DNA of 64,000 nt from an uncultured bacterium (lineage in GTDB: Bacteria; Patescibacteriota; Minisyncoccia; Phycocordibacterales; UBA6065), in contig CAWJEP010000001.1 in the NCBI GenBank assembly GCA_963841935.1, positions 10,487 through 74,486 of the forward strand, written 5' to 3'. The notes beneath the pieces are model-generated. The model had not been told where the DNA came from and did no database searches. It saw nothing but the letters and a program-made list of their open reading frames with translations. The position numbers were made by a program, and so were the translations under genes. Within the stretch, counting starts at the first letter, position 1. Every line of letters begins with the position of its first letter. Positions 1-64,000 of the stretch are shown piece after piece.

Positions 1-607
1 CGTGAGTGATGAGAATAATCGTCCTTCCCTCTTCCAAATTGAGCTTCTGCAAAATGGACATCACATTTCTGCCGGATTTGCTGTCGAGATTTCCAGTCGG
101 TTCGTCGGCAAAAATAATTTCCGGGTCGGTAACTAGGGCGCGTGCGATGGCCGCGCGCTGTTTCTCACCGCCAGAAAGTTCGGAGGGCTGATGTTCCATT
201 CTATTTCCCAAACCGACCGACTCGACGGCCTTTTTCGCCCTTTCATTCCATTCTCTTTCGGGGATTTTCGAATACATGAGAGGCAGTTTTACGTTTTCGA
301 GAACGGTCGTGCGCGGCAAAAGATTGAAGGCCTGAAAAACGAAACCGACCTCGCGGTTGCGAAGTCCGGCTATCTCGTCGCCGGAATACGCCGAGGTATC
401 TTTGCCGTTGAAATGATAAGTGCCGCTTGTCGCCGTGTCCAAAAGTCCGAGTAAATGCAAAAGCGTGGACTTGCCGGAGCCGGACGGACCCATAATCGCC
501 AAAAATTCTCCTTTTCTTACGTTAAAACTCACGCCGTCAAGAGCCACGGTCGGTTCTTCGCCGTCGAAATAAGATTTCTTAAGGTCTTTTACTTCGATAA
601 TGTTCAT
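1..607 (-). CDS. ABC transporter ATP-binding protein (MacB/LolD/FtsE-like); 3' end cut by window edge
   Basis: Minus-strand translation from the ATG at 605-607 reads [50 protein letters not shown]...[15 protein letters not shown], showing a Walker A motif and the ABC signature. The start overlaps the adaptor gene stop by 4 nt. The listed plus-strand ORFs at 6-454 are antisense to this gene. Confidence 0.85.
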
Positions 608-2061
608 TGACCCTGTACGTACGTCACGACTTTGTCGCCCGCTTTGAGACTGGAGAGCACGGCTATCGTGCCGTCGGAACCTTTTAGACCGACAGTGACG
701 GGTACCGTCGTGTAAGTTTTGCCGTCTTTGTTTACCAACCTCACCGTCATCGAGCCGTCATTATCAATAATCGCGCGATAAGGAATAGCGACAACATTGT
801 TTTCTTCGTGAGTAAGAATTTCGAGATTCGCCGTCATGCCGGAGCGGATACGCGAGTCGTTTTGCAAAAACATCAAAGTAACTTTGTACGTGGGCACGCC
901 TTCGATTACGGTTTCAGCCGGGTCTATTGCCGTGACTTTTTCTTCAAAATCTATGTCGGAACCGTAGGCGTCCAATGTCGATGAAGCCATATCGCCAACG
1001 GAAATTTTCGCTATGTCGGCTTCGGCTACGTAAGCTTCGACCTTGAACTGCCCGTTGCTTTCCACGGCAAAACCTGAATCTCCGGCGGCCATAAACTCAC
1101 CGACATTTGGGTCGGCTTTGGTCACGATACCGTCAATCGGAGAAATAATAGTGTCTTCGTTTAGCGCGGCTTTTGCCGCGTCCACTCTGGCCATTTGCGC
1201 GGCGATGGCGTCGGAAGAATTGCCGGCGAGCGAGAGAGCGCTTTGGGCGGCGGTCATGGAATCAATCGCGCCGTTTAAGGTGGAGAGTCCCGTGTTCATG
1301 GCGGCGACGTCGGAAGTAATGGCGGCTTGCGGCAATCCGGAATTACTCTGATTGAGTTCGTTTATTATAAACGACAAGTCATTCATAAATTGTTTTATCG
1401 TGGAAAGATATTTTCCGGAATCGGACGCGAGCGTTGAAGCTTGGTTTGGAGTGGAAGTCGAAAGTTCGTTCGACCAAGCGGAGAGAGCCGTGGAAACGGA
1501 TAAGCGCTCGAAATTAATGGCGTTGGCGGTATCCGTAGTGTCGGTGCGAACGTTTATCGTTGGGTTTGGACTTTGAGGATTGTTAAAAAAATAATCCGTG
1601 TAATTTACGAGGGCACTTTGGGCTTTGGCGAAAGCGTCGTGAGCCGCGTTGATTGCGTTCGTGTTCGCGTTTGAAAGAGAGGTGGCCGCGGAAGAAACAG
1701 AGGGCTCGTCCAAAGACGCGGGTGACGGAGTCATGTCGGCGAGTGTCGCTTCCGCGCTTTCGAGGTTGGCCTCATCGCTCGCGCTATCAAGAGAAACTAT
1801 CGGGTCGCCGGCATTGACCATTTGTCCCACGGAAACGTATATACGCGAGATTACGCCGGACTTCTCGAAAGCCAAGTCCGCGCTGCTTAACGGAGACACC
1901 GTGCCCGTGACGCTTACCGTTTCAATGACGTTGCCCACGGAAGCGGTGGCTGATTGAAAAGTCGCCGCGCCGCCGCGGCTTGTCATAATCAGAATGACGA
2001 CGATGATTACCAAGACGACGATAGCGGAAATAACGTATTTTTTACCTAAATATTTTTTCAT
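604..2061 (-). CDS. efflux periplasmic adaptor / membrane fusion protein (HlyD/MacA-like) with a long coiled-coil
   Basis: The 485-aa product has an N-terminal TM anchor and a long Ala/Ser/Thr-rich helical hairpin region. Its C-terminal beta-barrel region (IISPIDGIVT...VGDMASS...VTAIDP) is HlyD-like. It is translationally coupled to the ABC ATPase. Confidence 0.65.
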   Translation of the reverse strand: MKKYLGKKYVISAIVVLVIIVVILIMTSRGGAATFQSATASVGNVIETVSVTGTVSPLSSADLAFEKSGVISRIYVSVGQMVNAGDPIVSLDSASDEANLESAEATLADMTPSPASLDEPSVSSAATSLSNANTNAINAAHDAFAKAQSALVNYTDYFFNNPQSPNPTINVRTDTTDTANAINFERLSVSTALSAWSNELSTSTPNQASTLASDSGKYLSTIKQFMNDLSFIINELNQSNSGLPQAAITSDVAAMNTGLSTLNGAIDSMTAAQSALSLAGNSSDAIAAQMARVDAAKAALNEDTIISPIDGIVTKADPNVGEFMAAGDSGFAVESNGQFKVEAYVAEADIAKISVGDMASSTLDAYGSDIDFEEKVTAIDPAETVIEGVPTYKVTLMFLQNDSRIRSGMTANLEILTHEENNVVAIPYRAIIDNDGSMTVRLVNKDGKTYTTVPVTVGLKGSDGTIAVLSSLKAGDKVVTYVQGQ

Positions 2062-2083
2062 GGTTTTGTTAATTCGATTATAA

Positions 2084-2130
2084 CAAAAACCGGGGCTTTT
2101 CGGAAATTTCCGAAAAGCCCCGGTTTTTTA
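2084..2130. terminator. bidirectional rho-independent terminator
   Basis: A 14-bp perfect stem (ccggggcttttcgg / ccgaaaagccccgg) has an aaattt loop and is flanked by an A-run and a T-run. On the minus strand it ends the rplB-containing operon. Confidence 0.7.
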
Positions 2131-2132
2131 AT

Positions 2133-2984
2133 TTATTCCGTTTTCTTTCTCTTGCCGACTTGTCTGCGCGAAACGATGAAAACATTCGAGTATTTTTTCG
2201 GCGTACGGGTTTTCTGCCCCTTACCCGACGGCTTGCCCCACATGGTTTTCAAACGGCGAAGTCCTCTGCCCTGTCGCCCTTCGCCTCCGCCGTAAGGATG
2301 GTCAACGGGGTTCATTGCCGAACCGCGAACGGTCGGACGGATGCCGAGCCAGCGAGAGCGTCCCGCTTTGCCGGAGGATACGAGCCAGTGCTCGTCGTTT
2401 GAAACTTGTCCGACCATTGCGAAAGATTCGTCGTTTATTTTTCTGACTTCGGTCGAAGGCATCTTGACTTGGGTGTAACCTTGGTCGTTGCCGATGACTT
2501 GGGCGAAAATGCCGGCGGCGCGAGCGATTTTGGCGCCGCCGTGCGGATGGATTTCAATATTGTAGACGAAAGTGCCGACGGGAATTTTCTTCAATGGTAG
2601 TGCGTTGCCCGGCGCGACGAGAACGTCCGGTCCGGCAATTATAGTCGCGCCAACCTTAACATCTTTAGGAAGAAGAACGTATCGGCGCTCGCCGTCACGG
2701 TAGGCGGCAAGACCGATAAATCCGGAGCGGCTAGGGTCGTATTCAACGGATTTAATCGTCGCCGGAATGCCGACTTTGTCGAACGAGAAAGAAACATCGC
2801 GAAGAAGGCGCTTGTGACCGCTGCCTTTGTGGCGCACGGTGATGCGGCCTTGGTTGTTTCGTCCGACATCGCGTTTAATGCCTTTAGTCAGAGATTTTTC
2901 CGGATTCTGGGTAGTCAAAAACTTTCGAAACTCGATCGTCTGCATCTCTCGTCTGCCGTTTGAACGTGGGTTGTAGGATTTCAT
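2133..2984 (-). CDS. rplB: 50S ribosomal protein L2
   Basis: The 283-aa product has the conserved L2 core (...VEYDPNRSA.IAL...GHKRLLR...HPHGGGEGR...). Confidence 0.95.
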   Translation of the reverse strand: MKSYNPRSNGRREMQTIEFRKFLTTQNPEKSLTKGIKRDVGRNNQGRITVRHKGSGHKRLLRDVSFSFDKVGIPATIKSVEYDPSRSGFIGLAAYRDGERRYVLLPKDVKVGATIIAGPDVLVAPGNALPLKKIPVGTFVYNIEIHPHGGAKIARAAGIFAQVIGNDQGYTQVKMPSTEVRKINDESFAMVGQVSNDEHWLVSSGKAGRSRWLGIRPTVRGSAMNPVDHPYGGGEGRQGRGLRRLKTMWGKPSGKGQKTRTPKKYSNVFIVSRRQVGKRKKTE

Positions 2985-2988
2985 ATGT

Positions 2989-3396
2989 TTAAATAAATTC
3001 TATGGTGTCGCCTTTCTTGAGATAGACGTAAGCTTTCTTGCCGCTCGAAGTCTTTCCGATGATTCCGCGAAGATTTCTTTTCTTCGAGCGAATTGTCGTG
3101 ACCGAAACGCGAACCGGAACGACTTTGTAAAGCGCTTCTACCGCCTCGGCAATCTGTTTTGAACCGGCGCCTTTCACGACTTCGAAAGTATAAACTCCCG
3201 ACTGGGACAAAGTTCCGCTTTTTTCCGTGATGTGCGGACGGACAATTACCGCCGCGGCGACTGTGGAAATATTTTTTGGTGCCGAAACCGCCGGCTTGCC
3301 CGCCGTAGCCTTGGCGGAGGCGGGCGACTTTACTTTCGCTTTCTTTTCCACCTTCTCAACCTTATTTTCCGTCTTCTTTTTTCCAAATAGAGCCAT
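2989..3396 (-). CDS. rplW: 50S ribosomal protein L23 with a Lys/Ala-rich N-terminal extension
   Basis: The C-terminal 95 aa match the L23 fold (IRPHITEKS...FEV...A.K.QI..AVE.LY.V.V..V.T). About 40 aa of KKAKVKSPASAK low-complexity sequence precede it. Confidence 0.85.
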   Translation of the reverse strand: MALFGKKKTENKVEKVEKKAKVKSPASAKATAGKPAVSAPKNISTVAAAVIVRPHITEKSGTLSQSGVYTFEVVKGAGSKQIAEAVEALYKVVPVRVSVTTIRSKKRNLRGIIGKTSSGKKAYVYLKKGDTIEFI

Positions 3397-3400
3397 AATA

Positions 3401-4060
3401 TTATTTTTTATTGGAGAAAACTTGGAGCGACGACTCCGGATTTTCGAAAATGACGAAAGTCGAATTGAGAATGTCCAGGGGATTTATATTTCTCGCTTCT
3501 TCGACTTTGACGCTTCCGATGTTTCTGAAGCTTTTTTCGGCCGTTACACTTTTTGATGAAAGGGCGATGACACCGGCGTTTACTTTTTTCTTTGAAAGTC
3601 TCTCGAAGCCTTTGATTTTCGAAAGCGATACGAGAGCGGATTTCGCCTCGGCCGTTTTCGGAGCGGCGAATTTGAAAGAATCGACGAAAAGGACTTCCCC
3701 GTCTTTCCATTTTCGCGAGAGCAAAGTGAAAAGAGCTTTGGTTTTCATTTTCTTGTTCACTTTGCGCTCGTAGTTCTTGTCTTTGCGAGGACCATGGGTC
3801 ACGCCACCACCGACCCACAAAGGCGAACGAGTAGAGCCGTGTCTCGCGCGGCCGGTGCCTTTCTGTCGCCACGGCTTTTTGCCGCCGCCGCGCACTTCGC
3901 CGCGAGTTTTGGCGTGAGCTATCGGTCGGCGAGCGGTCGATTGCATGGAAGTCACGACCTGATGCACGAGGTCGGCGTTCCAAGGCAGACCGAAAATGCT
4001 TTCGGAAAGTTTTATCTTTCCCGATTCCTTACCTTTTATGTTGTAAATAGTTGCTTCCAT
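3401..4060 (-). CDS. rplD: 50S ribosomal protein L4
   Basis: The 219-aa product has the L4/L1e family motifs KTRGEVRGGGKKPWRQKGTGRAR...PLW.GGG..HGP. Confidence 0.9.
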   Translation of the reverse strand: MEATIYNIKGKESGKIKLSESIFGLPWNADLVHQVVTSMQSTARRPIAHAKTRGEVRGGGKKPWRQKGTGRARHGSTRSPLWVGGGVTHGPRKDKNYERKVNKKMKTKALFTLLSRKWKDGEVLFVDSFKFAAPKTAEAKSALVSLSKIKGFERLSKKKVNAGVIALSSKSVTAEKSFRNIGSVKVEEARNINPLDILNSTFVIFENPESSLQVFSNKK

Positions 4061-4069
4061 ATATTTAAA

Positions 4070-4687
4070 TTATTTCGCGATGATTCGCACCAATGTACCT
4101 CGCTTACCGGCGACCGAACCTTTGACCACAAGGGTGTTCGTCGCTTGATCGACCTGAAGAATCGAAAGATTTCTCACCGTGACTTGGTCAGAGCCCATTC
4201 TTCCCGGCATTCTTTTGCCTTTCGCCACTTTGCCTCCGCCGCCGCGACCGCCACCGGCGATGGTGCCCACTTCGCGCTCGGAATGTTTCTGTCCGTGAGT
4301 TCGGCTACCGCCTTTGAAGTGATAACGTTTGACCGCGCCGGCAAATCCTTTGCCTTTTGATTCACTTCGCACCGAAATCATATCTCCGGCTTTGAAATTT
4401 GAAAGGTCAATCTTGTCTCCGACTTTCATGGCTTTCGAGTCTACGCGAAACTCTTCCATCGCGCGGAAGTTGCCGAGATCTTTTGTGTGACCTTTCACCG
4501 CTTTCGAAAGACGAGATTCTTTCTGAACGCCAAATCCGACCTGCACGGCTTCGTAGCCGTCGCTTTCTTTCGATTTGACCTGCGTCACGACAAGCGGTCC
4601 GGCGGAAATCACGGTCGCGGGAAAGGCGCGACCTTCATCGTCGAAAACTTGAGTCATATATTCTTTTGTTCCAAGAATGAATTTCAT
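4070..4687 (-). CDS. rplC: 50S ribosomal protein L3
   Basis: The 205-aa product has GFGVQKE...FKGGSRTHGQ...GRMG and LVVKGSVAGKRGTLV. Confidence 0.95.
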   Translation of the reverse strand: MKFILGTKEYMTQVFDDEGRAFPATVISAGPLVVTQVKSKESDGYEAVQVGFGVQKESRLSKAVKGHTKDLGNFRAMEEFRVDSKAMKVGDKIDLSNFKAGDMISVRSESKGKGFAGAVKRYHFKGGSRTHGQKHSEREVGTIAGGGRGGGGKVAKGKRMPGRMGSDQVTVRNLSILQVDQATNTLVVKGSVAGKRGTLVRIIAK

Positions 4688-4835
4688 GTTCGTAATAGCG
4701 CGAGCGCGGGATTTGAGTCCTGTAGGCTCTCTATTCGCCTCTACGGCGAACCCGCCGATGAGGCGGGAAAAAGCAGTTCCCTGCTTAGTGAGAACATACT
4801 ACACAGAACATGAAAATAATGCAAGAAAAACAAAA

Positions 4836-4869
4836 AGGCGCGGTCGTTTTCACGACCGCGCCGGAAGAG
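4836..4869 (-). terminator. rho-independent terminator (minus-strand orientation)
   Basis: A 10-bp perfect stem (ggcgcggtcg / cgaccgcgcc) is followed on the minus strand by TTTTTGTTTTTCTT. Confidence 0.55.
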
Positions 4870-4876
4870 AGTTAGT

Positions 4877-5068
4877 TCAACCAAGTTTTGCCCACGCTCT
4901 CATCCTGAGGGCTTTGAGTGAGGTCCTACCCAACTCGGTGTCTTCAGAAGGAACAAACGACGGCTTCTGTGCCGGTAGCCCCATGTCAACTCGAAGGATA
5001 TAAATATCAGCTTCGGTCAGATTTTTCCCCTGGATTTTCTCAGCGAACCGTTCTTCTGTTATAGGCAT
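4877..5068 (-). CDS. hypothetical small protein (63 aa) or non-coding transcript within an orphan transcription unit
   Basis: The ORF reads MPITEERFAEKIQGKNLTEADIYILRVDMGLPAQ... with an AGGTGA 13 nt upstream. It lies between a predicted promoter and a terminator in the rpsJ-rplC gap. No recognisable family. Confidence 0.25.
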   Translation of the reverse strand: MPITEERFAEKIQGKNLTEADIYILRVDMGLPAQKPSFVPSEDTELGRTSLKALRMRAWAKLG

Positions 5069-5145
5069 AAATTAAACCCTGTTCACCTGGAAAGCGTAAT
5101 TGCCGTCCATGTAACAGGATTCAATTTTTAAAAGAGCTATCTTGG

Positions 5146-5173
5146 ATATTACAAATATATTGATAAATGTCAA
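5146..5173 (-). promoter_or_regulatory. candidate sigma70-like promoter (TTGACA-16-TAATAT) reading on the minus strand
   Basis: The reverse complement of 5146-5173 is TTGACATTTATCAATATATTTGTAATAT. It sits immediately downstream of the rpsJ terminator. Confidence 0.35.
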
Positions 5174-5180
5174 TAGCACA

Positions 5181-5212
5181 AAAAACCGCCCTTGCGGGCG
5201 GTTTTTTGTTTA
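5181..5212. terminator. rho-independent terminator after rpsJ
   Basis: aaaaaaccgccc ttgc gggcggtttttt is a perfect hairpin with A/T runs on both sides. The rpsJ stop codon (5210-5212) abuts it. Confidence 0.65.
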
Positions 5213-5606
5213 CGCCATCTTTACATCTATATTGACGCCGGACGGAAGAGAAAGGTTCGTCAGATGCTTCGATGATTTTCGGGTTCGGGTTGAGGATGTC
5301 GATAAGGCGCTTGTGAACGCGCATTTCGAATTGTTCGCGGGCGTTTTTGTAGACGAAAGAAGCGCGATTGACCGTGTATTTTTTGATTTCGGTCGGAAGC
5401 GGAATGGGTCCCAAGACTTCGACATCATATCGGAGCGCCGTGTCGATGATTTGCTTGACCGAGGTGTCGAGGATTTTCGATTCGTAAGCGCGGACCCTGA
5501 TACGAAGTCGCGGCACGACTTCCGCCTTGGCGACTTTGGCCACAGCTTTTACAGCCGGCTTTTTCGACACCGTCTTTTTCTTTATTTCTTTCGGTTCGGT
5601 TGCCAC
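5210..5606 (-). CDS. rpsJ: 30S ribosomal protein S10 with a Lys/Ala-rich N-terminal extension; apparent +1 frameshift near 5262-5266
   Basis: Frame A gives ...RLRIRVRAYESKILD...FEMRVHKRLIDILNPNPKIIEA and then runs on through the terminator hairpin. Frame B gives the canonical S10 C-terminus LTNLSLPSGVNIDVKMA* ending exactly at the terminator. Deleting one T from gcaTctgacg restores the normal protein. Confidence 0.85.
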
Positions 5607-5610
5607 AGAT

Positions 5611-6801
5611 TTATTTTACGACTTTCGTTACGACTCCGGCGCCGACAGTCTTGCCTCCTTCGCGGATAGCAAAGCGCTGTTTGTCCTCGAGAGCGATCGG
5701 AGCGACGAGTTTTACTTTGAAAGTTATGGTGTCTCCCGGCATAACCATTTCAACTTTTTCCGGAAGAGTCACTTCGCCGGTGACATCGGTCGTGCGGAAA
5801 TAGAATTGCGGTTTGTAACCGTTGAAGAACGGCGTATGTCGTCCGCCTTCCTCTTTCTTCAAAATGTAGACTTCCGATTCGAATTCGGTGTGAGGAGTAG
5901 TCGTGCCCGGCTTGGCGAGAACTTGTCCGCGATGGACGGCGTCCTTGGCGGTGCCACGAAGAAGTACCCCGGCATTGTCTCCGGCCATACCGCTCTGAAG
6001 CTGTTTGTTGAACATTTCTATACCGGTGATGGTCGTTTTGGTCGTCGGGTGAAGACCGATGATTTCGACTTCGTCTCCGATTTTTACCTGGCCGCGTTCG
6101 ATGCGTCCGGTGACGACGGTGCCGCGTCCTTCAATGGAGAAAATGTCTTCAATCGGCATGAGGAAAGGCTTGTCGGTGTCTCGAACCGGAAGCGGAATGT
6201 AGGTGTCGAGAGCGTTCATAAGATCTTTGATTTTCTTTGCCCATTCGTCGTTGTTGTCTTTCGATTCGAGAGCTTTGAGAGCCGAGCCGCGGATGACCGG
6301 AGAATCGGTGTAGCCCTGCTTGGCGAGAAGGCCTTTGACTTCCTCTTCGACGAGGTCGATGAGTTCTTTGTCTTCAACGGCGTCGCATTTGTTGAGGAAA
6401 GCGATGACTTTCGGCACGCCGACTTGGCGGGCGAGCAAAATGTGTTCGCGAGTCTGTGGCATCGGACCGTCGATTGCGGAGACAACGAGAATAGCGGCAT
6501 CCATTTGGGCGGCGCCGGTAATCATATTCTTTATATAGTCCGCGTGTCCCGGAGCGTCGATATGAGCGTAGTGACGGGTCGGCGTCTCGTACTCGACGTG
6601 AGCGAGCGAGATGGTGACGACTTTCGTGGCGTCGCGGACAGTACCGCCTTTGGCGATATCTCCGTAAGCTTTGACTGTGGCGAGTCCGTCGCGAGCCTGA
6701 ACCGCGAGTATCGCGGTCGTGAGCGTGGTCTTGCCGTGGTCAACGTGACCGATGGTTCCAACGTTTACGTGCGGCTTTGTTCTTTTGAATTCTCCTGCCA
6801 T
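5611..6801 (-). CDS. tuf: elongation factor Tu
   Basis: The 396-aa product has [18 protein letters not shown] and NKCD motifs. Confidence 0.97.
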
Positions 6802-6904
6802 ATTATTTTTAATTAATGCTTTTAAATTTATAATCGAAACGACGAAAAAAAGCGCATAGAATGCGTAGCGAAAAGTATATGCGAAAGGCCCAGCGAAGTC
6901 AAAC

Positions 6905-6940
6905 GAAAGCCCCGCGGCACTTCGTGCCGCGGGGCTTTCA
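6905..6940. terminator. GC-rich hairpin (possible terminator for the small minus-strand ORF)
   Basis: A 12-bp perfect stem (gccccgcggcac / gtgccgcggggc) has a ttcg loop. It lies upstream of tuf and downstream of ORF 6956-7207 on the minus strand. Confidence 0.35.
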
Positions 6941-6955
6941 TAAAAATTTCGGAAA

Positions 6956-7207
6956 TTACGGAGTCGTGGTCGTCGAGACGGTCGTCGGAGCTGTCATAGT
7001 GCTCGAGCTCGATGAGCTTGAGTACCACCAGATGCCGAGCAAGACAACTACGATGACAATAATCCACACAACCACGCTCGTCGTTGAACCTTTGTTTACT
7101 GACATTGAATACTTTAAATTATTTTCTAATAAACGGACTTGCTCCCCATTGTATAACATTCGAACAAAAAAGATACCGCTTGCATCATCTCCAAACTTAT
7201 TTGACAT
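6956..7207 (-). CDS. small single-TM protein with a Ser/Thr-rich tail (hypothetical)
   Basis: The 83-aa product has the TM helix [18 protein letters not shown] followed by an [21 protein letters not shown] tail. No SD. It resembles the other small TM ORFs in the window. Confidence 0.3.
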
Positions 7208-7274
7208 AATATTTTATTTATGTTAGTAAAGAAATAGTCCAGTAAAACCAACAACGGCTAAAGAGAATTCCCTT

Positions 7275-8222
7275 ATGAACAAAAGCTCATTGTCAGTCCT
7301 GAAGGCGCTTTACGCCTTCGCCTTCGCGGGTCTTATCCCCGCTTTCACATCAGTCGTAAACGGTCAGACGGCCTCGATACAAGTGTCTCCCAATTCGCCT
7401 CCCGATGGAGCGTTCCAGCAAGATACGGGAGGCAACGTGGCTCTCGTTTTCGACGTTTTGAATCCGACCGGCGCCGACTTAACAATCGGTTTCGGTCTGA
7501 CGGCTTCCGGTCCCGTAACGGATCTTGTCGTAAAAGACTCCGGCGGAACGGTGCGCCACGCGGATTCCGTAAACTCCACAGGTTCTGCAATGCAGTTTGA
7601 TTTCTACTCACTCATCGTGCCGGCAAATTCCAATCAAGAATATTCCGTCGTGGTGCGGATAGGAAATTTATCGGCCGGACAGCAGGTATTGGTAGGCATG
7701 GGCTTTTTCAGCTCAAACGCCACAATCAATATAACCACTTGGCCGCTGGGAAATATTCAAACCATTGTCACCAAACTCGCGCAGAAAAATTCATTCCTGA
7801 ATCTATCCGCGCGGGCCACAGTTACGACTTCGTCGCCGCTCATAGGCGGATTCGTCATATCGAACGACGAAAGCTCGAAGACAAAGGTTTTGATCAGAGC
7901 GGTGGGTCCGACATTGTCAGTGTTTGGTGTGACCAATCCTCTGAAAAATTCATACCTCACCGTCTACGATTCCCGTGGTCTTATCGTTGCTCAAAATAAC
8001 GGCTGGTCCGGGAACGCTGATGTGACAACGGTAGTCAACACGGAAGCGGCAGTCGGAACATTCGGTTTTAACCCCGGAAGTCTCGACTCGGCGCTTGTTT
8101 TGTCGCTTTCGCCAGGAACATACACCGCGGAAGTTACGAGTGGCGACGGCACGTCGGGAACGGCACTCGTCGAGGTGTACAAGGTATCGGACGGACCGCT
8201 ACCAGTGCCGGAGAAAGGATAG
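7275..8222 (+). CDS. secreted hypothetical protein (signal peptide, beta-rich)
   Basis: The 315-aa product has the signal peptide MNKSSLSVLKALYAFAFAGLIPAFTSVVNG and is followed by a clean terminator. It is inserted between fusA and tuf. Confidence 0.6.
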   Translation: MNKSSLSVLKALYAFAFAGLIPAFTSVVNGQTASIQVSPNSPPDGAFQQDTGGNVALVFDVLNPTGADLTIGFGLTASGPVTDLVVKDSGGTVRHADSVNSTGSAMQFDFYSLIVPANSNQEYSVVVRIGNLSAGQQVLVGMGFFSSNATINITTWPLGNIQTIVTKLAQKNSFLNLSARATVTTSSPLIGGFVISNDESSKTKVLIRAVGPTLSVFGVTNPLKNSYLTVYDSRGLIVAQNNGWSGNADVTTVVNTEAAVGTFGFNPGSLDSALVLSLSPGTYTAEVTSGDGTSGTALVEVYKVSDGPLPVPEKG

Positions 8223-8244
8223 TTTCAAGACAGGTAAAAATTCA

Positions 8245-8282
8245 AACGGCGGTTCACATATAATGCGAACCGCCGTTTTTTC
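8245..8282. terminator. bidirectional rho-independent terminator (ends 7275-8222 and fusA)
   Basis: The hairpin cggcggttc ... gaaccgccg is followed by tttttt, and the reverse orientation is also followed by a T-rich run. Confidence 0.6.
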
Positions 8283-8301
8283 TTTGCGAAAATTTCCTGG
8301 A

Positions 8302-10446
8302 TTATTTCCTCGCCTCCACAATCTCTTTTTCCACGTTCGGCGGCACGACCTCGTAATGGTCGAATTCCATTTGGGCGCTTCCCTGTCCGGAAGTCATGGA
8401 GCGCAGCTGGGTGGTGTAGCCGAACATTTCGGCGAGAGGCACTTTGGCGAGAATCGAAAGTACCGGACCTTTCGGCTGTGTGCCTTCTATCATTCCTCGT
8501 TTTGAAGCAATCGAGCCGGTGATGTCGCCCATATATTTTTCCGGCGCCACGACCTCTAGCTTCATTATCGGTTCTAGAATGACGGCTTTGGCGCGTTTCG
8601 ATGCGTCTTGGAAAGCTTGCGAGGCGGCGATTTTGTAGGCGATTTCCGAAGAGTCGACGTCGTGATAAGAACCGAATGTAAGTTCGCAGGAAACGTTGAC
8701 CATTTTGAAACCGGCGACGACGCCGCGATCCATGGCTTCGCGCACGCCTTTTTCGACAGCCGGAATAAATTCGTTCGGAATAACGCCTCCTTTAATCGAG
8801 TTGATGAATTCGAAATCGTCGTAGCGGGAGACATTCTTAGGAATTTTTTCTCCTTCGACAAGCGGCGGCAAAGGTTTAAGAATAATTTTCACATGGCCGT
8901 ATTGACCCTTACCTCCGGATTGTTTGATGTATTTGTGTTCGGCCTCCGCGGTTCCGAGAATTGTTTCGCGATAAGCCACTTGCGGTTTGCCGACCGTGGT
9001 GTTCACGCCAAACTCTCTTTTCATTCGGTCAACCATAATTTCGAGATGGAGTTCTCCCATACCGGAGATAATAGTCTCGCCGGTTTCCGAGTTGGCGCTG
9101 ATTTTAAATGTCGGATCTTCGTTCGCCAATTTGCGCAAGGCCATTCCCATTTTTTCTTGGTCGGCTTTGGTTTTCGGTTCGACGCGAAGAGAGACGACCG
9201 GCTCGATAAACTTGATGACTTCGAGAAGAATCGGTTTGTTTTCGTCGCAAAGGGTGTTTGATGTCAACGCGTCTTTGAGACCGACGGCGGCGGCGATTTC
9301 ACCGGCGAAAACTTTTTTCACTTCTTCGCGTTTGTCGGCTTGGAGCCGGACGATGCGCGAAAGTCTTTCTTTCTTGCCCGTCGATGAGTTGTAAATATAA
9401 GAGCCGGCTTCCAAGGTTCCCGAATAAACACGGAAGAATGTGAGAGCTCCGACGAACGGGTCGTTTTGAAGTTTGAAAGCCAGGGCGGAGAATGGTTCCG
9501 AGTCGTCGGCATGGCGGAAAATCTCTTCGCCGGTATTCGGGTCGGTGCCTTTGACCGCCGGAATGTCTAGAGGCGACGGAAGATAGTCGACGACGGCGTC
9601 GAGAATGAGCTGGACGCCTTTGTTTTTGAGCGCCGAGCCGGTCATGACGGGGAAAATATGATTTCCGAGAACGGCTTTGCGCAAACCTTTCTTTATCGTT
9701 TCCAAATCGAAAACTTTTCCTTCAAGATACGCCGTCATCAGAGAATCATCGGTCTCGGCGATTCTTTCGATCATTTGAGCGCGCCATTTTTCGGCATCCG
9801 CTTTTAGTTTCTCCGGAATTTCAATCTCTTTGACATCCATTCCCATTTCGCCTTCGAAGTGATAGGCCTTCATACGAATAAGGTCGATGACGCCTTCGAA
9901 ATTTTCTTCGGAACCTATCGGAAGTTGAATCGGCACGGCGTATTTGCTCAATCGTTCGAGGATTGATTTGTATGATTTTTCGAAAGACGCGCCCATTCTG
10001 TCCATTTTGTTTATGAAACAGATGCGAGGCACTTTGCTCTCATCGGCGTAGCGCCAGTTGGTTTCGGATTGTGGCTCAACTCCGGCGACGCCGTCGAAAA
10101 CGACGACCGCGCCGTCGAGCACGCGAAGCGAGCGTTTGACTTCGACGGTGAAATCAATATGTCCGGGTGTGTCGATGACATTGAAACGGCATTTTTTGGA
10201 GGTGTCGGTCTTCGGCATGTATGAAGGATTCCAAAAACAAGTGATGGCGGCGGCCGTGATGGTGATGCCGCGCTCGCGCTCCTGTTCCATCCAGTCGGTA
10301 ACCGTGTCGCCTTCGTGGACTTCGCCGATTTTATGCGTCATTCCGGTGTAGAAAAGAATGCGTTCTGACGTCGTTGTCTTGCCGGCGTCGATATGGGCGA
10401 TGACGCCGAAATTTCTGACTTTATCTAGAGGATAATCTCTGTTCAT
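8302..10446 (-). CDS. fusA: elongation factor G
   Basis: The 714-aa product has [23 protein letters not shown] and NKMDR motifs. Confidence 0.97.
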
Positions 10447-10483
10447 TTTTATTTTTTATAATTTTTATAGAAGAAAAAATATT

Positions 10484-10954
10484 TTACCACGCGAAGTGAG
10501 CAAACGCCTTGTTCGATTCCGCCATTTTGTGGACATTTTCGCGTTTCTTGACTGCTTCACCTTCGTTTTTGCTTGCGGCGATGATTTCGTCGGCAAGTTT
10601 CTTGTGCATTTCAGTGCCTTTCTTTGAGCGAGCGGCATCAATAATCCATTTCATAGACAAAGCTTGGCGGCGTTCGGGTCGGACTTCGACAGGAACCTGA
10701 TAGTTGGCGCCACCAACACGGCGTGAGCGGACTTCGACGTTTGGCGCGGTGTTTTTCAAAGCGTTTTCGAAAACTTCAACCGGATTTTCGACTTTAGCTT
10801 TTTCTTTTATGGTATCAAAACAGCGATAGACAACGGCTCGGGCCGTTTCTTTCTTGCCGGACTCCATCACATAGTTGATGAGCTTGGAAACTTTTTCAGA
10901 TTCGTATACGCGGTCGGGGAAAAGGTCTCTTTTTGTGTTTATTTTTCGTCTCAT
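10484..10954 (-). CDS. rpsG: 30S ribosomal protein S7
   Basis: The 156-aa product has ...[25 protein letters not shown].... Confidence 0.95.
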
Positions 10955-10960
10955 GGTATT

Positions 10961-11380
10961 TTATTTAGCTTCTTTCTTAGGTTTCTTCGTGCCGTATTGA
11001 CTGCGACCTTTTCCACGCTTCTCCACTCCCGCCGCGTCGAGCTTGCCGCGCACCACTTGATAGCGAAGACCGACATCCTTGACGCGACCGCCGCGAAGAA
11101 GAACCACTGCGTGTTCCTGCAAATTGTGTCCCATTCCCGGAATATATGCCGTGACTTCCATTCCATTTGAAAGGCGCACGCGAGCGATTTTGCGGATAGC
11201 CGAGTTCGGTTTCTTCGGAGTTTTCGTGGTCACCTTTATGCAGACGCCGCGCTTGAAAGGCGAATCAAAATATTTCGGGCGGTTTTCGATGGTGTTGAAT
11301 GAGCGCGTCAAAGCGACCGACTTTGATTTGCGCTTGAGCGAAACTCTCTTTCTCTTTACGAGCTGATTGATCGTGGGCAT
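10961..11380 (-). CDS. rpsL: 30S ribosomal protein S12
   Basis: The 139-aa product has [43 protein letters not shown]. Confidence 0.95.
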
Positions 11381-11540
11381 TGATAAAACAAATTAAATAA
11401 TAAGGACTTGGAACAGCGTGATTTATTCACCGACCCCCGCGAGATTTGGTGCGGAGAGCGATTACTCACCTGTTCCCTTAAATAACAAGCGTCGATGACG
11501 CAGAGATGAGACTACTATATGTATGAAAAAAAGCAAATTA

Positions 11541-11961
11541 CCAAGGTTCTCTTTTGCCTTTGAACCAAAATCCACCTGTTTGAGGTCTTGAGACCGCCAA
11601 TTTGAAAATATCATCCGCCGCTTCCTCTGGAATCATCGGCGCTTCGTCGCCGCCCATATTCGTCCTCACCCATCCGGGATGAACAGCAGAAACTATGAGA
11701 CCTTCTTTCATCGTTCTGTCCGCCAAAGTCGCCATATACATATTGAGAGCGGCTTTGGAAATCTTATACGCCGGATAATATCCCGGTTCGTGACTGATTC
11801 CTTCTTCGGTCAGCGTTATCGAACCGGCTTCGGATGAGACAAAGACAATGTGAGCGTCTTTCGAAAGGTTCGGCAACATTTTTTCCGTGAAATCCGCCGT
11901 GCCGACGAGATTGACCTCGAGTGTCTGCCGAAGTTTGTCCGGCAAAAGAATTGTTTCTCCG
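11541..11961. repeat. direct repeat copy A (about 421 bp, about 90% identical to 12996-13417)
   Basis: Nucleotide alignment of ccaaggttctcttttgcctttgaaccaaaatcc...ttgtttctccg against copy B. Confidence 0.8.
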
Positions 11962-12047
11962 ACACACCGGCCGGCGCGGATACTGGATTCGGTCGCGGAT
12001 ATCCGTGAATATTCGCTGATTAACCTACTACCGCTAGGTATTATACA

Positions 12048-12078
12048 AAAGAAAACAGCATCGATCGAGATGCTGTTT
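12048..12078 (-). terminator. hairpin plus T-run terminator for gene 12170-12715
   Basis: The hairpin cagcatc gatcga gatgctg is preceded on plus by gaaaa, which is a T-run in minus orientation. Confidence 0.45.
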
Positions 12079-12169
12079 GAGGATTTTAATAAAAGTTCCA
12101 CAACTTATTTTTTGAAAGAGCCAAGGTCAGAGATTCTAGAGCCAGTGCCCAAGTTTCAAAGAACCTAGA

Positions 12170-12715
12170 TCAACTTGCGGGAACGAGAGCCGGGCCGTCG
12201 CCGTCCCAGTCGCCGTCGAGCCAGATGAAGCTCCAGCGCCACCTGCCGCTGCCCCAGTCGAGGTAACGCACACAGAGGTCGCCGCCCGAGCCGCGGTATA
12301 TCGTGCCCCAGAAGAACACTGCCTTGCCTTTCCACTCTTCGGGGATGAGGTGCTGATTTCCATTTTTGAGGAGGAAGTCCAGCAGATTGGCGTTGTAGGG
12401 GTTCTTCTTCGATATGAGTTTGCGAAGTTTGTGGCCCTCGACATACCGACGGTCCGTCTGACCTTCATCGAGATGAAGCCGGACTTTCGTCGGGTCCCAG
12501 ACGAACTGGCCGCCCTTTTGGTGTTCCTCGACGGACCAGCCGTCGGGAATGAAGGGAGTGGCGGAGAGGTCGACGGTCTGGCTCAAAAACGGATCTTCGC
12601 CGCGGAGAATTTTCTTCAGAGCATCGAAGACCTGATCTCCGTTTTGCCCAGCAAGTTTGGTCTGAAGATCGTTCAGAACAGGAACCACTTCCACTAACAT
12701 GAGGTTGTTGCTCAT
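12170..12715 (-). CDS. hypothetical protein (181 aa), GC-rich and compositionally foreign
   Basis: Clean ORF (MSNNLMLVEVVPVLNDLQTKL...WGTIYRGSGGDLCVRYLDWGSGRWRW...DGDWDGDGPALVPAS). Its GC is visibly above its neighbours (roughly 55-60%). No family recognised. Confidence 0.5.
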   Translation of the reverse strand: MSNNLMLVEVVPVLNDLQTKLAGQNGDQVFDALKKILRGEDPFLSQTVDLSATPFIPDGWSVEEHQKGGQFVWDPTKVRLHLDEGQTDRRYVEGHKLRKLISKKNPYNANLLDFLLKNGNQHLIPEEWKGKAVFFWGTIYRGSGGDLCVRYLDWGSGRWRWSFIWLDGDWDGDGPALVPAS

Positions 12716-12799
12716 ATTTCCTTTTCTCTGTCATTTGCATGTCAAGGTCTGCCTATTGGCAGATTGTCCCGAGATGCGCGCCGATATGTTGATGTTACG

Positions 12800-12842
12800 G
12801 CGTTTTTCGGAAGCTCGCGCGAAGCACCCGAAAAACGCCGTA
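12800..12842. other. long hairpin upstream of gene 12170-12715
   Basis: ggcgtttttcgg ... ccgaaaaacgcc is a 12-bp perfect stem with a 17-nt loop. Confidence 0.4.
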
Positions 12843-12992
12843 CTCTTTCAAATTTCAATGTTCTATTTGCTGTCTATTATACACCAAACATATCTATATT
12901 GTCAATAGCAATGAAATATCATCTTTTTCAGAAATCCAAGAAATACCTAAATAGAGCCATTATACGAAATAGAGCTAAAAATGAGTCACTGG

Positions 12993-13664
12993 CTACCAAG
13001 GCTCGCGTTTGCCTTTGAACCAGAAACCGCCGGTAGCAGGTTTTGAAATCGCCAATTTGAAAATATCTGCCGCCGCTTCCTCTGGAATCATCGGCGCTTC
13101 GTCGCCGCCCATATTCGTCCTCACCCATCCGGGATGGACGGCGGAAACTATGAGACCTTCTTTCATCGTCCTGTCCGCCAAAGTCGCCATATACATATTG
13201 AGCGCGGCTTTTGAAATTTTATACGCCGGATAATATCCCGGCTCGTGACTGATTCCCTCTTCGGTAAACGTTATCGAGCCGGCTTCGGATGAAACGAACA
13301 CAATGTGCGCGCTTTTTGAAAGGTTTGGTAACATTTTTTCCGTGAAATCCGCCGTGCCGACGAGATTGACCTCGAGTGTCTGCCGAAGTTTGTCCGGCAA
13401 AAGAATTGTTTCTCCGTCATCAAGCATCACGCCGGCGTTATTTAAGAGGATATCTATTTTCTTTCCCATTTTCGAGATTTCTTTGACGCAATTCGCCACG
13501 CTTTCCTTTTTTGAAAGGTCCAAAGCGACGGAAACAAAGTTTTTTTGCTCGTCCGGCTCTTCCGAATTGAAAGTTCCGACGACAAAATATCCTTCGGAGA
13601 GAAATTTCTCTTTGAGTGCCTTGCCGATGCCTTTGCTTACGCCCGTGATGAGAACTGTTTTCAT
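12993..13664 (-). CDS. short-chain dehydrogenase/reductase (SDR) family oxidoreductase
   Basis: The 223-aa product has VLITGVSKGIGKAL (TGxxxGxG), NNAG, a catalytic YxxxK (YKISKAAL) and a PG motif. Confidence 0.85.
   Translation of the reverse strand: MKTVLITGVSKGIGKALKEKFLSEGYFVVGTFNSEEPDEQKNFVSVALDLSKKESVANCVKEISKMGKKIDILLNNAGVMLDDGETILLPDKLRQTLEVNLVGTADFTEKMLPNLSKSAHIVFVSSEAGSITFTEEGISHEPGYYPAYKISKAALNMYMATLADRTMKEGLIVSAVHPGWVRTNMGGDEAPMIPEEAAADIFKLAISKPATGGFWFKGKREPW
12996..13417. repeat. direct repeat copy B (3' end of the intact SDR gene)
   Basis: See copy A. Confidence 0.8.
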
Positions 13665-13668
13665 ATTT

Positions 13669-14289
13669 TTAAAAAGGTATGCCTGTAATTAAAGTAAAAA
13701 GCCAAGACACGACGACTGACGCTATCGGCGCGAGGATAAAAATCAGAAGAATCACTATGACAAGACCCCATTTGTCCAAGATTCGCCGAACATCTTGAAA
13801 ACGCGCGGGCAAAAGCGCACCGAAAATTCTCGAACCGTCGAGTGGCGGAATGGGAATGAGATTGAAAGTGCCGAGCATCAGATTGACAATGACAATGGTC
13901 GCGACGAGCCCCGCCGCCGCGGACGCCGCTATCGCCGGGGAAAATCGCAGGATGAGTCCGAAAACTATGGCGAGCAAAAAGTTGGAAGCCGGACCCGCGG
14001 CGGCGACGATGGCTTCGCCCCATTTCTTGTTTCGCAAATTATAAGGATTGAAGGGCACCGGTTTCGCCCAGCCAAAAATAAACCCGCCGAGAAGTAGCGA
14101 CAGGGCGGGGAAAATTATCGAGCCGATTGGGTCTATGTGCGGTAAGGGATTGAGTGTAAGTCTCCCACTGTCTTGCGCCGTCCTGTCGCCAAGAAAAAGC
14201 GCGGCGTAGCCGTGAGATACTTCGTGAATAATCACGGAGAAAATCAGGATGATGAGCGAGAACACGAATGTTAGAACTGAATTGTCCAT
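13669..14289 (-). CDS. site-2 protease family (M50) zinc metalloprotease, small membrane-embedded form
   Basis: HEVSHG (HExxH) sits in TM1. There is an NLIPIPPLDG motif and multiple TM helices. Confidence 0.8.
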   Translation of the reverse strand: MDNSVLTFVFSLIILIFSVIIHEVSHGYAALFLGDRTAQDSGRLTLNPLPHIDPIGSIIFPALSLLLGGFIFGWAKPVPFNPYNLRNKKWGEAIVAAAGPASNFLLAIVFGLILRFSPAIAASAAAGLVATIVIVNLMLGTFNLIPIPPLDGSRIFGALLPARFQDVRRILDKWGLVIVILLIFILAPIASVVVSWLFTLITGIPF

Positions 14290-14329
14290 CGTTGATTCAT
14301 TTTAACATATGTGTTAGCCTCTTAAATCT

Positions 14330-14572
14330 ATGGCAAGAACATGCCCAGTATCAAAAAGAACCTCTCTCGTAGGCGGAAAATTTTCCAACCGCACCCGCGC
14401 GACCCAATTCAATCCGACGGGAAAAGTCCGGAAGCAGCTCAACATGCAAAAAAAGAAAATTTACATTCCCGAACTGAAAAAATCCATCACCATAAACATT
14501 TCCACTCGCGCTATCAAGACCATAAACAAAAACGGCGCTTACGCCACTCTCAAAAAAGCCGGCATCATCTAG
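14330..14572 (+). CDS. rpmB: 50S ribosomal protein L28
   Basis: The 80-aa product reads MARTCPVSKRTSLVGGKFSNRTRATQFNPTGKVRKQ.... Confidence 0.85.
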   Translation: MARTCPVSKRTSLVGGKFSNRTRATQFNPTGKVRKQLNMQKKKIYIPELKKSITINISTRAIKTINKNGAYATLKKAGII

Positions 14573-15182
14573 TAATATTTTCTCCGTCGGATTTTAAAAT
14601 TATATCGCCGGTGGAAGACGCGAGATTCGGAATGTCAGCGGGAATCGAGATTGAAGTTTGTCCGTAAATTATTTTCCCCGTAATTTCCGCGCCGGAAGAA
14701 AAAATAACAAAACTCGCGCCGTCTCCGAGATTTATGGAGTCGCCGATCTGCGCCGTTATGTGCGGAATATATTTTTGAGAAACTTCAGCCAAAAGATTTC
14801 GGTACGTCGTCGTTTTTGAAAAAAGTCCGGAATCAATGAAAGCTCCGAGGTCAAATCTATCTAGAACGAACGGTAAACCACCGACATCCGAATTTTTCTG
14901 CGAAGTTGCAAGAACAATGTCTAACGAATGGACATAAAAAGGCAGAGTCCTTCCCAAAGCCTGGAGAACACTCTGGTCCGGACCGCCGTCTATAAGCATC
15001 CTGTTTCCGGAAGGTGATGTGATTAAAATCGCGTCGCCCTGCCCGACATTAAGAAAAGCTACTTGTAATAAGGGTGTTTTCAGGACGGAGTAAGCTCCGA
15101 AAGCGCAAACGCAGGTCAAAATTATTAAAATAGACAAAGCTAGCCGCCGCATAGTGATGATTTTAGCACGGCTATGGTACAA
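14565..15182 (-). CDS. ComEC-type metallo-beta-lactamase-fold protein with degenerate metal-binding motif (membrane anchored)
   Basis: VAFLNVGQGDAILI...IDGGPD matches the ComEC C-terminal MBL domain. The HxHxDH position reads TSQKNSDVGG, so all His/Asp ligands are lost. N-terminal TM segment. Confidence 0.55.
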   Translation of the reverse strand: MYHSRAKIITMRRLALSILIILTCVCAFGAYSVLKTPLLQVAFLNVGQGDAILITSPSGNRMLIDGGPDQSVLQALGRTLPFYVHSLDIVLATSQKNSDVGGLPFVLDRFDLGAFIDSGLFSKTTTYRNLLAEVSQKYIPHITAQIGDSINLGDGASFVIFSSGAEITGKIIYGQTSISIPADIPNLASSTGDIILKSDGENITR

Positions 15183-15189
15183 TTTTTAT

Positions 15190-15780
15190 ATGCAAAAATT
15201 CGAAGAAAAAAAATTCAATATTCCGGCTTTAAAAGGTATTTCGGCGAAAACAATCGAGGAACATTTGAAGCTTTATAGTGGTTATGTAGCGAACGCCAAT
15301 CTCGTTATGGAAAAAATCGCGACACTCGGCGCAGATCCGGCGAATGCGTACGCCGTGAGCGAAATCCGCAGACGTTTCAGTTTTGAATTCAACGGTATGC
15401 GCAATCATGAAGTTTATTTTTCTTCTTTCGAGGGCGGAGCAAAACCTTTACCTGCCAATTCCCTTCTTAAACAAACGGTTGAAGCTGGGGGAGGAACACT
15501 TGAAGCTGGTATCGCTTATTTCAAATCACTAGCCCTCACTCGCGGTATCGGCTGGGCAATGCTTTGGTATGACCGCAAAGACAAAATGATACTTGCGTCA
15601 TGGGTCGACGAACAGCACCTCGGACAACTCCAAGATTGCACACCCATTCTCGCTCTCGACATGTGGGAACATTCGTTCGTCGCGGACTACCAACCCTCGG
15701 GAAAGAAAAGTTACGTTGAAGATTTTTTCGCCAATCTCAATTGGGAAGTGATCGAGAAGAATTTCCTAAACGCGCGATAA
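15190..15780 (+). CDS. Fe/Mn-family superoxide dismutase-like protein
   Basis: The C-terminal DMWEHSFV motif matches DxWEHAYY. NHEVYF matches NHxxFW. The EEH position corresponds to the N-terminal His ligand. Start chosen at MQKFEE. Confidence 0.6.
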   Translation: MQKFEEKKFNIPALKGISAKTIEEHLKLYSGYVANANLVMEKIATLGADPANAYAVSEIRRRFSFEFNGMRNHEVYFSSFEGGAKPLPANSLLKQTVEAGGGTLEAGIAYFKSLALTRGIGWAMLWYDRKDKMILASWVDEQHLGQLQDCTPILALDMWEHSFVADYQPSGKKSYVEDFFANLNWEVIEKNFLNAR

Positions 15781-17290
15781 AAAATATCATCGCGGCGTAG
15801 ACAATCACAACCGCCGAAAAAGGAAAAGGGATCGCGACTGACGAAAAAGGAATCGCCGAAAATATTTTGGCGACAAATAGCTCGTATGAAGTGAAAAAAT
15901 AAGCAACGACGGCGAACGGAAAGGAGAGAATCGGCGAAATTAGACCGATCACACCTGACAGAAGTCCGAAAAGCATGGTCATGGGCAGTACCGGCAAAAT
16001 TAAAATATTGGCCGGCACGGAAAAAAACGACAGCGAGCCGGTAATATACAAAATATAAGGCAAAACGGCGACTTGCGCCGACAAAGTCGATATAAAAATT
16101 TCCCTAAAACCGAATCTCTCGGGAATTTTCACTAACTTTTTTTCGAAAATGGGCGAAATAAATATAAGGCCGAGAACGGCGAGAATGGAAGCCTGAAAAG
16201 ACGAGTCGAAAATCAAAATCATTGGGTTCCAAAAGACCATCAGGAAAATCGTCAGTGCCAAAGCGCGCACGGCGTCGTGTTTTCTCGCCAAAGCTTTGGA
16301 TAAAAAAGCGAAAAGCGCCATGATGGAGGCGCGAACGACCATGGCCGACGCTCCGGTCATCAAAACAAAAAGAATAATTGAAACCGAAGCGAGAACAAGC
16401 GACGTCCGAAATCCAAATCTCGCAAAAAACCTTCTGACGGACTCGGCAACGATTGCGATGGCGTAGCCGGAGAGGATAACGATGTGAATCGTGCCAACTT
16501 TTCGAAGCATGTCTAGAATATCCTGCGGTACGGAATGTCTTTCTCCCAAAAGAATGGCGTTGACCAAAGATGCGTTCGGCTCATTTATCACGCGGTCAAC
16601 GCTATCGGCGAACGCGTGTTTTATCGAAAGAAGAAAGGATATCGCGGGATTGCCTTTGTTTGACGCGACCAAACTAATAACCGGTTGGTACATTACGGAG
16701 TAGATTCTGTCTTTTTGAAGATATGAAACATAATCGAAAACCTCACCTGTCGCGTCATCAGAAAAATTCCTCGGCGAAACCAATGGGCCGAGAACGGCGA
16801 GCTCGTCGCCGTAATTTCTTTTCGGAAAAAGTCCGGCTTCAATGAGAATATTATTTTCTCCGGAAAGTTTTTTGCCGTTTACCGACTCCACGCGAAAAGT
16901 AATAAGCTGTTTGTCTTGCCTGACATCCGGGTCTTGCGAAATGTAACCGGTGATTTCTATTTTGCCTCTCGCGCCGGAAAGAATCGGGTCCGGAGTTTTT
17001 GAATATGTCTCGTATCGCAAAGCGCCGAGAAAGAAAAATATCAATGAAAGAGAAACGAGCGCGGGAAGTGCGGCAGTTTTTCGCTTGTGCGCTTCGCTCC
17101 GACTTACGCGCTCAAAACTGCCGCACTTCCCGCGCTCTAAATTCGGTCTTCGTTCGAAAATACATACCGCCGCGATTGCCGAAGCTATTAATAATACAAA
17201 AACTAGCAGAAAAATATCGGCGTTCGTGAAAGTTTGAAACGCGATTCCCGCCGCGAAACCTATAACCGCTATATAAATGGCCGCCGCCAT
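15737..17290 (-). CDS. comEC: competence protein ComEC/Rec2 (DUF4131 plus competence domain, polytopic membrane)
   Basis: The 517-aa product has many TM helices with ComEC-core-like segments (...LSGYAIAIVAESVRRFFARFGF...). It carries an in-frame 81-bp palindromic element insertion in the TM2-TM3 loop. Confidence 0.8.
   Translation of the reverse strand: MAAAIYIAVIGFAAGIAFQTFTNADIFLLVFVLLIASAIAAVCIFERRPNLERGKCGSFERVSRSEAHKRKTAALPALVSLSLIFFFLGALRYETYSKTPDPILSGARGKIEITGYISQDPDVRQDKQLITFRVESVNGKKLSGENNILIEAGLFPKRNYGDELAVLGPLVSPRNFSDDATGEVFDYVSYLQKDRIYSVMYQPVISLVASNKGNPAISFLLSIKHAFADSVDRVINEPNASLVNAILLGERHSVPQDILDMLRKVGTIHIVILSGYAIAIVAESVRRFFARFGFRTSLVLASVSIILFVLMTGASAMVVRASIMALFAFLSKALARKHDAVRALALTIFLMVFWNPMILIFDSSFQASILAVLGLIFISPIFEKKLVKIPERFGFREIFISTLSAQVAVLPYILYITGSLSFFSVPANILILPVLPMTMLFGLLSGVIGLISPILSFPFAVVAYFFTSYELFVAKIFSAIPFSSVAIPFPFSAVVIVYAAMIFFIARLGNSSRSLPN
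17057..17137. repeat. RPE/MITE-like palindromic element, copy 1 (24-bp arms plus conserved 33-bp core), in frame inside comEC
   Basis: gagcgcgggaagtgcggcagtttt | TCGCTTGTGCGCTTCGCTCCGACTTACGCGCTC | aaaactgccgcacttcccgcgctc. It totals 81 bp, which is 27 codons. Confidence 0.8.
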
Positions 17291-17302
17291 ATTATTTTTA
17301 TT

Positions 17303-17794
17303 TTATATTCTTATCGAATATTTTTTTACGTCTCCGGAAAAGAGCGGAACGGGCATATTGTCGGCAAAAGACGTGGCTATGACATCGCAGCGTTCGTTTG
17401 CTCCATGACCGCTGTGACCCAAAACCGTTTTCCATTCGATTTTTAAACCTTCGGACAGCGTCGAAAGTGCTTGCCAATATTCTTGATTCAGGACCGGCTT
17501 TCGCCCGGCCGTTCTCCAATTATTTCTTTTCCAATTGGAGAGCCACTGCGTCATTCCTTTTACGACGTATTCAGAATCCGAACAAACAACGATTGACGAA
17601 GGATTTTTAATTTCTTTTTTTACGAATTCAAGCGCGGAAATCGCGGCTGAAAGTTCCATTTGATTGTTCGTTGTGTGCTCGCTAGCTCCGCCAATTTCTC
17701 TGACTTTGCCTTCATAAACGACAATCGCTCCCCAGCCGCCCGGACCGGGATTTCCTCTCGCGCTTCCGTCGGTAAAAATCAAAATTTCTTTCAT
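17303..17794 (-). CDS. rnhA: ribonuclease HI
   Basis: The motifs are TDGSARGNPGPGGWG, ELSAAISALE and HSGHGANERCD. Confidence 0.9.
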   Translation of the reverse strand: MKEILIFTDGSARGNPGPGGWGAIVVYEGKVREIGGASEHTTNNQMELSAAISALEFVKKEIKNPSSIVVCSDSEYVVKGMTQWLSNWKRNNWRTAGRKPVLNQEYWQALSTLSEGLKIEWKTVLGHSGHGANERCDVIATSFADNMPVPLFSGDVKKYSIRI

Positions 17795-19470
17795 ACAAGT
17801 TTCAAAATTCTAACACGGAGTTCCGTCCTGTTTCCAAATGTCGATTTTTCCAAATTGCCGACGAAAGTTATCTTGTCGCCCTCTTTTATTTTTCGGATTT
17901 CCTCGTCGGCGAAAAATTGTATGGCTTTTACCGTGCCGTTTCCCGCCTCTCCGGCAGTAGGGCCCTTTTTGAAAAGAACCTCAAAATGATTTTTTTCTTT
18001 GCCGAAAGTTTTCGCCGAAGAAATTGAGACCCCACGGAAAAGAAACGCCGGCTTTGGATTGCCCATACCGTACGGTGAGAGTTTTGAAAGCGCGGCATAT
18101 AAAGAAACCGAAACATCGTCGGCGGAAAGTTCCGCGTCGTATATATCCGCCGGAGAGGTTTTTTCGACCGGCGGCAAATTGCCGAGAGCGACTTCCAATT
18201 CTTTTTCCAAATTGAAAACGGCTTCATTTGAAATGCTGAATCCGCCGGAAAACGCGTGGCCGCCGAATTCCATAAACACTCCCGGGCGCGCGGCGCGCAT
18301 AAGTTCGATGAGATTTACTCCGCCACCCGAACGAGCGGAACCTTTTATCACATTGTCCCCGTCCCTGCCCCAAAGAAAAACCGGGCAGGAAAATTCTCCG
18401 GCGAAAGTGTTCGCGGCAAGCCCCAAAAGCGACGGTCGCCAATTTGGATTGCCTAAAACGATGATTCTTCTCGAGGTCGCGTCCCTTTCGCCTACGATTT
18501 TTTTGATTTCTTTGACTAGAGCGGCAACGGTACCTTTGCGTTCATTGTTCACGTGTTCAAGTCGCGCGGCGAGTTTTTCAATCTCATCGCCCTCCTTCGC
18601 GGATAACAGATTGAAGGCGTCGAGAGGCGTGCCCATACGCGAGGCGGCGTTGATTCTCGGGGTAATGGAAAATCCTATGTCGTCTTCGCTTAAATTTTTC
18701 TTTTCCAAGCGCAAAACATTTATCAAGGCACCGAGTCCCGGTCTCTGGGTTTTTCTCATAACCACAAGCCCGTAGTGGGCGAAAACCCTGTTCTCGCCGA
18801 CAAGGGGCACCATATCGGAAAGAGTGGCTATGCCGACCATGTCGAGGAGCCATTTTTCCCAGCCGACGGGAACATTGAATTCCTCGCCGTGTTTTTTTAT
18901 AAACGCTTGCACAACTTTGAAAAAAATCGCCGAGCCGCATAGATTTTTTTCCGGATACGCGCACCCATCCTGTTTGGTATCGATGACGGCAAAAGCTCCG
19001 CTCAATTTTCCGTGAGTTTCGTGGTGGTCGGTAATAATGACGTCAATATTTTTGGACTTGGCGTAGGAAATTTCTTTGGCATCGGCAATGCCGCAGTCAA
19101 TGGTGAGCAAAACTTTCGCTCCGCGCTCGGCTATTTCGTCTATGGCGCCCTCATTTAGGCCGAAACCTTCATCGTGGCGATGCGGAATGTATATTTCAAA
19201 ATTTTTATGGCCGACTTTTTCCAAAAAATCCTTTGCTATGACCGCGCCTGGAATGCCGTCGGCGTCGTAATCGGAAAAAATCGCGATTCGCTCGCCTCCT
19301 TTCACCGCGCGATACAACCTCTCTATTGTTTTTTCCATCCCTTTCAAAAGAAAAGGGTCGTGGGTGTGAAGTTCGTAATCCGGATTTAAGAATTTTTCCC
19401 TTTCTTCGCGCGTTTTTATTCCTCTTTTTTCGAGAAGTAAATCAACGAGACCCTGCACGTCAGTTGCCAT
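17791..19470 (-). CDS. recJ: single-stranded-DNA-specific exonuclease RecJ
   Basis: The 559-aa product has DHH motifs (DYDADGI, ITDHH) plus DHHA1. Confidence 0.9.
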   Translation of the reverse strand: MATDVQGLVDLLLEKRGIKTREEREKFLNPDYELHTHDPFLLKGMEKTIERLYRAVKGGERIAIFSDYDADGIPGAVIAKDFLEKVGHKNFEIYIPHRHDEGFGLNEGAIDEIAERGAKVLLTIDCGIADAKEISYAKSKNIDVIITDHHETHGKLSGAFAVIDTKQDGCAYPEKNLCGSAIFFKVVQAFIKKHGEEFNVPVGWEKWLLDMVGIATLSDMVPLVGENRVFAHYGLVVMRKTQRPGLGALINVLRLEKKNLSEDDIGFSITPRINAASRMGTPLDAFNLLSAKEGDEIEKLAARLEHVNNERKGTVAALVKEIKKIVGERDATSRRIIVLGNPNWRPSLLGLAANTFAGEFSCPVFLWGRDGDNVIKGSARSGGGVNLIELMRAARPGVFMEFGGHAFSGGFSISNEAVFNLEKELEVALGNLPPVEKTSPADIYDAELSADDVSVSLYAALSKLSPYGMGNPKPAFLFRGVSISSAKTFGKEKNHFEVLFKKGPTAGEAGNGTVKAIQFFADEEIRKIKEGDKITFVGNLEKSTFGNRTELRVRILKLV

Positions 19471-19477
19471 ACATATT

Positions 19478-20194
19478 CTACGAGCCCAGCGCTGTTTTTA
19501 TCGCCGTTTCAATGTTCGTGGTCGGTTCGGCGCCTACCAAAAGCTGTTTACCTATAATCATGGCTGGTGTGCCGTTGACGCCAAAAGAAGCGCCTTCGGT
19601 TTTATCGGCCACGATTTCATTTTCATATGCCGTTGCCTGCGAAGTCATGAGAGATGACACCTGCGTCGCGTCAGAGGCGCCGAGGACTTGCGTGGTGATG
19701 GACATGATTTTTGCCTGTGTCGCCCAGCCGGAATTTTCTTCTCCTTGATTGTCGAAAATCGCTTTGTGCCAAGCGTAGAATTGGCTTGGCGCGACCGCCC
19801 AGACCGCGCGGGCGGCGATGGAAAGAGTTTCGGAATCATTACCAAGGAACGGAAAATCCTTGAAAACTATTTTTACTTTTCCCGTGTCGACGTAATCCTT
19901 GATAATTTGTGGCAAAGCTGTCTCTTCGTCCTGCTTGCAGAAAGGACATTGATAATCAAACCAATAAGCGATAGTTACCGGCGCGCTGGCGTCTCCGATG
20001 AACGGTTCGCCGCCGGTTTTCACGTTGCTTATGTCGACGGCTTGAGCGGACGGGTTGGCTATGTTTTGCGCTGGCGCGGTCGGCGAACCGGACGACCCGG
20101 GATGAAGAGCCCAGACGATGGCTAAGGCAATGATAATGGCGCCGAGAAGAATAGCCGCGGGAACGGTGAAAGCGTTTTTTTGTTCTGTATTCAT
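19478..20194 (-). CDS. DsbA-family thiol:disulfide oxidoreductase, membrane anchored
   Basis: The product has an N-terminal TM helix, a CPFC active site and a thioredoxin fold. Confidence 0.8.
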   Translation of the reverse strand: MNTEQKNAFTVPAAILLGAIIIALAIVWALHPGSSGSPTAPAQNIANPSAQAVDISNVKTGGEPFIGDASAPVTIAYWFDYQCPFCKQDEETALPQIIKDYVDTGKVKIVFKDFPFLGNDSETLSIAARAVWAVAPSQFYAWHKAIFDNQGEENSGWATQAKIMSITTQVLGASDATQVSSLMTSQATAYENEIVADKTEGASFGVNGTPAMIIGKQLLVGAEPTTNIETAIKTALGS

Positions 20195-20223
20195 GCTTAC
20201 ATTCTATTTGTTATAATCAGCCG

Positions 20224-20586
20224 ATGCAAGATTGCGTTTTCTGCAAAATCGTAGCGGGAAAAATACCTTCGGAAAAAATTTACGAGGACAAAGATTTCCT
20301 GGCGTTTATAGATGTGAACCCTCTTTCTCCCGGCCACGCCCTGGTCATTCCGAAAAAACATTATGCGTGGGTCTGGGACGTGCCGAACGCCGGCGATTTT
20401 TTTGAAGTCGCCAAAAAAATCGCCTTGGCGCAGAAAAAAGCTTTTGAAACGGATTTTGTTCTATCGAAAATCGTCGGCGAAGATGTGCCTCACGCCCACA
20501 TTTGGGTTTATCCGGATAAAAACGTTAAAGGCGACAAAAAAGATTTCTCTGGTAACGCAGAAAAGATAAGAAAGTTTTTGAAATAA
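20224..20586 (+). CDS. HIT-family (histidine triad) nucleotide hydrolase
   Basis: CVFCKI...PGHALVIPKKH...HAHIWVYP, carrying the HxHxHxx motif. Confidence 0.85.
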   Translation: MQDCVFCKIVAGKIPSEKIYEDKDFLAFIDVNPLSPGHALVIPKKHYAWVWDVPNAGDFFEVAKKIALAQKKAFETDFVLSKIVGEDVPHAHIWVYPDKNVKGDKKDFSGNAEKIRKFLK

Positions 20587-20620
20587 AAAAGCGGCGCGGG
20601 TTTGGATAACCCGCGCCGCT
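20585..20620. terminator. GC hairpin terminator (strongest for minus-strand gene 20629-21009)
   Basis: The hairpin gcggcgcgggtt tgga taacccgcgccgc is preceded by aaaaaa. Confidence 0.5.
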
Positions 20621-20628
20621 GAGTACTG

Positions 20629-21009
20629 CTATTTGCCGCTGCCGGCAAGAACCACGCGCGTATCGAGGTCGAACGTGCCGTCCTTCGCGATATACGCTCT
20701 GGGCTGAAGCTTCTCGAGTCCTTGAGGAAGCTCCACGAATCTGACATTGTCGGTATTAACCTCGCGAATGACGGCGTATGTTCCCGCCGTCCCTTCGTTT
20801 GTGACGTACCCGACTGTATAAACGTGGCCGTCGGAGATCTGGTCTCGCAGTGAGCTACTCGTCCCGCTACCGCCAATCGTTCCCGAGAAAAGCAGGAATG
20901 TGCCCCCAAAGAAGAGGGCTAGTGGCGATAGAAAAGGCCGTCTCTCTGAGCAAACTCGAGACAAAACAAGGAGTAACACGCCGCAAACAAACAAAGAAGA
21001 CATAAACAT
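20629..21009 (-). CDS. hypothetical small secreted/membrane protein
   Basis: The 126-aa product has a hydrophobic N-terminus. No family assignment. Confidence 0.4.
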   Translation of the reverse strand: MFMSSLFVCGVLLLVLSRVCSERRPFLSPLALFFGGTFLLFSGTIGGSGTSSSLRDQISDGHVYTVGYVTNEGTAGTYAVIREVNTDNVRFVELPQGLEKLQPRAYIAKDGTFDLDTRVVLAGSGK

Positions 21010-21116
21010 TTTTTCCTTTCTCCGCGCGAATGAAGCTTTTGCTTCGGTTTAGGTCCGCACGGTGACCTCCTTTCAAAAAACTACTGATTAGGACTCTACA
21101 CAAATATAGAAACTTG

Positions 21117-22247
21117 TCAAGACTTCAACGCGTCGATCCCCGGCAAGGTGCCGTTCGCCAAAAATTCAATCATCGCGCCGCCGCCGGTCGAAGTAAAAGT
21201 AAATTTGTCGAGCATTCCGGCTTTTGAAACGACGGCGACCGTGTCTCCACCGCCGACGATGGAGCGCGCGCCAGAATCAATGACAGCTTGTCCGAAATCG
21301 ACCGTGCTTTGAGAGAAACCTTTTTCGTAATCGCCGAAAGGTCCGTTCCAAAGAACGAATTTCATTTCTTGGAGAAGGTCAGCAAGCTCGGCGGAGGTTC
21401 TCGGACCGGCGTCGACGATAACATCGGCCGGAGCCACATCTTTTGCCATGCGATCGCCAGAGTCATAAGCGTTTTGAACGATGACATCGGAGGGTATGAT
21501 GAGTTTCGGACTATTGGCAACGCGACGGAGGTTCACATAAACTTTGGAAATTTTCGAGCGACCGACTTCATAGCCTTTTTCTTTAAAAATGTCGTTCGCA
21601 AGCGCTCCGCCGACGAAAATATAGTCGGCGATGTCCAAGAATTTCTCGATGAGAGGAAGTTTTGTCTCGAATTTCGCTCCGGCAAGCGCCAAAAGAAACG
21701 GTCGCGAGGGATTGAAAGCTTCGGAAAGAGCCGCGACTTCTTTTTGGAGCAAAAGTCCGGCGTAGCAAGGTATAAGGCGCGGCACGCCAACGATGGAGGC
21801 GTGGGAGCGATGAGAAACAGAGAAAGCATCGTTGACATAAATGTCGGCCAAAGCCGCCAGAGATTTGGAAAAGTCGAGATTGTTTTCCTCTTCGCCCTTA
21901 TTTCTCCTAACATTTTCGAGCATTATGACATCTCCGGCTTTCATCGCGGCGACGGCTTTCGGCGCCGACAAAATATCAGGAACGAAAGCGGAAATAGTGT
22001 AAAAACTGTTCAAATATTTGGACACGGGGAGAAGCGTGGCGTCGGCGCTATCGTCAATGTGGCTTATGATAATCGTTTTGGCTTTTTTTTCTTTGAGATA
22101 CGCGATCGTCGGCAGAATTCTTTTGATGCGAAAGTCGTCGCGCACGCCGCCGGCGACTATCGGTACATTTAAATCCAGGCGCAGAAGGACTTTTTTGCCT
22201 TCGAGGTCTTTTATATCCTGCAGTTTTTTAAACGAAACGTCAGGCAT
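21117..22247 (-). CDS. pgk: phosphoglycerate kinase
   Basis: The 376-aa product has LLRLDLNVP, ISHIDD and GGGAMIEFL. Confidence 0.95.
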   Translation of the reverse strand: MPDVSFKKLQDIKDLEGKKVLLRLDLNVPIVAGGVRDDFRIKRILPTIAYLKEKKAKTIIISHIDDSADATLLPVSKYLNSFYTISAFVPDILSAPKAVAAMKAGDVIMLENVRRNKGEEENNLDFSKSLAALADIYVNDAFSVSHRSHASIVGVPRLIPCYAGLLLQKEVAALSEAFNPSRPFLLALAGAKFETKLPLIEKFLDIADYIFVGGALANDIFKEKGYEVGRSKISKVYVNLRRVANSPKLIIPSDVIVQNAYDSGDRMAKDVAPADVIVDAGPRTSAELADLLQEMKFVLWNGPFGDYEKGFSQSTVDFGQAVIDSGARSIVGGGDTVAVVSKAGMLDKFTFTSTGGGAMIEFLANGTLPGIDALKS

Positions 22248-22986
22248 TTGCCAGTTTGATTATCTCGGCGAAACGCTTGGGGTCGAGAGATTGGCGACCG
22301 ACCAAAAGTCCGTTTATGCCGCCCTTCAAAAGCATTTCTTTGGCATTTGCGGCGTCGACCGAGCCTCCGTAAAGCACCGGAATTCTCATTGCTTTTTCCT
22401 TCGGCAAAAATTGCGCGCAGGTTTTCTTTATGAAAATCGCCATGGCCCGCATCTCCTCCGGAGACAAAGCCTTGTCATAACTGCCCCCGACGGCCCAGAC
22501 TGGCTCATAAGCTACGATGAATTTTGGAATTTTATTTTTCGCCACAGCTTTCATGACCACGGAAAGTTCTCTGGCTATATCGGAAAAATAATCTCCATCT
22601 TGATCGCGTTTTTTTTCGCCGACGCAGAGGATAGGCACGAGTTTGGCTTCAAGGGCGCGGACGAATTTCTCGGCGACAACCTCGTCCGTGTCGCCCGCGG
22701 CTCTTCGCTCGCTGTGACCGACGATGGCGAAATCCGCGCCCGCGGATTTCGCCATTTTCGCGCTCACTTCTCCAGTGTGCGCGCCGGAAAGATGGACGGA
22801 GACGTCTTGGGCCGCGAAAAAAAGCGAACTTTTTTTCGCGGCCAGTATTGGCAAGAAAACTGCGGGCGGAGCAATGATGACTTTTGCGCCGCGCGCGCGG
22901 GCTACCGCGCGCGCGGCGCCCGTCGCTATCTCTTTCGCCTCTGAAAGCGTCATCGGATTCATTTTCCAATTACCAATGATAAACAT
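22240..22986 (-). CDS. tpiA: triosephosphate isomerase
   Basis: The motifs are GNWKMN, IVGHSERR and YEPVWAVG. Confidence 0.95.
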   Translation of the reverse strand: MFIIGNWKMNPMTLSEAKEIATGAARAVARARGAKVIIAPPAVFLPILAAKKSSLFFAAQDVSVHLSGAHTGEVSAKMAKSAGADFAIVGHSERRAAGDTDEVVAEKFVRALEAKLVPILCVGEKKRDQDGDYFSDIARELSVVMKAVAKNKIPKFIVAYEPVWAVGGSYDKALSPEEMRAMAIFIKKTCAQFLPKEKAMRIPVLYGGSVDAANAKEMLLKGGINGLLVGRQSLDPKRFAEIIKLANA

Positions 22987-23061
22987 GGACTTTTATTATA
23001 TCCTTATCCACATCAACTTGCATCGGGAGGGAGCTTTTTTGCTATACTTGAGCCAAAGATT

Positions 23062-23979
23062 ATGTCTAGCCACAAGAATACAAAAATAATATCCTGTCTT
23101 TTGACCGCGGCCGCCGTGTTTATGTTTGCCGGAGCGGCAAATGTTTTCGCTCAGACCGCTCTGCCTTCCGGCGCGGCGCCGGCGGCCAATCCGACCCTGT
23201 CATCTAGCCCGACAGTATCGACCGGGCCGACGGTAAGCCCGACTCCCTCGAGCGTAGCGCAATTGTCCAATTCTTCTTTGTCGAGCGGCGTGACGACGGC
23301 CCAAGGATCCAAGCCGACGGGAAACGTTAGCACGGGCGTTACCAACTCCGGCGTGACGGCGCCGAGCGGTAATTCAAACGTGACGACGAACCTCAACCCA
23401 CCCACGATAATCACGTCGTCCGGCAACACGGTAATAAACCCAACAACCGGCAAAGTCCAAAACGCCGCGCCGTCGGCAACGACAAACGGAAACGTGCTTT
23501 CCTCGCTTTCAGCCGGCGGAAGCGCCGTGACAAACACCGCGGGAAGCGTCACGAACGCGACTGGAGCCATCATCAATCCCATAACACCCCCGCAAAATCA
23601 GACTGTCTCGCAAGCGGCGACGCAACTCGGAAACAACGTCTTGCTTCTAGAAGAAAAATTGAACGGTGCCATATTCAAACTTGACGGCGCGCAAGCTAAA
23701 ATCATAGCCCGCGCGAACGCTCTCAGTTCCACGTCGTCAATTTCCGCGAAACTTTCCTCGGCGGACCAAGCGCTGACGATAGCGGCGCAAAAAGTTTCGG
23801 CCATACAGCAGATTTCCATACCGGCGACAAATCCCTTGTCCTCTTTGACGGCCCTTGAAGCGGCGGACACGGCGGCACGAGCGGCGATCGAGAACGCGGA
23901 GCAAGCTCTCGATAATGTCCTCATTTTGGTCGAAAAAGCCGAAGGTAGCCAGCTCATGAGTACGACGACCTTGCAGTAA
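23062..23979 (+). CDS. secreted Ser/Thr/Asn-rich low-complexity protein (hypothetical)
   Basis: It has a signal peptide, a long ST-rich region and a C-terminal Ala-rich helical segment. Confidence 0.5.
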   Translation: MSSHKNTKIISCLLTAAAVFMFAGAANVFAQTALPSGAAPAANPTLSSSPTVSTGPTVSPTPSSVAQLSNSSLSSGVTTAQGSKPTGNVSTGVTNSGVTAPSGNSNVTTNLNPPTIITSSGNTVINPTTGKVQNAAPSATTNGNVLSSLSAGGSAVTNTAGSVTNATGAIINPITPPQNQTVSQAATQLGNNVLLLEEKLNGAIFKLDGAQAKIIARANALSSTSSISAKLSSADQALTIAAQKVSAIQQISIPATNPLSSLTALEAADTAARAAIENAEQALDNVLILVEKAEGSQLMSTTTLQ

Positions 23980-23991
23980 TTTTTAAAACTT

Positions 23992-24258
23992 ATGGACCCA
24001 ATGAACATAATGCCGCAAAAAAAATCCCACGCCGAACTCATAACAATAATCGTTGTCGTTGTGATTATCGCGAGTGTCGGATTTTATTTCTGGGAAACAC
24101 TTCCGCGCCAATCTTCCGCGATTCCGCCCGCGAACACCGTGGTTCCGTTACCTCAAGTACAAGCGCTTCTAAATGGAACAACCACCGCGGAACAAGACCT
24201 GTCCACGGACGTCTTGAACGGCACGAACGTCGACCTGACTTCCGGAATCAGCCAGTAA
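23992..24258 (+). CDS. small single-TM protein with a G-x-YFW motif (hypothetical)
   Basis: The TM helix is ITIIVVVVIIASVGFYFWETLP. Confidence 0.4.
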   Translation: MDPMNIMPQKKSHAELITIIVVVVIIASVGFYFWETLPRQSSAIPPANTVVPLPQVQALLNGTTTAEQDLSTDVLNGTNVDLTSGISQ

Positions 24259-24259
24259 A

Positions 24260-26320
24260 TTATTTATTCTCCAAAGCTTGAACCTCGGCTTTTAGCGAGT
24301 CTATTTCCGTTTGCTGTTCCTTTACCGCTTCTATTAGAGGCGCGACGAGATTTTGATATTCCACGGATTCAAGTCCGGTTTTGGGGTCTGTCTCCACCAA
24401 GTCCGGGAAAACTTTCTGCACGTTTTGAGCGATTAGACCTACCGACGGCTCGCCGTTGGCTATCCAATTGAACGTCACGCCGTTTAATTGTTCGATTTTT
24501 GAAATGGCGTCCGTAATCGGCTCTATGTTTTCCTTCAACCTTTCGTCCGAACCTTGAGACCATGTGCCCCAATACGTACCGTTGCCATAGAGACGGAATA
24601 TTCCCCCGCCGTTCGCTCCCGTATGCGCGCCGATGTCTACTTCGTTGTCTACTTGAAGAAGTCCGGAACAATTGCCGCAACCGCTCGTCGAGCCTTGAAT
24701 CCAAGTATATCCGTCAAGATACGTGGTAACGCCCGGCGTTACCAAAAACTGCAAGCTCGTAACGGCGAACTCTCCATCCGATTCCCCGCCGCCGCGTAGC
24801 CACGTGTAACCGGGCAAGTATAGCGAAGTCGAATTGTTCGGAGAATAAATAGTCCAGTTGCCTTGATTATTCAAAAGTCCGAACTCGCTCCCGTCCGCGT
24901 ATATGTAACCGCCACTTCCTCCGCCGTAAAGAACGTGAATGTTTCCGTTGACGGATAGAGATTGGTCCGGAGAAGCCGTGCCTATGCCGACAAAGCCGGG
25001 AAAATAAGTGTAGCCGCTCGTGCCGCCGTCGATTTCCAAATAACCGGCGGCGTCGCTATGAATACCGCCACGGGCTTGGAGTTGCGACTGAAAATATACC
25101 GTCCCACTATTGAAATACGCGCCACCGGGAACTATTATGTAGGACGAGGCCGAGATGTATGGGTTAGACGGATAGAAAGACATGTTGCCGTAAAACTCCG
25201 TCCCCGTTTGGTTGGCCGAAACATTGAGAGCCCAATTACCCTGATTGTTTAGAAGTCCGAAATTGCTTCCGTCGCTGTAAATATATCCCAAAACGCCGGA
25301 ATTATTGACCAAATCGATATTGCCGGCGACGGAAAGTTTTTGACCTGGACTCGCCGTGCCGATGCCTACGTTGTTGTAGACTTCCAATTCGAGAGGATAC
25401 GAGGTTATGCCTGTTTTGACTGCCTCGATGTGTCCGACGGAGCCGTCAAAAGATACTCCGACTCCCCCGGAAGTGCCGTCCCCGGGGTCGTAGGAGCCGC
25501 CGGCAAAAAGTCCCCTACCGGCCACGTCGAGTTGTGTGGAACTGCCCGGCACCACGTCCACGCCAACGCTGCCTCCGCTGTAATATATATTCGAACCGGA
25601 AGTCGTCCACTGACTACTCACGACGGAAGGCCAAGAGCTTATACAATTTCCCGCGAGACAAATCTCCGAACTCGCCCATAAATTTGCCAAGGCAAGTCCT
25701 TGTCCGCCGTAGACACTGCCGTTCGCGTCGCTTTCATAAAGCCATCCGTTAGAATAAAAATTGAGACATTGTGTGCCGCTCCCGCCGCAAATAACGCCAA
25801 GATTACCGTATCCGCCGGCGGTGGAATGAATAGCGTAATTTGAACTAAGGGCGCCAACGGTAACGGAGTTCGGCATTGACACGTTGTCCGTGCCATAAGG
25901 CACTTCCACCGCCCAGTTCGTGTTGCTACCAAGCAGTCCGAAACCGCCGGTGTCGCCGTACAAGACGCCCGAGCGCGTGGAACTATTAACAAAAGCATCT
26001 ATTCCGACACTTCCGCTGGAAGAATTTATTCTCTCAACATTGTTCCAATACGAACCCGTGACATCAAGCTTGTAAGACGGACTCGTGTTGCCTATACCAA
26101 CGTTTCCGTATTGGACGATGAGACCGTCTGCCGCGTTACCCGTGTTTAAAAGAAGACCTCCAGTCTTTGCTTGAGCCGTGCCGGAAATATTGAGAGGTGT
26201 GGAAGCGTTATTGCTCGGCGGAGTACCGGTCGGCCCAACCCATTGAGCGGATGCTATGACTGGAAATAAAAGAAAGAGGGAGATGCTAGCGAGGAGTATG
26301 AAGCGCTTTTGTGTGTTCAT
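24260..26320 (-). CDS. secreted tail-fibre-like repeat protein with C-terminal intramolecular-chaperone/autoprotease (peptidase S74-like) domain
   Basis: It has a signal peptide and repeated NVGIGT(A/S)SP..L.V.GNI motifs. The C-terminus reads SDERLKENIEPITDAISKIEQLNGVTFNW...GLIAQNVQKVFPDLV...LIEAVKEQQTEIDSLKAEVQALENK, typical of self-cleaving endosialidase/tail-spike chaperone domains. Confidence 0.7.
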   Translation of the reverse strand: MNTQKRFILLASISLFLLFPVIASAQWVGPTGTPPSNNASTPLNISGTAQAKTGGLLLNTGNAADGLIVQYGNVGIGNTSPSYKLDVTGSYWNNVERINSSSGSVGIDAFVNSSTRSGVLYGDTGGFGLLGSNTNWAVEVPYGTDNVSMPNSVTVGALSSNYAIHSTAGGYGNLGVICGGSGTQCLNFYSNGWLYESDANGSVYGGQGLALANLWASSEICLAGNCISSWPSVVSSQWTTSGSNIYYSGGSVGVDVVPGSSTQLDVAGRGLFAGGSYDPGDGTSGGVGVSFDGSVGHIEAVKTGITSYPLELEVYNNVGIGTASPGQKLSVAGNIDLVNNSGVLGYIYSDGSNFGLLNNQGNWALNVSANQTGTEFYGNMSFYPSNPYISASSYIIVPGGAYFNSGTVYFQSQLQARGGIHSDAAGYLEIDGGTSGYTYFPGFVGIGTASPDQSLSVNGNIHVLYGGGSGGYIYADGSEFGLLNNQGNWTIYSPNNSTSLYLPGYTWLRGGGESDGEFAVTSLQFLVTPGVTTYLDGYTWIQGSTSGCGNCSGLLQVDNEVDIGAHTGANGGGIFRLYGNGTYWGTWSQGSDERLKENIEPITDAISKIEQLNGVTFNWIANGEPSVGLIAQNVQKVFPDLVETDPKTGLESVEYQNLVAPLIEAVKEQQTEIDSLKAEVQALENK

Positions 26321-26341
26321 ATTGGTATCATAATAATACTA

Positions 26342-26602
26342 CTATTTCGCCTGAAGTGAGTCGAGAATGTTCTGTTCGCTTGAACTTGAGGTCGTCTTTT
26401 GCGGCGCAGACGTGGCGTTCAGACTGTAGAGAGCGCGTTTCTGCGCCGGCGTAACTCCCTTGAAAAAATTCGGTTGCGCCGACAGATTCTCTAGGGTTGT
26501 CTTTGTGATTTGCGATTGGTTTGAAATAAGAAAGTAGCTGACAACAAAATAAATGATACCGGCAAGAGCGAGAACAATGATTGCTACAAGTATTTTTTTC
26601 AT
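26342..26602 (-). CDS. small single-TM protein (hypothetical)
   Basis: MKKILVAIIVLALAGIIYFVVSYF is the TM helix, followed by an ST-rich tail. Confidence 0.4.
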   Translation of the reverse strand: MKKILVAIIVLALAGIIYFVVSYFLISNQSQITKTTLENLSAQPNFFKGVTPAQKRALYSLNATSAPQKTTSSSSEQNILDSLQAK

Positions 26603-27801
26603 TATATTTCTTGAAATTGTGGATTAAACGTCGTTGGCGTGATGATTAGATTTTTTACCGAAGAACTGACGCCCGATGACGTGCCTTGGAGAGTGATGTT
26701 GCAGGGATTCGGACTCCCGGAGCAATATGAAGCGGTCAATGGTTCATTGATTTCCAATTGGAAAGTGAAGCTGCCGTTTGGACCGATGATTACCGGGCTT
26801 GGGTTCGCGGTGTAAGCGCCGCCGTTTACCGAGTAGAGCGCCGTGGTCGAAGCATTGGGCATCGTCGGATAACCGGAAATGGAAACCGTGACGTTGCCGC
26901 TAAATCCGCCGACGGGATTTACCGTTATGGTTTTTGTCTGCGACTGTGACCAGCCGGCGGGCAAGAAGCTTATTTTTATCGTGTCGTCTGGACCAAGAGA
27001 GAAACCCGGCGGCTGCGAGCCGACGGCGAACGAGACGTTTGACGATGCCACGGTGTTGCCGCCGGACGTGCAGGTTATATTGAAAGCGTAAGAACCGGTG
27101 GTAAGTCCTTGGGTTGCCGTCGAGCCGGACGAAGTGATGCCCGTCACGGTGGTAAACTGCGTGGCGCCCGAAGAAGTTTTCGAAAGCGTGCACGTGGCTC
27201 CGGAAAGATTTACCAGAGTGTAGACAAGATTCACGACCGTACCGTAAGGCACATTATTGTTGTTGGCGACCGATGTCCCGAGTGGAGATTGGGCGTCGAG
27301 GCCGACGCTCGAAGAAAGTTGCACGCCGTTCGTCCCGGCCGCGTTGAAACTTACCCAGCCGAGAAGGCCGCTGTCCCAAGCGTAGCCGTCGAAAAAAGAA
27401 CCCGAAAGCGTGACGCCGTAATTCGTGCCGGAAAGAGAAATCCAGCCGTCCCAACCGTTTCCGTCGGCGGAAACGGCCTTCGCCCAGCCGATGAGATTTG
27501 TGCCGCTCATCTGGGCGTTCTCCGCCGACGTTCCCGAGCCGCTGGGGAATCCGGAGAGACCGCCAAATTGTATCCAGCCCACGGAATCGGACCACGCGTA
27601 GCCCGTGAGTGTGCCGTCGTTGTTGTCCGTCACACCATAGTCCACGGCGCCGCAGGTGCTCGTGTTCGTGCAATTGAAACTAATCCACCCGGCATCATCG
27701 GACCACGCCCAACCAGCCATATTGTTTTCCGTTCCTGCGTGGGCAAACGCCGGTAGGATAAAAATAGAAACCGAAATTAAAAATAGTGCGAACCTCTTCA
27801 T
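26602..27801 (-). CDS. secreted protein with G(W/Y)AWSD..GWISF repeats and a C-terminal domain shared with the TSP1 protein
   Basis: It has a signal peptide and four or more GWAWSDDAGWISF-like repeats. The last 130 aa or so align with the C-terminus of 29728-31532 and end ...TPTTFNPQFQEI*. Confidence 0.6.
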   Translation of the reverse strand: MKRFALFLISVSIFILPAFAHAGTENNMAGWAWSDDAGWISFNCTNTSTCGAVDYGVTDNNDGTLTGYAWSDSVGWIQFGGLSGFPSGSGTSAENAQMSGTNLIGWAKAVSADGNGWDGWISLSGTNYGVTLSGSFFDGYAWDSGLLGWVSFNAAGTNGVQLSSSVGLDAQSPLGTSVANNNNVPYGTVVNLVYTLVNLSGATCTLSKTSSGATQFTTVTGITSSGSTATQGLTTGSYAFNITCTSGGNTVASSNVSFAVGSQPPGFSLGPDDTIKISFLPAGWSQSQTKTITVNPVGGFSGNVTVSISGYPTMPNASTTALYSVNGGAYTANPSPVIIGPNGSFTFQLEINEPLTASYCSGSPNPCNITLQGTSSGVSSSVKNLIITPTTFNPQFQEI

Positions 27802-27822
27802 CCTTCTAATAATATCATTATT

Positions 27823-28323
27823 TCAAAGTTTCCTGTCTCGAATGCCTAGTTTGTATCCGACAAAGCAAAAAATGGGGTGAATGGCGAGTATCAAAAGGAC
27901 GCTCAATAAATAAGCGGAAAGCGTTATGTATCCCATGAAAAAAACTATGGCGCCGGTAAAAATTATGTAATTACCGTGGTCTACTACCGGCACATAACCG
28001 CCGTCGGGAACATGAAATCTTCTTTTTATGAAACTGCCGAGAATGTGGCCGAAAAAACAGCCGAAACCTATTATGATACCGACCGGGGAATAAAAAATCT
28101 GAATTAAAATTCCGACAAGAAGAGAAACTACCAGCCCCCACCATGTGGCGGATTTTCCGATAAGTCTCTCGCCCCAAAGACGGAGCCCTCCGTCGAACGG
28201 CGGATCAAAATTTTCCAAATGATAAAGTTTTTTGAAGGCTCCGAGAAAATTGTGGGACATATTCACCAGTCCGCAGAGAATGGCGAACCGTAAAGCTTCC
28301 ATGAATATAAAATAATTCATCAT
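27823..28323 (-). CDS. CTP-transferase-1 superfamily membrane protein, closest to CDP-archaeol synthase (CarS/DUF46) or short CdsA/dolichol-kinase-like enzymes
   Basis: The 166-aa product has GKSATWWG (compare G.GKTWEG/WRG), GHILGSFIKRR (compare GDL.ESFLKRR) and VVDHGNYIIFTG (compare LLDQLDFVIGA of CarS). About five TM helices. Confidence 0.5.
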   Translation of the reverse strand: MMNYFIFMEALRFAILCGLVNMSHNFLGAFKKLYHLENFDPPFDGGLRLWGERLIGKSATWWGLVVSLLVGILIQIFYSPVGIIIGFGCFFGHILGSFIKRRFHVPDGGYVPVVDHGNYIIFTGAIVFFMGYITLSAYLLSVLLILAIHPIFCFVGYKLGIRDRKL

Positions 28324-29721
28324 TTAATATGTGACCACGAAATTATTCACCGGAAAGGCTTCCACGGTATGAATTCCTCCGGCCAAAATCAGGAGTTCGC
28401 TCTCGACATCGACGATTCTCGGTATGCATATAAAATAATCAAAGGTCACGGCGTAATAATTCCATCCGTTTTTCTGTCCGAATAAATGGATGTCGGAAAT
28501 GTTCGCGAGACTGTGTGTCGCGGCCGGCTTCACGAGTGGCTCCTTGGAAACGACAAAAAGAGTGCTCGTGGCATTCACGCGCCAATTGTCACACACAACA
28601 TTGTCAAAAGATATCGGGAAACGATTTGTCGGGTCGCCGGTTTCTTTCGCTATATTTCCTATGGTCACGGGACTTGTCGTGGCGATGTCATAGAAATACA
28701 AATCCCCGATTTTTTCCAAAAATCTCCCCGGCGCGGACGCGTCATAAGTTCCAAGATAAACATTTTGATAAGCTATGGACGTCGTGTCGTAAGAAATGTC
28801 TCCTTCCGTTGAAACAAATACCGGGACTAAAAAACAAATACCCAAAAGCAAAACGGCGGTGGCGCCGAAGACGCGAAAGCGCGAGGCGCCTCTTTCCGCG
28901 AGAAAAAACCATCCGAAATACACGAGTTCCATGCCAAAAACATGTTCAAGATACACCGATACTTGAGTGTGACTTATGGCGCCGAAGGGATAGGCGATAA
29001 TAACGGCGATGGGCGTGACTAGAGAAAGAGCAACGGGGAAAATCCAGCCGCGGAAACTTTTAGGTGCGTAGCCGTAGCACATAACGAGCAGGATGAGAAA
29101 AGCCGGAATAGCTTCGGAGTTCAAAAGTCCTCCGTCGAAAATATTTTTCAAAAAAGAAAGCAGAGCGATGGCGAAAAGTATCTGGAGGCCGAATCTTTTT
29201 TTATTTTTCCCGACAAAATCGAACAGGAGCCATATTCCAAGGATAGACACGGTAAGACATCCGGCAAGTCCGACCCAGCCGACCCATGTCGGCAAAATAT
29301 TGAGGTACGCGAAACCAAAATCGGCTTTTGTCTCGAGCGCGAGCCGAAGCTGGGTCGGAAAAAAAGATGAAACCAGACCGAAAGGAAATTTCAAAACATG
29401 AGTGTGAAAGAAATGCGTCGTAGAAATATCCCTTTCCCCTATCGCTGACAGAACATAGTTCGCCGGAACGGCGAGCATTTTATAAAAGTAGAAAGTTACG
29501 CCAAGACCGAGAAGGAAAATCGCCGTCGAAACGATGAAAAATATATTTTTCAGGGGAAATTTCCGCGCGACAGGCGTTTCGACGGCGATTTTTTTTCGCC
29601 ACGCGATGATATTTACGACAGCCAAAAGCAGAATGGCGAAAAGAAAGAGAAAAACTTTCACGTCACTGCGACCCGCGGCGAAAAGGTCGGTAATAATGTG
29701 CAGAAAGAAGAAATAATTCAT
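28324..29721 (-). CDS. large polytopic membrane protein with a C-terminal extracytoplasmic domain (hypothetical; GT-C glycosyltransferase-like or sorting-enzyme-like)
   Basis: The 465-aa product has 10 or more TM helices followed by a soluble tail of about 150 aa. It is tightly coupled to the flanking genes. Confidence 0.55.
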   Translation of the reverse strand: MNYFFFLHIITDLFAAGRSDVKVFLFLFAILLLAVVNIIAWRKKIAVETPVARKFPLKNIFFIVSTAIFLLGLGVTFYFYKMLAVPANYVLSAIGERDISTTHFFHTHVLKFPFGLVSSFFPTQLRLALETKADFGFAYLNILPTWVGWVGLAGCLTVSILGIWLLFDFVGKNKKRFGLQILFAIALLSFLKNIFDGGLLNSEAIPAFLILLVMCYGYAPKSFRGWIFPVALSLVTPIAVIIAYPFGAISHTQVSVYLEHVFGMELVYFGWFFLAERGASRFRVFGATAVLLLGICFLVPVFVSTEGDISYDTTSIAYQNVYLGTYDASAPGRFLEKIGDLYFYDIATTSPVTIGNIAKETGDPTNRFPISFDNVVCDNWRVNATSTLFVVSKEPLVKPAATHSLANISDIHLFGQKNGWNYYAVTFDYFICIPRIVDVESELLILAGGIHTVEAFPVNNFVVTY

Positions 29722-29727
29722 CGAAAC

Positions 29728-31532
29728 TTATATCTCCTTAAAATTCGGATTGAAACTGTTTGGACTTACGGTGAGGTTAAATGTCGTGGATGTGTCGCCG
29801 CCGGAAGCGTCAAACGTCACATAGCAGGAATTGGTAAAGCCCGAAGGGAATTGTATTTGGATATTGAGACCGACATTTCCGGACGGCGCTCGATAATTAC
29901 CGGAACCGTCGTCGCTCATTACCGTGGAAGGACTTTGAGTGAATGCTCCGCCGTCAAAAGAGTAGCCGGAGGGATTCGGCTGGCAGGTGGTTGATTGAAC
30001 GGTCACAGTTACGGGAGAACTGAATCCTCCCGTAGGATTGACTTCCAGCGTGCTTACGTTCGTCGTGCCGCCTTCGTTGGCTACGAACTGTATGCTTGCC
30101 GAAGACGGGCCGGAAAGAGTAAAACCCGACGTGGGATTGTTGCCGTTACTACCGCCATTGTTACCGCCGTTGGTACCGCCGTTGGTACCGCCGTTGGTAC
30201 CCGTTCCAGTCTGACCCGATGGATAAGTGCACGGAGCGGTTCCCTCATAGTTGGTTGCGTTTGGATCTGTGCAAAGCTCCGAATATGTGCACGGTAGAGC
30301 GCCTCCGTAATTATTTGCGTTCGGGTCGACGCAAAGTTGCGCCGACGGATATGTGCACGGCGCGTAGCCGTCATAATTCGACGCGCTCGGGTCCGTGCAT
30401 TCCGCCGGACAAGAAGCCGTCGTGGAAATAACCGACCCGTCCCAACACGTCTGGGTTGTGGGATTTGTCGTGCACGACTGAGTGTTGCAATCCTGACTTT
30501 CCGAACTGCTTCCGGAACAAGTCGCGCCGCCGTTTGCCGGAGTGGGATTCGTGCAAGTTCTGGTCTGTGTTTGATTTCCGCCGCCACAAGTAGCAGAACA
30601 AGTTCCCCATCCAGACCAAGCCGACCAGCCACCGTTTACGGGACATACTTGGGTGTTGCAAGTTTGAGAACTGCTTCCGGAACAAGTCGCGCCGCCGTTT
30701 GCCGGAGTGGGATTCGTGCAAGTTCTGGTCTCCGTACCACCGCCGCAAGTTTCTGAACACGTTCCCCAACTTGACCAGCCGCCGTCGACTTTCGTGGGCG
30801 GAGTAACGCACGCTGGTTCAGTACATGTTTGAGTTTGCGTGCCTGTGCCGCTAGTATCTCCGGAGCAATCAGCACCGCCGTTTGCCGGAGCGGGATTCGT
30901 ACACGTTTTGGTCTGTGTACCGGTACCGCAAGTTACACTGCACGTTCCCCAAGCCGACCATTCGCCATTTACAGGACACGCTTGGGTATTGCAAATTTGA
31001 GATTCGGAACTGTCTCCGGAACAATCGGCTCCGCCGTTTGCCGGAGCAGGATTCGTGCAAGTTCGCGTCGCGGTTTGCGTGCCGCCACCGCAAGTGGCTG
31101 AACATGTTCCCCAACTTGACCAGTCGGACCAGCCGCCGTCCACCTTTTGTGGTGTCGGATTTGTTGAGGGACAATCGCTAAGAGCGCTTTGAGAGAACTC
31201 ATTCGTCACGCCGTCGGGACACGTCCAGTAACAAGGTTCTGTTCCGCGGTAGTTTGTTGCGGTGTGATCTAAACACGCGTTACCGCAAAATAGTCCGCAC
31301 TCGCCATTTGGATACGATGTTGTGGGGTCATTGGGACAAGTGCAGTCCGGGAGACTTCCGCCGCCTCCATAACCGCCACCGCCAAAAGGACCGCAGTTAA
31401 TGGCTGAGTTACTGCATGCGCCGCCATAATACCGCCAGATTCGCTCCCCACTTGGGCAAAAGCTAAATGAGAAGATAAAGAAAAAATCAGAGAGAAAATA
31501 AATATTCTTGATAAATATAATCTGGTATTCAT
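29728..31532 (-). CDS. secreted Cys-rich protein with four thrombospondin type-1 repeats; signal peptide in a different frame (frameshift near 31441-31457)
   Basis: There are four copies of W(S/T)[18 protein letters not shown]..RTCTNP.PANGGA.CSG....Q.CNTQ.CP (WSxW and CSVTCG motifs). Three C(T/V)DP.A.NY....PCTY repeats follow. Then comes a TNGG linker and a C-terminal domain ending [10 protein letters not shown]. The signal peptide [26 protein letters not shown] starts at ATG 31532-31530 in another frame, and the main frame is open upstream to about 31520. Confidence 0.7.
30370..31160. repeat. intragenic tandem repeats of about 165 bp (TSP1 modules)
   Basis: Two copies are near-identical: aactgcttccggaacaagtcgcgccgccgtttgccggagtgggattcgtgcaagttctggtct at 30504-30565 and again at 30669-30731. 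Two more diverged copies lie upstream. Confidence 0.7.
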
Positions 31533-31542
31533 ATTTTTATTT

Positions 31543-32949
31543 TTATATGTTTCCACTCATGGTCGGTGGTTGAGGCAAGGGCTTTTTCTTTTTTAACACA
31601 ACCACAATAGCCAAAATAACAAGAACGCCTGCGATTGCATAATATATGTACATCGTGGTGTTGGATGTCCATTGAGTCTTCGGTGACGGACACCTGTTCG
31701 CGTCACATATGTACAGAACGGATGAGGACGCGAGGATTGTCCCGTACTGGTCGGTAGTCTTTATGCTGAGAGTTAATGGTTCAAAAATATTTGTCGTGGG
31801 AGAAAAATGAATCTGGAAAGGATAGGATGAGGCGTTTCTTTCGGAGAAACCTCCGGACCAGACGCTCTTGCCAAGAGAATCAACAAGAGAAAGGTCAACC
31901 GTCGTCGTGGCCGCGGTGTTGGAGTAATTTTGGGTGAGGCATCCTGCCACGCTGTTTGAAACTCCAGCGGAAATTGGAAAATTGGAGAGGTAAAGCGAGC
32001 GGGCGCCCGGCTCCACGATGTCACTTCGACCTATGCGAAGAGAGAACATTGATTCTTTGTCGCCATCCTTTAGTTCTCCGACCAAAAGATATTTTGCGTG
32101 GACAAAATTGTTGTACGTGAAAGAAACGACACTATTTTTGTTCGGCGAAAGTTGAACGGAATCGGTTTCCGTGGCAACAAGCGCTGTGGGATTTATAAAA
32201 TTGCCGCTATATAGATACCAACCGACCGTGACATTATGAGAAGCGGTGTATGTATTCTCTACGCCAACTGAAGTAACCGCCGTCGGCACGGTAATTGTCG
32301 AAAGCATCTGCGTCATCGGCACAACGCCGTTCACTTTCATCGTCGGCAAATCAAAAAATGATGTTTGTTCTTCCGTTCCGGTAACGGCCAACGGATATGT
32401 GGCTAGCGGAATATTGAGATATTCGTTTCCTCCAATGGCAAATTGGTCGGAACCATTTAAAAACAAGTCAACTTGATATGGTCCGGTAACTAAATCTCGT
32501 GGCACGGGGTAATTGAAAGAAAATGACGCTGTTGCTTTGGGGTTTAGGTATATTCCCGTCAAAGGAATAATCCGGTCCACCGTGTCTGTCGCCATATCAT
32601 AGGAAGAACCGGATTTTTTTTGAAGTTTTACTACGCGAGCGACAAGAGTTAAGTCGGAAACCGGATAACTGTTGAGATTATCGATAGTGCCGGCAATAAT
32701 CACATTGCTACCGGCAGAGACTTTGGTATTACCCACAAGAAAACTCGCTCTAACGAGAGAGTTAGCCAAAAGACATGTCGAAGGGAAAATCAGTTGCGTC
32801 GGCGTGGTGGACGAAAACGAAATACCGGCTCCCAACTGAGAAACGTCGGCCGCCGAGACAAATTGAAAAGAAAGGAACGGTAGGAGAAAAAAAACAAAAG
32901 AAAATATAAGACGCCTAGAACTCATGCCGAAAAGTATACCAACTGACAT
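31543..32949 (-). CDS. type-I membrane surface protein (signal peptide, beta-rich ectodomain, C-terminal TM anchor plus KKKK stop-transfer)
   Basis: The 468-aa product ends with ...YYAIAGVLVILAIVVVLKKKKPLPQPP. It overlaps the downstream gene by 14 nt. Confidence 0.55.
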   Translation of the reverse strand: MSVGILFGMSSRRLIFSFVFFLLPFLSFQFVSAADVSQLGAGISFSSTTPTQLIFPSTCLLANSLVRASFLVGNTKVSAGSNVIIAGTIDNLNSYPVSDLTLVARVVKLQKKSGSSYDMATDTVDRIIPLTGIYLNPKATASFSFNYPVPRDLVTGPYQVDLFLNGSDQFAIGGNEYLNIPLATYPLAVTGTEEQTSFFDLPTMKVNGVVPMTQMLSTITVPTAVTSVGVENTYTASHNVTVGWYLYSGNFINPTALVATETDSVQLSPNKNSVVSFTYNNFVHAKYLLVGELKDGDKESMFSLRIGRSDIVEPGARSLYLSNFPISAGVSNSVAGCLTQNYSNTAATTTVDLSLVDSLGKSVWSGGFSERNASSYPFQIHFSPTTNIFEPLTLSIKTTDQYGTILASSSVLYICDANRCPSPKTQWTSNTTMYIYYAIAGVLVILAIVVVLKKKKPLPQPPTMSGNI

Positions 32950-33009
32950 GGAAATAAAAAGGGCTTCTCTTCGGTATTACTACCTTGGAGAAGCCCTTGA
33001 GAACTAATA

Positions 33010-34482
33010 CTACTCGTCATTGGAAGTCAGTCCTTTACTTGTCGATTGCCCTAGCACCTTCTTACGAATGCGTGCCAGTTCTGCGTAGACGATTGGTCTT
33101 AGAACATGAGCGCTCGCCGCTTCCTGAAGAAACAAACGAGCCGTTTCGTCCTTGCCAGCTTCCACATAGTAAAGACCAATAACGGACATGAGCGCCGGAT
33201 CGCGAGAACCGTCACTGTACGGCTTGAGCAGAATTGCCTCTGCTCGAGCGCCGTATAGCGGAATGTATGGCGACAACACCGAACTCTTGGCCATATATCC
33301 CATCTCCTTAACGATGAAGTTGCCCTGAATCCGAGCGCGAGTGACCGGGTCGGCATCCGATAGATGCAGTTCCGGAATCACGACCGAATCAACCTTCAAG
33401 AGGTTGAGTGGATTCTCCATCGCCTGCGGCAAATAGTCCGAAAGCTCTTTGGTCACATCGGCGAAACCCATGCCGAAACACTGCCTAAACAGTGCCTCGG
33501 TAGCAGGCTCGCGCGATGACTTGTCGACGAAATCCCACAGTGCCTTGCGGCGCGCGTGAGTCTCGTCTACAAATACCCAATACAAGAAAAGAGAGCCTTC
33601 GTAATGCCACAAGTCCAGCTGGTACTGCGACCCTTGCTGCGCCTCGCCGAACGGTCCGGTAAGGAAGCTTCCCATAGGTATGAGTGACGCCGGTTCGACT
33701 CTGTAGAGCTTGCCGTCGTCATCCTTGAATACCTTATAGCCTTGTGGATTTGGGGTTCCAGCGGTTACCGGAACATTAATCCTCGGCCAATACACCGATG
33801 GAATCGTCAGTGCCTCCTCGTCAGACCAGCGGATTTGCTGATAGAGAGAAAACACCGTCGACTGGAACCAGTAAGGAAGCGTAGGGATCCGACGCTCAAG
33901 CATGTTGAGCACATAGCCGATGGTTAGGCTGATGCCCCTGCGATCGCCATCATTTAGCTCGACCATCATCGTGGTGGATTCGGAATCCGTGAGACTGACT
34001 TGGGGAACCATGCCATAAAGCGATGATACCCTGCCGTTGGAGGTTACTCTCGAGGATCTTTCCGAAGACTCGGAATCTCCAACGGCTTTCACGATTTCCT
34101 TGCCCATCTTGTCTCCCATTTCTGGGGGGATGAGGATGAGTGTTATTGGCGCGGTGCGCTCGAACTGTAAACGCGACGGCAGAATCTCTTCCAACTCCGC
34201 TAGTCGTTGCGTAAACTGTCCGACAAACCACAGGGTCGTACTGTCGCTACACTTGGAGATGACTTCGAGGCCCGGAACAGATAAGTATGTCCAAGGCTTC
34301 GTCCCCTTCTGCGGATTTTCCTCCGTAACCATAAATGGCGGGAGATCTACCCTCTTACCTTCGCGAAACGCCTTGAGCTCTTGGTCGCTCCTGGCATCCG
34401 CGTTGATGTTCCTGACAAAGAGTCCGAGTGCGACGAATGCCGCAACAAGAACTCGAATCACTAACTTGTTGTTGAGATGCAT
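33010..34482 (-). CDS. secreted hypothetical protein (490 aa)
   Basis: It has a signal peptide and no recognisable family. It is the first gene of the minus-strand surface operon. Confidence 0.5.
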   Translation of the reverse strand: MHLNNKLVIRVLVAAFVALGLFVRNINADARSDQELKAFREGKRVDLPPFMVTEENPQKGTKPWTYLSVPGLEVISKCSDSTTLWFVGQFTQRLAELEEILPSRLQFERTAPITLILIPPEMGDKMGKEIVKAVGDSESSERSSRVTSNGRVSSLYGMVPQVSLTDSESTTMMVELNDGDRRGISLTIGYVLNMLERRIPTLPYWFQSTVFSLYQQIRWSDEEALTIPSVYWPRINVPVTAGTPNPQGYKVFKDDDGKLYRVEPASLIPMGSFLTGPFGEAQQGSQYQLDLWHYEGSLFLYWVFVDETHARRKALWDFVDKSSREPATEALFRQCFGMGFADVTKELSDYLPQAMENPLNLLKVDSVVIPELHLSDADPVTRARIQGNFIVKEMGYMAKSSVLSPYIPLYGARAEAILLKPYSDGSRDPALMSVIGLYYVEAGKDETARLFLQEAASAHVLRPIVYAELARIRKKVLGQSTSKGLTSNDE

Positions 34483-34698
34483 TTTTGTGCACTCCTTTCT
34501 GTTTTGATTGTTACTTTGTGTGTGAAACTGACAAAAATGTCAATGTACTATCACCTACATTATACTACAATGACTAGGCACTTGTCAACTACCCTAAAAA
34601 GTGTTCTGCTCATTGACTCCCCATTAGCCCCGTGGTAGGCTTATTTCGTTACAAGTTCGCCTCGCGGCGGACTTCTTTTATTAATAGACCACATATAT

Positions 34699-35847
34699 AT
34701 GTTATTCGACCTTAAAACAATCCATTCCGTCTTGGGACAACTCGAGGAGGAGCGTGGCATACCGAAAGAGAAAATCATCGAGGCAATCGAGGCGGCTCTC
34801 GCGACCGCGTACAAAAAAGAATACGGCAAGCGAGGCCAAATAGTGCGCGCCAAGTTTGATCTCACCACGGGTGCCACGGAATTTTATCAGGTGAAAGAAG
34901 TTGTCGACGATTCCAAGGTCGTGGTCATCGGCGAGGAAGAAGAAATGCCGGAACTCGCGGAAGGCGACGAACGCGAACGCTACAATCCGGAGAAACATAT
35001 TCTCATCGAAGACGCGCGCATGATGAAAAAAGGCGCGGGACTCGGCGAGGAAATAATCTTCCCGCTCGAAATGAAAGCTGATTTCGGCCGCATCGCCGCT
35101 CAAACGGCGAAACAAGTCATCATTCAGAAAATCCGCGAGGCCGAGCGCACTTCCGTCATCGGAGAATTCGGCAAACGAGAGGGCGACATTGTCACAGGCT
35201 CGGTAGAAAGAGTCGAGCGCGGCACGATATTCGTAAATATGGGCCGCGCCGTCGGTATTCTTCCTTTTGAAGAACAGATTCGCGGAGAACATTTCCGCCA
35301 AGGAGAAAGACTTCGCGCCTATCTTTATCGCGTGGAAGAAAATCCTCGCGGCGTCTTTCTCCGTCTCTCGCGTTCGCACCCGAAATTCTTGGAAAAACTT
35401 TTCGAAATGGAATCGCCGGAAGTGGCCAACGGCACGGTCGTAGTCAAAGCCGTCGCTCGCGAAGCCGGAAGTCGTTCAAAAATCGCCGCGGTCTCGACCG
35501 ACGAACACGTGGACCCCGTCGGCTCACTCGTCGGGGGCCGTGGCGTTCGAGTCTCGACCGTCATGAGCGAACTTCACGGAGAAAAAATAGATATTATCGA
35601 ATGGAGCGCCGACCCGAAAAAATTTATCGAGGACGCTTTGTCCCCGGCGAAAGTTCTAAAAGTCACGACCGACGAAGCCAGCAAAACCGCAATCGTCGAA
35701 GTCTCCGACGACGAGCAGTCGCTCGCCATTGGCCGTGGCGGACAAAATGTCCGCCTCGCCGCCAAGCTTACCGGCTGGAAAATAGATATTCGCGGTCAAG
35801 GAGGCAAACAGCTCGTTGGAGCGGAGGAAGTTGCGAAAGAAAATTAA
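34699..35847 (+). CDS. nusA: transcription termination/antitermination factor NusA
   Basis: The N-terminal domain is followed by S1 and two KH domains (...GKRGQIVRAKFD...GRAVGILPFEEQ...GGRGVRVSTVMSELHGEKIDII...IGRGGQNVRLAAKLTGWKIDI). Confidence 0.95.
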   Translation: MLFDLKTIHSVLGQLEEERGIPKEKIIEAIEAALATAYKKEYGKRGQIVRAKFDLTTGATEFYQVKEVVDDSKVVVIGEEEEMPELAEGDERERYNPEKHILIEDARMMKKGAGLGEEIIFPLEMKADFGRIAAQTAKQVIIQKIREAERTSVIGEFGKREGDIVTGSVERVERGTIFVNMGRAVGILPFEEQIRGEHFRQGERLRAYLYRVEENPRGVFLRLSRSHPKFLEKLFEMESPEVANGTVVVKAVAREAGSRSKIAAVSTDEHVDPVGSLVGGRGVRVSTVMSELHGEKIDIIEWSADPKKFIEDALSPAKVLKVTTDEASKTAIVEVSDDEQSLAIGRGGQNVRLAAKLTGWKIDIRGQGGKQLVGAEEVAKEN

Positions 35848-35865
35848 TCGAATAATATTTAGCGT

Positions 35866-37850
35866 ATGAATTCATACATTATTTTCGCCCTCGGAAGCGC
35901 GGTGCTCGCGATTGTTTACGGACTCGTATTGATAAAAAATATTTTGGCGAAGCCCGCTGGCAACGACAAGATGAAAGAAATCGCCCTCGCCATTCAGCAA
36001 GGCGCCAAAGCGTATCTCGCGAGGCAATACAAAACTATCGCTGGAATCGCCGTCGTTCTCTTTATCGTTTTGTGGCTCGCGCTCGGACTTACGCTCGCTT
36101 TAGGATTCCTTACCGGCGCGATACTTTCCGCTCTTGCCGGATTTATCGGTATGAATGTTTCCGTTCGCGCCAATTCTCGAACGGCTGAAGCCGCGAGAGG
36201 CGGTATTGACGCCGCGCTCAAACTGGCTTTTAACGGCGGCGCGGTCACGGGACTTCTCGTCGTCGGTCTCGCCCTTCTCGGCGTCACTTCTTTCTACGCG
36301 ATTACCGGCGGCGTTGATTCGCTCATCGGGCTCGCCTTCGGAGCGTCGCTTATTTCCGTTTTCGCCCGCCTTGGCGGAGGTATTTTTACAAAAGCAGCCG
36401 ACGTTGGCACCGACCTCGTCGGTAAAGTCGAAGCTGGAATCCCCGAGGATGACCCGAGAAACCCCGGAGTCATCGCCGACAACGTCGGAGACAACGTCGG
36501 AGACTGCGCCGGCATGGCCGCCGACCTTTTTGAAACTTACGCCGTCACGACTATCGCCTCGATGATGCTCGCGTCAGTGATATTTCCGGGAAATCAAAAC
36601 GCCGTCATATATCCTCTCGTCCTCGGCGGTGTGGCGATAATCGCTTCCATCATCGGCACTTGGTTCGTACATATGGGCAAATCAAAAAATATTATGGGTG
36701 CGATGTACAAAGGCCTCGCCGTTGCCGGAGTTCTCGCCGGAATCGCTTTCTACTTCGTGACGAAAGTTTTGATGGCGGCAAACGGACAATTTTCCACTGG
36801 CAATCTTTTTGGTTGCGCCGTCATCGGACTTCTCGTTACCGCGGCACTTGTCGTCATCACCGAATATTACACTTCAACCAAATACGCTCCGGTTAAATCC
36901 ATCGCCAAAGCGTCGGTCTCCGGTCACGGCACGAATATTATTCAAGGTTTGGCCATGTCGATGAAATCAACCGCTTGGCCGCTCATTAGCATCGTCGTCG
37001 GAATTCTCTTCGCTTATCACTTCGGAGGCCTTTACGGCATCGCTATCGCCGCGATGAGTATGCTTTCGATGGCCGGAATCATTATCGCCATTGACGCTTA
37101 CGACCCATCACCGACAACGCCGGTGGCATCGCAGAAATGGCCGACCTTCCGCAAGAAGTCCGCGATGTTACCGACCCGCTTGACGCCGTCGGCAACACGA
37201 CCAAAGCCGTTACCAAAGGTTATGCCATCGGCTCCGCCGGACTCGCGGCTCTCGTTCTCTTCGCTTCTTACACTCAAGCTACTCACGGACTTCATTTCGA
37301 GCTCGGTGACCCGCGTGTCATCGTTGGACTCTTTCTCGGAGGACTTCTTCCTTATTACTTCGCGGCGCTTTCGATGGAAGCCGTCGGCAAAGCAGCGGGA
37401 CAAGTCGTCGAAGAAGTGCGAAGGCAATTCCGTGAAATCAAAGGCATTATGCAAGGCACGGCCAAGCCAGATTACGCTCGTTGCGTCGACATCGTGACTT
37501 CGGCGGCAATCAAAGAAATGATTCTGCCGGCACTCATTCCTGTTCTCGCTCCGATTGTCGTCGGTTTCGTCCTCGGACCGGTTGCTCTCGGCGGACTTCT
37601 CGTCGGCTCGATTGTCACCGGACTTTTCGTTGCCATCTCGATGACTTCCGGCGGCGGCGCTTGGGACAACGCGAAAAAACTTATTGAACAAGGCGAGCAC
37701 GGCGGTAAAGGCAGCGACGCTCACAAAGCGGCAGTCACCGGCGACACCGTCGGCGATCCTTACAAAGACACCGCCGGTCCCGCCATCAATCCGATGATTA
37801 AAATCCTGAACATTGTGGCGCTTCTTATCGTCAGCTTCTTAATCAAATAG
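35866..37850 (+). CDS. hppA: membrane-bound proton-translocating pyrophosphatase (H+-PPase); apparent -1 frameshift near 37101-37104
   Basis: The motifs are [38 protein letters not shown] and then [21 protein letters not shown] in the downstream frame. Frame 1 reads ...[12 protein letters not shown], whereas the expected [22 protein letters not shown] is restored by inserting one G at tacg|accc. Confidence 0.9.
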
Positions 37851-37925
37851 CAAGTCTCGACAAAGTTACTCGGATTTCCTACACTACAAAGTAGTGTTCG
37901 AAATTATTAATAACCAAACAAAAGT

Positions 37926-38132
37926 ATGAATCCTGAACAGCAGAATCAGCCGAAAGAAAAATCTTTTGGCGCGACCATAGGCATCATAGTCATCGTCATC
38001 GTTCTCGTGCTCGGAGCGCTATATTTCTGGGGCGGCCAGTCCGGCAGCCAGACTTCCGCGCCGATGCAGACTACGACCACCACGACAGCAACAACGACGG
38101 CTTCCACGACTACGGCCACGGTTGGACAATAG
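37926..38132 (+). CDS. small single-TM protein with a G-x-YFW motif and Thr-rich tail (hypothetical)
   Basis: IGIIVIVIVLVLGALYFWGGQ is followed by a TTTTTTATTTASTTTAT tail. Confidence 0.4.
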   Translation: MNPEQQNQPKEKSFGATIGIIVIVIVLVLGALYFWGGQSGSQTSAPMQTTTTTTATTTASTTTATVGQ

Positions 38133-38141
38133 GACAAAAAA

Positions 38142-38214
38142 GCCGCTAGTAAGATATTTTTTCGCTTGTGCGCTTCGCTCCGACTTACGCGCTCAAAAAT
38201 ATCTTACTAGCGGC
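38142..38214. repeat. RPE/MITE-like palindromic element, copy 2 (intergenic, doubles as a terminator)
   Basis: gccgctagtaagatatttt | ttcgcttgtgcgcttcgctccgacttacgcgctc | aaaatatcttactagcggc is followed by tttttg. It is flanked by A5 and T5 runs. Confidence 0.8.
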
Positions 38215-38258
38215 TTTTTGTTTGCCTAAACGGAAATCCTAAGATAAAGTGTTTTTCT

Positions 38259-39284
38259 ATGTCACACAATCATTCATACAAAGTCTCGGTAAAAAAGCTT
38301 CCAAAAAGCCAGCTCGAAATCGAGTCTGAAATTCCCGCGGACGAGTTTTCAGCCCATATCAAAGACGCCGTTGACGAAGCGGTGCGCGAAGCGGAAATAA
38401 AAGGCTTTCGCAAAGGCGCCGCGCCGGAGAAACTCGTCCGCGAGAAAATCGGCGATGACGCGCTTCTTCACGAAGCCGCGAGTGCCGCCATCTCTCACGC
38501 CTACGGCCACATCGTCGAAGCGGAAAAAATAGACGCCATCGGCAGACCGCAAGTGACCATCACGAAAATCGCCGAAGGCAATCCTTTGGGATTTAAATTC
38601 GTCACCGCCGTGGTGCCGGAAATAAAAGATTTCGATTACAAAGAAATCGCCAAAAAAGAAAATAAAAAAGAAAAATCCAAATCGGAAGTTACCGAAAAAG
38701 AATTTGCCGAGACACTTGAAAATGTTTTGAAAAATTATCAGCCGAAGCGACAAAATTGGAAAAAGCTCCGGAACTTTCGGACGAGCTCGTGAAAAAATTC
38801 GGCGAATTTTCTTCGGCCGACGATTTCAAAAAGAAACTTCGCGAACAAATGCTTGCGGAAAAAGAACAAAAGGAAGTGGAGAAAAAACGCGTAGCTCTTA
38901 TAGATGCTTTGGTCTCCGGAGTCTCCATAGAAATTCCGGAAATACTTGGTGCAAAGCGAGCTTGACAGGATGCTTTCGGAAATGAAAAACGACGTTTCAC
39001 GGATGGGACTTTCGTGGACTGACTATCTGAAACACTTGAAGAAAACCGAGGATGATATGAAAAAAGATTGGAACGAAGCCGCGAAAAAGAGAGTGATGCT
39101 CGAACTCATCACCGAACACATAGCCAAGACGGAAAAAATTTCCGCCGACGAGAAAAAAGTTTCGGAGGAAGTAAAACACATTCAAGAACACCACAAAGAC
39201 ATAGACGCCGCGCGCGCCCGTTCGTATTTTGAACACATTTTCCAAAACCAAGCGGTCTTCGAATTTCTAGAGGGACAAAAGTAA
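38259..39284 (+). CDS. tig: trigger factor (short form without a PPIase domain); two apparent frameshifts (about 38740-38756 and about 38948)
   Basis: The N-terminal ribosome-binding domain has GFRKGAAPEKLVREKIG. The middle segment ...KAPELSDELVKKFGEF... and the C-terminal ...VQSELDRMLSEMK... lie in three different frames. The joins sit at an A-run and a GG-run. Confidence 0.75.
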
Positions 39285-40052
39285 AGCTGCTGCCGCAACC
39301 GACGCCGTTTCGGCGCGCAGAGTTTGCTCGCCGAGCGACACAGACGGAATTCTGCGCGCCGAAAAATATTCTTTTTCTTCTTTGCTCCATCCGCCTTCGG
39401 GGCCGATGAAAATAGAAATGGCGCGCAAAACATTTTGCGCCGAGGGAACTTCCGCGCGAGAGTTTTTCTCGCTTGTGCGCTTCGCTCCGACTACGCGCTC
39501 CAAAAACTCTCGCGCGGAAGTTCCCGAGTGGCCTCCAGAAAAATGTTTTGCGCTTCCTTCTAGAACCACAGGATTTTCTGCCTGCTCTAGCGCTAGTTCC
39601 AATTTTTCTGGCTCAAAAATTTCCGGCACTCTTCCCCACCCCGATTGCTCCGCGGCTTCTTTTACTATTTTTTCCTCGCGTTTCAAATCAAAACCGAGTT
39701 TCTCACTTCGCTCCGCGACGATTGGATGAAAACTTGCCGCGCCGAGCTCGGTGGCTTTTTGCAAAACCCATTCAAGTTTGTCTTTTTTTATAAGCGCCGG
39801 ATAGATGTGCAAAGCGACGCTCGGCGCGGCGATCGACGGCGAGCTTTCTTCCACGTGAAAGACGGCGCCGTCCTTCCTAAGAGACGCGAGTGTGGAAACA
39901 TATTCAAATCCGTCCCCGTCGAAAAGTATCACCCGCTCCCCCGCTCCCATCCTGAAAACTTTTCCGAGCTGGTGCGACAGGGCCGGATCGGCGACGACGA
40001 GGTCGGCGCCGACTTTGGCTTTGTTTCTGACGAAAAATCTTTGCAGTTTCAT
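39267..40052 (-). CDS. rsmE: 16S rRNA (uracil1498-N3)-methyltransferase RsmE
   Basis: The N-terminal PUA-like domain plus a SPOUT domain with IGPEGGWS. An in-frame palindromic element lies just upstream of the GPEGG motif. Confidence 0.75.
39444..39525. repeat. RPE/MITE-like palindromic element, copy 3 (24-bp perfect arms), in frame inside rsmE
   Basis: gggaacttccgcgcgagagttttt | ctcgcttgtgcgcttcgctccgac-tacgcgctcc | aaaaactctcgcgcggaagttccc. It encodes ...[32 protein letters not shown]..., lengthening the loop before IGPEGG by about 25 aa. Confidence 0.8.
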
Positions 40053-40075
40053 ATGGAGTATTATATAGTCTTTTT

Positions 40076-40660
40076 ATGTCAATCTTAATTCCCACGGTTA
40101 TAGAGAAAACAAATATGGGCGAACGCGCCTACGATATTTACTCGCGCCTCCTCAAGGACAACATTATTTTCTTGGGCGGCCCTATCGACGACAATACGGC
40201 GAACATCGTCATCGCCCAGCTTCTTTTCCTCCAATCGGAAAATCCGAAAAAAGATATTTCTCTTTATGTAAACTCCCCCGGCGGCTCCGTCACCTCGACT
40301 TTGGCCATCATCGACACGATGAATCACATAGGAAACGATGTTTCGACCGTCTGCGTCGGCATTGCCGCTTCTGGCGCCGCGATGATTTTATCCGCCGGCA
40401 AAAAAGGCAAACGTTACGCACTCCCCAACGCCGAAGTCATGATCCACCAGCCGCTCGGCGGCGTCGAAGGCCAAGCCACCGACATCGCCATCACCGCCAA
40501 ACATATTTTGAAAACAAAGGACCGCTTGAACAAGATGCTCGCCGAAAATTGCGGCAAACCTCTAGCCGAAATCGAGCGCGACGTGGAAAGAGACTTCTTT
40601 ATGTCTTCCGACGAGGCCAAAAAATACGGCATCATTGACAAAATCCTTGGACAGAAATAG
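40076..40660 (+). CDS. clpP: ATP-dependent Clp protease proteolytic subunit
   Basis: The motifs are [21 protein letters not shown] and MIHQPLGG, giving a Ser-His-Asp triad. Confidence 0.95.
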
Positions 40661-40797
40661 AATACGGCTGTTACTCAATTTAATTTTTCGATTTCACTTT
40701 TACTTTATAGCTTTCAAATTCAATGAGCGTATAAATTCCAAAATTCTGTTCGTATACTGAAGCAAAAAGCACGGTAGGGGCGAAATCGCCTTAACAA

Positions 40798-42327
40798 ATG
40801 TCATTAAAAGAAGTCAGTTTGATTGCGAGCGCCGCGGGCGTCCTCGGCATCGCGATTGGTTATTACTTGCGCTTCATTATCGCCCTTGGAAAGAAGCGCT
40901 CCATAGAGCTTGAACTAAAAGAAGCCAAAATCACCGCCGAAGGCGCGGCTAAAAAGATTATTCTCGAGGCCGAACATAAAGCGGCGGATATGATTTCGGA
41001 GTCCCGCCGCGAAACCAAAGAAAAAGAAGAGAAAATTCAGGCGACCGAAGAGCGCCTCATCAAGCGCGAGGACGGTTTGGACAAACGCCAGACGGACATC
41101 GATGCCGAGGCTGAGAATCTGAAGACCAAAGCGGTGAAACTCACCGAAATGGAAGAGAAAACGGCGATTCTTCTGACAGAACGCGCCGCCGCTTTGGAAA
41201 AAACAGCGCGGATGAGCGAAAGTGAAGCAAAAGAAGAATTAGTCAAAGCCACCGAGCGCAAATACGAGGAGGATTTGGCGGTCAGGTTCGCCAAACTCGA
41301 ACAGGGCGGCAAAGAAAAATTCGAAAATCGGGCCAAAGACATCTTGGCGACGGCCATTCAACGCCTCGCATCTTCCGTTGCCTCCGATATTTTTTCTAGT
41401 GCCGTCTCCATTCCGTCCGACGAAGTAAAAGGCAAGATTATCGGCAAAGAAGGCCGAAATATCAAGGCTTTTGAGCGCATGACCGGCGTCGAAGTCATCG
41501 TCGACGACACACCTGGCGCTATCACCATCTCCTCTTTCGATCCTATCCGCCGCGCCGTTGCCAAAGTGGCGCTTGAGAAACTCATTGTCGACGGCAGAAT
41601 TCAGCCGGCGAAAATAGAAAAACTCGTCGAAGAATCAAAAGAAGAAATAAATAAAATCATCAAAGAAAAAGGCGAGCAAGCGACATTTGAAACAGGTGTC
41701 CTCAATCTCGACCCGCGCGTCATTTCTATTCTCGGCCGTCTTTATTTCCGCACGAGCTACGGTCAAAATGTTCTCCAGCACTCGATTGAGATGACTCACA
41801 TCGCCGGAATGATTGCCGAGGAGCTCGGAGCCAATGTTTCCATCGCCAAAGCCGGCGCCCTGGTCCACGACATCGGAAAAGCTCTCGACCACGAAGTTCA
41901 AGGCACGCACGTCGAGATCGGCCGCCGAATTTTGCAAAAATTCGGCACAGATGAGGCTGTTATAAAGGCAATGCAATCCCATCACGAGGAATATCCTTTC
42001 GAAACGCCGGAATCTATTATCGTTCAGGTGGCAGACATCATATCCGGCAGCCGCCCCGGCGCTCGCCGCGACTCGGTCGAGAACTACATCAAGCGTCTAA
42101 GCGACCTCGAGGCCATCGCCACCGGATTTAAGGGTGTCGAGAAGGCTTACGCCCTCCAAGCCGGCCGTGAAATCCGCATATTCGTGAAGCCGGACGAGAT
42201 TACCGACATCGAAGCCAAAGATATGGCTAGAAATATCGCCCTCAAAATAGAACAAGACCTGAAATATCCGGGAGAAATCAAAGTTCACATCATCAGAGAG
42301 TCGAGAATTGTCGAGTTTGCGCGATAA
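40798..42327 (+). CDS. rny: ribonuclease Y
   Basis: An N-terminal TM helix and coiled-coil, then a KH domain (GKIIGKEGRNIKAFE) and an HD domain (HSIEMTHIAG...HDIGKA). Confidence 0.9.
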   Translation: MSLKEVSLIASAAGVLGIAIGYYLRFIIALGKKRSIELELKEAKITAEGAAKKIILEAEHKAADMISESRRETKEKEEKIQATEERLIKREDGLDKRQTDIDAEAENLKTKAVKLTEMEEKTAILLTERAAALEKTARMSESEAKEELVKATERKYEEDLAVRFAKLEQGGKEKFENRAKDILATAIQRLASSVASDIFSSAVSIPSDEVKGKIIGKEGRNIKAFERMTGVEVIVDDTPGAITISSFDPIRRAVAKVALEKLIVDGRIQPAKIEKLVEESKEEINKIIKEKGEQATFETGVLNLDPRVISILGRLYFRTSYGQNVLQHSIEMTHIAGMIAEELGANVSIAKAGALVHDIGKALDHEVQGTHVEIGRRILQKFGTDEAVIKAMQSHHEEYPFETPESIIVQVADIISGSRPGARRDSVENYIKRLSDLEAIATGFKGVEKAYALQAGREIRIFVKPDEITDIEAKDMARNIALKIEQDLKYPGEIKVHIIRESRIVEFAR

Positions 42328-42392
42328 AATGGCTAGGTATATACTTATCCGCAGTCACTGGTTATTAGTTATTAGTTAATTTTCAATTATTT

Positions 42393-42665
42393 ATGAACAA
42401 AGCAGCTATCGTTGATGCCGTTCACGGCGTCCTCAATACGACCAAAGTTCAGGCGGAGCAGGTCGTAGACAAGGTTTTCGATTCAATCGTCGCCGAGCTC
42501 AAGAAAGGTGGCGAAGTATCGGTTGCCGGCCTCGGTATTTTCTCTGTTAAGACCCGCAAGGCCAGAATGGCACGCAATCCCCGCACGGGAGAAGCCATTT
42601 CCGTTCCGGCTATGAAAGTTCCGAAGTTCCGCGCCGCAAAGGCCCTCAAAGACGCGGTTAAATAG
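42393..42665 (+). CDS. hup: DNA-binding protein HU
   Basis: The 90-aa product reads ...GLGIFSVKTRKARMARNPRTGEAISVPAMKVPKFRAAKALKDAV. Confidence 0.9.
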   Translation: MNKAAIVDAVHGVLNTTKVQAEQVVDKVFDSIVAELKKGGEVSVAGLGIFSVKTRKARMARNPRTGEAISVPAMKVPKFRAAKALKDAVK

Positions 42666-42674
42666 AACAAATAA

Positions 42675-42747
42675 GCCGCAGATAAGGTATTTTCGAGAGC
42701 GTAAGTCGGAGCGAAGCGCACAAACGAGAAAATATCTTATCTGCGGC
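42675..42747. repeat. RPE/MITE-like palindromic element, copy 4 (reverse orientation; terminator for hup)
   Basis: gccgcagataaggtatttt | cgagagcgtaagtcggagcgaagcgcacaaacgag | aaaatatcttatctgcggc is followed by ttttt. The core is the reverse complement of TTGTGCGCTTCGCTCCGACTTACGC. Confidence 0.8.
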
Positions 42748-42768
42748 TTTTTGTTACAATAATTGCCT

Positions 42769-43443
42769 ATGACCGACTGCCACACATTGGTAATGAGCGA
42801 TCTGCATCTCGGCTCGCGCGTCTGCCGCAGAGACAAAATCCTCGGCGTTCTAAAAAATAGCCGCCTCCACACCCTCGTTATAAACGGCGACCTCTTCGAC
42901 AGCAACGACATAGAGAAATTGACCGACAAAGACTGGGAAATCCTCGAAACCCTGCGCAAAATAGCTCAAAAAAACACCGTCCTCCTCGTTGGCGGCAATC
43001 ACGGCAGAAAGCTCGACTTATTCGCGGAGGATTTCGGCGTGAAAATAGTGGATGAATACGCTTTCACGCTCGGCAAAAACAGATTTCTCTGTCTTCACGG
43101 CGACGAATTCGACCTTTTCGTCAAACACTTCCCTATGACTAGCAATATGTTCGGCAAATTATATTATTTGATACAAAAATTGAGCCGGAAAAAGCAAAAA
43201 GGTCCCGTGATGGTGAAAATGATTATGAAGAAAGTCTTGCGCGTGCCGCGCAGACAGGAGCGCCTGGCGCTCAAGCGAGGAGCAAGCGACGGCGCGGATG
43301 TTGTCATCTGCTCGCATACGCATATTCCTCATATGGAAACCAAAAACGGCATTCTCTTCATCAACTCCGGCTCTTTCTGCGACAATCCGAGCAACTATGT
43401 GGCAATTAGTCCGACTGGTGAGACGGAACTTGTGGGGGTTTAA
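42769..43443 (+). CDS. calcineurin-like metallophosphoesterase (LpxH/YfcE-like)
   Basis: The motifs are SDLHLG, NGDLFD, GGNHG, LHGDE and SHTHIPH. Confidence 0.8.
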   Translation: MTDCHTLVMSDLHLGSRVCRRDKILGVLKNSRLHTLVINGDLFDSNDIEKLTDKDWEILETLRKIAQKNTVLLVGGNHGRKLDLFAEDFGVKIVDEYAFTLGKNRFLCLHGDEFDLFVKHFPMTSNMFGKLYYLIQKLSRKKQKGPVMVKMIMKKVLRVPRRQERLALKRGASDGADVVICSHTHIPHMETKNGILFINSGSFCDNPSNYVAISPTGETELVGV

Positions 43444-43446
43444 AAT

Positions 43447-43815
43447 CTACTTAATTTTCTTCTTTTGTGCGCTTGGTATGTGTTTATCAAGTGGCTCGTG
43501 AATTTCACGCACTATCTCGCTGGTATTATTATCTTTCACAACCTCATCGTATCGGTTGTTTTCTTTATCTATAACACGATCTACCGTTACTCCATCCGGG
43601 TGTTTAATTAAATCCCCACTAATTTTCCAACCTGTATAAACTCTTTTCAAAAAATCTTTAATGCCAGGACGTTTATGCGTCATACTAATTGAATGTAACC
43701 TAGTCTTATAGACTCCTACTGAAACATTCATTACAAAACGATTACCCGTGTCTTTTTTACAAGATTCACAGTATGAGTTTTCTTTTTCTTTGTTACACAC
43801 AGAACAATATCTCAT
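43447..43815 (-). CDS. hypothetical protein with N-terminal zinc-ribbon (AT-rich island)
   Basis: CSVCNKEKENSYCESC. It is markedly AT-rich relative to its flanks. Confidence 0.4.
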   Translation of the reverse strand: MRYCSVCNKEKENSYCESCKKDTGNRFVMNVSVGVYKTRLHSISMTHKRPGIKDFLKRVYTGWKISGDLIKHPDGVTVDRVIDKENNRYDEVVKDNNTSEIVREIHEPLDKHIPSAQKKKIK

Positions 43816-43827
43816 AATATCTTGCTG

Positions 43828-44295
43828 TTATTCTAGACCTGTCTGATTACAAATTTCTTTCTTTAATTTATAAACTGTCTCTAGCATCAAATCTGTATCG
43901 AACCGATCCATTTGTACAGCAGTCTCACCAAAACGAGTATCAAGAGTGTTTTCATACTCCCTGATAAGCTCAAACAGTCTTTTATTCTGTGCTATTTCGG
44001 CAAATACCGAAATCTTGTTTTCATAGAATGAAATTATCTTAGTGACACTATGACCTAATCCTTCTTTTTTTGCGTCAAATTTTAAATTTTTATGTGCAGC
44101 AAGAGATTTTGTAAAAAGTTCCATGGAAAAATACAAGGCGTGTGGATAGACCCAAAAAGAAATAAGTCTCGACCCTTTCTTTTCTCTTTCATCTTTCAAA
44201 ATTAAAAAAGTTTGAAGCCATTCTGTACCGACATGAAAAAACATCGACCACTTTGGTGGAAAAGTATCGTTAAATTTCGGAAATTTTGTTGGCAT
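43828..44295 (-). CDS. hypothetical protein (AT-rich island)
   Basis: The 155-aa product has no family. Confidence 0.4.
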   Translation of the reverse strand: MPTKFPKFNDTFPPKWSMFFHVGTEWLQTFLILKDEREKKGSRLISFWVYPHALYFSMELFTKSLAAHKNLKFDAKKEGLGHSVTKIISFYENKISVFAEIAQNKRLFELIREYENTLDTRFGETAVQMDRFDTDLMLETVYKLKKEICNQTGLE

Positions 44296-44298
44296 ATC

Positions 44299-44631
44299 TT
44301 ATGATAAAACCAAAACTACTATTAGTCCGAAAATAAAAACTCCGATGGCTGTCCATATTCCCCAGTACAAGGCTATAAGACTGAGTATGATAACGATTAC
44401 CCATTTACCTATTTTCAAGAAACTTCTCTTCTTATATTCTGTAACTAATTTTTTTATATTTTGTTCCGCTTCTCGTTCAATTTTATCCGTAACTTCAATC
44501 TGATTTTTTACGTAATCTTCAGTCTCACCTTCGCGACCCTGTTTCTTCAACATCTCAACTGTCCCTTTCATTAGATTATAACCAGCACGCGCCATATCAT
44601 TTTTATAATTGCGTTCAGGTATATTATTCAT
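44299..44631 (-). CDS. hypothetical membrane protein (AT-rich island)
   Basis: A charged N-terminal half and two C-terminal TM helices. Confidence 0.4.
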   Translation of the reverse strand: MNNIPERNYKNDMARAGYNLMKGTVEMLKKQGREGETEDYVKNQIEVTDKIEREAEQNIKKLVTEYKKRSFLKIGKWVIVIILSLIALYWGIWTAIGVFIFGLIVVLVLS

Positions 44632-44654
44632 AATTTCTATTATTGAACTAAAAC

Positions 44655-45230
44655 CTATTTCTTCCCATGCTCAAACAAATCCCCTGGTTGCCATGGAGTG
44701 CCGCACGCGGGGAGAAGCCAATAATCGACGCCGAGGTAGCCAGCGACGCGCCAGGCGAGGATGAGACCGATAGCCAGAGTGAAAAGTATCGGATTGACGC
44801 TTACCGTACCGGCGAGGAGATAGTTGAGATTCATAAAGAGTCCGAAGAATGCCGCGATGCCGGTAAAAGCGCCGATGATGAGAGCGATGCCGACGAGGAG
44901 TTCGCCGTAGGAGACGACGTACGACCAGACGACCGGATGCGTCAGTATTGTTGATTTGAGAAAAAGTGCATACCAACTCTGTACGTCGGGATGATCCCCT
45001 GCCGCTTTGCCGAGTGCACCGTTTACAAATCCCGTGAGCGCCGTGCCTGCCGCACTTCCCGTCCACGCGACGCTTGTGACTTTTTCCCACGCCGCAGTCA
45101 CCCACTGATAGCCGACATAGAGCCTGACGACAAGCCAGAACCAAGAAAGTTTCGTGTTCGCAAAAAGTGCCATTACCGCCGGAGCTTCATTATATGTTCT
45201 GTGTTTCATATCGAAATTATACACCTGCAT
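44655..45230 (-). CDS. DoxX-like integral membrane protein (tentative)
   Basis: Four TM helices; WFWLVVRLYVGYQW resembles the DoxX N-terminal helix. Confidence 0.35.
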   Translation of the reverse strand: MQVYNFDMKHRTYNEAPAVMALFANTKLSWFWLVVRLYVGYQWVTAAWEKVTSVAWTGSAAGTALTGFVNGALGKAAGDHPDVQSWYALFLKSTILTHPVVWSYVVSYGELLVGIALIIGAFTGIAAFFGLFMNLNYLLAGTVSVNPILFTLAIGLILAWRVAGYLGVDYWLLPACGTPWQPGDLFEHGKK

Positions 45231-45442
45231 ATCTTTCGAGCGAATAATTTATAAAGGAGTACACTTACCATATGATAAAAGGAAATTTCATCGGCGCGGC
45301 AATCGTCGCGATAATTTATACGGTCTATATTTTGTGGAATCCCCTTCCGTCAAAATCGCAAATGGTAATAACTTTGGTGGTTCTCAACGCCCTGACCATC
45401 GTCCTGATGGCTTTCGCTTTCAGACCGTAACCTATCAAAATG

Positions 45443-45460
45443 ATGCGGGATGGGAGAATC
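45443..45460. repeat. 18-bp direct repeat of the tRNA-Gly(TCC) 3' end (att-like scar)
   Basis: tgcgggatgggagaatcg is identical to 45600-45617. Confidence 0.6.
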
Positions 45461-45599
45461 GGTCGTTACACGACCAGTATCCCAATTGGATTTTTTATTC
45501 GTGAACATTCTAAAAAATCTCAATCGGGCTTCGATATCTCCCACGGAAGCATAATATGCTTCCTATCCTCGCAAAATATATTCGCTGCGCTCGTTATTT

Positions 45600-45670
45600 T
45601 GCGGGATGGGAGAATCGAACTCCCGACCACAGTTTGGAAAACTGTTGTTATACCATTTAACTAATCCCGC
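45600..45670 (-). tRNA. tRNA-Gly (anticodon UCC)
   Basis: The minus-strand sequence is GCGGGATTAGTTAAATGGTATAACAACAGTTTTCCAAACTGTGGTCGGGAGTTCGATTCTCCCATCCCGCA. It has a 7-bp acceptor stem, a GGGAG/CTCCC T-stem and a TTCGATT T-loop. No encoded CCA. Confidence 0.85.
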
Positions 45671-45737
45671 CTACGCTATCGCTTCGGCGGGCAGGCCCGC
45701 TTGAGCAAAAACACTTTACCACAAGACATCAAAAATC

Positions 45738-46054
45738 TCACTCGCTCTCCCCTTTTGAGAGCCGCACGACTTCGTCGAAATCGTCTTCGGCGGATAATTT
45801 ATTTTTTTTCTCGAATCCGCATTTCACGCACTGCTGAATTATGGAAAAATCCCCTTTCGTTTTGATTACCGAGATCGGTTTCATCATTCCTCCGCACTTT
45901 TCCGCCCGATCACCAGGATTTTTGTCGACATGTTTCGACCAGAGGCAATGCGGACAATGATTTGTGTAACCATTACCGACGACTTCCCTTCCGCAATTCT
46001 CGCAGACGAAATTTTCGACCGTTTTTTGGAATTTTTTCGTGTCCTTTAGCATTT
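45738..46054 (-). CDS. RNHCP-domain zinc-ribbon protein
   Basis: CENCGREVVGNGYTNHCPHC...CVKCG. The start is trimmed to MLKDT because the longer ORF overlaps tRNA-Pro. Confidence 0.55.
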
Positions 46055-46055
46055 T

Positions 46056-46126
46056 TCGGGGCGCCGGGAATCGAACCCGGGCCGCATGATCCCAAATCAT
46101 GAATACTACCTCTATACTACGCCCCG
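46056..46126 (-). tRNA. tRNA-Pro (anticodon UGG)
   Basis: The minus-strand sequence is CGGGGCGTAGTATAGAGGTAGTATTCATGATTTGGGATCATGCGGCCCGGGTTCGATTCCCGGCGCCCCGA. The anticodon stem is CATGA/TCATG and the loop is TTTGGGA. Confidence 0.85.
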
Positions 46127-46177
46127 TGAAACATCATACTAGCACACTCGCCCCGCCGAAGCTTCCGCGGCGGCGGG

Positions 46178-46585
46178 CTACTCGGTAATATTTACTTTTT
46201 CTATCATTCTTACTCGGGCTTTTCTCGTATTTTGGTCTAGTTCAATGGCCAAAATGTTCCAAAAGAAATCCATATCCCGAAAATCAGGCCTTTGGGCGAA
46301 ATATATTTGCGTTACGCGCGAAAGCTTTTTCATTTTGGAGTAAGTCATATTTTCCTCCGGTCTAAAGGTTTCATGTGAAACCTGAATATCCGTTGTTTCA
46401 CGTGAAACACTTTTTACCTCAAAAAAGTGAATTTCATTGCCTTTTCTGGCGACAATATCGATTTCTCCGGCTTTTCTAGTGAAATTCCTTTCGATTACCG
46501 TGAAACCCTTATTTATCAAGTATTTACAGGCAATTTCCTCGCCGATTTCACCTATTTTCTGTGTTTCAGAGGTAAATACTTTCAT
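46178..46585 (-). CDS. YraN/UPF0102 family endonuclease
   Basis: IGEIGEEIACKYL..KGF.VIERNF..K.GEIDIVA.....HFFEVK. The start is at MKVF. The upstream TTG-initiated extension overlaps the palindrome cluster. Confidence 0.65.
   Translation of the reverse strand: MKVFTSETQKIGEIGEEIACKYLINKGFTVIERNFTRKAGEIDIVARKGNEIHFFEVKSVSRETTDIQVSHETFRPEENMTYSKMKKLSRVTQIYFAQRPDFRDMDFFWNILAIELDQNTRKARVRMIEKVNITE
46367..46411. promoter_or_regulatory. pair of GTTTCA-N2-TGAAAC palindromes inside yraN
   Basis: GGTTTCATGTGAAACC (46367-46382) and TGTTTCACGTGAAACA (46395-46410). Confidence 0.4.
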
Positions 46586-46591
46586 TTTGTA

Positions 46592-46622
46592 TGTTTCACG
46601 TGAAAAGTGTTTCAATTGAAAC
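46592..46622. promoter_or_regulatory. pair of GTTTCA-N2-TGAAAC palindromes immediately upstream of the yraN start
   Basis: TGTTTCACGTGAAAAG followed by the perfect GTTTCAATTGAAAC. Confidence 0.4.
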
Positions 46623-46756
46623 TATTTCTCTATATTTCTCCGTAATTATAGGACAAATGTCCTTGATAATGTGATGTCTTTTACACCTAATCCACAATGT
46701 TATCCACAGAAATATAAACAGACGGTGATTCGGAAAATCCGCCGATTTTCAGAGGG

Positions 46757-46827
46757 TGCGGGTAGGGAGAATCGAACTCCCACCTCATCCTTGGCAAGGA
46801 CGTGTCCTACCACTAAACGATACCCGC
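46757..46827 (-). tRNA. tRNA-Gly (anticodon GCC)
   Basis: The minus-strand sequence is GCGGGTATCGTTTAGTGGTAGGACACGTCCTTGCCAAGGATGAGGTGGGAGTTCGATTCTCCCTACCCGCA. Confidence 0.85.
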
Positions 46828-46875
46828 GTGAAAGCAATTCTAAACGAAATAACCAAAAACTCCAAATCCTATTTG

Positions 46876-46947
46876 TGCGCCCGGAGGGACTTGAACCCCC
46901 AATATCGGTTCCGAAGACCGGTGTGATATCCATTTCACTACGGGCGC
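46876..46947 (-). tRNA. tRNA-Arg (anticodon UCG as read; one C-A mismatch in the anticodon stem)
   Basis: The minus-strand sequence is GCGCCCGTAGTGAAATGGATATCACACCGGTCTTCGGAACCGATATTGGGGGTTCAAGTCCCTCCGGGCGCA. Confidence 0.75.
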
Positions 46948-47003
46948 GCAAGCTCATCATAATCCAAGCAAGCCGTTTCTCCAATGTTTCGCAGTGTCGA
47001 TAA

Positions 47004-48512
47004 ATGAATTATGATAAGCCAATGAGACTTTTTTTTCCGATACCGGACGAAGTGGCAAAGGCGACCAAACGATTGAAAGACGCCGGTTTTGAAGCATACC
47101 TCGTCGGCGGCTGCGTGCGCGACTTGTTTCTCGGACGAAAGCCGGCGGATTGGGACATCACGACCAACGCCACGCCGGAAGAAATAATGTCCTGTTTTCA
47201 AAATACTTTTTACACGAACGATTTCGGCACGGTCGGCGTCGTGTCCGAGACGGACGACGAATCTCTAAAGGTCATTCAAATTACTCCTTATAGGACGGAA
47301 AGCAGATACAGCGACAACCGCCGACCGGACAGCGTAAAGTGGAGCAAAAAATTGGACGATGATTTGGCGCGCAGAGATTTTACGGTCAATGCTTTGGCGC
47401 TTTCGCTTGTGGAAGAAAAAGGCAATGAGTGGGCGACGGAGATAGTGGACCTTTTCGGCGGACTGAAAGATTTGAAACAAGGGATTATCAGGGCGGTGGG
47501 GAATCCGGACGAAAGATTTTCCGAAGATGCTTTGCGAATACTTCGCGCCGTGCGTCTCTCGGCGGAACTTGAGTTCTCGATTGAAAACGAGACTTTTATG
47601 GCTCTGTATAAGCACAGAAATCTGCTCAAAAATATTTCCGCCGAGCGCGTGCGCGACGAATTCGTAAAAATAATTATGTCTCCGCATCCTTTGCCGGCTT
47701 TTGAAACGCTAAAAGTCAGCGGTATTTTGGAAATTATTTTGCCGGAACTACTCGAAGGCGCAGGAATGGAGCAAAATGCCGCCCACAGCTTTGATGTTTT
47801 CGAACATATCATGCGCACGCTCGAACATGCGGCAAAGAAAAACTTTTCTCTCGAAATACGACTCGCAGCGCTTTTCCACGACATAGGAAAACCGCGCACG
47901 AGACGTTGGGGAGAGAAGACGAAGCAGTGGACTTTTTACGGACACGATGTGGTCGGTGCGAGAATGACTAAAGTGATAATGGAAAGAATGAAATTCCCAA
48001 CGAAAATGGTGGATACCGTGACGAAACTTGTCCGCTGGCATATGTTTTTCTCCGACACGGAGGAAATCACGCTCTCAGCGGTGCGCAGAATGGTGGCAAA
48101 TGTCGGCAAAGAGCACATCTGGGAACTTATGGATGTCCGCATCGCCGACAGGATAGGTACGGGCAGGCCGAAAGAAAGCCCTTATCGTTTGCGCAAGTAC
48201 CGTTCGATGATTGACGAAGCGATGAGAGACCCGATTTCGGTATCAATGCTCAAAATAGATGGAAAGAAAATCATGGAAGTGGGGAAGATAACGCCTGGAC
48301 CGTCGATTGGATTCGTTCTGGCGGCGCTTTTGGAGGAAGTGCTAGACGACCCGAAGAAAAACACGGCGGAATATCTCGAAAAAAGAGCCGTGAAACTTTT
48401 GGAACTGCCGGAAATGGAATTGAAGAAATTGGGAATGATAGCCAAAGAGAAAAAAGAAAACATCGAGGAAGTGGAGATCGCGAAAATAAGAGGCAAGCAC
48501 GGGGTGAAATAG
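47004..48512 (+). CDS. cca: CCA-adding tRNA nucleotidyltransferase with C-terminal HD domain
   Basis: The product has the Pol-beta NTase head (YLVGGCVRDLFLGRKPADWDITT) and an HD motif (LFHDIGKP). This fits the tRNAs lacking encoded CCA. Confidence 0.9.
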   Translation: MNYDKPMRLFFPIPDEVAKATKRLKDAGFEAYLVGGCVRDLFLGRKPADWDITTNATPEEIMSCFQNTFYTNDFGTVGVVSETDDESLKVIQITPYRTESRYSDNRRPDSVKWSKKLDDDLARRDFTVNALALSLVEEKGNEWATEIVDLFGGLKDLKQGIIRAVGNPDERFSEDALRILRAVRLSAELEFSIENETFMALYKHRNLLKNISAERVRDEFVKIIMSPHPLPAFETLKVSGILEIILPELLEGAGMEQNAAHSFDVFEHIMRTLEHAAKKNFSLEIRLAALFHDIGKPRTRRWGEKTKQWTFYGHDVVGARMTKVIMERMKFPTKMVDTVTKLVRWHMFFSDTEEITLSAVRRMVANVGKEHIWELMDVRIADRIGTGRPKESPYRLRKYRSMIDEAMRDPISVSMLKIDGKKIMEVGKITPGPSIGFVLAALLEEVLDDPKKNTAEYLEKRAVKLLELPEMELKKLGMIAKEKKENIEEVEIAKIRGKHGVK

Positions 48513-48521
48513 GGAATTAGA

Positions 48522-48556
48522 AAACCGCTCAGCGGTTCGCGAGCGGTTTCTTCGTG
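48522..48556 (+). terminator. hairpin terminator after cca
   Basis: aaaccgctc agcggttcgc gagcggttt is followed by cttcgtg. Confidence 0.45.
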
Positions 48557-48804
48557 AGAAAACCCAGAGTGAGGCCGCGCCAAGCCTCCGAAGAGGTGGC
48601 CGCGATAAAAAAATTATGTGCCGCTTTGCAAGAGGCCGACTTGGCCTCTCTTCGAGGTTTTTCACGGTAAAAATGGGAGCTGAAACGAACAAATCGTGCC
48701 CTTGATTTCTAGAGGAAATCAATAAGACACCCGATAGAATCCTATGTCCTTTATAATCATTTGTAAAGGACATAATGTGGATAACCTGTTAAATGCTTGT
48801 AAAA

Positions 48805-49605
48805 TCAGGATATTTGGAGAAAAATAGGACAGTGGTCGGAACCGAAAACTCCGTCTAAAATCTTGGCGGATTTCACTTTCGAAACTAAATCGGAAGAAAC
48901 GAAAAAATAATCTATGCGCCAGCCGACATTTCTTTCGCGCGCGAAAGTTTTCATATCCCAGTACGTGTAAGCTTCTTTTTTATTCGGATTGAGTTGCCGA
49001 AATATGTCAACATAGCCTTTGGCGATAACTTTATCTATCCACGCGCGTTCGATGGGAAGAAATCCGGTGTTCTCTGCATTTTCTTTCGGCCGAGCCAGGT
49101 CGATCTCGGTGTGCGCGGTGTTTACATCTCCGCAAAAAATAATTCCATAGCCTTTTTTGCGAAGTTTTTCTATGTATTTCAAAAATTGATCGTAATATTC
49201 TAATTTGTATTTCAACCTGTCCGGTCCACCGCCTCCATTTGGAAAGTATGTGTTTATAAAAGCCAGTTTTTTGCCTGCCTCGCCGGCAGGCAGGCCTTTT
49301 TCTTCAAAAAGAAGGGTGATCTGTCTGCCTTCTTGGTCTAGTTTATGAACTCCAAAGCCGTATTCAACCTTCACCGGCTCTTTCTTGGTCCAAATGGCCA
49401 CACCACTGTAGCCTTTGCGCAGTTTCGAGTGGTCAAAATACGAAAAATATCCCGGCGGCCTTAAAACATTCTCTGGAAGCTGGTCGGGATGAGCTTTTGT
49501 CTCTTGGACGCAAAAAATATCGGCATTTTCCGATACAAGCCAGTCAAAACCGCCTTTGGTGATATTGGCTCTCAAGCCGTTGACGTTCCAAGAGATTATT
49601 TTCAC
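48805..49605 (-). CDS. xth: exodeoxyribonuclease III (AP endonuclease)
   Basis: The motifs are MKIISWNVNGLRA, CVQETK and SDHCPI. Confidence 0.9.
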   Translation of the reverse strand: MKIISWNVNGLRANITKGGFDWLVSENADIFCVQETKAHPDQLPENVLRPPGYFSYFDHSKLRKGYSGVAIWTKKEPVKVEYGFGVHKLDQEGRQITLLFEEKGLPAGEAGKKLAFINTYFPNGGGGPDRLKYKLEYYDQFLKYIEKLRKKGYGIIFCGDVNTAHTEIDLARPKENAENTGFLPIERAWIDKVIAKGYVDIFRQLNPNKKEAYTYWDMKTFARERNVGWRIDYFFVSSDLVSKVKSAKILDGVFGSDHCPIFLQIS

Positions 49606-49982
49606 GGATATATTGTAGCCCGCCTCGCGTCGACGAGCGAGTGCGAGTCGAGGCGGGCAAATGGAAACGCCCGCAACCGTATGCGGGACGTTTACAGGCG
49701 ATGAGTTCGAAAAGAAAGAAAATCCCCCTCACGAAGCATTATGAGCCGCGCGCGTATCTTGCCTATGGAAATATCGCAGTGGGCGGTTGCCTCGCCGGTC
49801 AGGCGATACTCTATCGGATGCCTACGCGTCACGTCGCATCCCCATTTGCGATACCGGTTCTCAATGTTAGAAAAGGATTCTTCCGTATTCGTGCCCTCGC
49901 TTATACGAGTAGTCATTTTTTAGGTTCTCCTTCCGAAACCCATACTACGCTGGCTCGTGGGGGAGTCAAGCCGAGACGGGTT

Positions 49983-50903
49983 TTATGATTTTTTGTTGTG
50001 AAATTTTTTGTGGACGTCGCGCAGATGTTTGTCGGTGACATGGGTATAAATCTGCGTCGTCGTAATGCTCGAATGGCCAAGGAGGGTCTGGACGCTTCTA
50101 ATATCGGCGCCGTTACTGAGCAAATCCGTGGCGAAAGAATGGCGGATAACATGGGGCGTGACTTTTTTGGAAACGATACCGGCTTTGGTCGCGTAATATT
50201 TCACGATGCGCTCGACACTGCGACGGGAAAGAGGCATCGATTCGCCTTTGAATTTTTTCTCCGTCGCGATTTTCACGAACAAAGCGTCATCGACATCGTC
50301 TCGTTTCGCCAAATAAGCTTTAACGGCCTTTTTCGCGTCGTCGGAAAGGAAGACCACGCGGACTTTTTCACCCTTTCCTCTAATAGAAAACTCGTCTCGG
50401 GTAAAATCGATGTCTCTGGTGAGGGAACAGAGCTCGGCAACGCGCAGTCCGGTGGAAAAAAATAGCTCGAGGATGGCTTTGTCGCGGAGAGACTTCATAT
50501 CGGAGCCGTTCGGAGCGTCGAGAAGCCGACGAAGCTCTTCTGACGTGATGAAATCGATCTGCCTGTCGGAAACTTTAGCAAGCTCAATGCGGTCGGAAGG
50601 AAGGGAGGTGATGTTTTGTCTGGCCAAATATTTCAGAAACGAGCGCAGGGCTATCAAATAATAATTTTGGGTTTTCTTTTTGAGTGTCTCGCCGGTGGCT
50701 CGCAGGTTGCCGGCTTTCTGACGGTTGAGAAAGAGGCGAAAATCACGGACGGCCTCATCCGTGATTTTCGCCGGATCCTCGCTCTTCAAAAATCCGAAAA
50801 ACCGCGTGAGATATCGGTCGTAATTTTCGATGGTCTTGAGCGACCGACCTTTTTCTATTTCGGTATATTCCAGAAATCGTCTTTTAAGTTCGGATAGTTT
50901 CAT
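49983..50903 (-). CDS. xerC: tyrosine recombinase XerC/XerD-like
   Basis: The C-terminus reads [39 protein letters not shown], giving the R..H..R..Y catalytic tetrad. The start is trimmed to [10 protein letters not shown]. The upstream ORF extension overlaps rpsO and is not credible. Confidence 0.8.
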
Positions 50904-50957
50904 GTCGCACAATATTATATCATACTTGCGTTTTTTAGTTATGTATGCTACGCTCAT

Positions 50958-51230
50958 TTGGCAATGATTTCGAAAACAAAGAAAACCAAGGTCATAAAGG
51001 AAGCCGCTCGCCACACGGGCGATACTGGCTCGCCTGAAGTCCAAATCGCCATTTTGACCCGTAGAATCGAGGAACTTGCCTCGCATTTGAAGGACCATAA
51101 AAAAGACATTCACTCGCGACGCGGACTGCTTTCCATGGTGGCCAACCGCCAGAAACATTTGAAATATTTGGCGAAAAAGTATCCCAAGCATTACAGCGAG
51201 ATAGTGAAGAAACTCGAGCTTAAAAAGTAG
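50958..51230 (+). CDS. rpsO: 30S ribosomal protein S15
   Basis: ...[51 protein letters not shown].... Confidence 0.9.
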
Positions 51231-51308
51231 TTTTGTTTTATACTTTGTCGGTGTCCGTCTTTTGTTCTTTTCGGAATCATTTTTAATAATTTTATTTAGT
51301 TTATTTTT

Positions 51309-51830
51309 ATGTCAGCAATCAAACACTCTTCCCAGCGCGTCGGGATTTTTATCGACGCGCAAAATCTATACCATTCTGCGAAAAATCTATACCACTCGCG
51401 CGTTAATTTCGGCGCGGTAGTCAAAGACGCTCTCGGTGAGCGCTCGCTCATTCGCGCTATCGCTTATGTTATCTCGACGGAATCCGGCGACGAACAGAAT
51501 TTCTTCGAGGCTTTGACCAAAGTCGGCATCGAAACCAAAACCAAAGACCTGCAAATATTTTCCAGCGGTGCCAAAAAGGCCGACTGGGACGTAGGACTCG
51601 CCATGGACGCGGTAAAAATGGCGCCGAAACTAGACGCGGTAATTTTGGTCACGGGCGACGGCGATTTCGTGCCTCTCGTAGAATATTTACAGAACACTCA
51701 CGGTTGCCAAGTGGAAGCCGTAACTTTCGGCAAATCAGGTTCGGCCAAACTCAAAGAAGCCGTGAACGATTTTCTCGACCTCGACGAAAATCCCAGAAAA
51801 TATCTCATATCATCCGGCCGAAGAAAATAA
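51309..51830 (+). CDS. NYN-domain (LabA-like) protein
   Basis: VGIFIDAQNLYHS and AVILVTGDGDFVPLV motifs. It contains a 21-bp tandem duplication (QNLYHSA/KNLYHS). Confidence 0.7.
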   Translation: MSAIKHSSQRVGIFIDAQNLYHSAKNLYHSRVNFGAVVKDALGERSLIRAIAYVISTESGDEQNFFEALTKVGIETKTKDLQIFSSGAKKADWDVGLAMDAVKMAPKLDAVILVTGDGDFVPLVEYLQNTHGCQVEAVTFGKSGSAKLKEAVNDFLDLDENPRKYLISSGRRK

Positions 51831-51871
51831 AATAGTGCAAGCTTTGACCTTTTGGTTTTTCGCCTTACACT

Positions 51872-53026
51872 TTGAATATGGACGAAAACGACAATAACAA
51901 CGAAAACAATACTTCGCAGGAACAATTCACGGCGGCGGAAGCAAATGAAATGATGGCCGAGGGCGTGGAGATTATGGGTCAAGGTGAAACGCCTTCATAT
52001 AGACCAGAACCAATAAAAACTCCCGCGCCCGCGGTCCCGCAGACGCCAGCAACACAACCTGTAATAACACCTGAACCAAAGGTTGTCCCACCGCCAGCGC
52101 CAGAGCCGATAATCACAGAAAATCTCGCTCCGAAGAATTACGCGAGTTTCACGCCGCCGAAAAAGACTGCTCCGGAAACTATGCAAAACGACGTAAGGTC
52201 TATCCGCACCTACAGAAGCGATGCCGAGGAAGCCGTGCAAAAAGGTCACACATCGGTCATTGATATAGCCGTGGCGGAAAACAAAAGAAGGCAGCAAACA
52301 CCTGCGGCTTATGAAAAAAAGAAATCAAAAGCTTTTTTCTTGCCGTCGATAATTCTTATATTAATCGCTCTCGTCGTGGCCGGAGGAACGTACTATTTCT
52401 GGATGGTGGGTTCGCAAACCATTTCCGAGGCCGGACAAAGTGCCACAACCTCGTTTATTCAATCCACGAACACGGAGATTTTTCCCATAGACCCGAAAAA
52501 TCCGATTGTTTCCCTAAACGCGGAAATAAACAACAACAATTCCGTGCCCATAGGTTCCATAATCAACCTCGTACCGACAGGGGCGAACGGCACGGCCATC
52601 GCCACATCGACGGATTTCTTCTCGTCCATAGGCATAACGGTGCCGACACAGATCGCATTGTCGCTTGACGGCACATACATGCTGGGTAGTTCCATTTCCG
52701 TCCCGAACCATCCTTTCATCATCTTGGGCGTGTCTTCTTTTGAGAACGCTTTCGCCGGAATGCTCTCGTGGGAAAAGACTATGCGTCAGGATTTTGGCGG
52801 GTTCATAGAAATCGAACACCAAAGCGAGCCACTCGTGGCGCTTTCGCCGGAAACATTTAGCGACACGACCATAGAAAACCAAGGCATCAGGGAAATTCTT
52901 GATGCTTCGAGTAGTCCTCTGTTGCTTTACGCTTTCGTGGGCACCACAAAACTTGTCATAACCACGGATGAAGCGACCATGGCCATGATAATCACAGACC
53001 TAAATACGACAAACACCACGAGATAA
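51872..53026 (+). CDS. single-TM membrane protein with acidic/Pro-rich N-terminus and a G-x-YYFW motif (hypothetical)
   Basis: ILILIALVVAGGTYYFWMV. Confidence 0.45.
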   Translation: MNMDENDNNNENNTSQEQFTAAEANEMMAEGVEIMGQGETPSYRPEPIKTPAPAVPQTPATQPVITPEPKVVPPPAPEPIITENLAPKNYASFTPPKKTAPETMQNDVRSIRTYRSDAEEAVQKGHTSVIDIAVAENKRRQQTPAAYEKKKSKAFFLPSIILILIALVVAGGTYYFWMVGSQTISEAGQSATTSFIQSTNTEIFPIDPKNPIVSLNAEINNNNSVPIGSIINLVPTGANGTAIATSTDFFSSIGITVPTQIALSLDGTYMLGSSISVPNHPFIILGVSSFENAFAGMLSWEKTMRQDFGGFIEIEHQSEPLVALSPETFSDTTIENQGIREILDASSSPLLLYAFVGTTKLVITTDEATMAMIITDLNTTNTTR

Positions 53027-53040
53027 TATATAATCCTTTC

Positions 53041-53457
53041 ATGCTGAGGAAATTCAAAAACTTATTTTCAAAAAAACAGAAGCGCGAAGACATAAATGTC
53101 GGTCGCTTCAAAAAAATTCTAAAAAAGGAGTTGAGGCGGCTTGAGACGGAACTGAAAACGGTGGGTCACAAAGAAAACGCGGCCGGTGAATGGGAATCCA
53201 GAGCGACCGACGTGGATGTATTGGCGAGTGACGACGCGGACAAGGCCGACAACATAGAAAATTACGAATCAAACGACGCTGTGCTCAAACAACTTCAAAT
53301 CGAGTACAATGAAATTCTTCACGCCCTGGAAAACATAAAAAGGGGAGTTTACGGCATATGCGAAGTTTCCGGCGAGCCGATAGAAGTCGGCCGCCTCGAA
53401 GCCAACCCGGCGGCCCGGACCTGCATAGCCCATAAAAACATGAAAATCCAGCAATAG
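53041..53457 (+). CDS. DksA/TraR-family protein with non-canonical zinc finger
   Basis: The C-terminus reads YGICEVSGEPIEVGRLEANPAARTCIAH, giving CxxS...CxxH instead of C4. Confidence 0.5.
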   Translation: MLRKFKNLFSKKQKREDINVGRFKKILKKELRRLETELKTVGHKENAAGEWESRATDVDVLASDDADKADNIENYESNDAVLKQLQIEYNEILHALENIKRGVYGICEVSGEPIEVGRLEANPAARTCIAHKNMKIQQ

Positions 53458-53497
53458 AGGAAATAGAATTTAGGTTTCGGCGGAAAAATAAATTCAA

Positions 53498-55060
53498 ATG
53501 TCATTTTCAAAAGTTCACAGCGCCCAAAATTTAATCCTTGAACCCCATATCATAGATATCGAGACCGACATTTCGCGCGGTCTTTTTTCTTTTTCCATCG
53601 TCGGTCTAGGCGATAAAGCCGTAGACGAGGCGCGTGACCGAGTGGTGGCGGCGATAAAAAATTCCGGCTTCGCGAGTCCTAAAAGCGACAACCACAAAAT
53701 AGTCGTGTCGCTCGCGCCCGCCGATATGAGAAAAGAGGGCGCGAGCTTTGACGTCGGCGTGGCGCTTGGGTATTTACTTTCGAAAGAACTTATTGACTTT
53801 GACCCAAAAGACAAAATGTTCCTCGGGGAACTCGCTCTCGACGGAAGTATTCGGCCCATCGGCGGAGTCTTGCCGCTGGTCGATTTCGCCAAAAAGAAAG
53901 GTTTCAAGGAAATTTTCGTGCCGATTGAAAATGTCGGCGAAGCGGCAATCGTGCCGAACATAAAAATCTTCGGCGTGAAAAATCTGAGGGAACTTGCCGG
54001 ACATCTGGACTCTAAACTTCGCGAAGAAATCGGCGGTGAGGAAATAAAAACAGCGAAACATATTCCATACGCTCCGGCGCTCGAAGATTTTTCGCCTGAC
54101 TTCGACGACATCGAGGGGCAAACAACGGCAAAAAGGGGATTGGAAATCGCCTGCGCCGGCGGACATCACATTGCCTTTTATGGACCGCCGGGAACAGGAA
54201 AAACGATGCTAGCCAAAGCTTGCGTGTCCGTTTTGCCGGCGCTTTCTTTTGAAGACGCGATAGAAGCAACGTCAATTCACTCGATTGCCGGCACACTCCA
54301 CGGCGATTATTTGTCCGCGCCGCCGTTTCGCGCGCCGCATCACACTTCTTCATACGCGGCACTTGTCGGAGGCGGAGGAAGTATTCCTCATCCGGGAGAA
54401 ATGACTCTGGCTCACAAGGGAGTTTTGTTTCTCGACGAGTTTCCGGAGTTCGACAGACGTGTAGTCGAGTCGCTTCGCGAGCCACTCGAAGAAAAATCTT
54501 TGGCAATTTCAAGGGCCAAAGGTTCGGCGCGTTTTCCGGCGGACTTCACGCTCATCGCGGCAATGAATCCGTGCCCCTGCGGCATGAGAAACGTCAAAGG
54601 CAAGCGTTGTATATGCACCGCGTCTCAACTTTCAAAATACGAAAAGAAATTGTCCGGCCCAATAGTCGACCGAATTGATATGTGGATAGAAGTTTTGCCT
54701 GTCCGACACGAAGGACTTTTGAAAAAACGAATCGGACAATTTGAAACCAAAGCCATGAGAGAAAAAATCGTCCAGGCGAGAAGACAGCAAATGTTTCGTT
54801 TCAAAAATCATCCAAGAAAAATCAGCAAAAATAGCGAAATGAACGCGAGGGATGTCAAAGATGTTTTGGAAAAGGGAAGCGAAGCGGAAAAAGCCTTAAT
54901 CCAATCGGCGCAAGTTCACAATTTTTCGCCGAGAACTTTTCATCGCATTGTAAAACTCGCTCGGACAATAGCAGACTTGGAAGGCAAAGAAAAAATCGCT
55001 CCCGAGCATATCTACGAAGCGATTCAATACCGACCTAAAAACACTTTTTTTACTTCCTAA
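53498..55060 (+). CDS. comM: YifB/ComM family Mg-chelatase-like AAA+ ATPase
   Basis: GPPGTGKTMLAKA; the overall length and motifs match ComM. Confidence 0.9.
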   Translation: MSFSKVHSAQNLILEPHIIDIETDISRGLFSFSIVGLGDKAVDEARDRVVAAIKNSGFASPKSDNHKIVVSLAPADMRKEGASFDVGVALGYLLSKELIDFDPKDKMFLGELALDGSIRPIGGVLPLVDFAKKKGFKEIFVPIENVGEAAIVPNIKIFGVKNLRELAGHLDSKLREEIGGEEIKTAKHIPYAPALEDFSPDFDDIEGQTTAKRGLEIACAGGHHIAFYGPPGTGKTMLAKACVSVLPALSFEDAIEATSIHSIAGTLHGDYLSAPPFRAPHHTSSYAALVGGGGSIPHPGEMTLAHKGVLFLDEFPEFDRRVVESLREPLEEKSLAISRAKGSARFPADFTLIAAMNPCPCGMRNVKGKRCICTASQLSKYEKKLSGPIVDRIDMWIEVLPVRHEGLLKKRIGQFETKAMREKIVQARRQQMFRFKNHPRKISKNSEMNARDVKDVLEKGSEAEKALIQSAQVHNFSPRTFHRIVKLARTIADLEGKEKIAPEHIYEAIQYRPKNTFFTS

Positions 55061-56124
55061 TAACAGCTCGGATATTCTGACAGGAATGGGTTGTGAGCGC
55101 CGCGGACTTCAATGTGGAGATGCGGACCGGTGGCCTCTCCCGTCATTCCGACTAGACCAATTTCCTCGCCTTGCGATACTTCTTCGCCTTGGCTAGCGAG
55201 AACTTTGGTCATGTGGGCATACAGAGTCTGTGTGCCGTTGTCGTGAGAAACGACGACGTAATTTCCATAGCCACCGTTCCAACCGCCGTTGTTTTTCGCC
55301 ACGATGACCTCGCCGGCGGCTACGGCGTATATAGGCGTGCCGCGCGGAGCGGCGATATCGACGGCGTTATATCCGTGAAGACCTTGCGAAAGACATGCTG
55401 TGGCGATTTTTATCGGCATTGAATAATAACTGTCGTAATCGGGACCATTGGTGTTGTGCGCCGGTTCCGGCGGAAGATTGGCATTCGTAATTTTTCCCTG
55501 GCGCAGAATCGTCGGCTCGGTGGAGTTGAGTTCGCCGTTCGGAATGACAATTGTTTCTCCTACGGATATGGTGGAATCCGTGACGCCGTTGAAAGAAGCT
55601 ATGTCTCCGGCGTCGCTACCAAACTTCTTGGCTATATTCTCGACCGTGTCGCCCTTTTTGACCGTGTATTGAACTCCGGTTATCGGTAAGATGACGAGTT
55701 TATCTCCCGGATTTATGGGGCCTGTGATGTCGTTCGCCCAAATGATGGTGTTGACCGAGACGCCGAACATTTTCGCGATTTGGGAAAGGGAGTCGCCCTC
55801 ACGTACGACATAGAGACTAATTGTTGTGGTCTGAACATCTGACTGAATATCCGAGGCTGTGCCCGAGACGCCGCTCGCGGCGACAAGGGCTCCGTCATTC
55901 ACTGCCAACTGGTCTCCGGAAGTCGGGTTTGGGTTGGAGTTTGCGGCTGGTATAGGGAGAGTGCCGGCAGCGGAAGGGTCCGAACCAGAAAGAGATGTGC
56001 CGGCAGCCTCTACGGTATTTCCAAAAATAAATGAAAGAATCCCAGCGTTGGCGACGACTGGGACGGTTAGGGTAGAAAAAAATACAAAACCGGATACGAC
56101 GCCGGCCGACCAAAGCTTTTTCAT
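55057..56124 (-). CDS. LysM-domain M23 family peptidoglycan endopeptidase
   Basis: Two LysM motifs (YVVREGDSLSQIAKMFG, YTVKKGDTVENIAKKFG) and an M23 HxH site (GPHLHIEVR). Confidence 0.85.
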   Translation of the reverse strand: MKKLWSAGVVSGFVFFSTLTVPVVANAGILSFIFGNTVEAAGTSLSGSDPSAAGTLPIPAANSNPNPTSGDQLAVNDGALVAASGVSGTASDIQSDVQTTTISLYVVREGDSLSQIAKMFGVSVNTIIWANDITGPINPGDKLVILPITGVQYTVKKGDTVENIAKKFGSDAGDIASFNGVTDSTISVGETIVIPNGELNSTEPTILRQGKITNANLPPEPAHNTNGPDYDSYYSMPIKIATACLSQGLHGYNAVDIAAPRGTPIYAVAAGEVIVAKNNGGWNGGYGNYVVVSHDNGTQTLYAHMTKVLASQGEEVSQGEEIGLVGMTGEATGPHLHIEVRGAHNPFLSEYPSCY

Positions 56125-56392
56125 CTTTCCCGAACCGTTTTTAGAAGATGCGGGGAAAGAATCACGAGAGAGAATAGATATAAGCCTTATTTTTAGCCAC
56201 TATTGCGGTATTTGCTGTATAACGGCTCCATAGAGCCATTTACTGAATCTCAACCTTTACAGGGTATTAATGAGTATAGTCATATGAGATTTTTAGTCAA
56301 TCAAACTATCCACCTAGTATCCACAAACCGAAAATGTGTCCAAAAAACCTTGGAAATTATGGCTTTTTTGGGTTTTCTGATATATTTAACAG

Positions 56393-58312
56393 GTGGAAAA
56401 CTTAAGCGATAAACAAAAGGAGGCTGTCGAATACACTGAAGGGCCACTTTTGGTCATTGCCGGCGCCGGAGCGGGAAAAACTCGCGTAATTACGGAAAGA
56501 ATCGCTTATCTCATCAAAAAAAAGAATGTCCTACCGGAAAAAATCCTCGCCGTAACGTTCACAAACAAAGCGGCAACGGAAATGCGCGAACGGGTGTTAA
56601 AAATCCTCAAAGAAAAGTCCGGATACTTAAATGCCGCGCCTTTCATCGGAACTTTTCACGGACTTTGCTCTTTTATCTTGCGAAACGACGCCGAAGCCGC
56701 GGGATTGAGGAAAACTTTCGTTATTTTCGACCGAGACGATTCAAAACGGCTCATTCGAGACGCAATGAGAGAAATCGACCCGGACATGCCGAAGCGTCTC
56801 GAGCCCGGAGCGGCACTCGGAATAATTTCCAGGGAAAAAGACACGGGAATGGACGCGAGAACCTTCCTTGAAAGCCGAAAAGACGAGTTTGGGAAAAATA
56901 TCGGCGTCATTTGGGAAAAATACGAAAGAAAACTTCGCGAAGAAAACGCTTTGGACTTCGACGACTTGCTCGTGCGAGCGGTAAAACTTCTAAGGGGCAA
57001 CGAGGTTGTAAGAAAAAAATATCTTTCACGATTCGAATACATAGAAGTCGACGAATACCACGACACCAACGCCATTCAATACGAATTGGTGAAACTTTTG
57101 GCGGGCGAAAAGAAAAACATAATGGTTGTAGGCGACGTAGACCAATCGATTTACAGTTGGAGAGGAGCGGACATAAAGAACTTAATCAATTTCGAGCGCG
57201 ACTTCGCCGGTGCCAAGACAGTGCTCCTCGAAGAAAACTATCGCTCGAGCAAAACCATTCTCGACGCCGCGAACGCCGTCATAGTGAAAAACAAGAACCG
57301 CTTCGACAAAACTTTGTTCACGAAAGCTTCAAGTGGCGAGAAAATTTCCGTCTATGAAGCTTACGACGAAACGGAAGAAGCAAACTTTATTACAGAAAAA
57401 GTCCGTGAGGCGATTTCTTCCGGCGTAAGCTCGGAAGAAATCGCCGTCCTTTATCGCGCCAATTTCCAATCGCGCGCCCTGGAAGAAGCTTTTCTCTCAA
57501 AACAAATCCCGCACATCGTTCTCGGCACCAGATTCTTTGAAAGAAAAGAGGTCAAAGATATTATTTCTTACATCCGCGCGGCGCAAAGTCCCGAGTCGCT
57601 TTCCGACGTAAAACGGGTGATAAACTTGCCGCCGCGCGGCATAGGCAAAGTTTCCATAATGAAAATATTTTCGGAACAGGAAAATCTACTTTCCGGTTCG
57701 CAAAGAGACTCGTGGAATAAATTTAAATCGTCGCTGAAAAACATTGACGAAGAAATAAAAAAATCTCCGCCATCAAAAGTCGTGAGGTTTGTTTTCGAAA
57801 AAAGCGGTATCAAGGAAATGCTGAAAAATCAGGGCGACGAAGGGTTGGAAAGAATGGAAAACATCGAAGAATTGGGGGCTTTCGCCGCGAGATACGACGG
57901 TTTGCCGTGTCCGGAAGGCATAGCGAAACTTTTGGAGGATGCCGCGCTCGCGACTGACCAAGATTCGCTCGATGGAGACCCGAAAGGAGTGAGACTCTCG
58001 ACCGTTCACGCTTCAAAAGGCCTCGAGTTCGACGTTGTTTTCATTACCGGACTCGAACAAGACCTTTTTCCGCACAAGTCCACGGAAGGCAAAAGTAAGG
58101 GTCGGGACGAAGAAGAAGAACGACGGCTTTTTTACGTGGCGATAACGCGCGCCAGAAAAAAAATATATCTTTCACACGCTTCCACCAGAATGGTTTTCGG
58201 TTCGCGACAATGGAACGCGCCGTCGGAATTTCTTTTTGACGTGCCGGAAGATTTGATCGAGCAGGAAGAAAAAGTCGAAGGCGGAGGAAAAGTGATATAT
58301 TTCGACATATGA
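56393..58312 (+). CDS. pcrA: ATP-dependent DNA helicase PcrA/UvrD family
   Basis: GAGAGKTRVITERIAYLI and the other SF1 motifs. Confidence 0.9.
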   Translation: MENLSDKQKEAVEYTEGPLLVIAGAGAGKTRVITERIAYLIKKKNVLPEKILAVTFTNKAATEMRERVLKILKEKSGYLNAAPFIGTFHGLCSFILRNDAEAAGLRKTFVIFDRDDSKRLIRDAMREIDPDMPKRLEPGAALGIISREKDTGMDARTFLESRKDEFGKNIGVIWEKYERKLREENALDFDDLLVRAVKLLRGNEVVRKKYLSRFEYIEVDEYHDTNAIQYELVKLLAGEKKNIMVVGDVDQSIYSWRGADIKNLINFERDFAGAKTVLLEENYRSSKTILDAANAVIVKNKNRFDKTLFTKASSGEKISVYEAYDETEEANFITEKVREAISSGVSSEEIAVLYRANFQSRALEEAFLSKQIPHIVLGTRFFERKEVKDIISYIRAAQSPESLSDVKRVINLPPRGIGKVSIMKIFSEQENLLSGSQRDSWNKFKSSLKNIDEEIKKSPPSKVVRFVFEKSGIKEMLKNQGDEGLERMENIEELGAFAARYDGLPCPEGIAKLLEDAALATDQDSLDGDPKGVRLSTVHASKGLEFDVVFITGLEQDLFPHKSTEGKSKGRDEEEERRLFYVAITRARKKIYLSHASTRMVFGSRQWNAPSEFLFDVPEDLIEQEEKVEGGGKVIYFDI

Positions 58313-59064
58313 GAACCAAAAAATCACTCGGACAAAATTTCTTGATATCGCCTCGGGTGTCGCAAATGATCGCGAACGCCGGTGACATAGAAAAAAATGA
58401 AGTTGTCGTCGAGATAGGTCCCGGCAAAGGCGCCCTGACGAAAGAACTGCTTTCCGCCGGCGCGAAAGTCATTGCTATTGAAAAAGACTTGTCTTTAATT
58501 TCGTTACTCGAAGAAAAATTCACGAAAGAAATTTCAGAAAATAGATTGCAAATAATTTCCGGCGACGCGCTCGACGAAATATCTCTTCCTAAAAAATACA
58601 AACTCATTGCTAACATTCCTTATTACATCACCGGCGCGATTCTGGAGAAATTTTTGGGCGGAGAAAATCCACCGACACTCGCGGTCTTAATGCTTCAAAA
58701 AGAAGCGGCGGAAAGAATAGTCGCGCGAAACAAAAAAGAAAGCATTCTTTCGATTTCGGTGAAAATTTTCGGCAAGCCGTCGATTGTAATGAAGGTCTCG
58801 CGCGGAAATTTCTTTCCGATTCCCAATGTAGATTCCGCCGTCCTGAAAATCTCAAATATAAAAAATCCTTTCGCCTCAAAAACTGAAGAAAAAAAGTTTT
58901 TCGAGCTGGTGAAAAAAGGATTCGCCCACAAAAGGAAAAAACTCACGAGTAATTTGCAATTGTCCGCCGCCCAAATAGAAAAATTGGCTATTCCTGAAAA
59001 TCTTCGCGCCGAGGACGCTTCTCTCGATTTTTGGAAAAACCTCGCGGAGAAATTAAATATTTGA
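58309..59064 (+). CDS. rsmA: 16S rRNA (adenine1518/1519-N6)-dimethyltransferase
   Basis: LGQNFLI and VVEIGPGKGALT motifs. Confidence 0.9.
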   Translation: MRTKKSLGQNFLISPRVSQMIANAGDIEKNEVVVEIGPGKGALTKELLSAGAKVIAIEKDLSLISLLEEKFTKEISENRLQIISGDALDEISLPKKYKLIANIPYYITGAILEKFLGGENPPTLAVLMLQKEAAERIVARNKKESILSISVKIFGKPSIVMKVSRGNFFPIPNVDSAVLKISNIKNPFASKTEEKKFFELVKKGFAHKRKKLTSNLQLSAAQIEKLAIPENLRAEDASLDFWKNLAEKLNI

Positions 59065-59709
59065 ACCTACTATCGGAGTGATCTCGCCCTCGGAACCTAT
59101 GACCGTGCAGCCGTAACCTATGTATTCGTAGCAACCTTGGACACCGGGTTCATCATCACCCAGAAGTTCCGTGGCAAAAGGAATGTTGTAATACTCAAAA
59201 GCCTGCGTTCCTTCTTCATAAGACAAAACTTCGTCGGATGTCGCCGGATTTGATGTCGGGCCAATGTAAATAAGCCACGAGTCACTGCAATCACAATATT
59301 CCGCGCTGTCGAGCGGTCCGCCAAAAGGAAGAGTCGCGACCGTTGCCAAAGCCTGTTTTGGCTCAAATATGGAAGAAAGAAATAACGCGATGCCATCAAA
59401 AAAACCGTTAGAAGCCGTTGTTTTTGTTGGACTTTTTAATTTTGCCTGATTGTCTTTCATAAAAAGCCACACCATATCGGTAGTGGTGGATAAATCCTGA
59501 CGAATTTTGTTTTCTATCGCCGGAAGCTCCGGGTTGTTTTTGTTTTCTTTCGCAACCGCGCCTAGAAACTTGTTTAAGTAAAGCTGGTTTGGAGAATAAT
59601 TCGCGGAAATTCCCGTCGCGTAAGAGGAAAAAGTCGCCTGGTTTGCGAACGCGGCGCAGGGTAACAAGAACAATAACACCGATAAAATAGTGGTGAGTCT
59701 TTTCACAAA
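59053..59709 (-). CDS. secreted hypothetical protein (GTG start; signal peptide VKRLTTILSVLLFLLPCAAFA)
   Basis: The longer ORF extension crosses the divergent gene, so the start is trimmed to the GTG preceded by a TATAAT-like box. Confidence 0.4.
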   Translation of the reverse strand, partial: FVKRLTTILSVLLFLLPCAAFANQATFSSYATGISANYSPNQLYLNKFLGAVAKENKNNPELPAIENKIRQDLSTTTDMVWLFMKDNQAKLKSPTKTTASNGFFDGIALFLSSIFEPKQALATVATLPFGGPLDSAEYCDCSDSWLIYIGPTSNPATSDEVLSYEEGTQAFEYYNIPFATELLGDDEPGVQGCYEYIGYGCTVIGSEGEITPIVGSNI

Positions 59710-59751
59710 AAAATTATAACCCCAAAGCGATATTTTTGATATACTTTCCGT

Positions 59752-60624
59752 ATGCCTCGCATCGTAGCCGCTCTCGCAATCGCCGCCGCTCTCATCATCG
59801 GCGTTTTCATAATAAAAAACAAAACCGCCGCGCCGTCGGCCCCGACGGCGCTCATCGCCGAACAAATCCAAGACGCGAATCAATCTTCGATAGCTGCTTA
59901 TGGCGCCGAGCTAGAATCGGAAGGTGTGGCGACTGACACAAGCATCGTCGTGCCGCCGCCGACGTCCGACGTGCCGGTAGAGCCGCCGAGCTCGGCGCTT
60001 CCGCCGCCGACGGCGACCGACAAACTGGCGCAAAACATTTTGGAAACTTATGTGAACACAAAAGAATCCGGTGTGGATATAAGCAGTGATGTGGCGACAC
60101 AGATAGCCGACAACCTTCTCTCGGAACCATACATGGACTCTTCTTCGGCAAAAACATATTCAGCATCGGACATAAGGACAGAGGATTCATATTCAGCAAG
60201 CGACATTAAAAATTACGGCAACGCCTTCGGTTCCGCGCTTGCAACGCCGCTTCCCGCCGGCGCCGAGGAAGAACTTTCTATATTCTCCGATTTTGCCGCC
60301 ACAAACGACGAGACAATACTCACGAAACTCGACCTAAACATCGCTCGTTATCAAAAAATAATTTCCAAAATGCTGCTTATTCCGGTCCCCCGGGTTTTTG
60401 TTGAAAACGACATCGCTTTCATAAACGCAATATCACAAATCGTGTACGAACTGCAAAAAGCCCGCGACCTGCCATCCGACCCGGTCGGGGGAGCAAATGC
60501 CATGCAGGAATACCAAACGACTTTAAGTTCCATACTGACGATACAAGGCCAAGAAAAAGCCATTTTTACGGCCAATAATATTATATTTTCGCCAACGGAC
60601 GCCGGTTATTCCCTTATGCAGTAG
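59752..60624 (+). CDS. membrane-anchored hypothetical protein
   Basis: An N-terminal TM helix and a Pro-rich linker. Confidence 0.45.
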   Translation: MPRIVAALAIAAALIIGVFIIKNKTAAPSAPTALIAEQIQDANQSSIAAYGAELESEGVATDTSIVVPPPTSDVPVEPPSSALPPPTATDKLAQNILETYVNTKESGVDISSDVATQIADNLLSEPYMDSSSAKTYSASDIRTEDSYSASDIKNYGNAFGSALATPLPAGAEEELSIFSDFAATNDETILTKLDLNIARYQKIISKMLLIPVPRVFVENDIAFINAISQIVYELQKARDLPSDPVGGANAMQEYQTTLSSILTIQGQEKAIFTANNIIFSPTDAGYSLMQ

Positions 60625-60642
60625 TGATGTATAATTAAATCA

Positions 60643-62367
60643 ATGTCTTTGCGCTTAAAAAAATCTCTAGCGTCAATCCTCTTATTCTCAAGCGCACTTC
60701 CCCTCGTCGCCCTGATTTTATACTCTAATCCGATACCAGTAGAGGCACAAACCACCGACTGCGCCGCGGTAATCGGTGGGGTTATAGCTGGTTTCGTCGC
60801 AACTTTTGTCGGAAGCTCGGCGACCGCTGTGCCAAACGAGTCTAAGGGAAGTGATGTTACCGGAGCTAGTACCGCCGGAAGCGCTTATGGGACATTTTTC
60901 GGCGACTGCGTCGTAAAACCGCTCGTTATAGATATGGCGCAGAGGATTCTAGCCAACATCACCAATAGTCTGGTGACGTGGATTCAAAACGGCTTCAACG
61001 GCAATCCGTCGTTCGTCACAAACATAGACGACCTCGTCTCTAATTCTGCTAATCAAGGAATAGGAGAATTTCTAAACAGCACGGCTTTGGGAAAATATCT
61101 CTGCCAACCTTTCGCCACTCAAGTGCGAATCGCTTTAGCCACAAGTTTCAGTCAGCAACAATACGCCGGATGCACGCTCACCCAAATAGACCAAAACATT
61201 CAAAACATCGGCGCTAGTCAGCAAGCATGGCAAAGTTGGATAAATATTTCCACCGTGCCGGCGAACAATCAATACGGAGCTTATGTCCAAGCGAGCGGAA
61301 TACTAAATGATCTGTTGAGCACGCAAATCGCGAATATCAACAACCAAGTAAATCGAAACGGCGGATTTTTGGATTATCAAGTCTGCGATACATATGGCCC
61401 CTCAAATGGCGTAACTCCAACCGCATCAAATCCGTTTGGTATCGATACAAGTATAACCGCGCAACCAGTCACGCAAAACTCTTCAAACCCATTTGCCGTA
61501 AATAGTACCGCCGTAGGTTCTCTGCCAGCAAACACGACCGATTCTTGGGGAGTAAATACTAGCCTCGTGTCATTCCCAAACCAAGGCTCGACGCAAACTT
61601 GCATACACTCTCACACCACTACTCCGGGTCAAACGATTTCAAACGCCCTTGCCGGAAAATATTCTTCGGAATTCAACCAAATTGGCGTAGCCCAAGATAT
61701 CAACCAGATTATGGGCGCTCTGATAAACGAAATGGTGAGCCAAACCTTGACTGGTGCCGGGGGACTTCTCGGTGGAAGCACGCAGACTGTCAACAACACA
61801 CAGAGTCTCTCAGCAACGGTCACGGCTTCAAGTACAAGCGATGCTGACAGCGTCAACACTCTTAATTCAAACATTAACAATGCGTCAAACAACCTGAATA
61901 CCAACATCACTAACGCGTCTCAAACAAACAACAATCCGACCGGCACCGTTTCTTTCGTTGGAACTCTGTCAAACGGCTCACCAATATTGAGCAAGAGCGC
62001 CAATACCACAAACACTTATTCGCTCGTGATTTCCCCGACATCATCAAGCACGGTCATATCGACGCCGGTATCCGCGACAATCACACTGACTTCGGCGACC
62101 GGCGCAACGGCAAATTCGACATTTAGCTCGGCTTCGATTTCCAGAATGGTAAACGGCCAGTCGGTAAGTCTCGAACAAAACGGCTCACTCCTGAACACGG
62201 GCACATTGTCGGTAGACAACCTTCCTGTGCCGGTAGAAATTGACCTGTCGCTAAAGCCGAACACAAGCGCCGTGCTCGGCACAAATTTCAACTTTACCGT
62301 GACACTCACCGACGCGAACGGCGCAACACTCGGCAGCAACACGGAGACATTCACTATCATTCCATAA
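60643..62367 (+). CDS. secreted S/T/N-rich surface protein (hypothetical)
   Basis: It has a signal peptide and a long low-complexity C-terminal half. Confidence 0.5.
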   Translation: MSLRLKKSLASILLFSSALPLVALILYSNPIPVEAQTTDCAAVIGGVIAGFVATFVGSSATAVPNESKGSDVTGASTAGSAYGTFFGDCVVKPLVIDMAQRILANITNSLVTWIQNGFNGNPSFVTNIDDLVSNSANQGIGEFLNSTALGKYLCQPFATQVRIALATSFSQQQYAGCTLTQIDQNIQNIGASQQAWQSWINISTVPANNQYGAYVQASGILNDLLSTQIANINNQVNRNGGFLDYQVCDTYGPSNGVTPTASNPFGIDTSITAQPVTQNSSNPFAVNSTAVGSLPANTTDSWGVNTSLVSFPNQGSTQTCIHSHTTTPGQTISNALAGKYSSEFNQIGVAQDINQIMGALINEMVSQTLTGAGGLLGGSTQTVNNTQSLSATVTASSTSDADSVNTLNSNINNASNNLNTNITNASQTNNNPTGTVSFVGTLSNGSPILSKSANTTNTYSLVISPTSSSTVISTPVSATITLTSATGATANSTFSSASISRMVNGQSVSLEQNGSLLNTGTLSVDNLPVPVEIDLSLKPNTSAVLGTNFNFTVTLTDANGATLGSNTETFTIIP

Positions 62368-62368
62368 A

Positions 62369-64000
62369 ATGAAAAGCTCATCATTAAAAATAATCACCGC
62401 GCTCTTCATCCTGACGGCAGTCATCGCGCCGCTTTCGGCAGCGGCGCAACAACCACCACCTTTCACCAGCCCCACAATTGACGTCGGAGGTACGAGTGCC
62501 GTGGGCGGCACAAATCAAAGCTCGGGTTTAACCGGAAGCAATGCGGGGAGTGGTTTGTCCGCTACGGGAATTCAGACGCCGAATAGTCAGACGGCGCAGA
62601 CAAATCCGCCGGCTTTTACCAGCACGGGCAACGAGTTTAACGTAGGTTCCGGCGGTCCAACCGGAAATACTTCATCCGGGGCGTCAGCCTCTGCGGCTCA
62701 ATCAAATACTGGCACCGGCAGCAGTTTTTCTTGGTCAAACCTCATTGCTGCGATTGACCCGATAACTTGGGTACCAAAAGCTCTGGATGCTCTCATGGAA
62801 CTCGTGGTTCTGCCGGTTGCGGGAGCAGTACTGGCTGTCGCCGGACTTCTTTTTGATAAATCGGTTCTATATTCTCTTGATATTTACAATCTCATAAGTG
62901 GAGCTACCGGAGCAGGTGGCGCTATAGTGCTCGGCTGGACGGTCATCAGAGACATATTCAATATGATGTTTATATTCAGCATTATTTGGATATCAATAGA
63001 GACGATGCTCGACCTCGGTAAGTGGCACGGGAAGCAAGTACTGACAAAAGTAATCATCGCGGCAATTCTCATTAACTTCAGTTTCTTCATAACGGAAGTC
63101 ATCATAGACGCCGGAAATATTTTCGCCACGTGGTTTTACAATGGCATTCAGACTGCGATAAGCACTACGGGCACCACTTCCGTAACCAGCGGCGTGAGTA
63201 GCATCGCCGGCGCGCTTGCCGCGTCACTCGGTCTTTTTGGTATTTACGGCAACGGAGTTAGTGGAGCCGGCGGAGCTAGTGTACTCGGTTCAATCGCGTC
63301 AGGCGGACTCAATGCGTCTGTCAATCAACTTCTTGGTTCATTCATAAGGCTCGGTGTCGTAGCTTTCGCGACTTATATATTTGCCTATGTTGCCGTGCTT
63401 TTCTTTGCCCGAACGATATCTCTGATGTTTTCACTCGTGCTTTCTCCCGTGGGTTTTGCCGGTAGCGTCTTGCCGCAGACACAGGAATATTCGAAAAAGT
63501 GGTGGGATGAACTTCTAAAAGACGTCCTGCTCGCGCCAGTGTTTCTTCTGTTCCTTTACGTCATAATAGATTTCACGACCACGCCTCTTTTTAAAGGACT
63601 CAATTTTTCAACCATCGGCGCTTTTGATGTAACTCCTTATTTCAAATATTTCCTCCTAGCTGGAATGCTTCTCTACGCTCTAAAAATGGCAAAAAAGTTT
63701 AGCGGGTCATTGGGTGAGTCGGTAAGTGGAATAGCGAAACAACTTGGAAACATGGCAGCTGGAGTTGCGGTCGGTACGGCGACGGGTGGTATTGGTCTGG
63801 CTGCCCGGGCAACTATTGGCCGGGCGGGTGCGGCGTTATCTGGAAGTGATCTTGTAAAAAATCTTGAGGGTAACAAGTACAGCGGTTTGGGTGGCGCATT
63901 ATTAAAGAACGTTGGCGCGGGTATTCGTAAAACCGGTGAGTCGGCATCAAAACAGACATTCGATACGAGTGGTATAGCTGAAGGCGCGCTCTCCGGCATA
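62369..64000 (+). CDS. polytopic membrane protein with Gly-rich segments (TrbL/VirB6-like, tentative); runs off the window end
   Basis: The frame is open from ATG 62369 to position 64000. The product has a signal peptide, an ST/G-rich region and then at least five TM helices with Gly-rich loops. It is not in the ORF table because no stop lies in the window. Confidence 0.4.
   Translation, partial: MKSSSLKIITALFILTAVIAPLSAAAQQPPPFTSPTIDVGGTSAVGGTNQSSGLTGSNAGSGLSATGIQTPNSQTAQTNPPAFTSTGNEFNVGSGGPTGNTSSGASASAAQSNTGTGSSFSWSNLIAAIDPITWVPKALDALMELVVLPVAGAVLAVAGLLFDKSVLYSLDIYNLISGATGAGGAIVLGWTVIRDIFNMMFIFSIIWISIETMLDLGKWHGKQVLTKVIIAAILINFSFFITEVIIDAGNIFATWFYNGIQTAISTTGTTSVTSGVSSIAGALAASLGLFGIYGNGVSGAGGASVLGSIASGGLNASVNQLLGSFIRLGVVAFATYIFAYVAVLFFARTISLMFSLVLSPVGFAGSVLPQTQEYSKKWWDELLKDVLLAPVFLLFLYVIIDFTTTPLFKGLNFSTIGAFDVTPYFKYFLLAGMLLYALKMAKKFSGSLGESVSGIAKQLGNMAAGVAVGTATGGIGLAARATIGRAGAALSGSDLVKNLEGNKYSGLGGALLKNVGAGIRKTGESASKQTFDTSGIAEGALSGI

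Follow-up and report, generated by a model that had tools for sequence, protein, structure and literature searches.

We found that a gene on the minus strand of the window (the whole 64-kb stretch of DNA analyzed here) encodes a 686-aa protein that ends in an S74 auto-processing domain and lies outside any prophage. We propose that this protein is probably a chromosomal, Sec-exported, homotrimeric surface fiber of a Paceibacteria-class CPR bacterium, assembled from the kinds of parts found in phage fibers and in the MAT adhesins of Bdellovibrio. MAT fibers are chromosomal, signal-peptide-bearing, S74-terminated trimeric adhesins (Caulton 2024, PMC10769870), and surface-exposed, self-cleaving S74 fibers serve a cell-attacking bacterium as adhesins (PMC10769870, PMC12428579).

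The original prediction had placed a tail-fiber-like protein at 24260 to 26320, and an open reading frame (ORF) with a C-terminal S74 domain and matches to PHROG tail fiber families lies exactly there. The identical 686-aa protein is recorded on a 226-kb NCBI contig and on a Logan contig, and P0121, a near-identical cluster mate, carries only 2 substitutions relative to it, too few to be informative on selection.

24260..26320, minus strand: fiber gene, 686-aa ORF with exact fit (stop codon at 24260-24262), from the ORF list and Pfam

A C-terminal S74 domain with a conserved Ser-Lys dyad

The S74 domain was originally recognized in endosialidases and tailspikes. In the 686-aa protein, PF13884 (Peptidase_S74) is the sole Pfam match; it covers residues 591 to 642 and profile positions 1 to 57 of 58, with an E value of 3.9e-18 and 65.9 bits, above the curated cutoff of 22 bits. 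This HMM search had been suggested as a check of the prediction, and its outcome is clear.

24263..24550, minus strand: S74 auto-processing domain, residues 591 to 686, from Pfam, the alignment, and the model, with a long helix (residues 655 to 685) at its end
24548..24550 and 24533..24535, minus strand: codons of Ser591 and Lys596, catalytic dyad assigned by motif

Translation of positions 24533 to 24550 on the minus strand gives SDERLK, and the five-residue spacing of Ser591 and Lys596 is that of the S74 Ser-Lys dyad. S591, D592, and K596 are unchanged throughout the alignment of 31 homologs, as expected from the claim of a conserved cleavage-site Ser in S-D-x-R-L-K. PDB sequence matches of the S74 region were 6f45, 8jov, 7dc3, and 3gud, and the S-D-x-x-x-K motif aligns with SDRRIK in 6f45 and SDERLK in 8jov. 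Residues 590 to 686, with the terminal helix, were modeled at a pLDDT of about 90. A Foldseek search with the modeled C-terminal domain returned 7dc3, the ICA domain of the eukaryotic protein MYRF, as the best match (TM 0.65, E = 1.6e-5), together with 3gw6 (E = 7e-3). Residues 591 to 686 are confirmed as an S74 domain with the fold of solved intramolecular chaperones (MyRF ICA, endosialidase); the original prediction had the identity right, but the domain has 96 aa instead of about 110. Autocleavage is predicted just before Ser591 and would release these 96 aa (residues 591 to 686).

The S74 domain, the Ser-Lys dyad, and the terminal helix are held in common with phage fibers and tailspikes (endoNF/K1F, 3GW6; T5 pb1, 4UW8; S16 gp37, 6F45; GA-1 neck appendage, 3GUD), and the same logic of trimerization followed by cleavage is expected. 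MYRF shows this phage domain at work in another cellular protein. There, a membrane anchor follows the domain and cleavage frees a transcription factor, whereas the CPR domain is terminal and its cleavage would free only the chaperone.

The fiber gene in a cellular genomic context

We then looked into the surroundings of the fiber gene. Its neighbors encode TIM, PGK, HIT, DsbA, RecJ, and CarS-like proteins, and the gene and its cluster are flanked by tpiA/pgk and nusA. Elsewhere, the window holds a ribosomal-protein operon, EF-G, NusA, 4 tRNAs, and glycolytic and replication genes. The EF-G sequence assigns the window to Paceibacteria-class Patescibacteria. Capsid, terminase, tail, integrase, and lysis genes were not found in the 64 kb, and ten unannotated window proteins had no PHROG match. 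The sole "phage integrase" Pfam match, a tyrosine recombinase at 49983 to 51191, lies 24 kb away and is Xer type; we rejected it as a prophage integrase. The statement that no other phage genes are nearby is borne out by these observations.

A tail fiber of an integrated-phage remnant, or of a phage contig misassembled or misbinned, would account for the 34 PHROG tail fiber families matched by the protein and for the phage fibers among its best PDB sequence matches. The PHROG matches are confined to the C-terminal part, the best spans beginning at residue 357 or later. The absence of virion and lysis genes from the 64 kb, the Xer-type recombinase, the genome-like composition (GC of the gene is 0.50 to 0.53, equal to that of the window), the tpiA/pgk and nusA flanks, a syntenic cluster in a relative, and the signal peptide described below all argue against it. 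Unlike phage fibers, the CPR protein has neither a virion nor nearby phage genes, and it lacks a virion-attachment N terminus. We therefore rejected a phage or prophage tail fiber, which we regard as highly improbable. The S74 dyad and fold, the lack of a prophage, the signal peptide, synteny, and the MAT precedent together favor the cellular fiber that had been predicted. The word "domesticated" in the original prediction implies transfer from phage to cell; as to the history of the gene, we leave it as the word of that prediction.

Homologous loci have cellular contexts as well (L002, L003, and L005), and distant homologs lie in housekeeping surroundings. Among the closest S74 relatives, lineages with a cell-attached or predatory lifestyle predominate (Patescibacteria, DPANN, Bdellovibrio-like bacteria, and Omnitrophota), an enrichment that is biased by the ranking of matches according to their similarity to a CPR query. 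Saccharibacteria have homologs as well (L010 and L021). Relatives in species-representative genomes were recovered by an alignment-based scan, and none were found by a single-protein scan of such genomes.

A predicted N-terminal signal peptide and a CPR-specific head

26246..26320, minus strand: predicted Sec-type signal peptide, residues 1 to 25, read off the sequence as MNTQKRFILLASISLFLLFPVIASA followed by QW
26123..26245, minus strand: CPR-specific N-terminal head, residues 26 to 66, from a head-only HMM

Residues 1 to 25 have the features of a Sec-type signal peptide, namely, a KR n-region, a 16-residue hydrophobic core, and an A-S-A/Q cleavage motif, and CPR homologs have a matching hydrophobic N terminus followed by A-x-A/(Q)W. 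We infer that this segment directs Sec-type export. Virion fibers are assembled in the cytoplasm and have no signal peptide, so its presence speaks against a virion fiber and for a cellular one; the CPR protein would fold after export, in contrast to the cytoplasmic folding of phage fibers. In further support of export, the protein has three Cys pairs with short spacing (178/185, 221/226, and 548/551), as is typical for exported proteins, and a DsbA-like gene lies 4 kb away.

The signal peptide is followed by a head with the motif Q-W-x-G-P-T-x-T-P-P-x-N-N-x-x-x-P-L-N-x-S-x-T-A-Q-x-K-x-G-G-L. Of about 390 fetched proteins, 44 were matched by the head-only HMM; the head always came directly after the N-terminal hydrophobic segment, and no Bdellovibrio ORF was matched. 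At least 32 of the 44 have S74 ends, and about 10 have other, Cys-rich termini, some of these possibly shortened by contig ends. A looser consensus, W-x-x-P-T-x-x-P-P-x-x-N-x-x-x-P-L-N...Q-x-K-x-G-x-L, occurs in both S74 and non-S74 proteins, which parallels the S74/NS74 organization of MATs. Proteins with many different tips share this conserved head, which suggests that it serves in docking, and by analogy with the MAT N-terminal domain, we propose that the head may be the cell-proximal docking end.

A mosaic body and an exchangeable tip

26057..26107, minus strand: first VGIG loop, residues 72 to 88, GNVGIGNTSPSYKLDVT, also in Bdellovibrio MAT ORFs
25325..25375, minus strand: second VGIG loop, residues 316 to 332, NNVGIGTASPGQKLSVA
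24947..24997, minus strand: third VGIG loop, residues 442 to 458, GFVGIGTASPDQSLSVN
24986..25189, minus strand: conserved 68-aa module, residues 378 to 445, from homolog comparison
24551..24946, minus strand: distal stalk/tip, residues 459 to 590, the C-terminal end of the mature fiber after the predicted cleavage

The motif N-V-G-I-G-T-A-S-P...L-x-V-x-G-N, predicted as a repeat, is present in three copies that start at residues 74, 318, and 444, with the loop form VGIGT-x-S-P-x-x-x-L-x-V. The published capping-loop consensus of MAT and MyRF beta-helices is V-G-G/N-pi-x-x-P-x-x-x-L (PMC10769870), and the CPR loop resembles it, with one extra residue between VG and P. The CPR profile also aligns the VGI-N-T...P...L loop found upstream of the cleavage site in MYRF. 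This loop is ubiquitous: an exhaustive search with residues 24 to 90, i.e., the head plus the first loop, returned 15,438 representative clusters, a count that is driven by the loop and is no measure of the size of the head family.

The 68-aa module follows the pattern GN-x-S/R-F-x-x-x-N-P-Y-I-x-A-S-S-Y...P-G-G-A-Y-F...R-G-G-I-H-x-D...G-G-T-S-G and has no Pfam match. It is 57 to 78% identical to modules of CPR, Polyangium collagen-like, and Elusimicrobiota proteins, with 16 invariant columns. It is also the sole body segment modeled at a pLDDT of 72 to 80; a separate model of residues 360 to 445 gave a pLDDT of 68 and a pTM of 0.36. The full-length AlphaFold monomer (mean pLDDT, 54.6) is usable at residues 590 to 686 and partly at 370 to 430. 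Since it is unreliable elsewhere, the beta-helical trimer is proposed purely by homology, and Foldseek matches beyond the S74 domain (rank 10 and below) were disregarded.

Module-by-module identities differ sharply among homologs, and one module is relocated; such mosaic exchange is expected for receptor-binding fibers. The tip is shared at 53 to 63% with P0003 to P0005 and is replaced by an unrelated tip in P0002, a syntenic homolog. By analogy with endosialidase, T5, and Bd3182, we consider residues 459 to 590 a candidate ligand-binding region. Domain searches detected no recognizable lectin or enzyme domain in the tip, as might be expected of a nonadhesive structural fiber of the envelope (for example, a spacer, a spike associated with the S layer, or a link between cells) that uses S74 only to obtain a stable trimer. 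Such a role would also suit the location of the gene: its conserved cluster holds envelope, secreted, and lipid-related genes, among them those for a CarS-like enzyme and a polytopic membrane protein of 465 aa. Nevertheless, receptor-binding proteins that face diversifying pressure typically show such tip swaps between syntenic homologs and such exchange of modules, a pattern that a purely structural element would not be expected to show, and the characterized relatives, phage fibers and MATs, are binders; we thus rate the structural fiber as unlikely, though the most credible of the alternatives.

The mature protein contains no recognized anchoring motif (LPXTG, lipobox, or TM), and release instead of retention is therefore possible. 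Together with the signal peptide and the endosialidase/tailspike origin of S74 descriptions, this could point to a soluble trimeric enzyme, akin to a tailspike depolymerase, acting on host or environmental polysaccharide. Pfam, NCBIfam, and PHROGs revealed no glycosidase or lyase domain outside the fiber/S74 region, the body consists of VGIG loops and short MAT-stalk-like modules with no large catalytic beta-helix or propeller, and the head common to many differently tipped proteins suggests docking. We accordingly give a released enzyme little credence compared with an anchored adhesin.

Relationship to Bdellovibrio MATs and to autotransporter adhesins

The likeness to the S74 subgroup of Bdellovibrio MATs (e.g., Bd3182) extends over the whole design. 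In each case, a nonprophage chromosomal gene encodes a protein that begins with a signal peptide, continues into a long stalk bearing capping loops of the form VGIG...P...L, and terminates in an S74 domain that carries SDxxxK. Modules and tips are mosaic in both families, and the S74 and non-S74 members of each share one common N-terminal domain. The CPR family profile matches five solved MAT fragments (8ond, E = 3.5e-14; 8oml; 8ojn; 8ol4; and 8on4), VGIG loops of the CPR protein recur in MAT ORFs, and a Bdellovibrio S74 domain (L014) is 52% identical.

However, the N-terminal domain that defines MATs, about 130 aa long (...TYQGRI-K-DG...), is missing from the CPR protein, where the CPR-specific head of about 40 aa takes its place. 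An HMM of the MAT N-domain, built from nine Bdellovibrio-type ORFs, matched these nine (E values of 1e-59 to 1e-87) as well as P0039, P0050, P0099, P0028, and P0045, and had no match to the window protein or any CPR homolog at E ≤ 10. Since the defining domain is absent, strict membership in the MAT family was rejected. The CPR protein is also shorter (686 aa versus about 1000 to 2300 aa), it belongs to a CPR bacterium whose envelope differs from that of Bdellovibrio, and its gene is preceded by that of a small TM partner. Cellular S74 fibers are not new in kind, given the MAT family and the NCBI practice of routinely naming such proteins "tail fiber domain-containing protein"; the CPR-specific head and the upstream partner set the CPR fiber apart from MATs.

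Like the proposed CPR fiber, YadA-family trimeric autotransporter adhesins are trimeric, fibrous bacterial adhesins, and JGI labels one homolog (P0116) as such. The CPR protein has no C-terminal beta-barrel translocator and no YadA head or stalk Pfam domains, and its trimerization would proceed via a cleavable S74 domain. With an S74 helix at the C terminus and PF13884 as the only Pfam match, identity as a trimeric autotransporter adhesin was rejected.

A conserved gene cluster with a small membrane partner

24260..34482, minus strand: nine-gene cluster of secreted and membrane proteins, from the gene map, with gaps of -14 to 60 bp and the fiber gene last
34559..34588, minus strand: sigma-70-type promoter match, TTGACA-18-TATAAT, ahead of the first cluster gene
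26342..26602, minus strand: partner gene, 86-aa single-pass membrane protein, upstream of the fiber gene with a 21-bp gap

The nine genes likely form one operon. The predicted promoter, a consensus match alone, is the only 12/12 match within 23000 to 35000. One of the cluster proteins contains TSP1 repeats (E = 1.9e-35). The order nusA, 489, 459, TSP1, 465 TM, CarS-like, 413, 107, S74 is kept in L003/L004, and the surface-protein cluster is syntenic in a relative with 41% identity.

The partner protein ends in the C-terminal motif ...ILDSLQAK, and its homologs, recognized by position and sequence, immediately precede the S74 gene in L003, L002/L007, L005, and L006. A partner HMM trained on five of these had only two further matches among 5,551 ORFs, both directly upstream of S74 genes (L044 and L021). 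A small TM partner therefore directly precedes the fiber gene in seven CPR loci. That it anchors the fiber is speculation on our part.

The head needs a partner, and this could also be a surface machine, with the protein serving as an accessory fiber on type IV pili, a patescibacterial T4SS, or a contractile-injection-like particle. T4SS-pilin/TrbL-like genes adjoin the S74 gene at L005, a Spechtbacterales locus, and a possible interplay of MATs with type IV pili has been raised (PMC10769870). Against this, neither the window cluster nor L002/L003 contains pilus, T4SS, or sheath/tube genes, and we see only a slim chance that the fiber is docked on such a machine.

Proposed mechanism

For the anchored surface fiber that we favor, we propose the following sequence of events. 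The signal peptide (residues 1 to 25) would drive export and then be removed. Outside the cytoplasm, three S74 domains would join via their terminal helices and template an intertwined beta-helical stalk toward the N terminus. After folding, the Ser591-Lys596 dyad would cut before Ser591, freeing the 96-aa chaperone and exposing the tip (about residues 459 to 590). The CPR-specific head would keep the mature fiber of about 565 residues on the cell surface, possibly via the small membrane protein. The exposed tip may then bind a ligand carried by a second cell, for which the host of the presumed episymbiont is the most plausible candidate.

Possible implications for CPR host recognition

Our literature search for S74, endosialidase, or tail fiber proteins in CPR, Patescibacteria, and DPANN found no description of them, within a coverage that was incomplete and in which absence is no proof. 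The literature searched discussed only type IV pili and a small number of putative adhesins as candidates for CPR host attachment. A conserved chromosomal family of phage-fiber-like proteins with swappable tips, a CPR head, and a partner gene would provide a specific candidate for host recognition that can be put to the test. It would also widen the MAT concept from one predator to a large share of bacterial life, perhaps with DPANN archaea included. The finding also carries a warning for annotation, since the name "tail fiber domain-containing protein" given to a CPR protein is no marker of a prophage.

We tentatively suggest that head-sharing fibers, S74 terminated or alternatively tipped, each with a dedicated small membrane partner, might constitute a modular system for host recognition in CPR bacteria, and DPANN archaea might have counterparts of it. 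If true, the phage-derived receptor-binding toolkit of Bdellovibrio would have been refitted with another docking end for another envelope, and the host range of uncultivated symbionts could be read, and perhaps predicted, from fiber tips, as it is for phages.

The S74 domain of the fibre

The fibre ORF has exactly the predicted limits, 24260 to 26320 on the minus strand, and encodes 686 aa. The profile for its predicted self-cleaving domain, PF13884 (Peptidase_S74, "chaperone of endosialidase"), matched residues 591 to 642 (E = 3.9e-18; 65.9 bits, cutoff 22) as the sole Pfam match in the protein, which matched no NCBIfam model. The predicted cleavage-site motif occurs as SDERLK (translation of 24533 to 24550, minus strand), with Ser591 as the putative nucleophile and Lys596 as the putative base. 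These two residues were invariant in an alignment of 31 homologues, as were D592, G628, A631, Q632, and P639. The released C-terminal fragment would be 96 aa, not the ∼110 aa originally proposed.

The fibre matched 34 tail-fibre or baseplate families in PHROGs, all within its C-terminal part (longest spans, 357 to 686 and 481 to 685), and a direct search of PDB sequences aligned a region of it with the phage S16 long-tail-fibre distal subunit (6f45), which reads SDRRIK there. An AlphaFold monomer was confident only at residues 590 to 686 (pLDDT ∼90), including a helix at 655 to 685, and partly at 370 to 430; low confidence elsewhere is expected of an intertwined trimer modelled as one chain. 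With Foldseek, the C-terminal domain resembled the ICA domain of MyRF (7dc3; E = 1.6e-5, TM 0.65) and also matched the endosialidase intramolecular chaperone 3gw6. Run against PDB sequences, the family profile matched MyRF (7dc3, including its V-G-I-N-T...P...L loop), phage fibres (8jov and 6f45), and the GA-1 neck appendage (3gud); its body region matched five Bdellovibrio structures from Caulton et al. (8ond [Bd2133], E = 3.5e-14; 8oml, 8ojn, 8ol4, and 8on4).

A cellular genomic context

That the fibre belongs to a prophage is effectively refuted. Its gene neighbors encode triose-phosphate isomerase, phosphoglycerate kinase, HIT, DsbA-like, RecJ, and CarS-like proteins, and the 64-kb gene map includes a ribosomal-protein operon, EF-G, NusA, the CCA-adding enzyme, an M23/LysM peptidase, and four tRNAs. 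Ten unannotated window proteins had no PHROG match, and the GC content of the fibre gene (0.50 to 0.53) equals that of the window. The gene map, PHROG, integrase, and GC checks bear out the original prediction that no other phage genes lie nearby, and the window is without a prophage. The only "Phage_integrase" Pfam match in the window (49983 to 51191), 24 kb from the fibre, was rejected as a prophage integrase, with XerD/XerA/XerC models scoring best (E about 1e-73).

The identical fibre protein is recorded on two contigs, one from NCBI (226 kb) and one from Logan. The closest named relatives of the window EF-G (Candidatus Paceibacterota, Taylorbacteria, and "Patescibacteria group"; 82 to 86% identity) place the window in a Paceibacteria/Parcubacteria-class CPR bacterium. 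Positions 43000 to 47000 have a GC content of 0.40 to 0.46 (versus about 0.49) and hold the four tRNAs (Gly-TCC, Pro-TGG, Gly-GCC, and Arg-TCG) with small ORFs between them (RNHCP, UPF0102/NERD-like, and DoxX); one ORF had a weak, sub-threshold Paratox match, and no mobile-element genes were found in this segment.

A conserved surface-protein cluster and a small membrane partner

The fibre gene closes a run of nine minus-strand genes packed closely together (34482 to 24260; gaps of -14 to 60 bp). Three of the others encode two secreted proteins (490 and 468 aa) and a polytopic membrane protein (465 aa); the remaining genes and a promoter sequence are located as follows:

34559-34588, minus strand: consensus promoter upstream of the cluster, perfect sigma-70 TTGACA-18-TATAAT in the nusA-divergent intergenic region
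31269-31556, minus strand: signal-peptide fragment, a 95-aa ORF directly upstream of the TSP1 protein
29728-31209, minus strand: TSP1 protein, four thrombospondin type-1 repeats (PF00090, E = 1.9e-35)
27823-28323, minus strand: CarS-like membrane protein, CDP-archaeol synthase family
26602-27801, minus strand: secreted 399-aa protein with G-W-A-W-S-x-x-x-G-W-I-S-F repeats
26342-26602, minus strand: partner gene (86 aa), directly upstream of and co-directional with the fibre gene

The promoter was the sole 12/12 match within the 12 kb scanned. The CarS-like protein matched PF01864 (E = 7e-15) and NCBIfam PRK04032 (E = 6e-18, yet below the cutoff of that model), and the 399-aa protein matched no Pfam family. 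The gene order recurs around the 41%-identical homologue P0002 (nusA, 489, 459, TSP1, 465, CarS-like, 413, 107, S74), and the CarS-like gene is conserved in L003; the more distant homologues P0014 (Minisyncoccia) and P0042 (Spechtbacterales) likewise lie among housekeeping genes.

The repeats of the bacterial TSP1 protein are of the eukaryote type. Its L003 counterpart (3987 to 6407) has 806 aa and more repeats, and in the window a frameshift, or an error in assembly, may have divided the gene and left the signal peptide on a separate ORF. The TSP1 and 399-aa proteins have a common C-terminal domain ending in ...FNPQFQEI or ...FNPNFKEI, relatives of which end in ...FVPAFQEF and ...KYTEF (L006, 8370 to 9623; L008, 7799 to 9592); such endings could be a sorting or anchoring signal peculiar to these CPR bacteria.

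The 86-aa partner has a single TM helix and a low-complexity linker, ends in ...ILDSLQAK, and belongs to no Pfam family. Equivalent ORFs of 72 to 120 aa precede the S74 gene in L003, L002/L007, L005, and L006 and end in LDSLKAK, LDALKAH, LEELRNR, and LRSLQAN; the conserved C-terminal motif is (I/L)L(D/E)xL(K/Q/R)A(K/H/N). An HMM built from five members and run against 5,551 ORFs (all 84 related loci plus the window) returned just two additional matches, in L044 (E = 1.4e-4) and in the Saccharibacteria MAG L021 (E = 5.7e-4), each the ORF immediately upstream of an S74 gene. The equivalents are located as follows:

L003, 9658-9981
L002, 9623-9952
L005, 5097-5417
L006, 9645-9929
L044, 9123-9341
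L021, 2-301

Including the window, seven CPR loci have the partner directly before the gene for an S74 fibre. The HMM result is good evidence that the two genes form a pair, in which the partner may act as an anchor or assembly factor. In L005 (Spechtbacterales MAG; 8859 to 17018), weak T4SS-pilin, TrbC, and TrbL matches, taken as the patescibacterial type IV secretion system, adjoin the pair. This adjacency may point to a functional link or be coincidental; although the T4SS-pilin/TrbL neighbors favor it, we consider it improbable that the fibre is an accessory to pili or a T4SS.

A mosaic fibre body

Judged from the sequence, residues 1 to 25 (MNTQKRFILLASISLFLLFPVIASA, followed by QW) resemble a Sec signal peptide in their n/h/c layout and in following the A-x-A rule. 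The six Cys residues form three short-range pairs (178/185, 221/226, and 548/551), a spacing that we take as typical of exported proteins. A conserved head follows at residues 26 to 66 (W-x-x-P-T-x-x-P-P-x-x-N-x-x-x-P-L-N-x-S-x-x-x-Q-x-K-x-G-x-L). Two features of the body are located as follows:

24986-25189, minus strand: 68-aa module, fibre residues 378 to 445 (…NPYI-ASSY…PGGAYF…RGGIHND…GGTSG…)
26057-26107, 25325-25375, and 24947-24997, minus strand: VGIG loops, VGIGT-x-x-P-x-x-x-L-x-V

Pairwise comparisons indicate that the body is a mosaic. Residues 1 to 90, with the head, are 68 to 70% identical to homologues P0003/P0010; residues 72 to 159 are 87.5% identical to P0002, but relocated to its positions 413 to 500; residues 230 to 335 match P0022/P0026; residues 378 to 457 match P0006 (two copies), the Elusimicrobiota protein P0047, and Polyangium collagen-like proteins (42 to 65%); and the tip plus S74 domain (433 to 686) matches P0003-5 (53 to 63%). 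The tip of the syntenic P0002 differs from that of the fibre.

The 68-aa module, which has no Pfam family and was modelled alone with low confidence, is conserved (57 to 78% identity) in CPR, in collagen-like proteins of Polyangium (Myxococcota) with C-type-lectin-like ends, and in one Elusimicrobiota protein; in P0021 and P0047 it directly precedes a T4 gp34 trimerisation domain (PF21446). The predicted repeat was found in three copies (residues 74, 318, and 444), with the motif N-V-G-I-G-T-A-S-P-x-x-x-L-x-V-x-G-N. Its VGIG loop, present in 15,438 representative clusters (E ≤ 1e-3), is among the most widespread fibre repeats; the proteins that carry it can be as long as about 7,700 aa and have as many as 52 copies.

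Relation to Bdellovibrio MAT proteins

Cellular S74 proteins are already known, namely, MAT and MYRF. B. bacteriovorus has 21 chromosomal, signal-peptide-bearing mosaic adhesive trimer (MAT) proteins, thirteen of which terminate in an S74 domain (SDxxxK); Bd3182 self-cleaves at Ser782, and S782A abolishes cleavage (Caulton et al. 2024, PMC10769870). A 2025 review describes MATs as surface-exposed putative adhesins (PMC12428579).

We compared nine full-length Bdellovibrio-type S74 ORFs taken from related loci. Each has 1 to 12 VGIG loops (e.g., VGIGTASPGAKLHVS versus VGIGTASPGQKLSVA in the fibre), and all nine carry the MAT N-domain (…TYQGRI-K-DG…; HMM E values of 1e-59 to 1e-87), whose HMM, at a threshold as loose as E ≤ 10, matched neither the fibre nor a single CPR homologue. 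In a head-only HMM search of ∼390 fetched proteins, 44 carried the CPR head, in every case immediately following the hydrophobic segment at the N terminus, and the Bdellovibrio ORFs lacked it. At least 32 of the 44 end in S74 and ∼10 in other, Cys-rich termini; one has 3,523 aa. Since the head is common to S74 and non-S74 proteins, the CPR proteins are organised like MATs, pairing a single putative docking end with tips that can be exchanged, whether S74 or non-S74; unlike MATs, they lack the defining N-domain. By analogy, they would work like MATs without strictly being members.

NCBI labels the CPR homologues "tail fiber domain-containing protein," and we found no literature, within an incomplete coverage, that ties S74 fibres to CPR, Patescibacteria, or DPANN. 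New here are the CPR-specific head, which replaces the MAT N-domain and occurs with and without S74, the small TM partner and its conservation, and the place of the fibre in a conserved surface-protein cluster.

Distribution of S74 relatives

An alignment-based scan with one genome per species confirmed at least 493 relatives. Among the matches listed, full-length ones came from Patescibacteria only (Paceibacterota, Minisyncoccia, Paceibacteria, Saccharibacteria, and Parcubacteria), and the best S74-only ones included many Patescibacteria classes, DPANN archaea, Omnitrophota, Bacteroidota, Bdellovibrio, Pseudobdellovibrio, Bacteriovoracaceae, and Oligoflexia. Enrichment in cell-attached or predatory lineages among these matches is suggestive only, because they are ranked by similarity to a CPR query.

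Three DPANN loci (Nanoarchaeota, Woesearchaeota, and unclassified archaeon MAGs) were examined:

L015, 9587-10276: S74 ORF
L084, 8750-10306: S74 ORF
L056, 54-2651: S74 ORF

All three ORFs terminate in PF13884 (E = 1e-15 to 1e-18), and neighboring genes encode TBP, DNA ligase, ribosomal L15e, MCM, and Kae1, placing them in a cellular, not viral, context. The downstream neighbor of the L015 ORF is a secreted 662-aa protein with a pretoxin-HINT domain.

Proposed mechanism

The best-supported reading is that the fibre is a Sec-exported homotrimeric surface fibre, each step of which we infer. The signal peptide would direct export; the C-terminal S74 domains would associate and template the stalk; and the Ser591-Lys596 dyad would cleave before Ser591, freeing the 96-aa fragment, so that the tip (about residues 459 to 590) becomes exposed. 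S74 templating and cleavage have been shown in endoNF, T5 pb1, MyRF, and Bd3182, and strong homology to these proteins points to both in the fibre. Analogy and the mosaic tip-swapping pattern further suggest that the head may dock the fibre to the cell and that the tip may bind a ligand on another cell. Set beside this reading, a structural, non-adhesive envelope fibre is unlikely, and a released depolymerase is less probable still. To a CPR specialist, the CPR S74 protein would be less a surprise than a useful lead on host recognition that can be put to the test.

What the first reader, a model, noticed from the sequence alone, without database searches (positions are those of the whole stretch)
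26602..30130. Shared roughly 130-aa C-terminal domain ending F-N-P-x-F-[KQ]-E-I* on two secreted proteins flanking two membrane enzymes
The C-termini of the GW-repeat protein and the TSP1 protein align over about 130 aa: GFSLGPDD / [24 protein letters not shown] / [24 protein letters not shown] / [25 protein letters not shown] / [17 protein letters not shown] conserved C-terminal domain with an invariant extreme C-terminus next to polytopic membrane proteins is the hallmark of dedicated sorting or anchoring systems such as LPXTG, PEP-CTERM, PGF-CTERM and T9SS CTD. This tag matches none of the known ones, since it has no TM helix and no basic tail.
Basis: seen in the sequence. Interest (0 to 1): 0.7.

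Follow-up and report, generated by a model that had tools for sequence, protein, structure and literature searches.

The report
New C-terminal tag on CPR adhesins
Two secreted proteins of an uncultivated Parcubacteria-type bacterium share a C-terminal domain ending in the same eight-residue tail; this undescribed tag sits on many related adhesin-like proteins and probably docks them onto a cell-surface structure, perhaps type IV pili, rather than serving the neighbouring membrane proteins.

Summary
The last ~135 aa of the GW-repeat protein and the TSP1 protein are homologous (Smith-Waterman 197 vs 44.5±8.2 for shuffles). They define an Ig-like beta-sandwich domain with no Pfam, NCBIfam or PDB match. 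In 101 non-redundant copies it is always the extreme C-terminus and ends [FVLI]-x-P-x-[FY]-x-E-x-stop, with Glu at -2 invariant.

The universal element is the tail, not the sandwich. Of 41 GW-domain proteins with unrelated C-terminal domains, 38 also end E-x-COOH, against 5.8% of other ORFs. Synonymous Glu codons show the selection acts on the protein.

The proposed link to the two membrane proteins fails. The 465-aa protein has only six homologue clusters, and the 465-aa/CarS-like pair is a lineage-specific insertion into a conserved gene pair.

The conserved neighbours are:
- a small single-pass membrane protein (26/30 loci);
- a fibre protein with an S74 chaperone domain;
- in 19/30 related loci, pilB-pilC-pilin genes just downstream.

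Best reading, inferred and not shown: a non-covalent C-terminal docking tag for Sec-exported adhesins, most plausibly working like the PilC/PilY1 C-terminal strand on type IV pilus tips. No transmembrane helix, cleavage enzyme or covalent sorting is evident.

The parts
26602..27801 (-). GW-repeat secreted protein (399 aa). It has a Sec signal peptide, about four G[WY]AWS..GWI.F repeats, a middle Ig-like domain, the CTD and the tail.
   Evidence: ORF. AF2 model of the full protein has pLDDT 85. 530 confirmed relatives in metagenome contigs. No Pfam or PDB match for the GW part.
26605..27015 (-). C-terminal Ig-like beta-sandwich domain (CTD) of the GW protein
26605..26628 (-). Terminal tag FNPQFQEI-COOH of the GW protein, followed by TAA
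   Evidence: Glu -2 is invariant in 101/101 copies, Pro -6 in 94/101, and an aromatic at -4 in 100/101.
29728..31532 (-). TSP1-repeat secreted protein. The signal peptide ([13 protein letters not shown]...AFA) is in another frame, so a 1-nt frameshift lies at about 31430-31455. The protein has 4 TSP_1 repeats, the CTD and the tail.
   Evidence: Orthologues P0002 and P0008 are intact and carry a signal peptide.
29731..30135 (-). CTD of the TSP1 protein
   Evidence: Profile match covers positions 2-136, E=3.5e-44. Pairwise alignment with the GW protein's CTD.
29731..29754 (-). Terminal tag [12 protein letters not shown] of the TSP1 protein, followed by TAA
28324..29721 (-). 465-aa polytopic membrane protein. 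It belongs to a narrowly distributed family and is not a conserved partner of the tag.
   Evidence: No Pfam or NCBIfam hit. Only 6 homologue clusters. Present only in the closest relatives.
27823..28323 (-). 166-aa CarS-like (CDP-archaeol synthase family) membrane protein. It travels with the 465-aa gene.
   Evidence: PF01864 E=7e-15; NF003114 E=6e-18 but below its cut-off. Distribution.
26342..26602 (-). 86-aa protein with an N-terminal single-pass membrane anchor. Its start overlaps the GW stop (TAATG). The ectodomain has three short repeats of the form ..(I/L)LxxLxA.
   Evidence: A gene of this kind follows the GW-CTD gene within 0-43 nt in 26/30 non-redundant loci.
24260..26320 (-). 686-aa secreted fibre-like protein with a C-terminal Peptidase_S74 intramolecular chaperone domain
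   Evidence: PF13884 E=3.9e-18. Most conserved neighbour: 22/31 loci, and 12/14 CTD-type loci within 3 kb.

Best explanation
The two window proteins are Sec-exported, adhesin-like surface proteins of a Parcubacteria-type (CPR) bacterium.

Shown: they share an undescribed ~135-aa Ig-like C-terminal domain. Beyond its last beta-strand this domain carries an eight-residue tail, [FVLI]-x-P-x-[FY]-x-E-x-COOH. The tail is the conserved, portable element. It always sits at the true C-terminus, its Glu at -2 is invariant, and it also ends GW-domain proteins whose C-terminal domains are unrelated.

Inferred: the tail is a docking tag with a free carboxyl end. A partner recognises it in trans and holds otherwise unanchored secreted proteins on a cell-surface assembly, without cleavage. 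The alternating pattern (hydrophobic -8, Pro -6, aromatic -4, Glu -2) fits an amphipathic strand that adds to a partner's beta-sheet.

The most plausible partner is the tip or initiation complex of type IV pili, by analogy with the extreme C-terminal strand of PilC/PilY1 that complements minor pilin PilK. The variable passenger domains (GW repeats, TSP1, PKD, LCCL and others) would then be interchangeable adhesive heads.

The second candidate partner is the small single-pass membrane protein encoded immediately after the GW gene, possibly together with the S74 fibre.

The adjacent 465-aa and CarS-like membrane proteins are a lineage-specific insertion and play no general part.
For: Homology and fold:
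- Pairwise alignment and shuffle control.
- AF2 pLDDT 93.
- Only generic Ig-like structural neighbours.
- No Pfam, NCBIfam or PDB family.

Position and conservation:
- Exclusively C-terminal in ~65 database proteins and 52 DNA loci.
- In 101 non-redundant CTDs the tail columns carry 3.4-4.3 bits, against a domain mean of 1.8 bits. Glu -2 is the only invariant column. No conserved basic residue exists in the domain to pair with it.

Tail independent of the sandwich:
- 38/41 GW proteins without any CTD similarity end E-x-COOH, and 25/41 end P-x-hydrophobic-x-E-x.
- Among other ORFs the figures are 48/829 and 3/829.

Protein-level selection:
- Glu -2 is coded GAA 49 / GAG 34, matching background usage.
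- GGAG occurs in the last 15 nt of only 13/83 tails.

Tail not part of the fold core:
- It is not in a DSSP strand in either model.
- pLDDT is ~80 in the CTD-only model, and below 50 for the last 3 residues in the full-length model.

Secretion:
- Signal peptides are present on nearly all complete members, with no TM helix or LPXTG at the C-terminus.

Genomic linkage:
- pilB (T2SSE+MshEN), pilC (T2SSF) and N_methyl pilins lie on the same strand within 6 kb downstream of the GW gene in 19/30 loci with enough flank. In several loci pilB starts 42-75 nt after the GW stop.
- The same clusters encode a 580-640-aa pilin-like protein lacking Glu+5 in at least 12 loci. This is the hallmark of tip pilins of the PilK/GspK type, as stated in bioRxiv 10.64898/2026.02.14.705861.
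- The small TM protein follows the GW gene in 26/30 loci.

Precedent:
- The last ~10 residues of PilC/PilY1 strand-complement PilK, are essential, and are partly sufficient for function.
Against:
- In the window itself there is no pilB, pilC or pilin within 26 kb downstream or 36 kb upstream of the GW gene. The pilus link therefore rests on relatives and could partly reflect inherited synteny.
- Loci carry two or three tagged proteins, whereas a PilK-type tip offers one strand slot.
- These proteins have Ig-like C-terminal domains, not the PilY1 beta-propeller, and no PilY1/PilC Pfam hit.
- The CTD-only AF2 model gives the tail pLDDT ~80, which is compatible with it packing onto its own domain.
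- In the Cys-rich subtype the last residue is D, G or N rather than hydrophobic, so the rules of recognition are not uniform.
Confidence: 0.45

Rival explanations
1. This is a covalent sorting signal. A dedicated membrane enzyme recognises the tail and cleaves it, for example between Glu and the last residue in the way a D-Ala-D-Ala transpeptidase or a sortase works. The enzyme then links the protein to the cell wall or a lipid. The adjacent 465-aa and CarS-like proteins would be that machinery.
For: - The Glu is invariant at a fixed distance from the C-terminus across unrelated preceding domains.
- The proteins have no other anchor.
- Polytopic membrane proteins lie between the two tagged genes in the window.
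Against: - The 465-aa/CarS-like pair is confined to the window's closest relatives and absent from all other tagged loci.
- The 465-aa family has 6 clusters, against at least 65 CTD clusters and more than 530 GW loci.
- No sortase-, exosortase-, rhombosortase- or peptidase-like gene recurs in the neighbourhoods.
- Known covalent sorting signals carry a TM helix and a basic tail, which are absent here.
- An enzyme encoded elsewhere in the genome cannot be excluded.
Confidence: 0.13
2. The tail anchors the proteins to the small single-pass membrane protein encoded right after the GW gene. Its 2-3 (I/L)LxxLxA repeats would each bind one tail or CTD. Together with the S74 fibre this forms a membrane-anchored surface fibre complex that is independent of pili.
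For: - This is the tightest gene linkage in CTD-type loci: 26/30 loci, with spacing of 0-43 nt and an overlapping stop/start in the window.
- The S74 fibre lies within 3 kb in 12/14 CTD-type loci.
- The small protein's topology (N-terminal anchor, repeats outside) suits a tether.
Against: - In GW loci with other C-terminal domains but the same tail, the small TM gene is often missing and pilB follows directly (small TM next in 8 of 35).
- The repeat number does not track the number of tagged genes.
- No interaction test was possible.
Confidence: 0.2
3. The tail is only a structural cap of the preceding domain. It folds back, and Glu -2 and the terminal carboxylate stabilise the sandwich or bind a metal. 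The family is simply a stalk or adhesin domain with no partner.
For: - The CTD-only AF2 model gives the tail pLDDT ~80.
- Ig-like domains are common in adhesin stalks.
Against: - The same tail follows at least two unrelated C-terminal domain types.
- The domain never occurs internally or in tandem, unlike stalk Ig domains.
- The tail is the best-conserved part, yet it is not in a strand and is low-confidence in the full-length model.
- There is no conserved counter-charge for the Glu in the domain.
Confidence: 0.12
4. The apparent conservation is a nucleotide-level or annotation artefact. Either the last codons encode the ribosome-binding site of the downstream gene (AAGGAG = K-E), or the stop codon is not a real terminus.
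For: - In the TSP1 gene the tail ...AAGGAGATATAA contains a perfect Shine-Dalgarno sequence 10 nt before the next ATG.
- Position -3 is enriched in Q, K, R and E.
Against: - Glu -2 uses GAA 49 / GAG 34, the same as background.
- GGAG lies in the last 15 nt in only 13/83 tails.
- All three stop codons are used.
- Downstream spacing varies from 0 to more than 100 nt.
- Pro -6 and the aromatic at -4 are also conserved.
Confidence: 0.01

Closest known systems
[quoted passage not shown]
   Same: - It is a Sec-exported non-pilin protein.
- It has a variable adhesive N-terminal part.
- A functionally essential peptide of ~10 residues sits at the very C-terminus, with no TM helix and no cleavage.
- Its genes lie next to pilus assembly and minor pilin genes. 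Here pilB, pilC and pilins lie downstream of the GW gene in 19/30 related loci, and a Glu5-less large pilin-like gene is in the same clusters.
   Different: - There is no PilY1 beta-propeller and no PilC/PilY1 sequence similarity.
- The preceding domain here is an Ig-like sandwich, a short Ig domain or a Cys-rich module.
- There are two or three tagged proteins per locus.
- The host is a monoderm-type CPR bacterium.
- The window itself has no pilus genes nearby.
- Strand insertion was not tested.
Type IX secretion C-terminal domain (T9SS CTD, Por_Secre_tail)
   Same: It is a C-terminal Ig-like beta-sandwich of ~80-130 aa, without a TM helix, shared by many secreted proteins that carry unrelated passenger domains.
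   Different: - There is no sequence match to T9SS CTD models.
- The organism is not a Bacteroidota diderm.
- No T9SS genes were seen.
- The conserved element here is an 8-residue tail that also works with other domains.
- There is no evidence of CTD removal.
LPXTG, PEP-CTERM, PGF-CTERM, GlyGly-CTERM and MYXO-CTERM sorting signals
   Same: Each is a short conserved motif near the C-terminus of many secreted proteins with diverse passengers.
   Different: Those signals are tripartite (motif, TM helix, basic tail), are cut by a dedicated membrane enzyme, and often number dozens per genome. Here the stop codon follows E-x directly, no enzyme is linked, and only 2-3 tagged genes are seen per locus.
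Braun lipoprotein (Lpp) C-terminal Lys attachment to peptidoglycan by L,D-transpeptidases
   Same: It is a precedent for an invariant residue at the extreme C-terminus, without a TM segment, that mediates attachment to the envelope.
   Different: In Lpp the terminal Lys side chain is the nucleophile. Here the invariant residue is a penultimate Glu, and no covalent link has been shown or suggested by gene context.
Dockerin-cohesin and SLH-type non-covalent surface anchoring modules
   Same: Each is a C-terminal module appended to varied secreted enzymes or adhesins, which docks them non-covalently onto a scaffold or the wall.
   Different: The fold and sequence are unrelated, and those modules do not depend on a free, invariant C-terminal peptide.

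Membership tests
LPXTG / sortase substrates | LPXTG-like motif followed by a hydrophobic TM segment and a basic tail | tested here: not met
   Both proteins stop (TAA) one residue after Glu, and no TM helix or basic tail follows. There is no Gram_pos_anchor hit on either protein.
LPXTG / sortase substrates | Sortase gene in the genome or neighbourhood | tested here: inconclusive
   No recurrent sortase-like family was found among conserved neighbours in 31 loci. Whole genomes were not available.
PEP-CTERM / PGF-CTERM / GlyGly-CTERM and related exosortase-type signals | Signature motif plus TM helix plus Arg/Lys cluster at the C-terminus, matched by NCBIfam/TIGRFAM models | tested here: not met
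   No NCBIfam or Pfam sorting-signal model matched the two proteins or the 48 CTDs. No TM helix is present.
T9SS C-terminal domain | Sequence match to Por_Secre_tail / T9SS CTD models | tested here: not met
   No such hit at E<=0.1 or E<=0.01 for all 48 members.
T9SS C-terminal domain | C-terminal beta-sandwich without a TM helix on diverse cargo | tested here: met
   The AF2 model is an all-beta sandwich with pLDDT 93. The passenger domains are diverse.
T9SS C-terminal domain | Diderm Bacteroidota-type host with T9SS machinery | tested here: not met
   Related loci come from Candidatus Taylorbacteria in the Parcubacteria group. No T9SS genes appear in the neighbourhoods.
PilC/PilY1-type pilus tip adhesins | Sec signal peptide and non-pilin N-terminus | tested here: met
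   The GW protein starts MKRFALFLISVSIFILPAFAHA|G, and family members have the same kind of N-terminus.
PilC/PilY1-type pilus tip adhesins | Conserved C-terminal beta-propeller (Neisseria_PilC/PilY1 domain) | tested here: not met
   There is no Pfam hit. The models show Ig-like sandwiches only.
PilC/PilY1-type pilus tip adhesins | Gene clustered with type IV pilus or minor pilin genes | tested here: inconclusive
   The feature is met in 19/30 related loci. It is not met in the window, which has no pilB, pilC or pilin in 64 kb.
PilC/PilY1-type pilus tip adhesins | Extreme C-terminal ~10 residues insert as a beta-strand into the PilK-type minor pilin | not testable with these tools
   Only single-chain AF2 was available. 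The tail has an alternating strand-like pattern and is unstructured in the monomer models.
CDP-archaeol synthase (CarS) family, for the 166-aa neighbour | Match to PF01864 above the gathering score | tested here: met
   55.9 bits against a cut-off of 22. The NCBIfam equivalog NF003114 scores 65 bits against a cut-off of 148, so the specific function is not established.

The most novel reading that the evidence does not exclude
P-x-hydrophobic-x-E-x-COOH is a portable loading tag. Through it, Parcubacteria attach interchangeable Sec-secreted adhesive heads (GW, TSP1, PKD, LCCL, Hint and others) in trans to the tip complex of their type IV pili, by strand addition to a Glu5-less minor pilin. This would be a modular, PilY1-independent solution to pilus-tip display in episymbiotic CPR bacteria. 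A more radical variant is a new covalent attachment chemistry that uses the Glu-x bond as a one-residue leaving group.
Probability: 0.3. Interest if true: 0.85.

Novelty: new variant of a known kind. Interest (0 to 1): 0.68.

Why it matters
CPR/Patescibacteria are thought to live attached to host cells, with type IV pili and surface adhesins implicated in that attachment (background knowledge, not checked here). How secreted proteins stay on their surface is largely unknown.

A short, invariant, TM-less C-terminal tag would give three things:
- a simple sequence rule to list the surface or pilus-associated proteome of these uncultivated organisms;
- a candidate mechanism for swapping adhesive specificities;
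- a new family for domain databases, since neither the CTD nor the GW module has a Pfam, NCBIfam or PDB entry.

It would also extend the recently described principle of C-terminal strand addition at pilus tips to a very distant lineage with a different protein architecture.

Tried and rejected
- **BLASTP.** Default BLASTP of the two proteins found nothing. The alignment is real but is masked by composition adjustment, so Smith-Waterman with shuffles was used instead.
- **Word-indexed protein searches.** These were nearly blind to the family, giving 1 and 2 hits. The exhaustive profile search was needed.
- **Genome collection scan, full alignment.** The scan with the full CTD alignment failed for lack of a conserved stretch.
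- **Genome collection scan, subfamily alignment.** This gave only two loci.
- **Structure jobs.** The afdb50 fold library was unavailable.
- **Membrane-enzyme partner.** Rejected on distribution.
- **Ribosome-binding-site explanation for K/Q/R/E-E.** Rejected by codon counts.
- **Alternative genetic code or read-through.** Rejected. All three stop codons occur, downstream genes are in varying frames at varying distances, and the upstream tagged gene is followed by a gene with its own signal peptide.
- **Prophage or phage tail-fibre module** (suggested by the S74 domain). Rejected. The flanks are housekeeping and pilus genes, and there are no relatives in 2.9 million viral contigs.
- **Weak family hits.** The hits to choice-of-anchor T (E=0.0018-0.047, 13-18 bits vs a cut-off of 70) and to invert_tail (1 of 48 members, E=4.5e-4) were not considered meaningful.
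- **Literature.** Searches found no description of the tag.


Full report
**What is in the window**

All relevant genes are on the minus strand. In transcription order they are:
- a 468-aa protein with a C-terminal TM helix and KKKK (31543-32949);
- the TSP1-repeat protein (29728-31209 as an ORF);
- a 465-aa polytopic membrane protein (28324-29721);
- a 166-aa CarS-like protein (27823-28323; PF01864, E=7e-15);
- the GW-repeat protein (26602-27801);
- an 86-aa protein with one N-terminal TM helix (26342-26602), whose ATG overlaps the GW stop;
- a 686-aa protein with a C-terminal Peptidase_S74 chaperone domain (24260-26320).

The listed GTG start of the TSP1 protein is an artefact. A typical signal peptide ([13 protein letters not shown]...AFA) lies upstream in another frame, so there is a 1-nt frameshift near 31430-31455. 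The H+-pyrophosphatase gene of the window is also frameshifted at ~37104, so assembly indels are the likely cause.

**Checking the observation**

BLASTP with composition adjustment reports nothing. A Smith-Waterman alignment of the last 140 residues scores 197, against 44.5±8.2 (max 77) for 1000 shuffles. Identity is 36%. Both proteins end FNPxF[QK]EI followed by TAA.

**The family**

A profile of the domain was searched without a word index against 1.84 billion representative proteins. It found 91 proteins at E<=1e-3.
- About 26 are multi-stretch partial matches to repetitive Ig-like proteins.
- In all ~65 single-stretch matches the domain ends at the last or second-to-last residue of the protein.
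- Of these, 61 end [FY]-x-E-x. The four exceptions are cut or frameshifted.

The N-terminal parts differ: GW repeats, TSP1, Gly_rich_2, PKD, LCCL, Big_7 and Hint/Vint. Almost all complete members start with a signal peptide.

**The tail**

In 101 non-redundant CTDs, Glu at -2 is the only invariant column. Pro at -6 occurs in 94/101 and an aromatic at -4 in 100/101. These columns carry 3.4-4.3 bits, against a domain mean of 1.8 bits, and no conserved basic residue is available to pair with the Glu. The tail lies after the last strand in both AF2 models. Its pLDDT is ~80 in the CTD-only model, and the last three residues are below 50 in the full-length model.

A metagenome scan with the GW module returned 80 loci, out of 530 confirmed matches. 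In all loci held, 52 of 52 CTD copies are followed by a stop codon right after E-x.

GW proteins without any detectable CTD carry other C-terminal modules. One is a Cys-rich module ending ...KKPIFIED; another is a short Ig-like module ending ...LxPxFEEF. These proteins still end E-x-COOH in 38 of 41 cases and P-x-hydrophobic-x-E-x in 25 of 41. Among other ORFs of at least 150 aa the figures are 48/829 and 3/829, and those three look like further tagged secreted proteins. The tail is therefore a portable tag, not just the end of one fold.

Glu -2 is encoded GAA 49 / GAG 34, the same ratio as elsewhere in these genes. GGAG occurs in the last 15 nt of only 13 of 83 tails. The conservation is therefore on the protein, not on a ribosome-binding site.

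**The proposed membrane partner**

The 465-aa protein has six homologue clusters among 5.8 billion proteins. The 465-aa/CarS-like pair sits between the two tagged genes only in the window (and L006, the same genome) and in L009, L011, L012 and L005. In L005 the homologue is cut by an IS element. In L010, whose GW protein is 67% identical, and in L001, L007, L008, L014, L017, L022, L023, L027, L028, L038 and L056, a tagged protein with a variable N-terminus directly precedes the GW-CTD gene. No homologue of either membrane protein occurs in the ±10 kb held.

**What is conserved around the tagged genes**

- **Small membrane protein.** A small protein (58-124 aa) with an N-terminal membrane anchor follows the GW-CTD gene within 0-43 nt in 26 of 30 non-redundant loci. 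Its ectodomain has 2-3 repeats of (E/Q)xx(I/L)LxxLxA, the last at its own C-terminus.
- **S74 fibre.** An S74-type fibre protein is the most conserved neighbour, in 22/31 loci, and in 12/14 CTD-type loci within 3 kb.
- **Pilus genes.** pilB (T2SSE+MshEN), pilC (T2SSF) and N_methyl pilins lie on the same strand within 6 kb downstream in 19 of 30 loci with at least 4 kb of flank. In the Cys-rich subtype, pilB starts 42-75 nt after the GW stop.
- **Large pilin-like protein.** The same clusters hold a 580-640-aa pilin-like protein without Glu+5 in at least 12 loci.

The window itself has no pilus genes. Two related loci come from species-representative genomes. One of these is Candidatus Taylorbacteria, in the Parcubacteria group. 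No relatives occur in viral contigs.

**Mechanism**

Shown:
- the proteins are Sec-type exported, with no TM helix, lipobox or LPXTG;
- they share a tag that must be at the free C-terminus;
- the tag is independent of the preceding fold;
- the tagged genes are genomically tied to surface-structure genes.

Inferred: the tag is a non-covalent docking peptide. Its alternating pattern (hydrophobic -8, Pro -6, aromatic -4, Glu -2) suits an added beta-strand.

The closest working precedent is PilC/PilY1. Its last ~10 residues are predicted to strand-complement minor pilin PilK, are essential for piliation, and are partly sufficient when fused to PilK. PilK-type pilins lack Glu+5 (bioRxiv 10.64898/2026.02.14.705861). 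I therefore rank pilus-tip docking first. Tethering by the small TM protein, possibly with the S74 fibre, comes second. Covalent sorting by an unlinked enzyme comes third, and a purely structural cap fourth.

None of the partner assignments is tested. Membership in the PilY1 family is not claimed, because its defining beta-propeller is absent.

**Novelty and verdict**

The CTD, the GW module and the tag are undescribed in the libraries and papers searched. The concept of a C-terminal tag on varied secreted proteins is known, so I class this as a new variant of a known kind.

Noticed in passing
window 31425-31556 (minus strand): The TSP1 gene's signal peptide (ATG at 31532) is in a different frame from the rest of the gene. 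A 1-nt frameshift lies near a GGGG run at about 31430-31455. The orthologues P0002 and P0008 are intact.
   Followed up: partly
window 35866-37850 (plus strand): The H+-translocating pyrophosphatase gene is split by a frameshift at ~37104-37107. tblastn with the L005 orthologue matches frame 1 and then frame 3, at 95-99% identity. This suggests indel errors in the assembly rather than pseudogenes.
   Followed up: yes
window 26342-26602 (minus strand); also L001, L007-L015, L019-L030, L038, L052, L056, L073, L087: A small single-pass membrane protein immediately follows the GW gene in 26/30 loci. Its ectodomain carries 2-3 short repeats, (E/Q)xx(I/L)LxxLxA, and the last repeat forms its own C-terminus (for example ...EQNILDSLQAK). 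No family match was found and its function is unknown.
   Followed up: partly
window 24260-26320 (minus strand); L011:11390-13876, L071, L083 and others: The S74-chaperone fibre proteins share a conserved N-terminus right after the signal peptide: W-(V/T/S)-G-P-T-x-x-P-P-x-x-N...P-(I/L)-N...Q-x-K-x-G-x-L. This may be an attachment motif. They are chromosomal, not phage-borne.
   Followed up: no
window 27823-29721; L005:11389-14001: A CarS-like (CDP-archaeol synthase family) gene is paired with an orphan 465-aa polytopic membrane protein. The pair is confined to one narrow CPR lineage. In L005 the 465-aa homologue is truncated by an rve-type transposase insertion.
   Followed up: partly
L027:17834-19756, L023:18996-20867, L007:18551-20299, L036:8049-9842 and at least 8 more loci: Large (580-640 aa) pilin-like proteins have an N-terminus of the form ...GGYAVITALLFFLA or ...SGAAMLISVVFFLF and no Glu at +5. 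They lie in the pilus clusters downstream of GW genes, have no Pfam match, and are candidate tip (PilK/GspK-like) pilins.
   Followed up: partly
[not shown]
   Followed up: partly
window 31543-32949 (minus strand): A 468-aa secreted protein has a C-terminal TM helix and a KKKK stop-transfer, and a weak sub-threshold LPXTG-anchor hit (E=0.08). It is conserved upstream of the tagged genes in L011, L005, L056 and L022. It is a second, different way of anchoring surface proteins within the same locus.
   Followed up: no

Follow-up and report, generated by a model that had tools for sequence, protein, structure and literature searches.

The window, that is, the whole 64,000-nucleotide stretch of DNA from an ultrasmall patescibacterium (CPR) analysed here, carries a surface-protein cassette of eight same-strand genes between 24260 and 34482, separated by gaps of 0–60 nt (Table 1). 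One of them encodes a CarS-like protein with five predicted transmembrane (TM) helices. The initial annotation had delimited this ORF exactly as listed, leaving its strand (minus) unstated, and the three motifs that it quoted were all recovered in the ORF and verified against the DNA. Since homologues begin with MNY, translation more probably starts at the second ATG (28320), which would give a protein of 165 aa. Between orthologues the gene is under purifying selection (dN/dS 0.08–0.23) and is therefore functional.

Table 1. Coordinates of the cassette genes, the upstream promoter and the motifs of the CarS-like protein
Feature	Position	Strand	Remarks
Sigma-70-type promoter, TTGACA-18-TATAAT	34559..34588	minus	Upstream of cassette; 12/12, consensus match only
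490-aa exported protein, first cassette gene	33010..34482	minus	No Pfam match; L001 orthologue 74% identical
468-aa exported protein, signal peptide and C-terminal TM anchor	31543..32949	minus	L001 orthologue 58% identical
493-aa ORF, four thrombospondin type-1 (TSP1) repeats	29728..31209	minus	PF00090, E=1.9e-35
Conserved partner, 465-aa polytopic membrane protein	28324..29721	minus	Stop TAA directly abuts CarS-like ATG
CarS-like CTP-transferase-family gene	27823..28323	minus	Intact ORF, 166 aa, ATG start
G56-K-S-A-T-W-W-G63 block	28135..28158	minus	G56, T60, G63 conserved; position 59 Ala
H93 codon	28045..28047	minus	Site of first CdsA metal-dyad Asp (TmCdsA D219; CarS 'GD' Asp)
S97-F-I-K-R-R102	28018..28035	minus	Core nucleotide/phosphate-binding motif common to CarS and CdsA, by alignment
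D115-H-G-N118	27970..27981	minus	Replaces CarS D-Q-x-D and CdsA D-R-x-D
399-aa secreted protein, signal peptide, Trp-rich repeats (GWAWSDDAGWISF...)	26602..27801	minus	
86-aa N-terminally anchored protein	26342..26602	minus	Conserved cassette member
686-aa secreted fibre protein, C-terminal Peptidase_S74 intramolecular chaperone domain, last cassette gene	24260..26320	minus	PF13884, E=3.9e-18

Organization of the surface-protein cassette

The gene had also been described as co-operonic with surface proteins, and the short gaps, the stop codon of the partner gene directly before the ATG and the promoter upstream of the eight genes agree with that description. The TSP1-repeat ORF has its signal peptide in another frame (31269–31556, by frame analysis), and its C-terminal tail is encoded by codons 29731–29760 on the minus strand. 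The 399-aa protein ends in ...TPTTFNPQFQEI-COOH (codons 26605–26634, minus strand), a tail kept in all orthologues, and the C-terminal ~190 aa of these two proteins are homologous (32% identity, E=1e-24). The 686-aa fibre protein is conserved in the related loci L001, L004–L007 and L010. A prophage origin of the cassette, prompted by the S74 domain, was rejected because the cassette occupies the same nusA–tpiA/pgk site in related genomes and contains no phage genes.

Family assignment and fold

A Pfam profile search, of the kind suggested in the initial annotation, upheld its assignment of the protein to CarS/DUF46. PF01864 was the best and only HMM match (55.9 bits, E=7e-15, gathering cut-off 22), and PF01148, the family of CdsA and dolichol kinase, gave none at E≤1. 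Likewise, a profile of the CarS-like subfamily retrieved a single PDB sequence, that of ApCarS (5GUF, E=1.2e-23), and the AlphaFold2 (AF2) model of the window protein (five helices, pLDDT 76.6) matched only 5GUF in a Foldseek search of the PDB, with a probability of 1.00 and TM-scores of 0.62/0.65 over 152 aligned columns. The two proteins have in common a length of about 165–180 aa, the five-TM fold and the cytoplasmic-loop motifs P-x-D, G-x-x-T-x-x-G, G-S-F-x-K-R-R and D-x-x-D. The argument from size made earlier also held, with 166 aa against 160–185 aa for CarS and 270 aa for native TmCdsA. CdsA and its paralogue YnbB (PF01148) belong to the same superfamily and share the S-x-x-K-R...D-x-x-D catalytic core; CdsA differs in having nine TM helices, whereas the window protein has five and no dimerisation domain. 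The CDP-diacylglycerol synthase (CDS) signature KDx5PGHGGx2DRxD was absent by regular-expression search from the window and all loci, and the dyad Asp of CdsA is replaced (see below). CTP-dependent polyprenol kinases, such as dolichol kinase and phytol kinase, are presumably annotated within PF01148; membership of such a kinase family therefore appears unsupported for a protein that does not match PF01148, and kinase-type chemistry could still apply.

As judged from these matches, the window protein belongs to the CarS/CdsA CTP-transferase superfamily without being an orthologue of the archaeal CDP-archaeol synthase. Its identity to CarS is 24–34%, and it scores 65.2 bits against the NCBIfam CarS equivalog NF003114, below the cut-off of 148, so that the name CDP-archaeol synthase does not fit it. 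Relatives of the protein in Patescibacteria genomes nevertheless bear that name in the automated annotation of NCBI. In a neighbour-joining tree, ~59 of 148 representatives formed a near-pure clade with the signature GH..GSFIKRR...DH[GA]D, which includes the window protein and whose source names are Patescibacteria, Paceibacterota, Saccharibacteria and Nomurabacteria (hereafter the CPR 'DH' subfamily). This subfamily is rare, comprising ~59 clusters at 50% identity, and the pattern specific to the window clade was present in one of 185,579 species genomes. Longer CarS-like proteins contained no informative domain fusions. Our literature search retrieved no paper tying CDP-archaeol synthase to CPR bacteria; Villanueva (2020) reported Cloacimonetes without CarS. 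CarS is not treated by Coleman (2019).

Remodelling of the metal and nucleotide site

Active-site residues were mapped through the Mg/K-binding Asp dyad described for TmCdsA (PMC7018664) and PDB chain sequences, using the TmCdsA segment F-G-D239-I-F-E-S-A-L-K-R, in which chain numbering equals native numbering +20. Motifs were compared between the DH group (n=49) and the canonical DQ group (n=80), the latter defined by Gln at position 116, giving 129 sequences together, and dyad pairing was counted in an alignment of 154 sequences (the window protein and 153 retrieved family proteins). The S97–R102 motif, preceded by G96, aligns with GSFVKRR of ApCarS and S-A-L-K-R of TmCdsA; K100 and R101 are invariant (129/129) and S97 nearly so (121/129). 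The conserved core further comprises D44, G56, T60, G63, R102 and D115, the last of these lying in the segment V113-V-D-H-G-N-Y-I-I-F-T-G124.

Around this core the DH clade departs from CarS at K59 (to Thr or Ala), D93 (to His) and Q116 (to His). Position 59 is Lys or Arg in 78 of 80 canonical CarS sequences and Thr, Ile or Ala in the DH group, with Ala in the window protein, whose K57 lies two positions out of register with the canonical Lys of G-x-K-T-W. Position 93 is Asp in 61 of 80 canonical sequences and His in 34 of 49 DH-group sequences. A further change, D118N at the site of the second dyad Asp (TmCdsA D249), is present in the lineage of the window itself; D118 is kept by 42 of the 49 DH-group sequences. 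Across the 154 aligned sequences, H93 pairs with D118 in 35 and with N118 in 7, and the acidic pair D93+D118 occurs in 64. With H93 and D118N, both metal-dyad positions of CdsA are thus non-acidic in the window protein, which also carries A59 and H116 at the positions of the CarS Lys/Arg and Gln. The initial annotation had aligned its three motifs with the CarS/CdsA signature blocks; all three do align with the CarS blocks, but the Lys of G-x-K-T-W, the Gln of D-Q-x-D and both dyad Asp residues have been lost. A compensatory Asp107, at the CdsA 'KD' position, was considered for the N118 sequences, but its enrichment was not significant (7/8 versus 18/35, Fisher p=0.11). Taken together, the alignments indicate that the metal and nucleotide site of the DH subfamily is remodelled, with the nucleotide-binding core retained.

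In S. mitis CdsA, replacing the first dyad Asp by Asn abolishes activity (PMC7018664); with its non-acidic dyad, the window protein may accordingly be impaired or altered in canonical cytidylyl transfer. Carried further, the loss of acidic residues at both positions would suit a protein that has abandoned catalysis in the window lineage and serves as a CTP- or lipid-binding regulator or scaffold of the partner complex. We consider such a non-catalytic subunit improbable, since the nucleotide-binding core is under strong purifying selection even in the N118 lineage (dN/dS 0.08–0.10) and most subfamily members retain D118. Asp107, present in seven of eight N118 sequences, may compensate, with the statistical reservation given above, and both His and Asn are able to ligate metals. 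In addition, eukaryotic CDS enzymes function with Gly at the first dyad position (PMC7018664).

A conserved two-gene module

The principal new result is that the CarS-like gene and the polytopic partner gene that abuts it constitute a conserved two-gene module. In a metagenome scan with a 12-sequence alignment, the partner adjoined a CarS-like gene in 17 of 18 assessable lineages, and the same holds for all loci of the window clade. The two genes mostly overlap or abut, from 0 nt between them in the window to a 20-nt overlap in L033. The conserved module includes neither a flippase nor a sugar-phosphate transferase.

Partner proteins span 435–465 aa across lineages; the partner in the window has about 8–10 helices in residues 1–304, followed by a C-terminal β-rich domain. 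Despite identities of only 17–47%, H106, K111, D134, D196-G-G, C377 and C432 are invariant. The positive-inside rule predicts that the invariant polar residues lie in loops outside the cell; the two invariant Cys residues are confined to the C-terminal domain, also predicted to be outside the membrane, and the membrane domain has none.

Searches with the partner returned no recognisable family. Pfam gave no match, the 12 diverse homologues showing neither Wzy_C nor any glycosyltransferase family at E≤1 and the partner sequences scanned showing no Exosortase_EpsH match, and its profile matched no PDB sequence. Weak similarities to DUF4131 and MIP (E=0.014 and 3e-4) were far below cut-offs, found no support in an hhalign comparison with the ComEC of the window and were discarded. 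Deepening the alignment in a word-indexed database added one new relative. An AF2 model built from six homologues reached a pLDDT of 58.6, for which it was rejected as a basis for inference, and retrieved nothing from the PDB below E=0.8 with Foldseek. No fold or family could be recognised for the partner, so that its enzymatic nature is an assumption.

The coupling bears on a conventional explanation, in which the window protein would be a housekeeping CDP-archaeol or CDP-diacylglycerol synthase that replaces CdsA for bulk phospholipid, with an incidental operon position. Its PF01864 membership and CarS fold, the name that NCBI gives its relatives and the fact that no cdsA was found in the 64-kb window or in any other locus retrieved are all compatible with this role. 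Yet a bulk-lipid enzyme would not be expected to score so far below the CarS equivalog cut-off, to have K59, D93 and Q116 changed across its subfamily (with D118N added in the window), to show a rare, accessory distribution, to be coupled to an unrelated conserved partner or to be embedded in a surface-protein operon. Pfam scans of about 40 of the roughly 65 candidate genes in the window, together with the locus genes examined, revealed neither a GGGPS nor a DGGGPS gene, and we know of no CPR bacterium that makes archaeol. A housekeeping function is accordingly quite improbable.

Module neighbourhoods and C-terminal tails

Overall, the genes beside the module encode prepilins, surface fibres and proteins with ...F-x-E-[IF] ends. 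Genes for N_methyl prepilins immediately precede the module in L011, L012, L017/L033 and L029 and occur close by in L025 and L028; the window contains no pilin gene, and surface-fibre genes are found in that position instead. Tails of the form [FYW]-x-E-[FIYLVW] occurred in 17 of 834 ORFs, and all 17 are direct module neighbours, distributed over three lineages. The ...F-x-E-[IF]-COOH ends are followed by neither a TM segment nor a basic cluster, and the pilins adjoining the module lack them, ending in Phe or Trp. The motif could simply represent the last strand of a shared domain. Homology between the tail-bearing proteins of the window type and those of the L024/L025 type is not claimed because the BLAST matches were marginal and composition-prone.

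Individual loci carry additional genes. In L028 the module is followed by genes for a DedA/VTT protein, GtrA, a PIG-V/GT87-like GT-C enzyme and a GT2 enzyme, the only locus with such a polyprenyl-phosphate glycosylation set; a relationship between the partner and this PIG-V-like GT-C enzyme was examined with hhalign and rejected. A phosphomannomutase/PGM gene precedes the pilin gene in L033, phosphomannomutase being a housekeeping enzyme, and a PLD-type (cardiolipin-synthase-like) gene lies about 3 kb downstream of the module in L013. A CDP-alcohol phosphatidyltransferase was linked to the module in no locus examined.

Proximity to pilin and adhesin genes would also fit lipid uptake at the site of host contact. 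Under such a salvage scheme, the partner would capture a host-derived or environmental lipid (for example lysolipid, phosphatidate or polyprenyl phosphate) and the CarS-like protein would use CTP to trap it as CDP-lipid for head-group exchange, supplying a lipid-auxotrophic epibiont with membrane building blocks. Patescibacteria do not synthesise lipids, and no mechanism by which they take them up is known (PMC11665869). The chemistry would be ancestral for the CarS family, the module adjoins structures of host contact (pili and fibres), and the PLD-type gene of L013 would not be out of place. An essential step is, however, not expected to be as rare as this subfamily, head-group exchange finds no linked CDP-alcohol phosphatidyltransferase at any locus, and a tail motif restricted to module neighbours is left unexplained. 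We therefore regard salvage as unlikely.

Comparison with known systems and a proposed mechanism

The pairing of a CTP-transferase-family protein with an outward-facing partner beside pilin and adhesin genes suggests a system for cell-surface modification or lipid handling that has yet to be described. Our preferred reading, to which we assign a probability of roughly 0.4, is that the CarS-like protein may be the cytoplasm-facing half of the module and may activate a lipid with CTP for an outward-facing partner that modifies surface proteins. The CarS-like subunit would bind CTP through the retained S-F-x-K-R-R, D44, T60 and D115 core and activate a lipid phosphate or alcohol of the inner leaflet, which would be a phosphatidate-like lipid or a carrier of the polyprenyl type; activation would proceed by CMP transfer or, less probably, by phosphorylation. 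The activated lipid, or a lipid-linked donor derived from it, would then reach the outer face, where it may serve the partner in modifying or anchoring the exported proteins whose genes lie next to the module. Candidate targets are type IV pilins in Paceibacteria-type lineages and, in the window, the surface-fibre proteins and the two proteins ending in ...F-N-P-x-F-x-E-I. The initial annotation had suggested lipid anchoring or lipid-carrier chemistry dedicated to the surface proteins; the partner, the prepilins, the tail motif and the L028 gene set strengthen this suggestion, and we infer the mechanism from them rather than regard it as proven.

Several known systems resemble parts of this scheme. 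YnbB, a CTP-transferase paralogue, supplies CDP-diacylglycerol, as does CdsA, for the lipid-PP-sugar MPIase (GlcNAc-PP-DAG), a role distinct from bulk phospholipid synthesis (PMC7018664). From CarS the present system differs, beyond the residue changes described above, in its CPR host, its novel polytopic partner and neighbours that encode surface proteins rather than lipid synthesis.

The partner resembles TfpO/PilO, TfpM and the arabinosyltransferase TfpW, polytopic proteins of 420–470 aa encoded directly beside a type IV pilin gene, in both its length and its position downstream of prepilin genes. TfpO and TfpM modify the C-terminal residue of the pilin (PMC9829042), and all three enzymes act outside the membrane with a lipid-linked donor, recognising the extreme C-terminus of the substrate (PMC9829042; bioRxiv 10.1101/2020.04.19.049825). 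In contrast to these enzymes, the partner has no Wzy_C or glycosyltransferase domain in any of the 12 diverse sequences, and the substrates would differ from those of TfpO, the tails ending in Glu-Ile/Phe and the adjacent pilins in Phe or Trp rather than in Ser or Thr. Nor, to our knowledge, does any TfpO-type system have an obligatory CarS-like companion.

A second parallel is offered by ArtA with PssA and PssD, and by sortase/exosortase systems more generally, in which a C-terminal signal, a polytopic enzyme and CDP-lipid-pathway enzymes are genomically linked (PMC7157517). ArtA acts with PssA and PssD in the lipid anchoring of PGF-CTERM proteins, and all of these components are needed for covalent attachment of the lipid (PMC7157517). 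The tripartite signal and the polytopic catalytic-Cys enzyme that characterize exosortases and archaeosortases are absent here: no TM helix or basic cluster follows the motif in the tails, and the partner has no invariant Cys in its membrane domain and no EpsH match. The lipid enzyme is, moreover, a CTP-transferase-family protein and not a CDP-alcohol phosphatidyltransferase.

A more specific form of the preferred reading, which we consider decidedly unlikely in its full extent, is that the module is a hitherto unrecognised bacterial pathway that covalently modifies surface proteins after translation, based on a CTP-derived lipid donor and C-terminal recognition. On the cytoplasmic side, the CarS-like protein would produce a lipid donor that is CDP-activated or derived from CTP in some other way. 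The partner would then place this lipid, or a lipid-linked phospho-glycan, on exported proteins, which might be recognised by their extreme C-termini (...P-x-x-F-N-P-x-F-x-E-[IF] or ...P-[ND]-[FY]-x-E-F tails, or the C-termini of pilins).

Biological significance

On the strength of the alignments and profile scores, the label 'CDP-archaeol synthase' on these Patescibacteria proteins is unsafe. Taken at face value, it would imply archaeal-type lipid chemistry in bacteria and feed into the debate on the 'lipid divide'. Patescibacteria are obligate epibionts that cannot make lipids and have no known route of lipid uptake, and they cannot do without their pili and surface adhesins (PMC11665869). 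Linked as it is to genes for pilins and adhesins, the conserved module, with its putative CTP-dependent handling of lipids, is a testable candidate either for a new pathway of surface-protein modification or anchoring or for the missing step in lipid acquisition. Two of its features are new and open to direct test, namely the partner family, in which His, Lys, Asp and D-G-G residues are invariant, and the F-x-E-[IF] tail of neighbouring proteins. Were covalent modification of surface proteins to prove true, the module would be what GPI-type or archaeosortase-type anchoring is elsewhere, in a form specific to CPR bacteria, and would add both an enzyme family and a sorting signal to those known.

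The CarS-like gene and its operon

The initial annotation placed a CarS-like gene within a surface operon, and the DNA bears this out: an ORF of 166 aa occupies exactly 27823..28323 on the minus strand, encodes the three motifs quoted for it (G56-K-S-A-T-W-W-G63, G96-S-F-I-K-R-R102 and V113-V-D-H-G-N-Y-I-I-F-T-G124) and is the fifth of eight same-strand genes running from 34482 to 24260 with gaps of 0–60 nt. Its ATG follows immediately on the stop codon of the gene upstream; since homologues begin MNY, translation more likely starts at the second ATG. A candidate promoter upstream of the operon matches the sigma-70 consensus perfectly (12/12), which, as a consensus match, is notable for a CPR genome. 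The genes flanking the operon (NusA, trigger factor, ClpP, RNase Y, ComEC, RecJ, EF-Tu and EF-G) form a set typical of a CPR bacterium, and the recombinase/tRNA region may represent the edge of an integrated element.

Since the H+-PPase and trigger factor genes are both frameshifted, indel errors in the assembly are likely and pseudogenes less likely. The signal peptide ORF of the thrombospondin type-1 repeat (TSP1) protein is out of frame with the long open frame entering the repeats, an apparent frameshift that probably reflects the same artefact. The CarS-like and partner ORFs are uninterrupted, and each is co-linear with its homologues.

Coordinates of features in the window and in related loci (L numbers, fetched metagenome or genome loci carrying relatives of the CarS-like gene)
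Feature	Position	Strand	Remarks
Fibre protein	24260-26320	-	686 aa, Gly-rich; C-terminal Peptidase_S74 intramolecular chaperone domain
Trp-repeat protein	26602-27801	-	399 aa, secreted; module neighbour in the window clade
Tail codons, window	26605-26634; 29731-29760	-	P-x-x-F-N-P-x-F-x-E-[IF]-COOH
Partner	28324-29721	-	465-aa polytopic protein, gene upstream of CarS-like
TSP1 protein	29728-31556	-	four repeats, PF00090 E=1.9e-35
TSP1 signal peptide ORF	31269-31556		
Promoter	34559-34588	-	TTGACA-18-TATAAT
H+-PPase, split	35866-37497; 37137-37850	+	Pfam profile positions 1-404 and 415-645; break about 37100-37500
Trigger factor, split	38259-38792; 38946-39284	+	N and C domains in separate ORFs
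Tyrosine recombinase (Phage_integrase family), ~3 kb from four-tRNA cluster	49983-51191; 45600-46947	-	
Tail, other loci	L001, L004-L010, L024 (8579, 15579 ends), L025 (14954 end)		exported module-flanking proteins
Glycosylation genes	L028 2726-5483		downstream of module
Genes 3' of CarS-like gene	L013 930-5080		
Small-protein trio, examples	L018 7496-8577; L027 10538-11687		136-154-aa members included

Family, fold and phylogenetic range

The proposed CarS/DUF46 assignment is upheld by the sole Pfam match, CarS-like PF01864 (55.9 bits; gathering score 22); the scan returned no match to PF01148 (CdsA/kinase). In the PDB, the only sequence to match is that of the archaeal CDP-archaeol synthase ApCarS (5GUF; E=2e-5 for the protein alone, 1.2e-23 for a subfamily profile); in Foldseek against the PDB it is also the only significant match to an AlphaFold model of five long helices (pLDDT 76.6, pTM 0.68; probability 1.00, TM 0.62/0.65, 152 columns). 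On these grounds the protein is securely placed in the CarS-like family and fold, though not among orthologues of CDP-archaeol synthase, and the NCBIfam CarS equivalog model scores 65 bits, below its cut-off of 148. No canonical cdsA was found within the 64-kb window or any fetched locus.

A word-indexed search recovered just three close relatives (86, 72 and 50% identity), followed by DPANN archaeal CarS at 32%; searching 1.84 billion representatives exhaustively with a profile gave 917 relatives, among them full-length proteins of 160–172 aa that form a graded series. In a neighbour-joining tree of 148 sequences, 47 carrying a D-H-x-x motif fall inside one clade of 59 (DH clade). Where MAG records give source names, these are Candidatus Saccharibacteria, Paceibacterota, Patescibacteria group and Nomurabacteria, one cluster being additionally labelled as a Thermodesulfobacteriota MAG.

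An altered active site

The match to CTP-transferase catalytic blocks claimed initially holds for the core (D44, G56, T60, G63, G92, S97, F98, K100, R101, R102, G108 and D115, common to canonical and DH groups) and fails at K59, D93, Q116 and D118. Position 59 is K or R in canonical CarS (78/80), T, I or A in the DH clade and A in the window; position 93 is D (61/80), H (34/49) and H, respectively; position 116 is Q, H and H; and position 118 is D in canonical CarS (67/80) and the DH clade (42/49), and N in the window. The active site of bacterial TmCdsA holds a Mg/K di-metal centre through an Asp219–Asp249 dyad, of which D249 is conserved across all CDS enzymes, and an S. mitis allele with D-to-N at the first of these two positions has lost function (PMC7018664). 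With numbering mapped to the native protein (the crystallised chain bears a 20-residue tag), D219 is the Asp of F-G-D-I-F-E-S-A-L-K-R and D249 the second Asp of D-R-I-D. Motif alignment equates these with CarS 'G-D-x-x-G-S-F-x-K-R-R' and 'D-Q-x-D', hence with H93 and N118, so that the window protein has neither acidic dyad residue.

Residue pairs at 93/118 are D/D, the usual canonical state, in 64 sequences, H/D in 35 and H/N in seven, most of the DH subfamily combining His with Asp. Loss of the metal dyad would fit a non-catalytic subunit, but the core is under strong constraint and we consider this distinctly improbable. Because purifying selection is clear despite the lost dyad (dN/dS 0.08–0.23, N118 lineage included), we read the catalytic centre as remodelled, not dead, and probably His-ligated. 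Asp at position 107, the CdsA 'KD' position, occurs in 7/8 N118 and 18/35 D118 sequences, a non-significant difference (p=0.11), and might compensate for N118.

A near-obligatory polytopic partner

The whole eight-gene cassette is kept in the contexts of all three close relatives, and 22 more metagenome loci were fetched for subfamily members at 32–60% identity. By tblastn, ORF maps and profile search, a partner homologue directly adjoins the CarS-like gene in 17 loci, mostly upstream and overlapping, and downstream in L024 and L025. It is absent from a single sequence only (L020, identical to L021), three loci ending too near the CarS-like gene to be scored. A Nomurabacteria genome locus (L033) also has the pair, its two genes overlapping by 20 nt. 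Pfam gave no match for the window partner or any of 12 family members scanned, PDB sequences gave none for the partner, and its profile showed no similarity to a GT-C enzyme or to ComEC; the AF2 model (pLDDT 58.6) is too weak for use. Across 17–47% identity the family keeps H106, K111, D134, G136, A138 and D196-G-G198, together with two Cys in the C-terminal domain; the positive-inside rule applied to predicted helices would place all kept residues outside the cytoplasm.

This obligatory partner, the operon context, the rarity of the subfamily, the altered active site and the missed equivalog cut-off all argue against a substitute for housekeeping CarS or CdsA, which we regard as very improbable. 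Salvage of host lipids by the module would suit Patescibacteria, which have neither lipid synthesis nor a known uptake route (PMC11665869), but is unlikely given that the module is rare and has no linked head-group transferase.

Exported neighbours and a shared C-terminal tail

Three exported proteins border the module in the window clade: the Trp-repeat protein, the TSP1 protein and the S74-chaperone fibre protein. The 399-aa protein, present in every window-clade locus at 65–81% identity, has no Pfam family; its repeats are Trp-rich (GWAWSDDAGWISF, GYAWSDSVGWIQF, GWDGWISLSG, GYAWDSGLLGWVSFN). The TSP1 repeat is mostly a eukaryotic domain. The fibre gene is chromosomal and last in the operon; its product carries a chaperone domain of the kind usual in phage tail spikes and has a middle region that varies strongly among related genomes.

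Both module-flanking proteins (399-aa and TSP1) end in ...F-N-P-x-F-x-E-I in every orthologous locus, and the large flanking proteins of L024 and L025 end in ...V-I-P-N-F-T-E-F and ...V-V-P-D-Y-S-E-F, giving a long tail form and a shorter one, ...P-[ND]-[FY]-x-E-F-COOH. The window and 31 loci together contain 834 ORFs of 70 aa or longer. Of these, 17 end in [FYW]-x-E-[FIYLVW], every one a direct module neighbour; coming from about three lineages and two protein families, they are not independent events. The C-terminal ~190 aa are homologous between the 399-aa and TSP1 proteins; the L024/L025 proteins form the second family. The tail could act as a signal for sorting or recognition, or could be the final strand of a domain that goes with the module.

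In Paceibacteria-type loci a type IV prepilin gene lies directly upstream of the module, with the N_methyl motif confirmed in L011, L017 and L033, a T2SSG domain in L029 and the motif recognised by sequence in L012; prepilins also lie nearby in L025 and L028. A phosphomannomutase/PGM gene precedes the pilin gene in L033. The L028 genes, which follow the module directly, encode DedA/VTT, GtrA, a PIG-V/GT87-like polytopic glycosyltransferase and a GT2 enzyme, together a full set for surface glycosylation with polyprenyl-phosphate sugars; members of the DedA family act as undecaprenyl-phosphate flippases (PMC9876793, PMC12893004). The L013 genes encode a reverse transcriptase (RVT_1), an ABC exporter and a PLD-type (cardiolipin-synthase-like) protein. 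In one Paceibacteria-type lineage (L016, L018, L027) three small proteins, exported or anchored and conserved as a set, lie beside the module; they have no Pfam family, and those of 136-154 aa end in ...Y-R-[VI]-[MI]-x-[NS]-D-[SA]-D-[IV]-[VL]-x-x-Y.

Proposed function

The bare family call is not new: CarS-like is an existing Pfam family that includes the protein, and its relatives already carry an automatic 'CDP-archaeol synthase' label in databases. In the literature we found no description of a CPR-specific clade with an H/H(/N) active-site signature, of a new polytopic protein family that almost always accompanies it, or of linkage to pilin or surface-protein genes and a C-terminal F-x-E-[IF] tail. 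We consider it improbable that the module represents an altogether new class of system for modifying surface proteins.

The best-supported reading, to which we assign a probability of about 0.4, is a two-step, two-compartment module that would modify or anchor neighbouring exported proteins. The analysis shows the family and fold of the protein, that its nucleotide-binding core is conserved, that selection acts on the gene, and that the module is both conserved and associated with exported proteins; the topology, the substrate, the type of reaction, the hand-over to the partner and the target proteins we infer. Each element has a precedent: a CdsA paralogue dedicated to a lipid-PP-sugar (PMC7018664), archaeosortase-dependent lipid anchoring, which needs CDP-lipid-pathway enzymes (PMC7157517), and the polytopic TfpO/TfpM enzymes of 420–470 aa, whose genes adjoin pilin genes, like the partner beside prepilins, and which modify the C-terminal pilin residue (PMC9829042). 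The CarS-like subunit would activate a membrane lipid phosphate or alcohol with CTP at the cytoplasmic face, and the lipid-linked donor so formed would then serve the outward-facing partner in modifying or anchoring the exported proteins whose genes lie beside the module.
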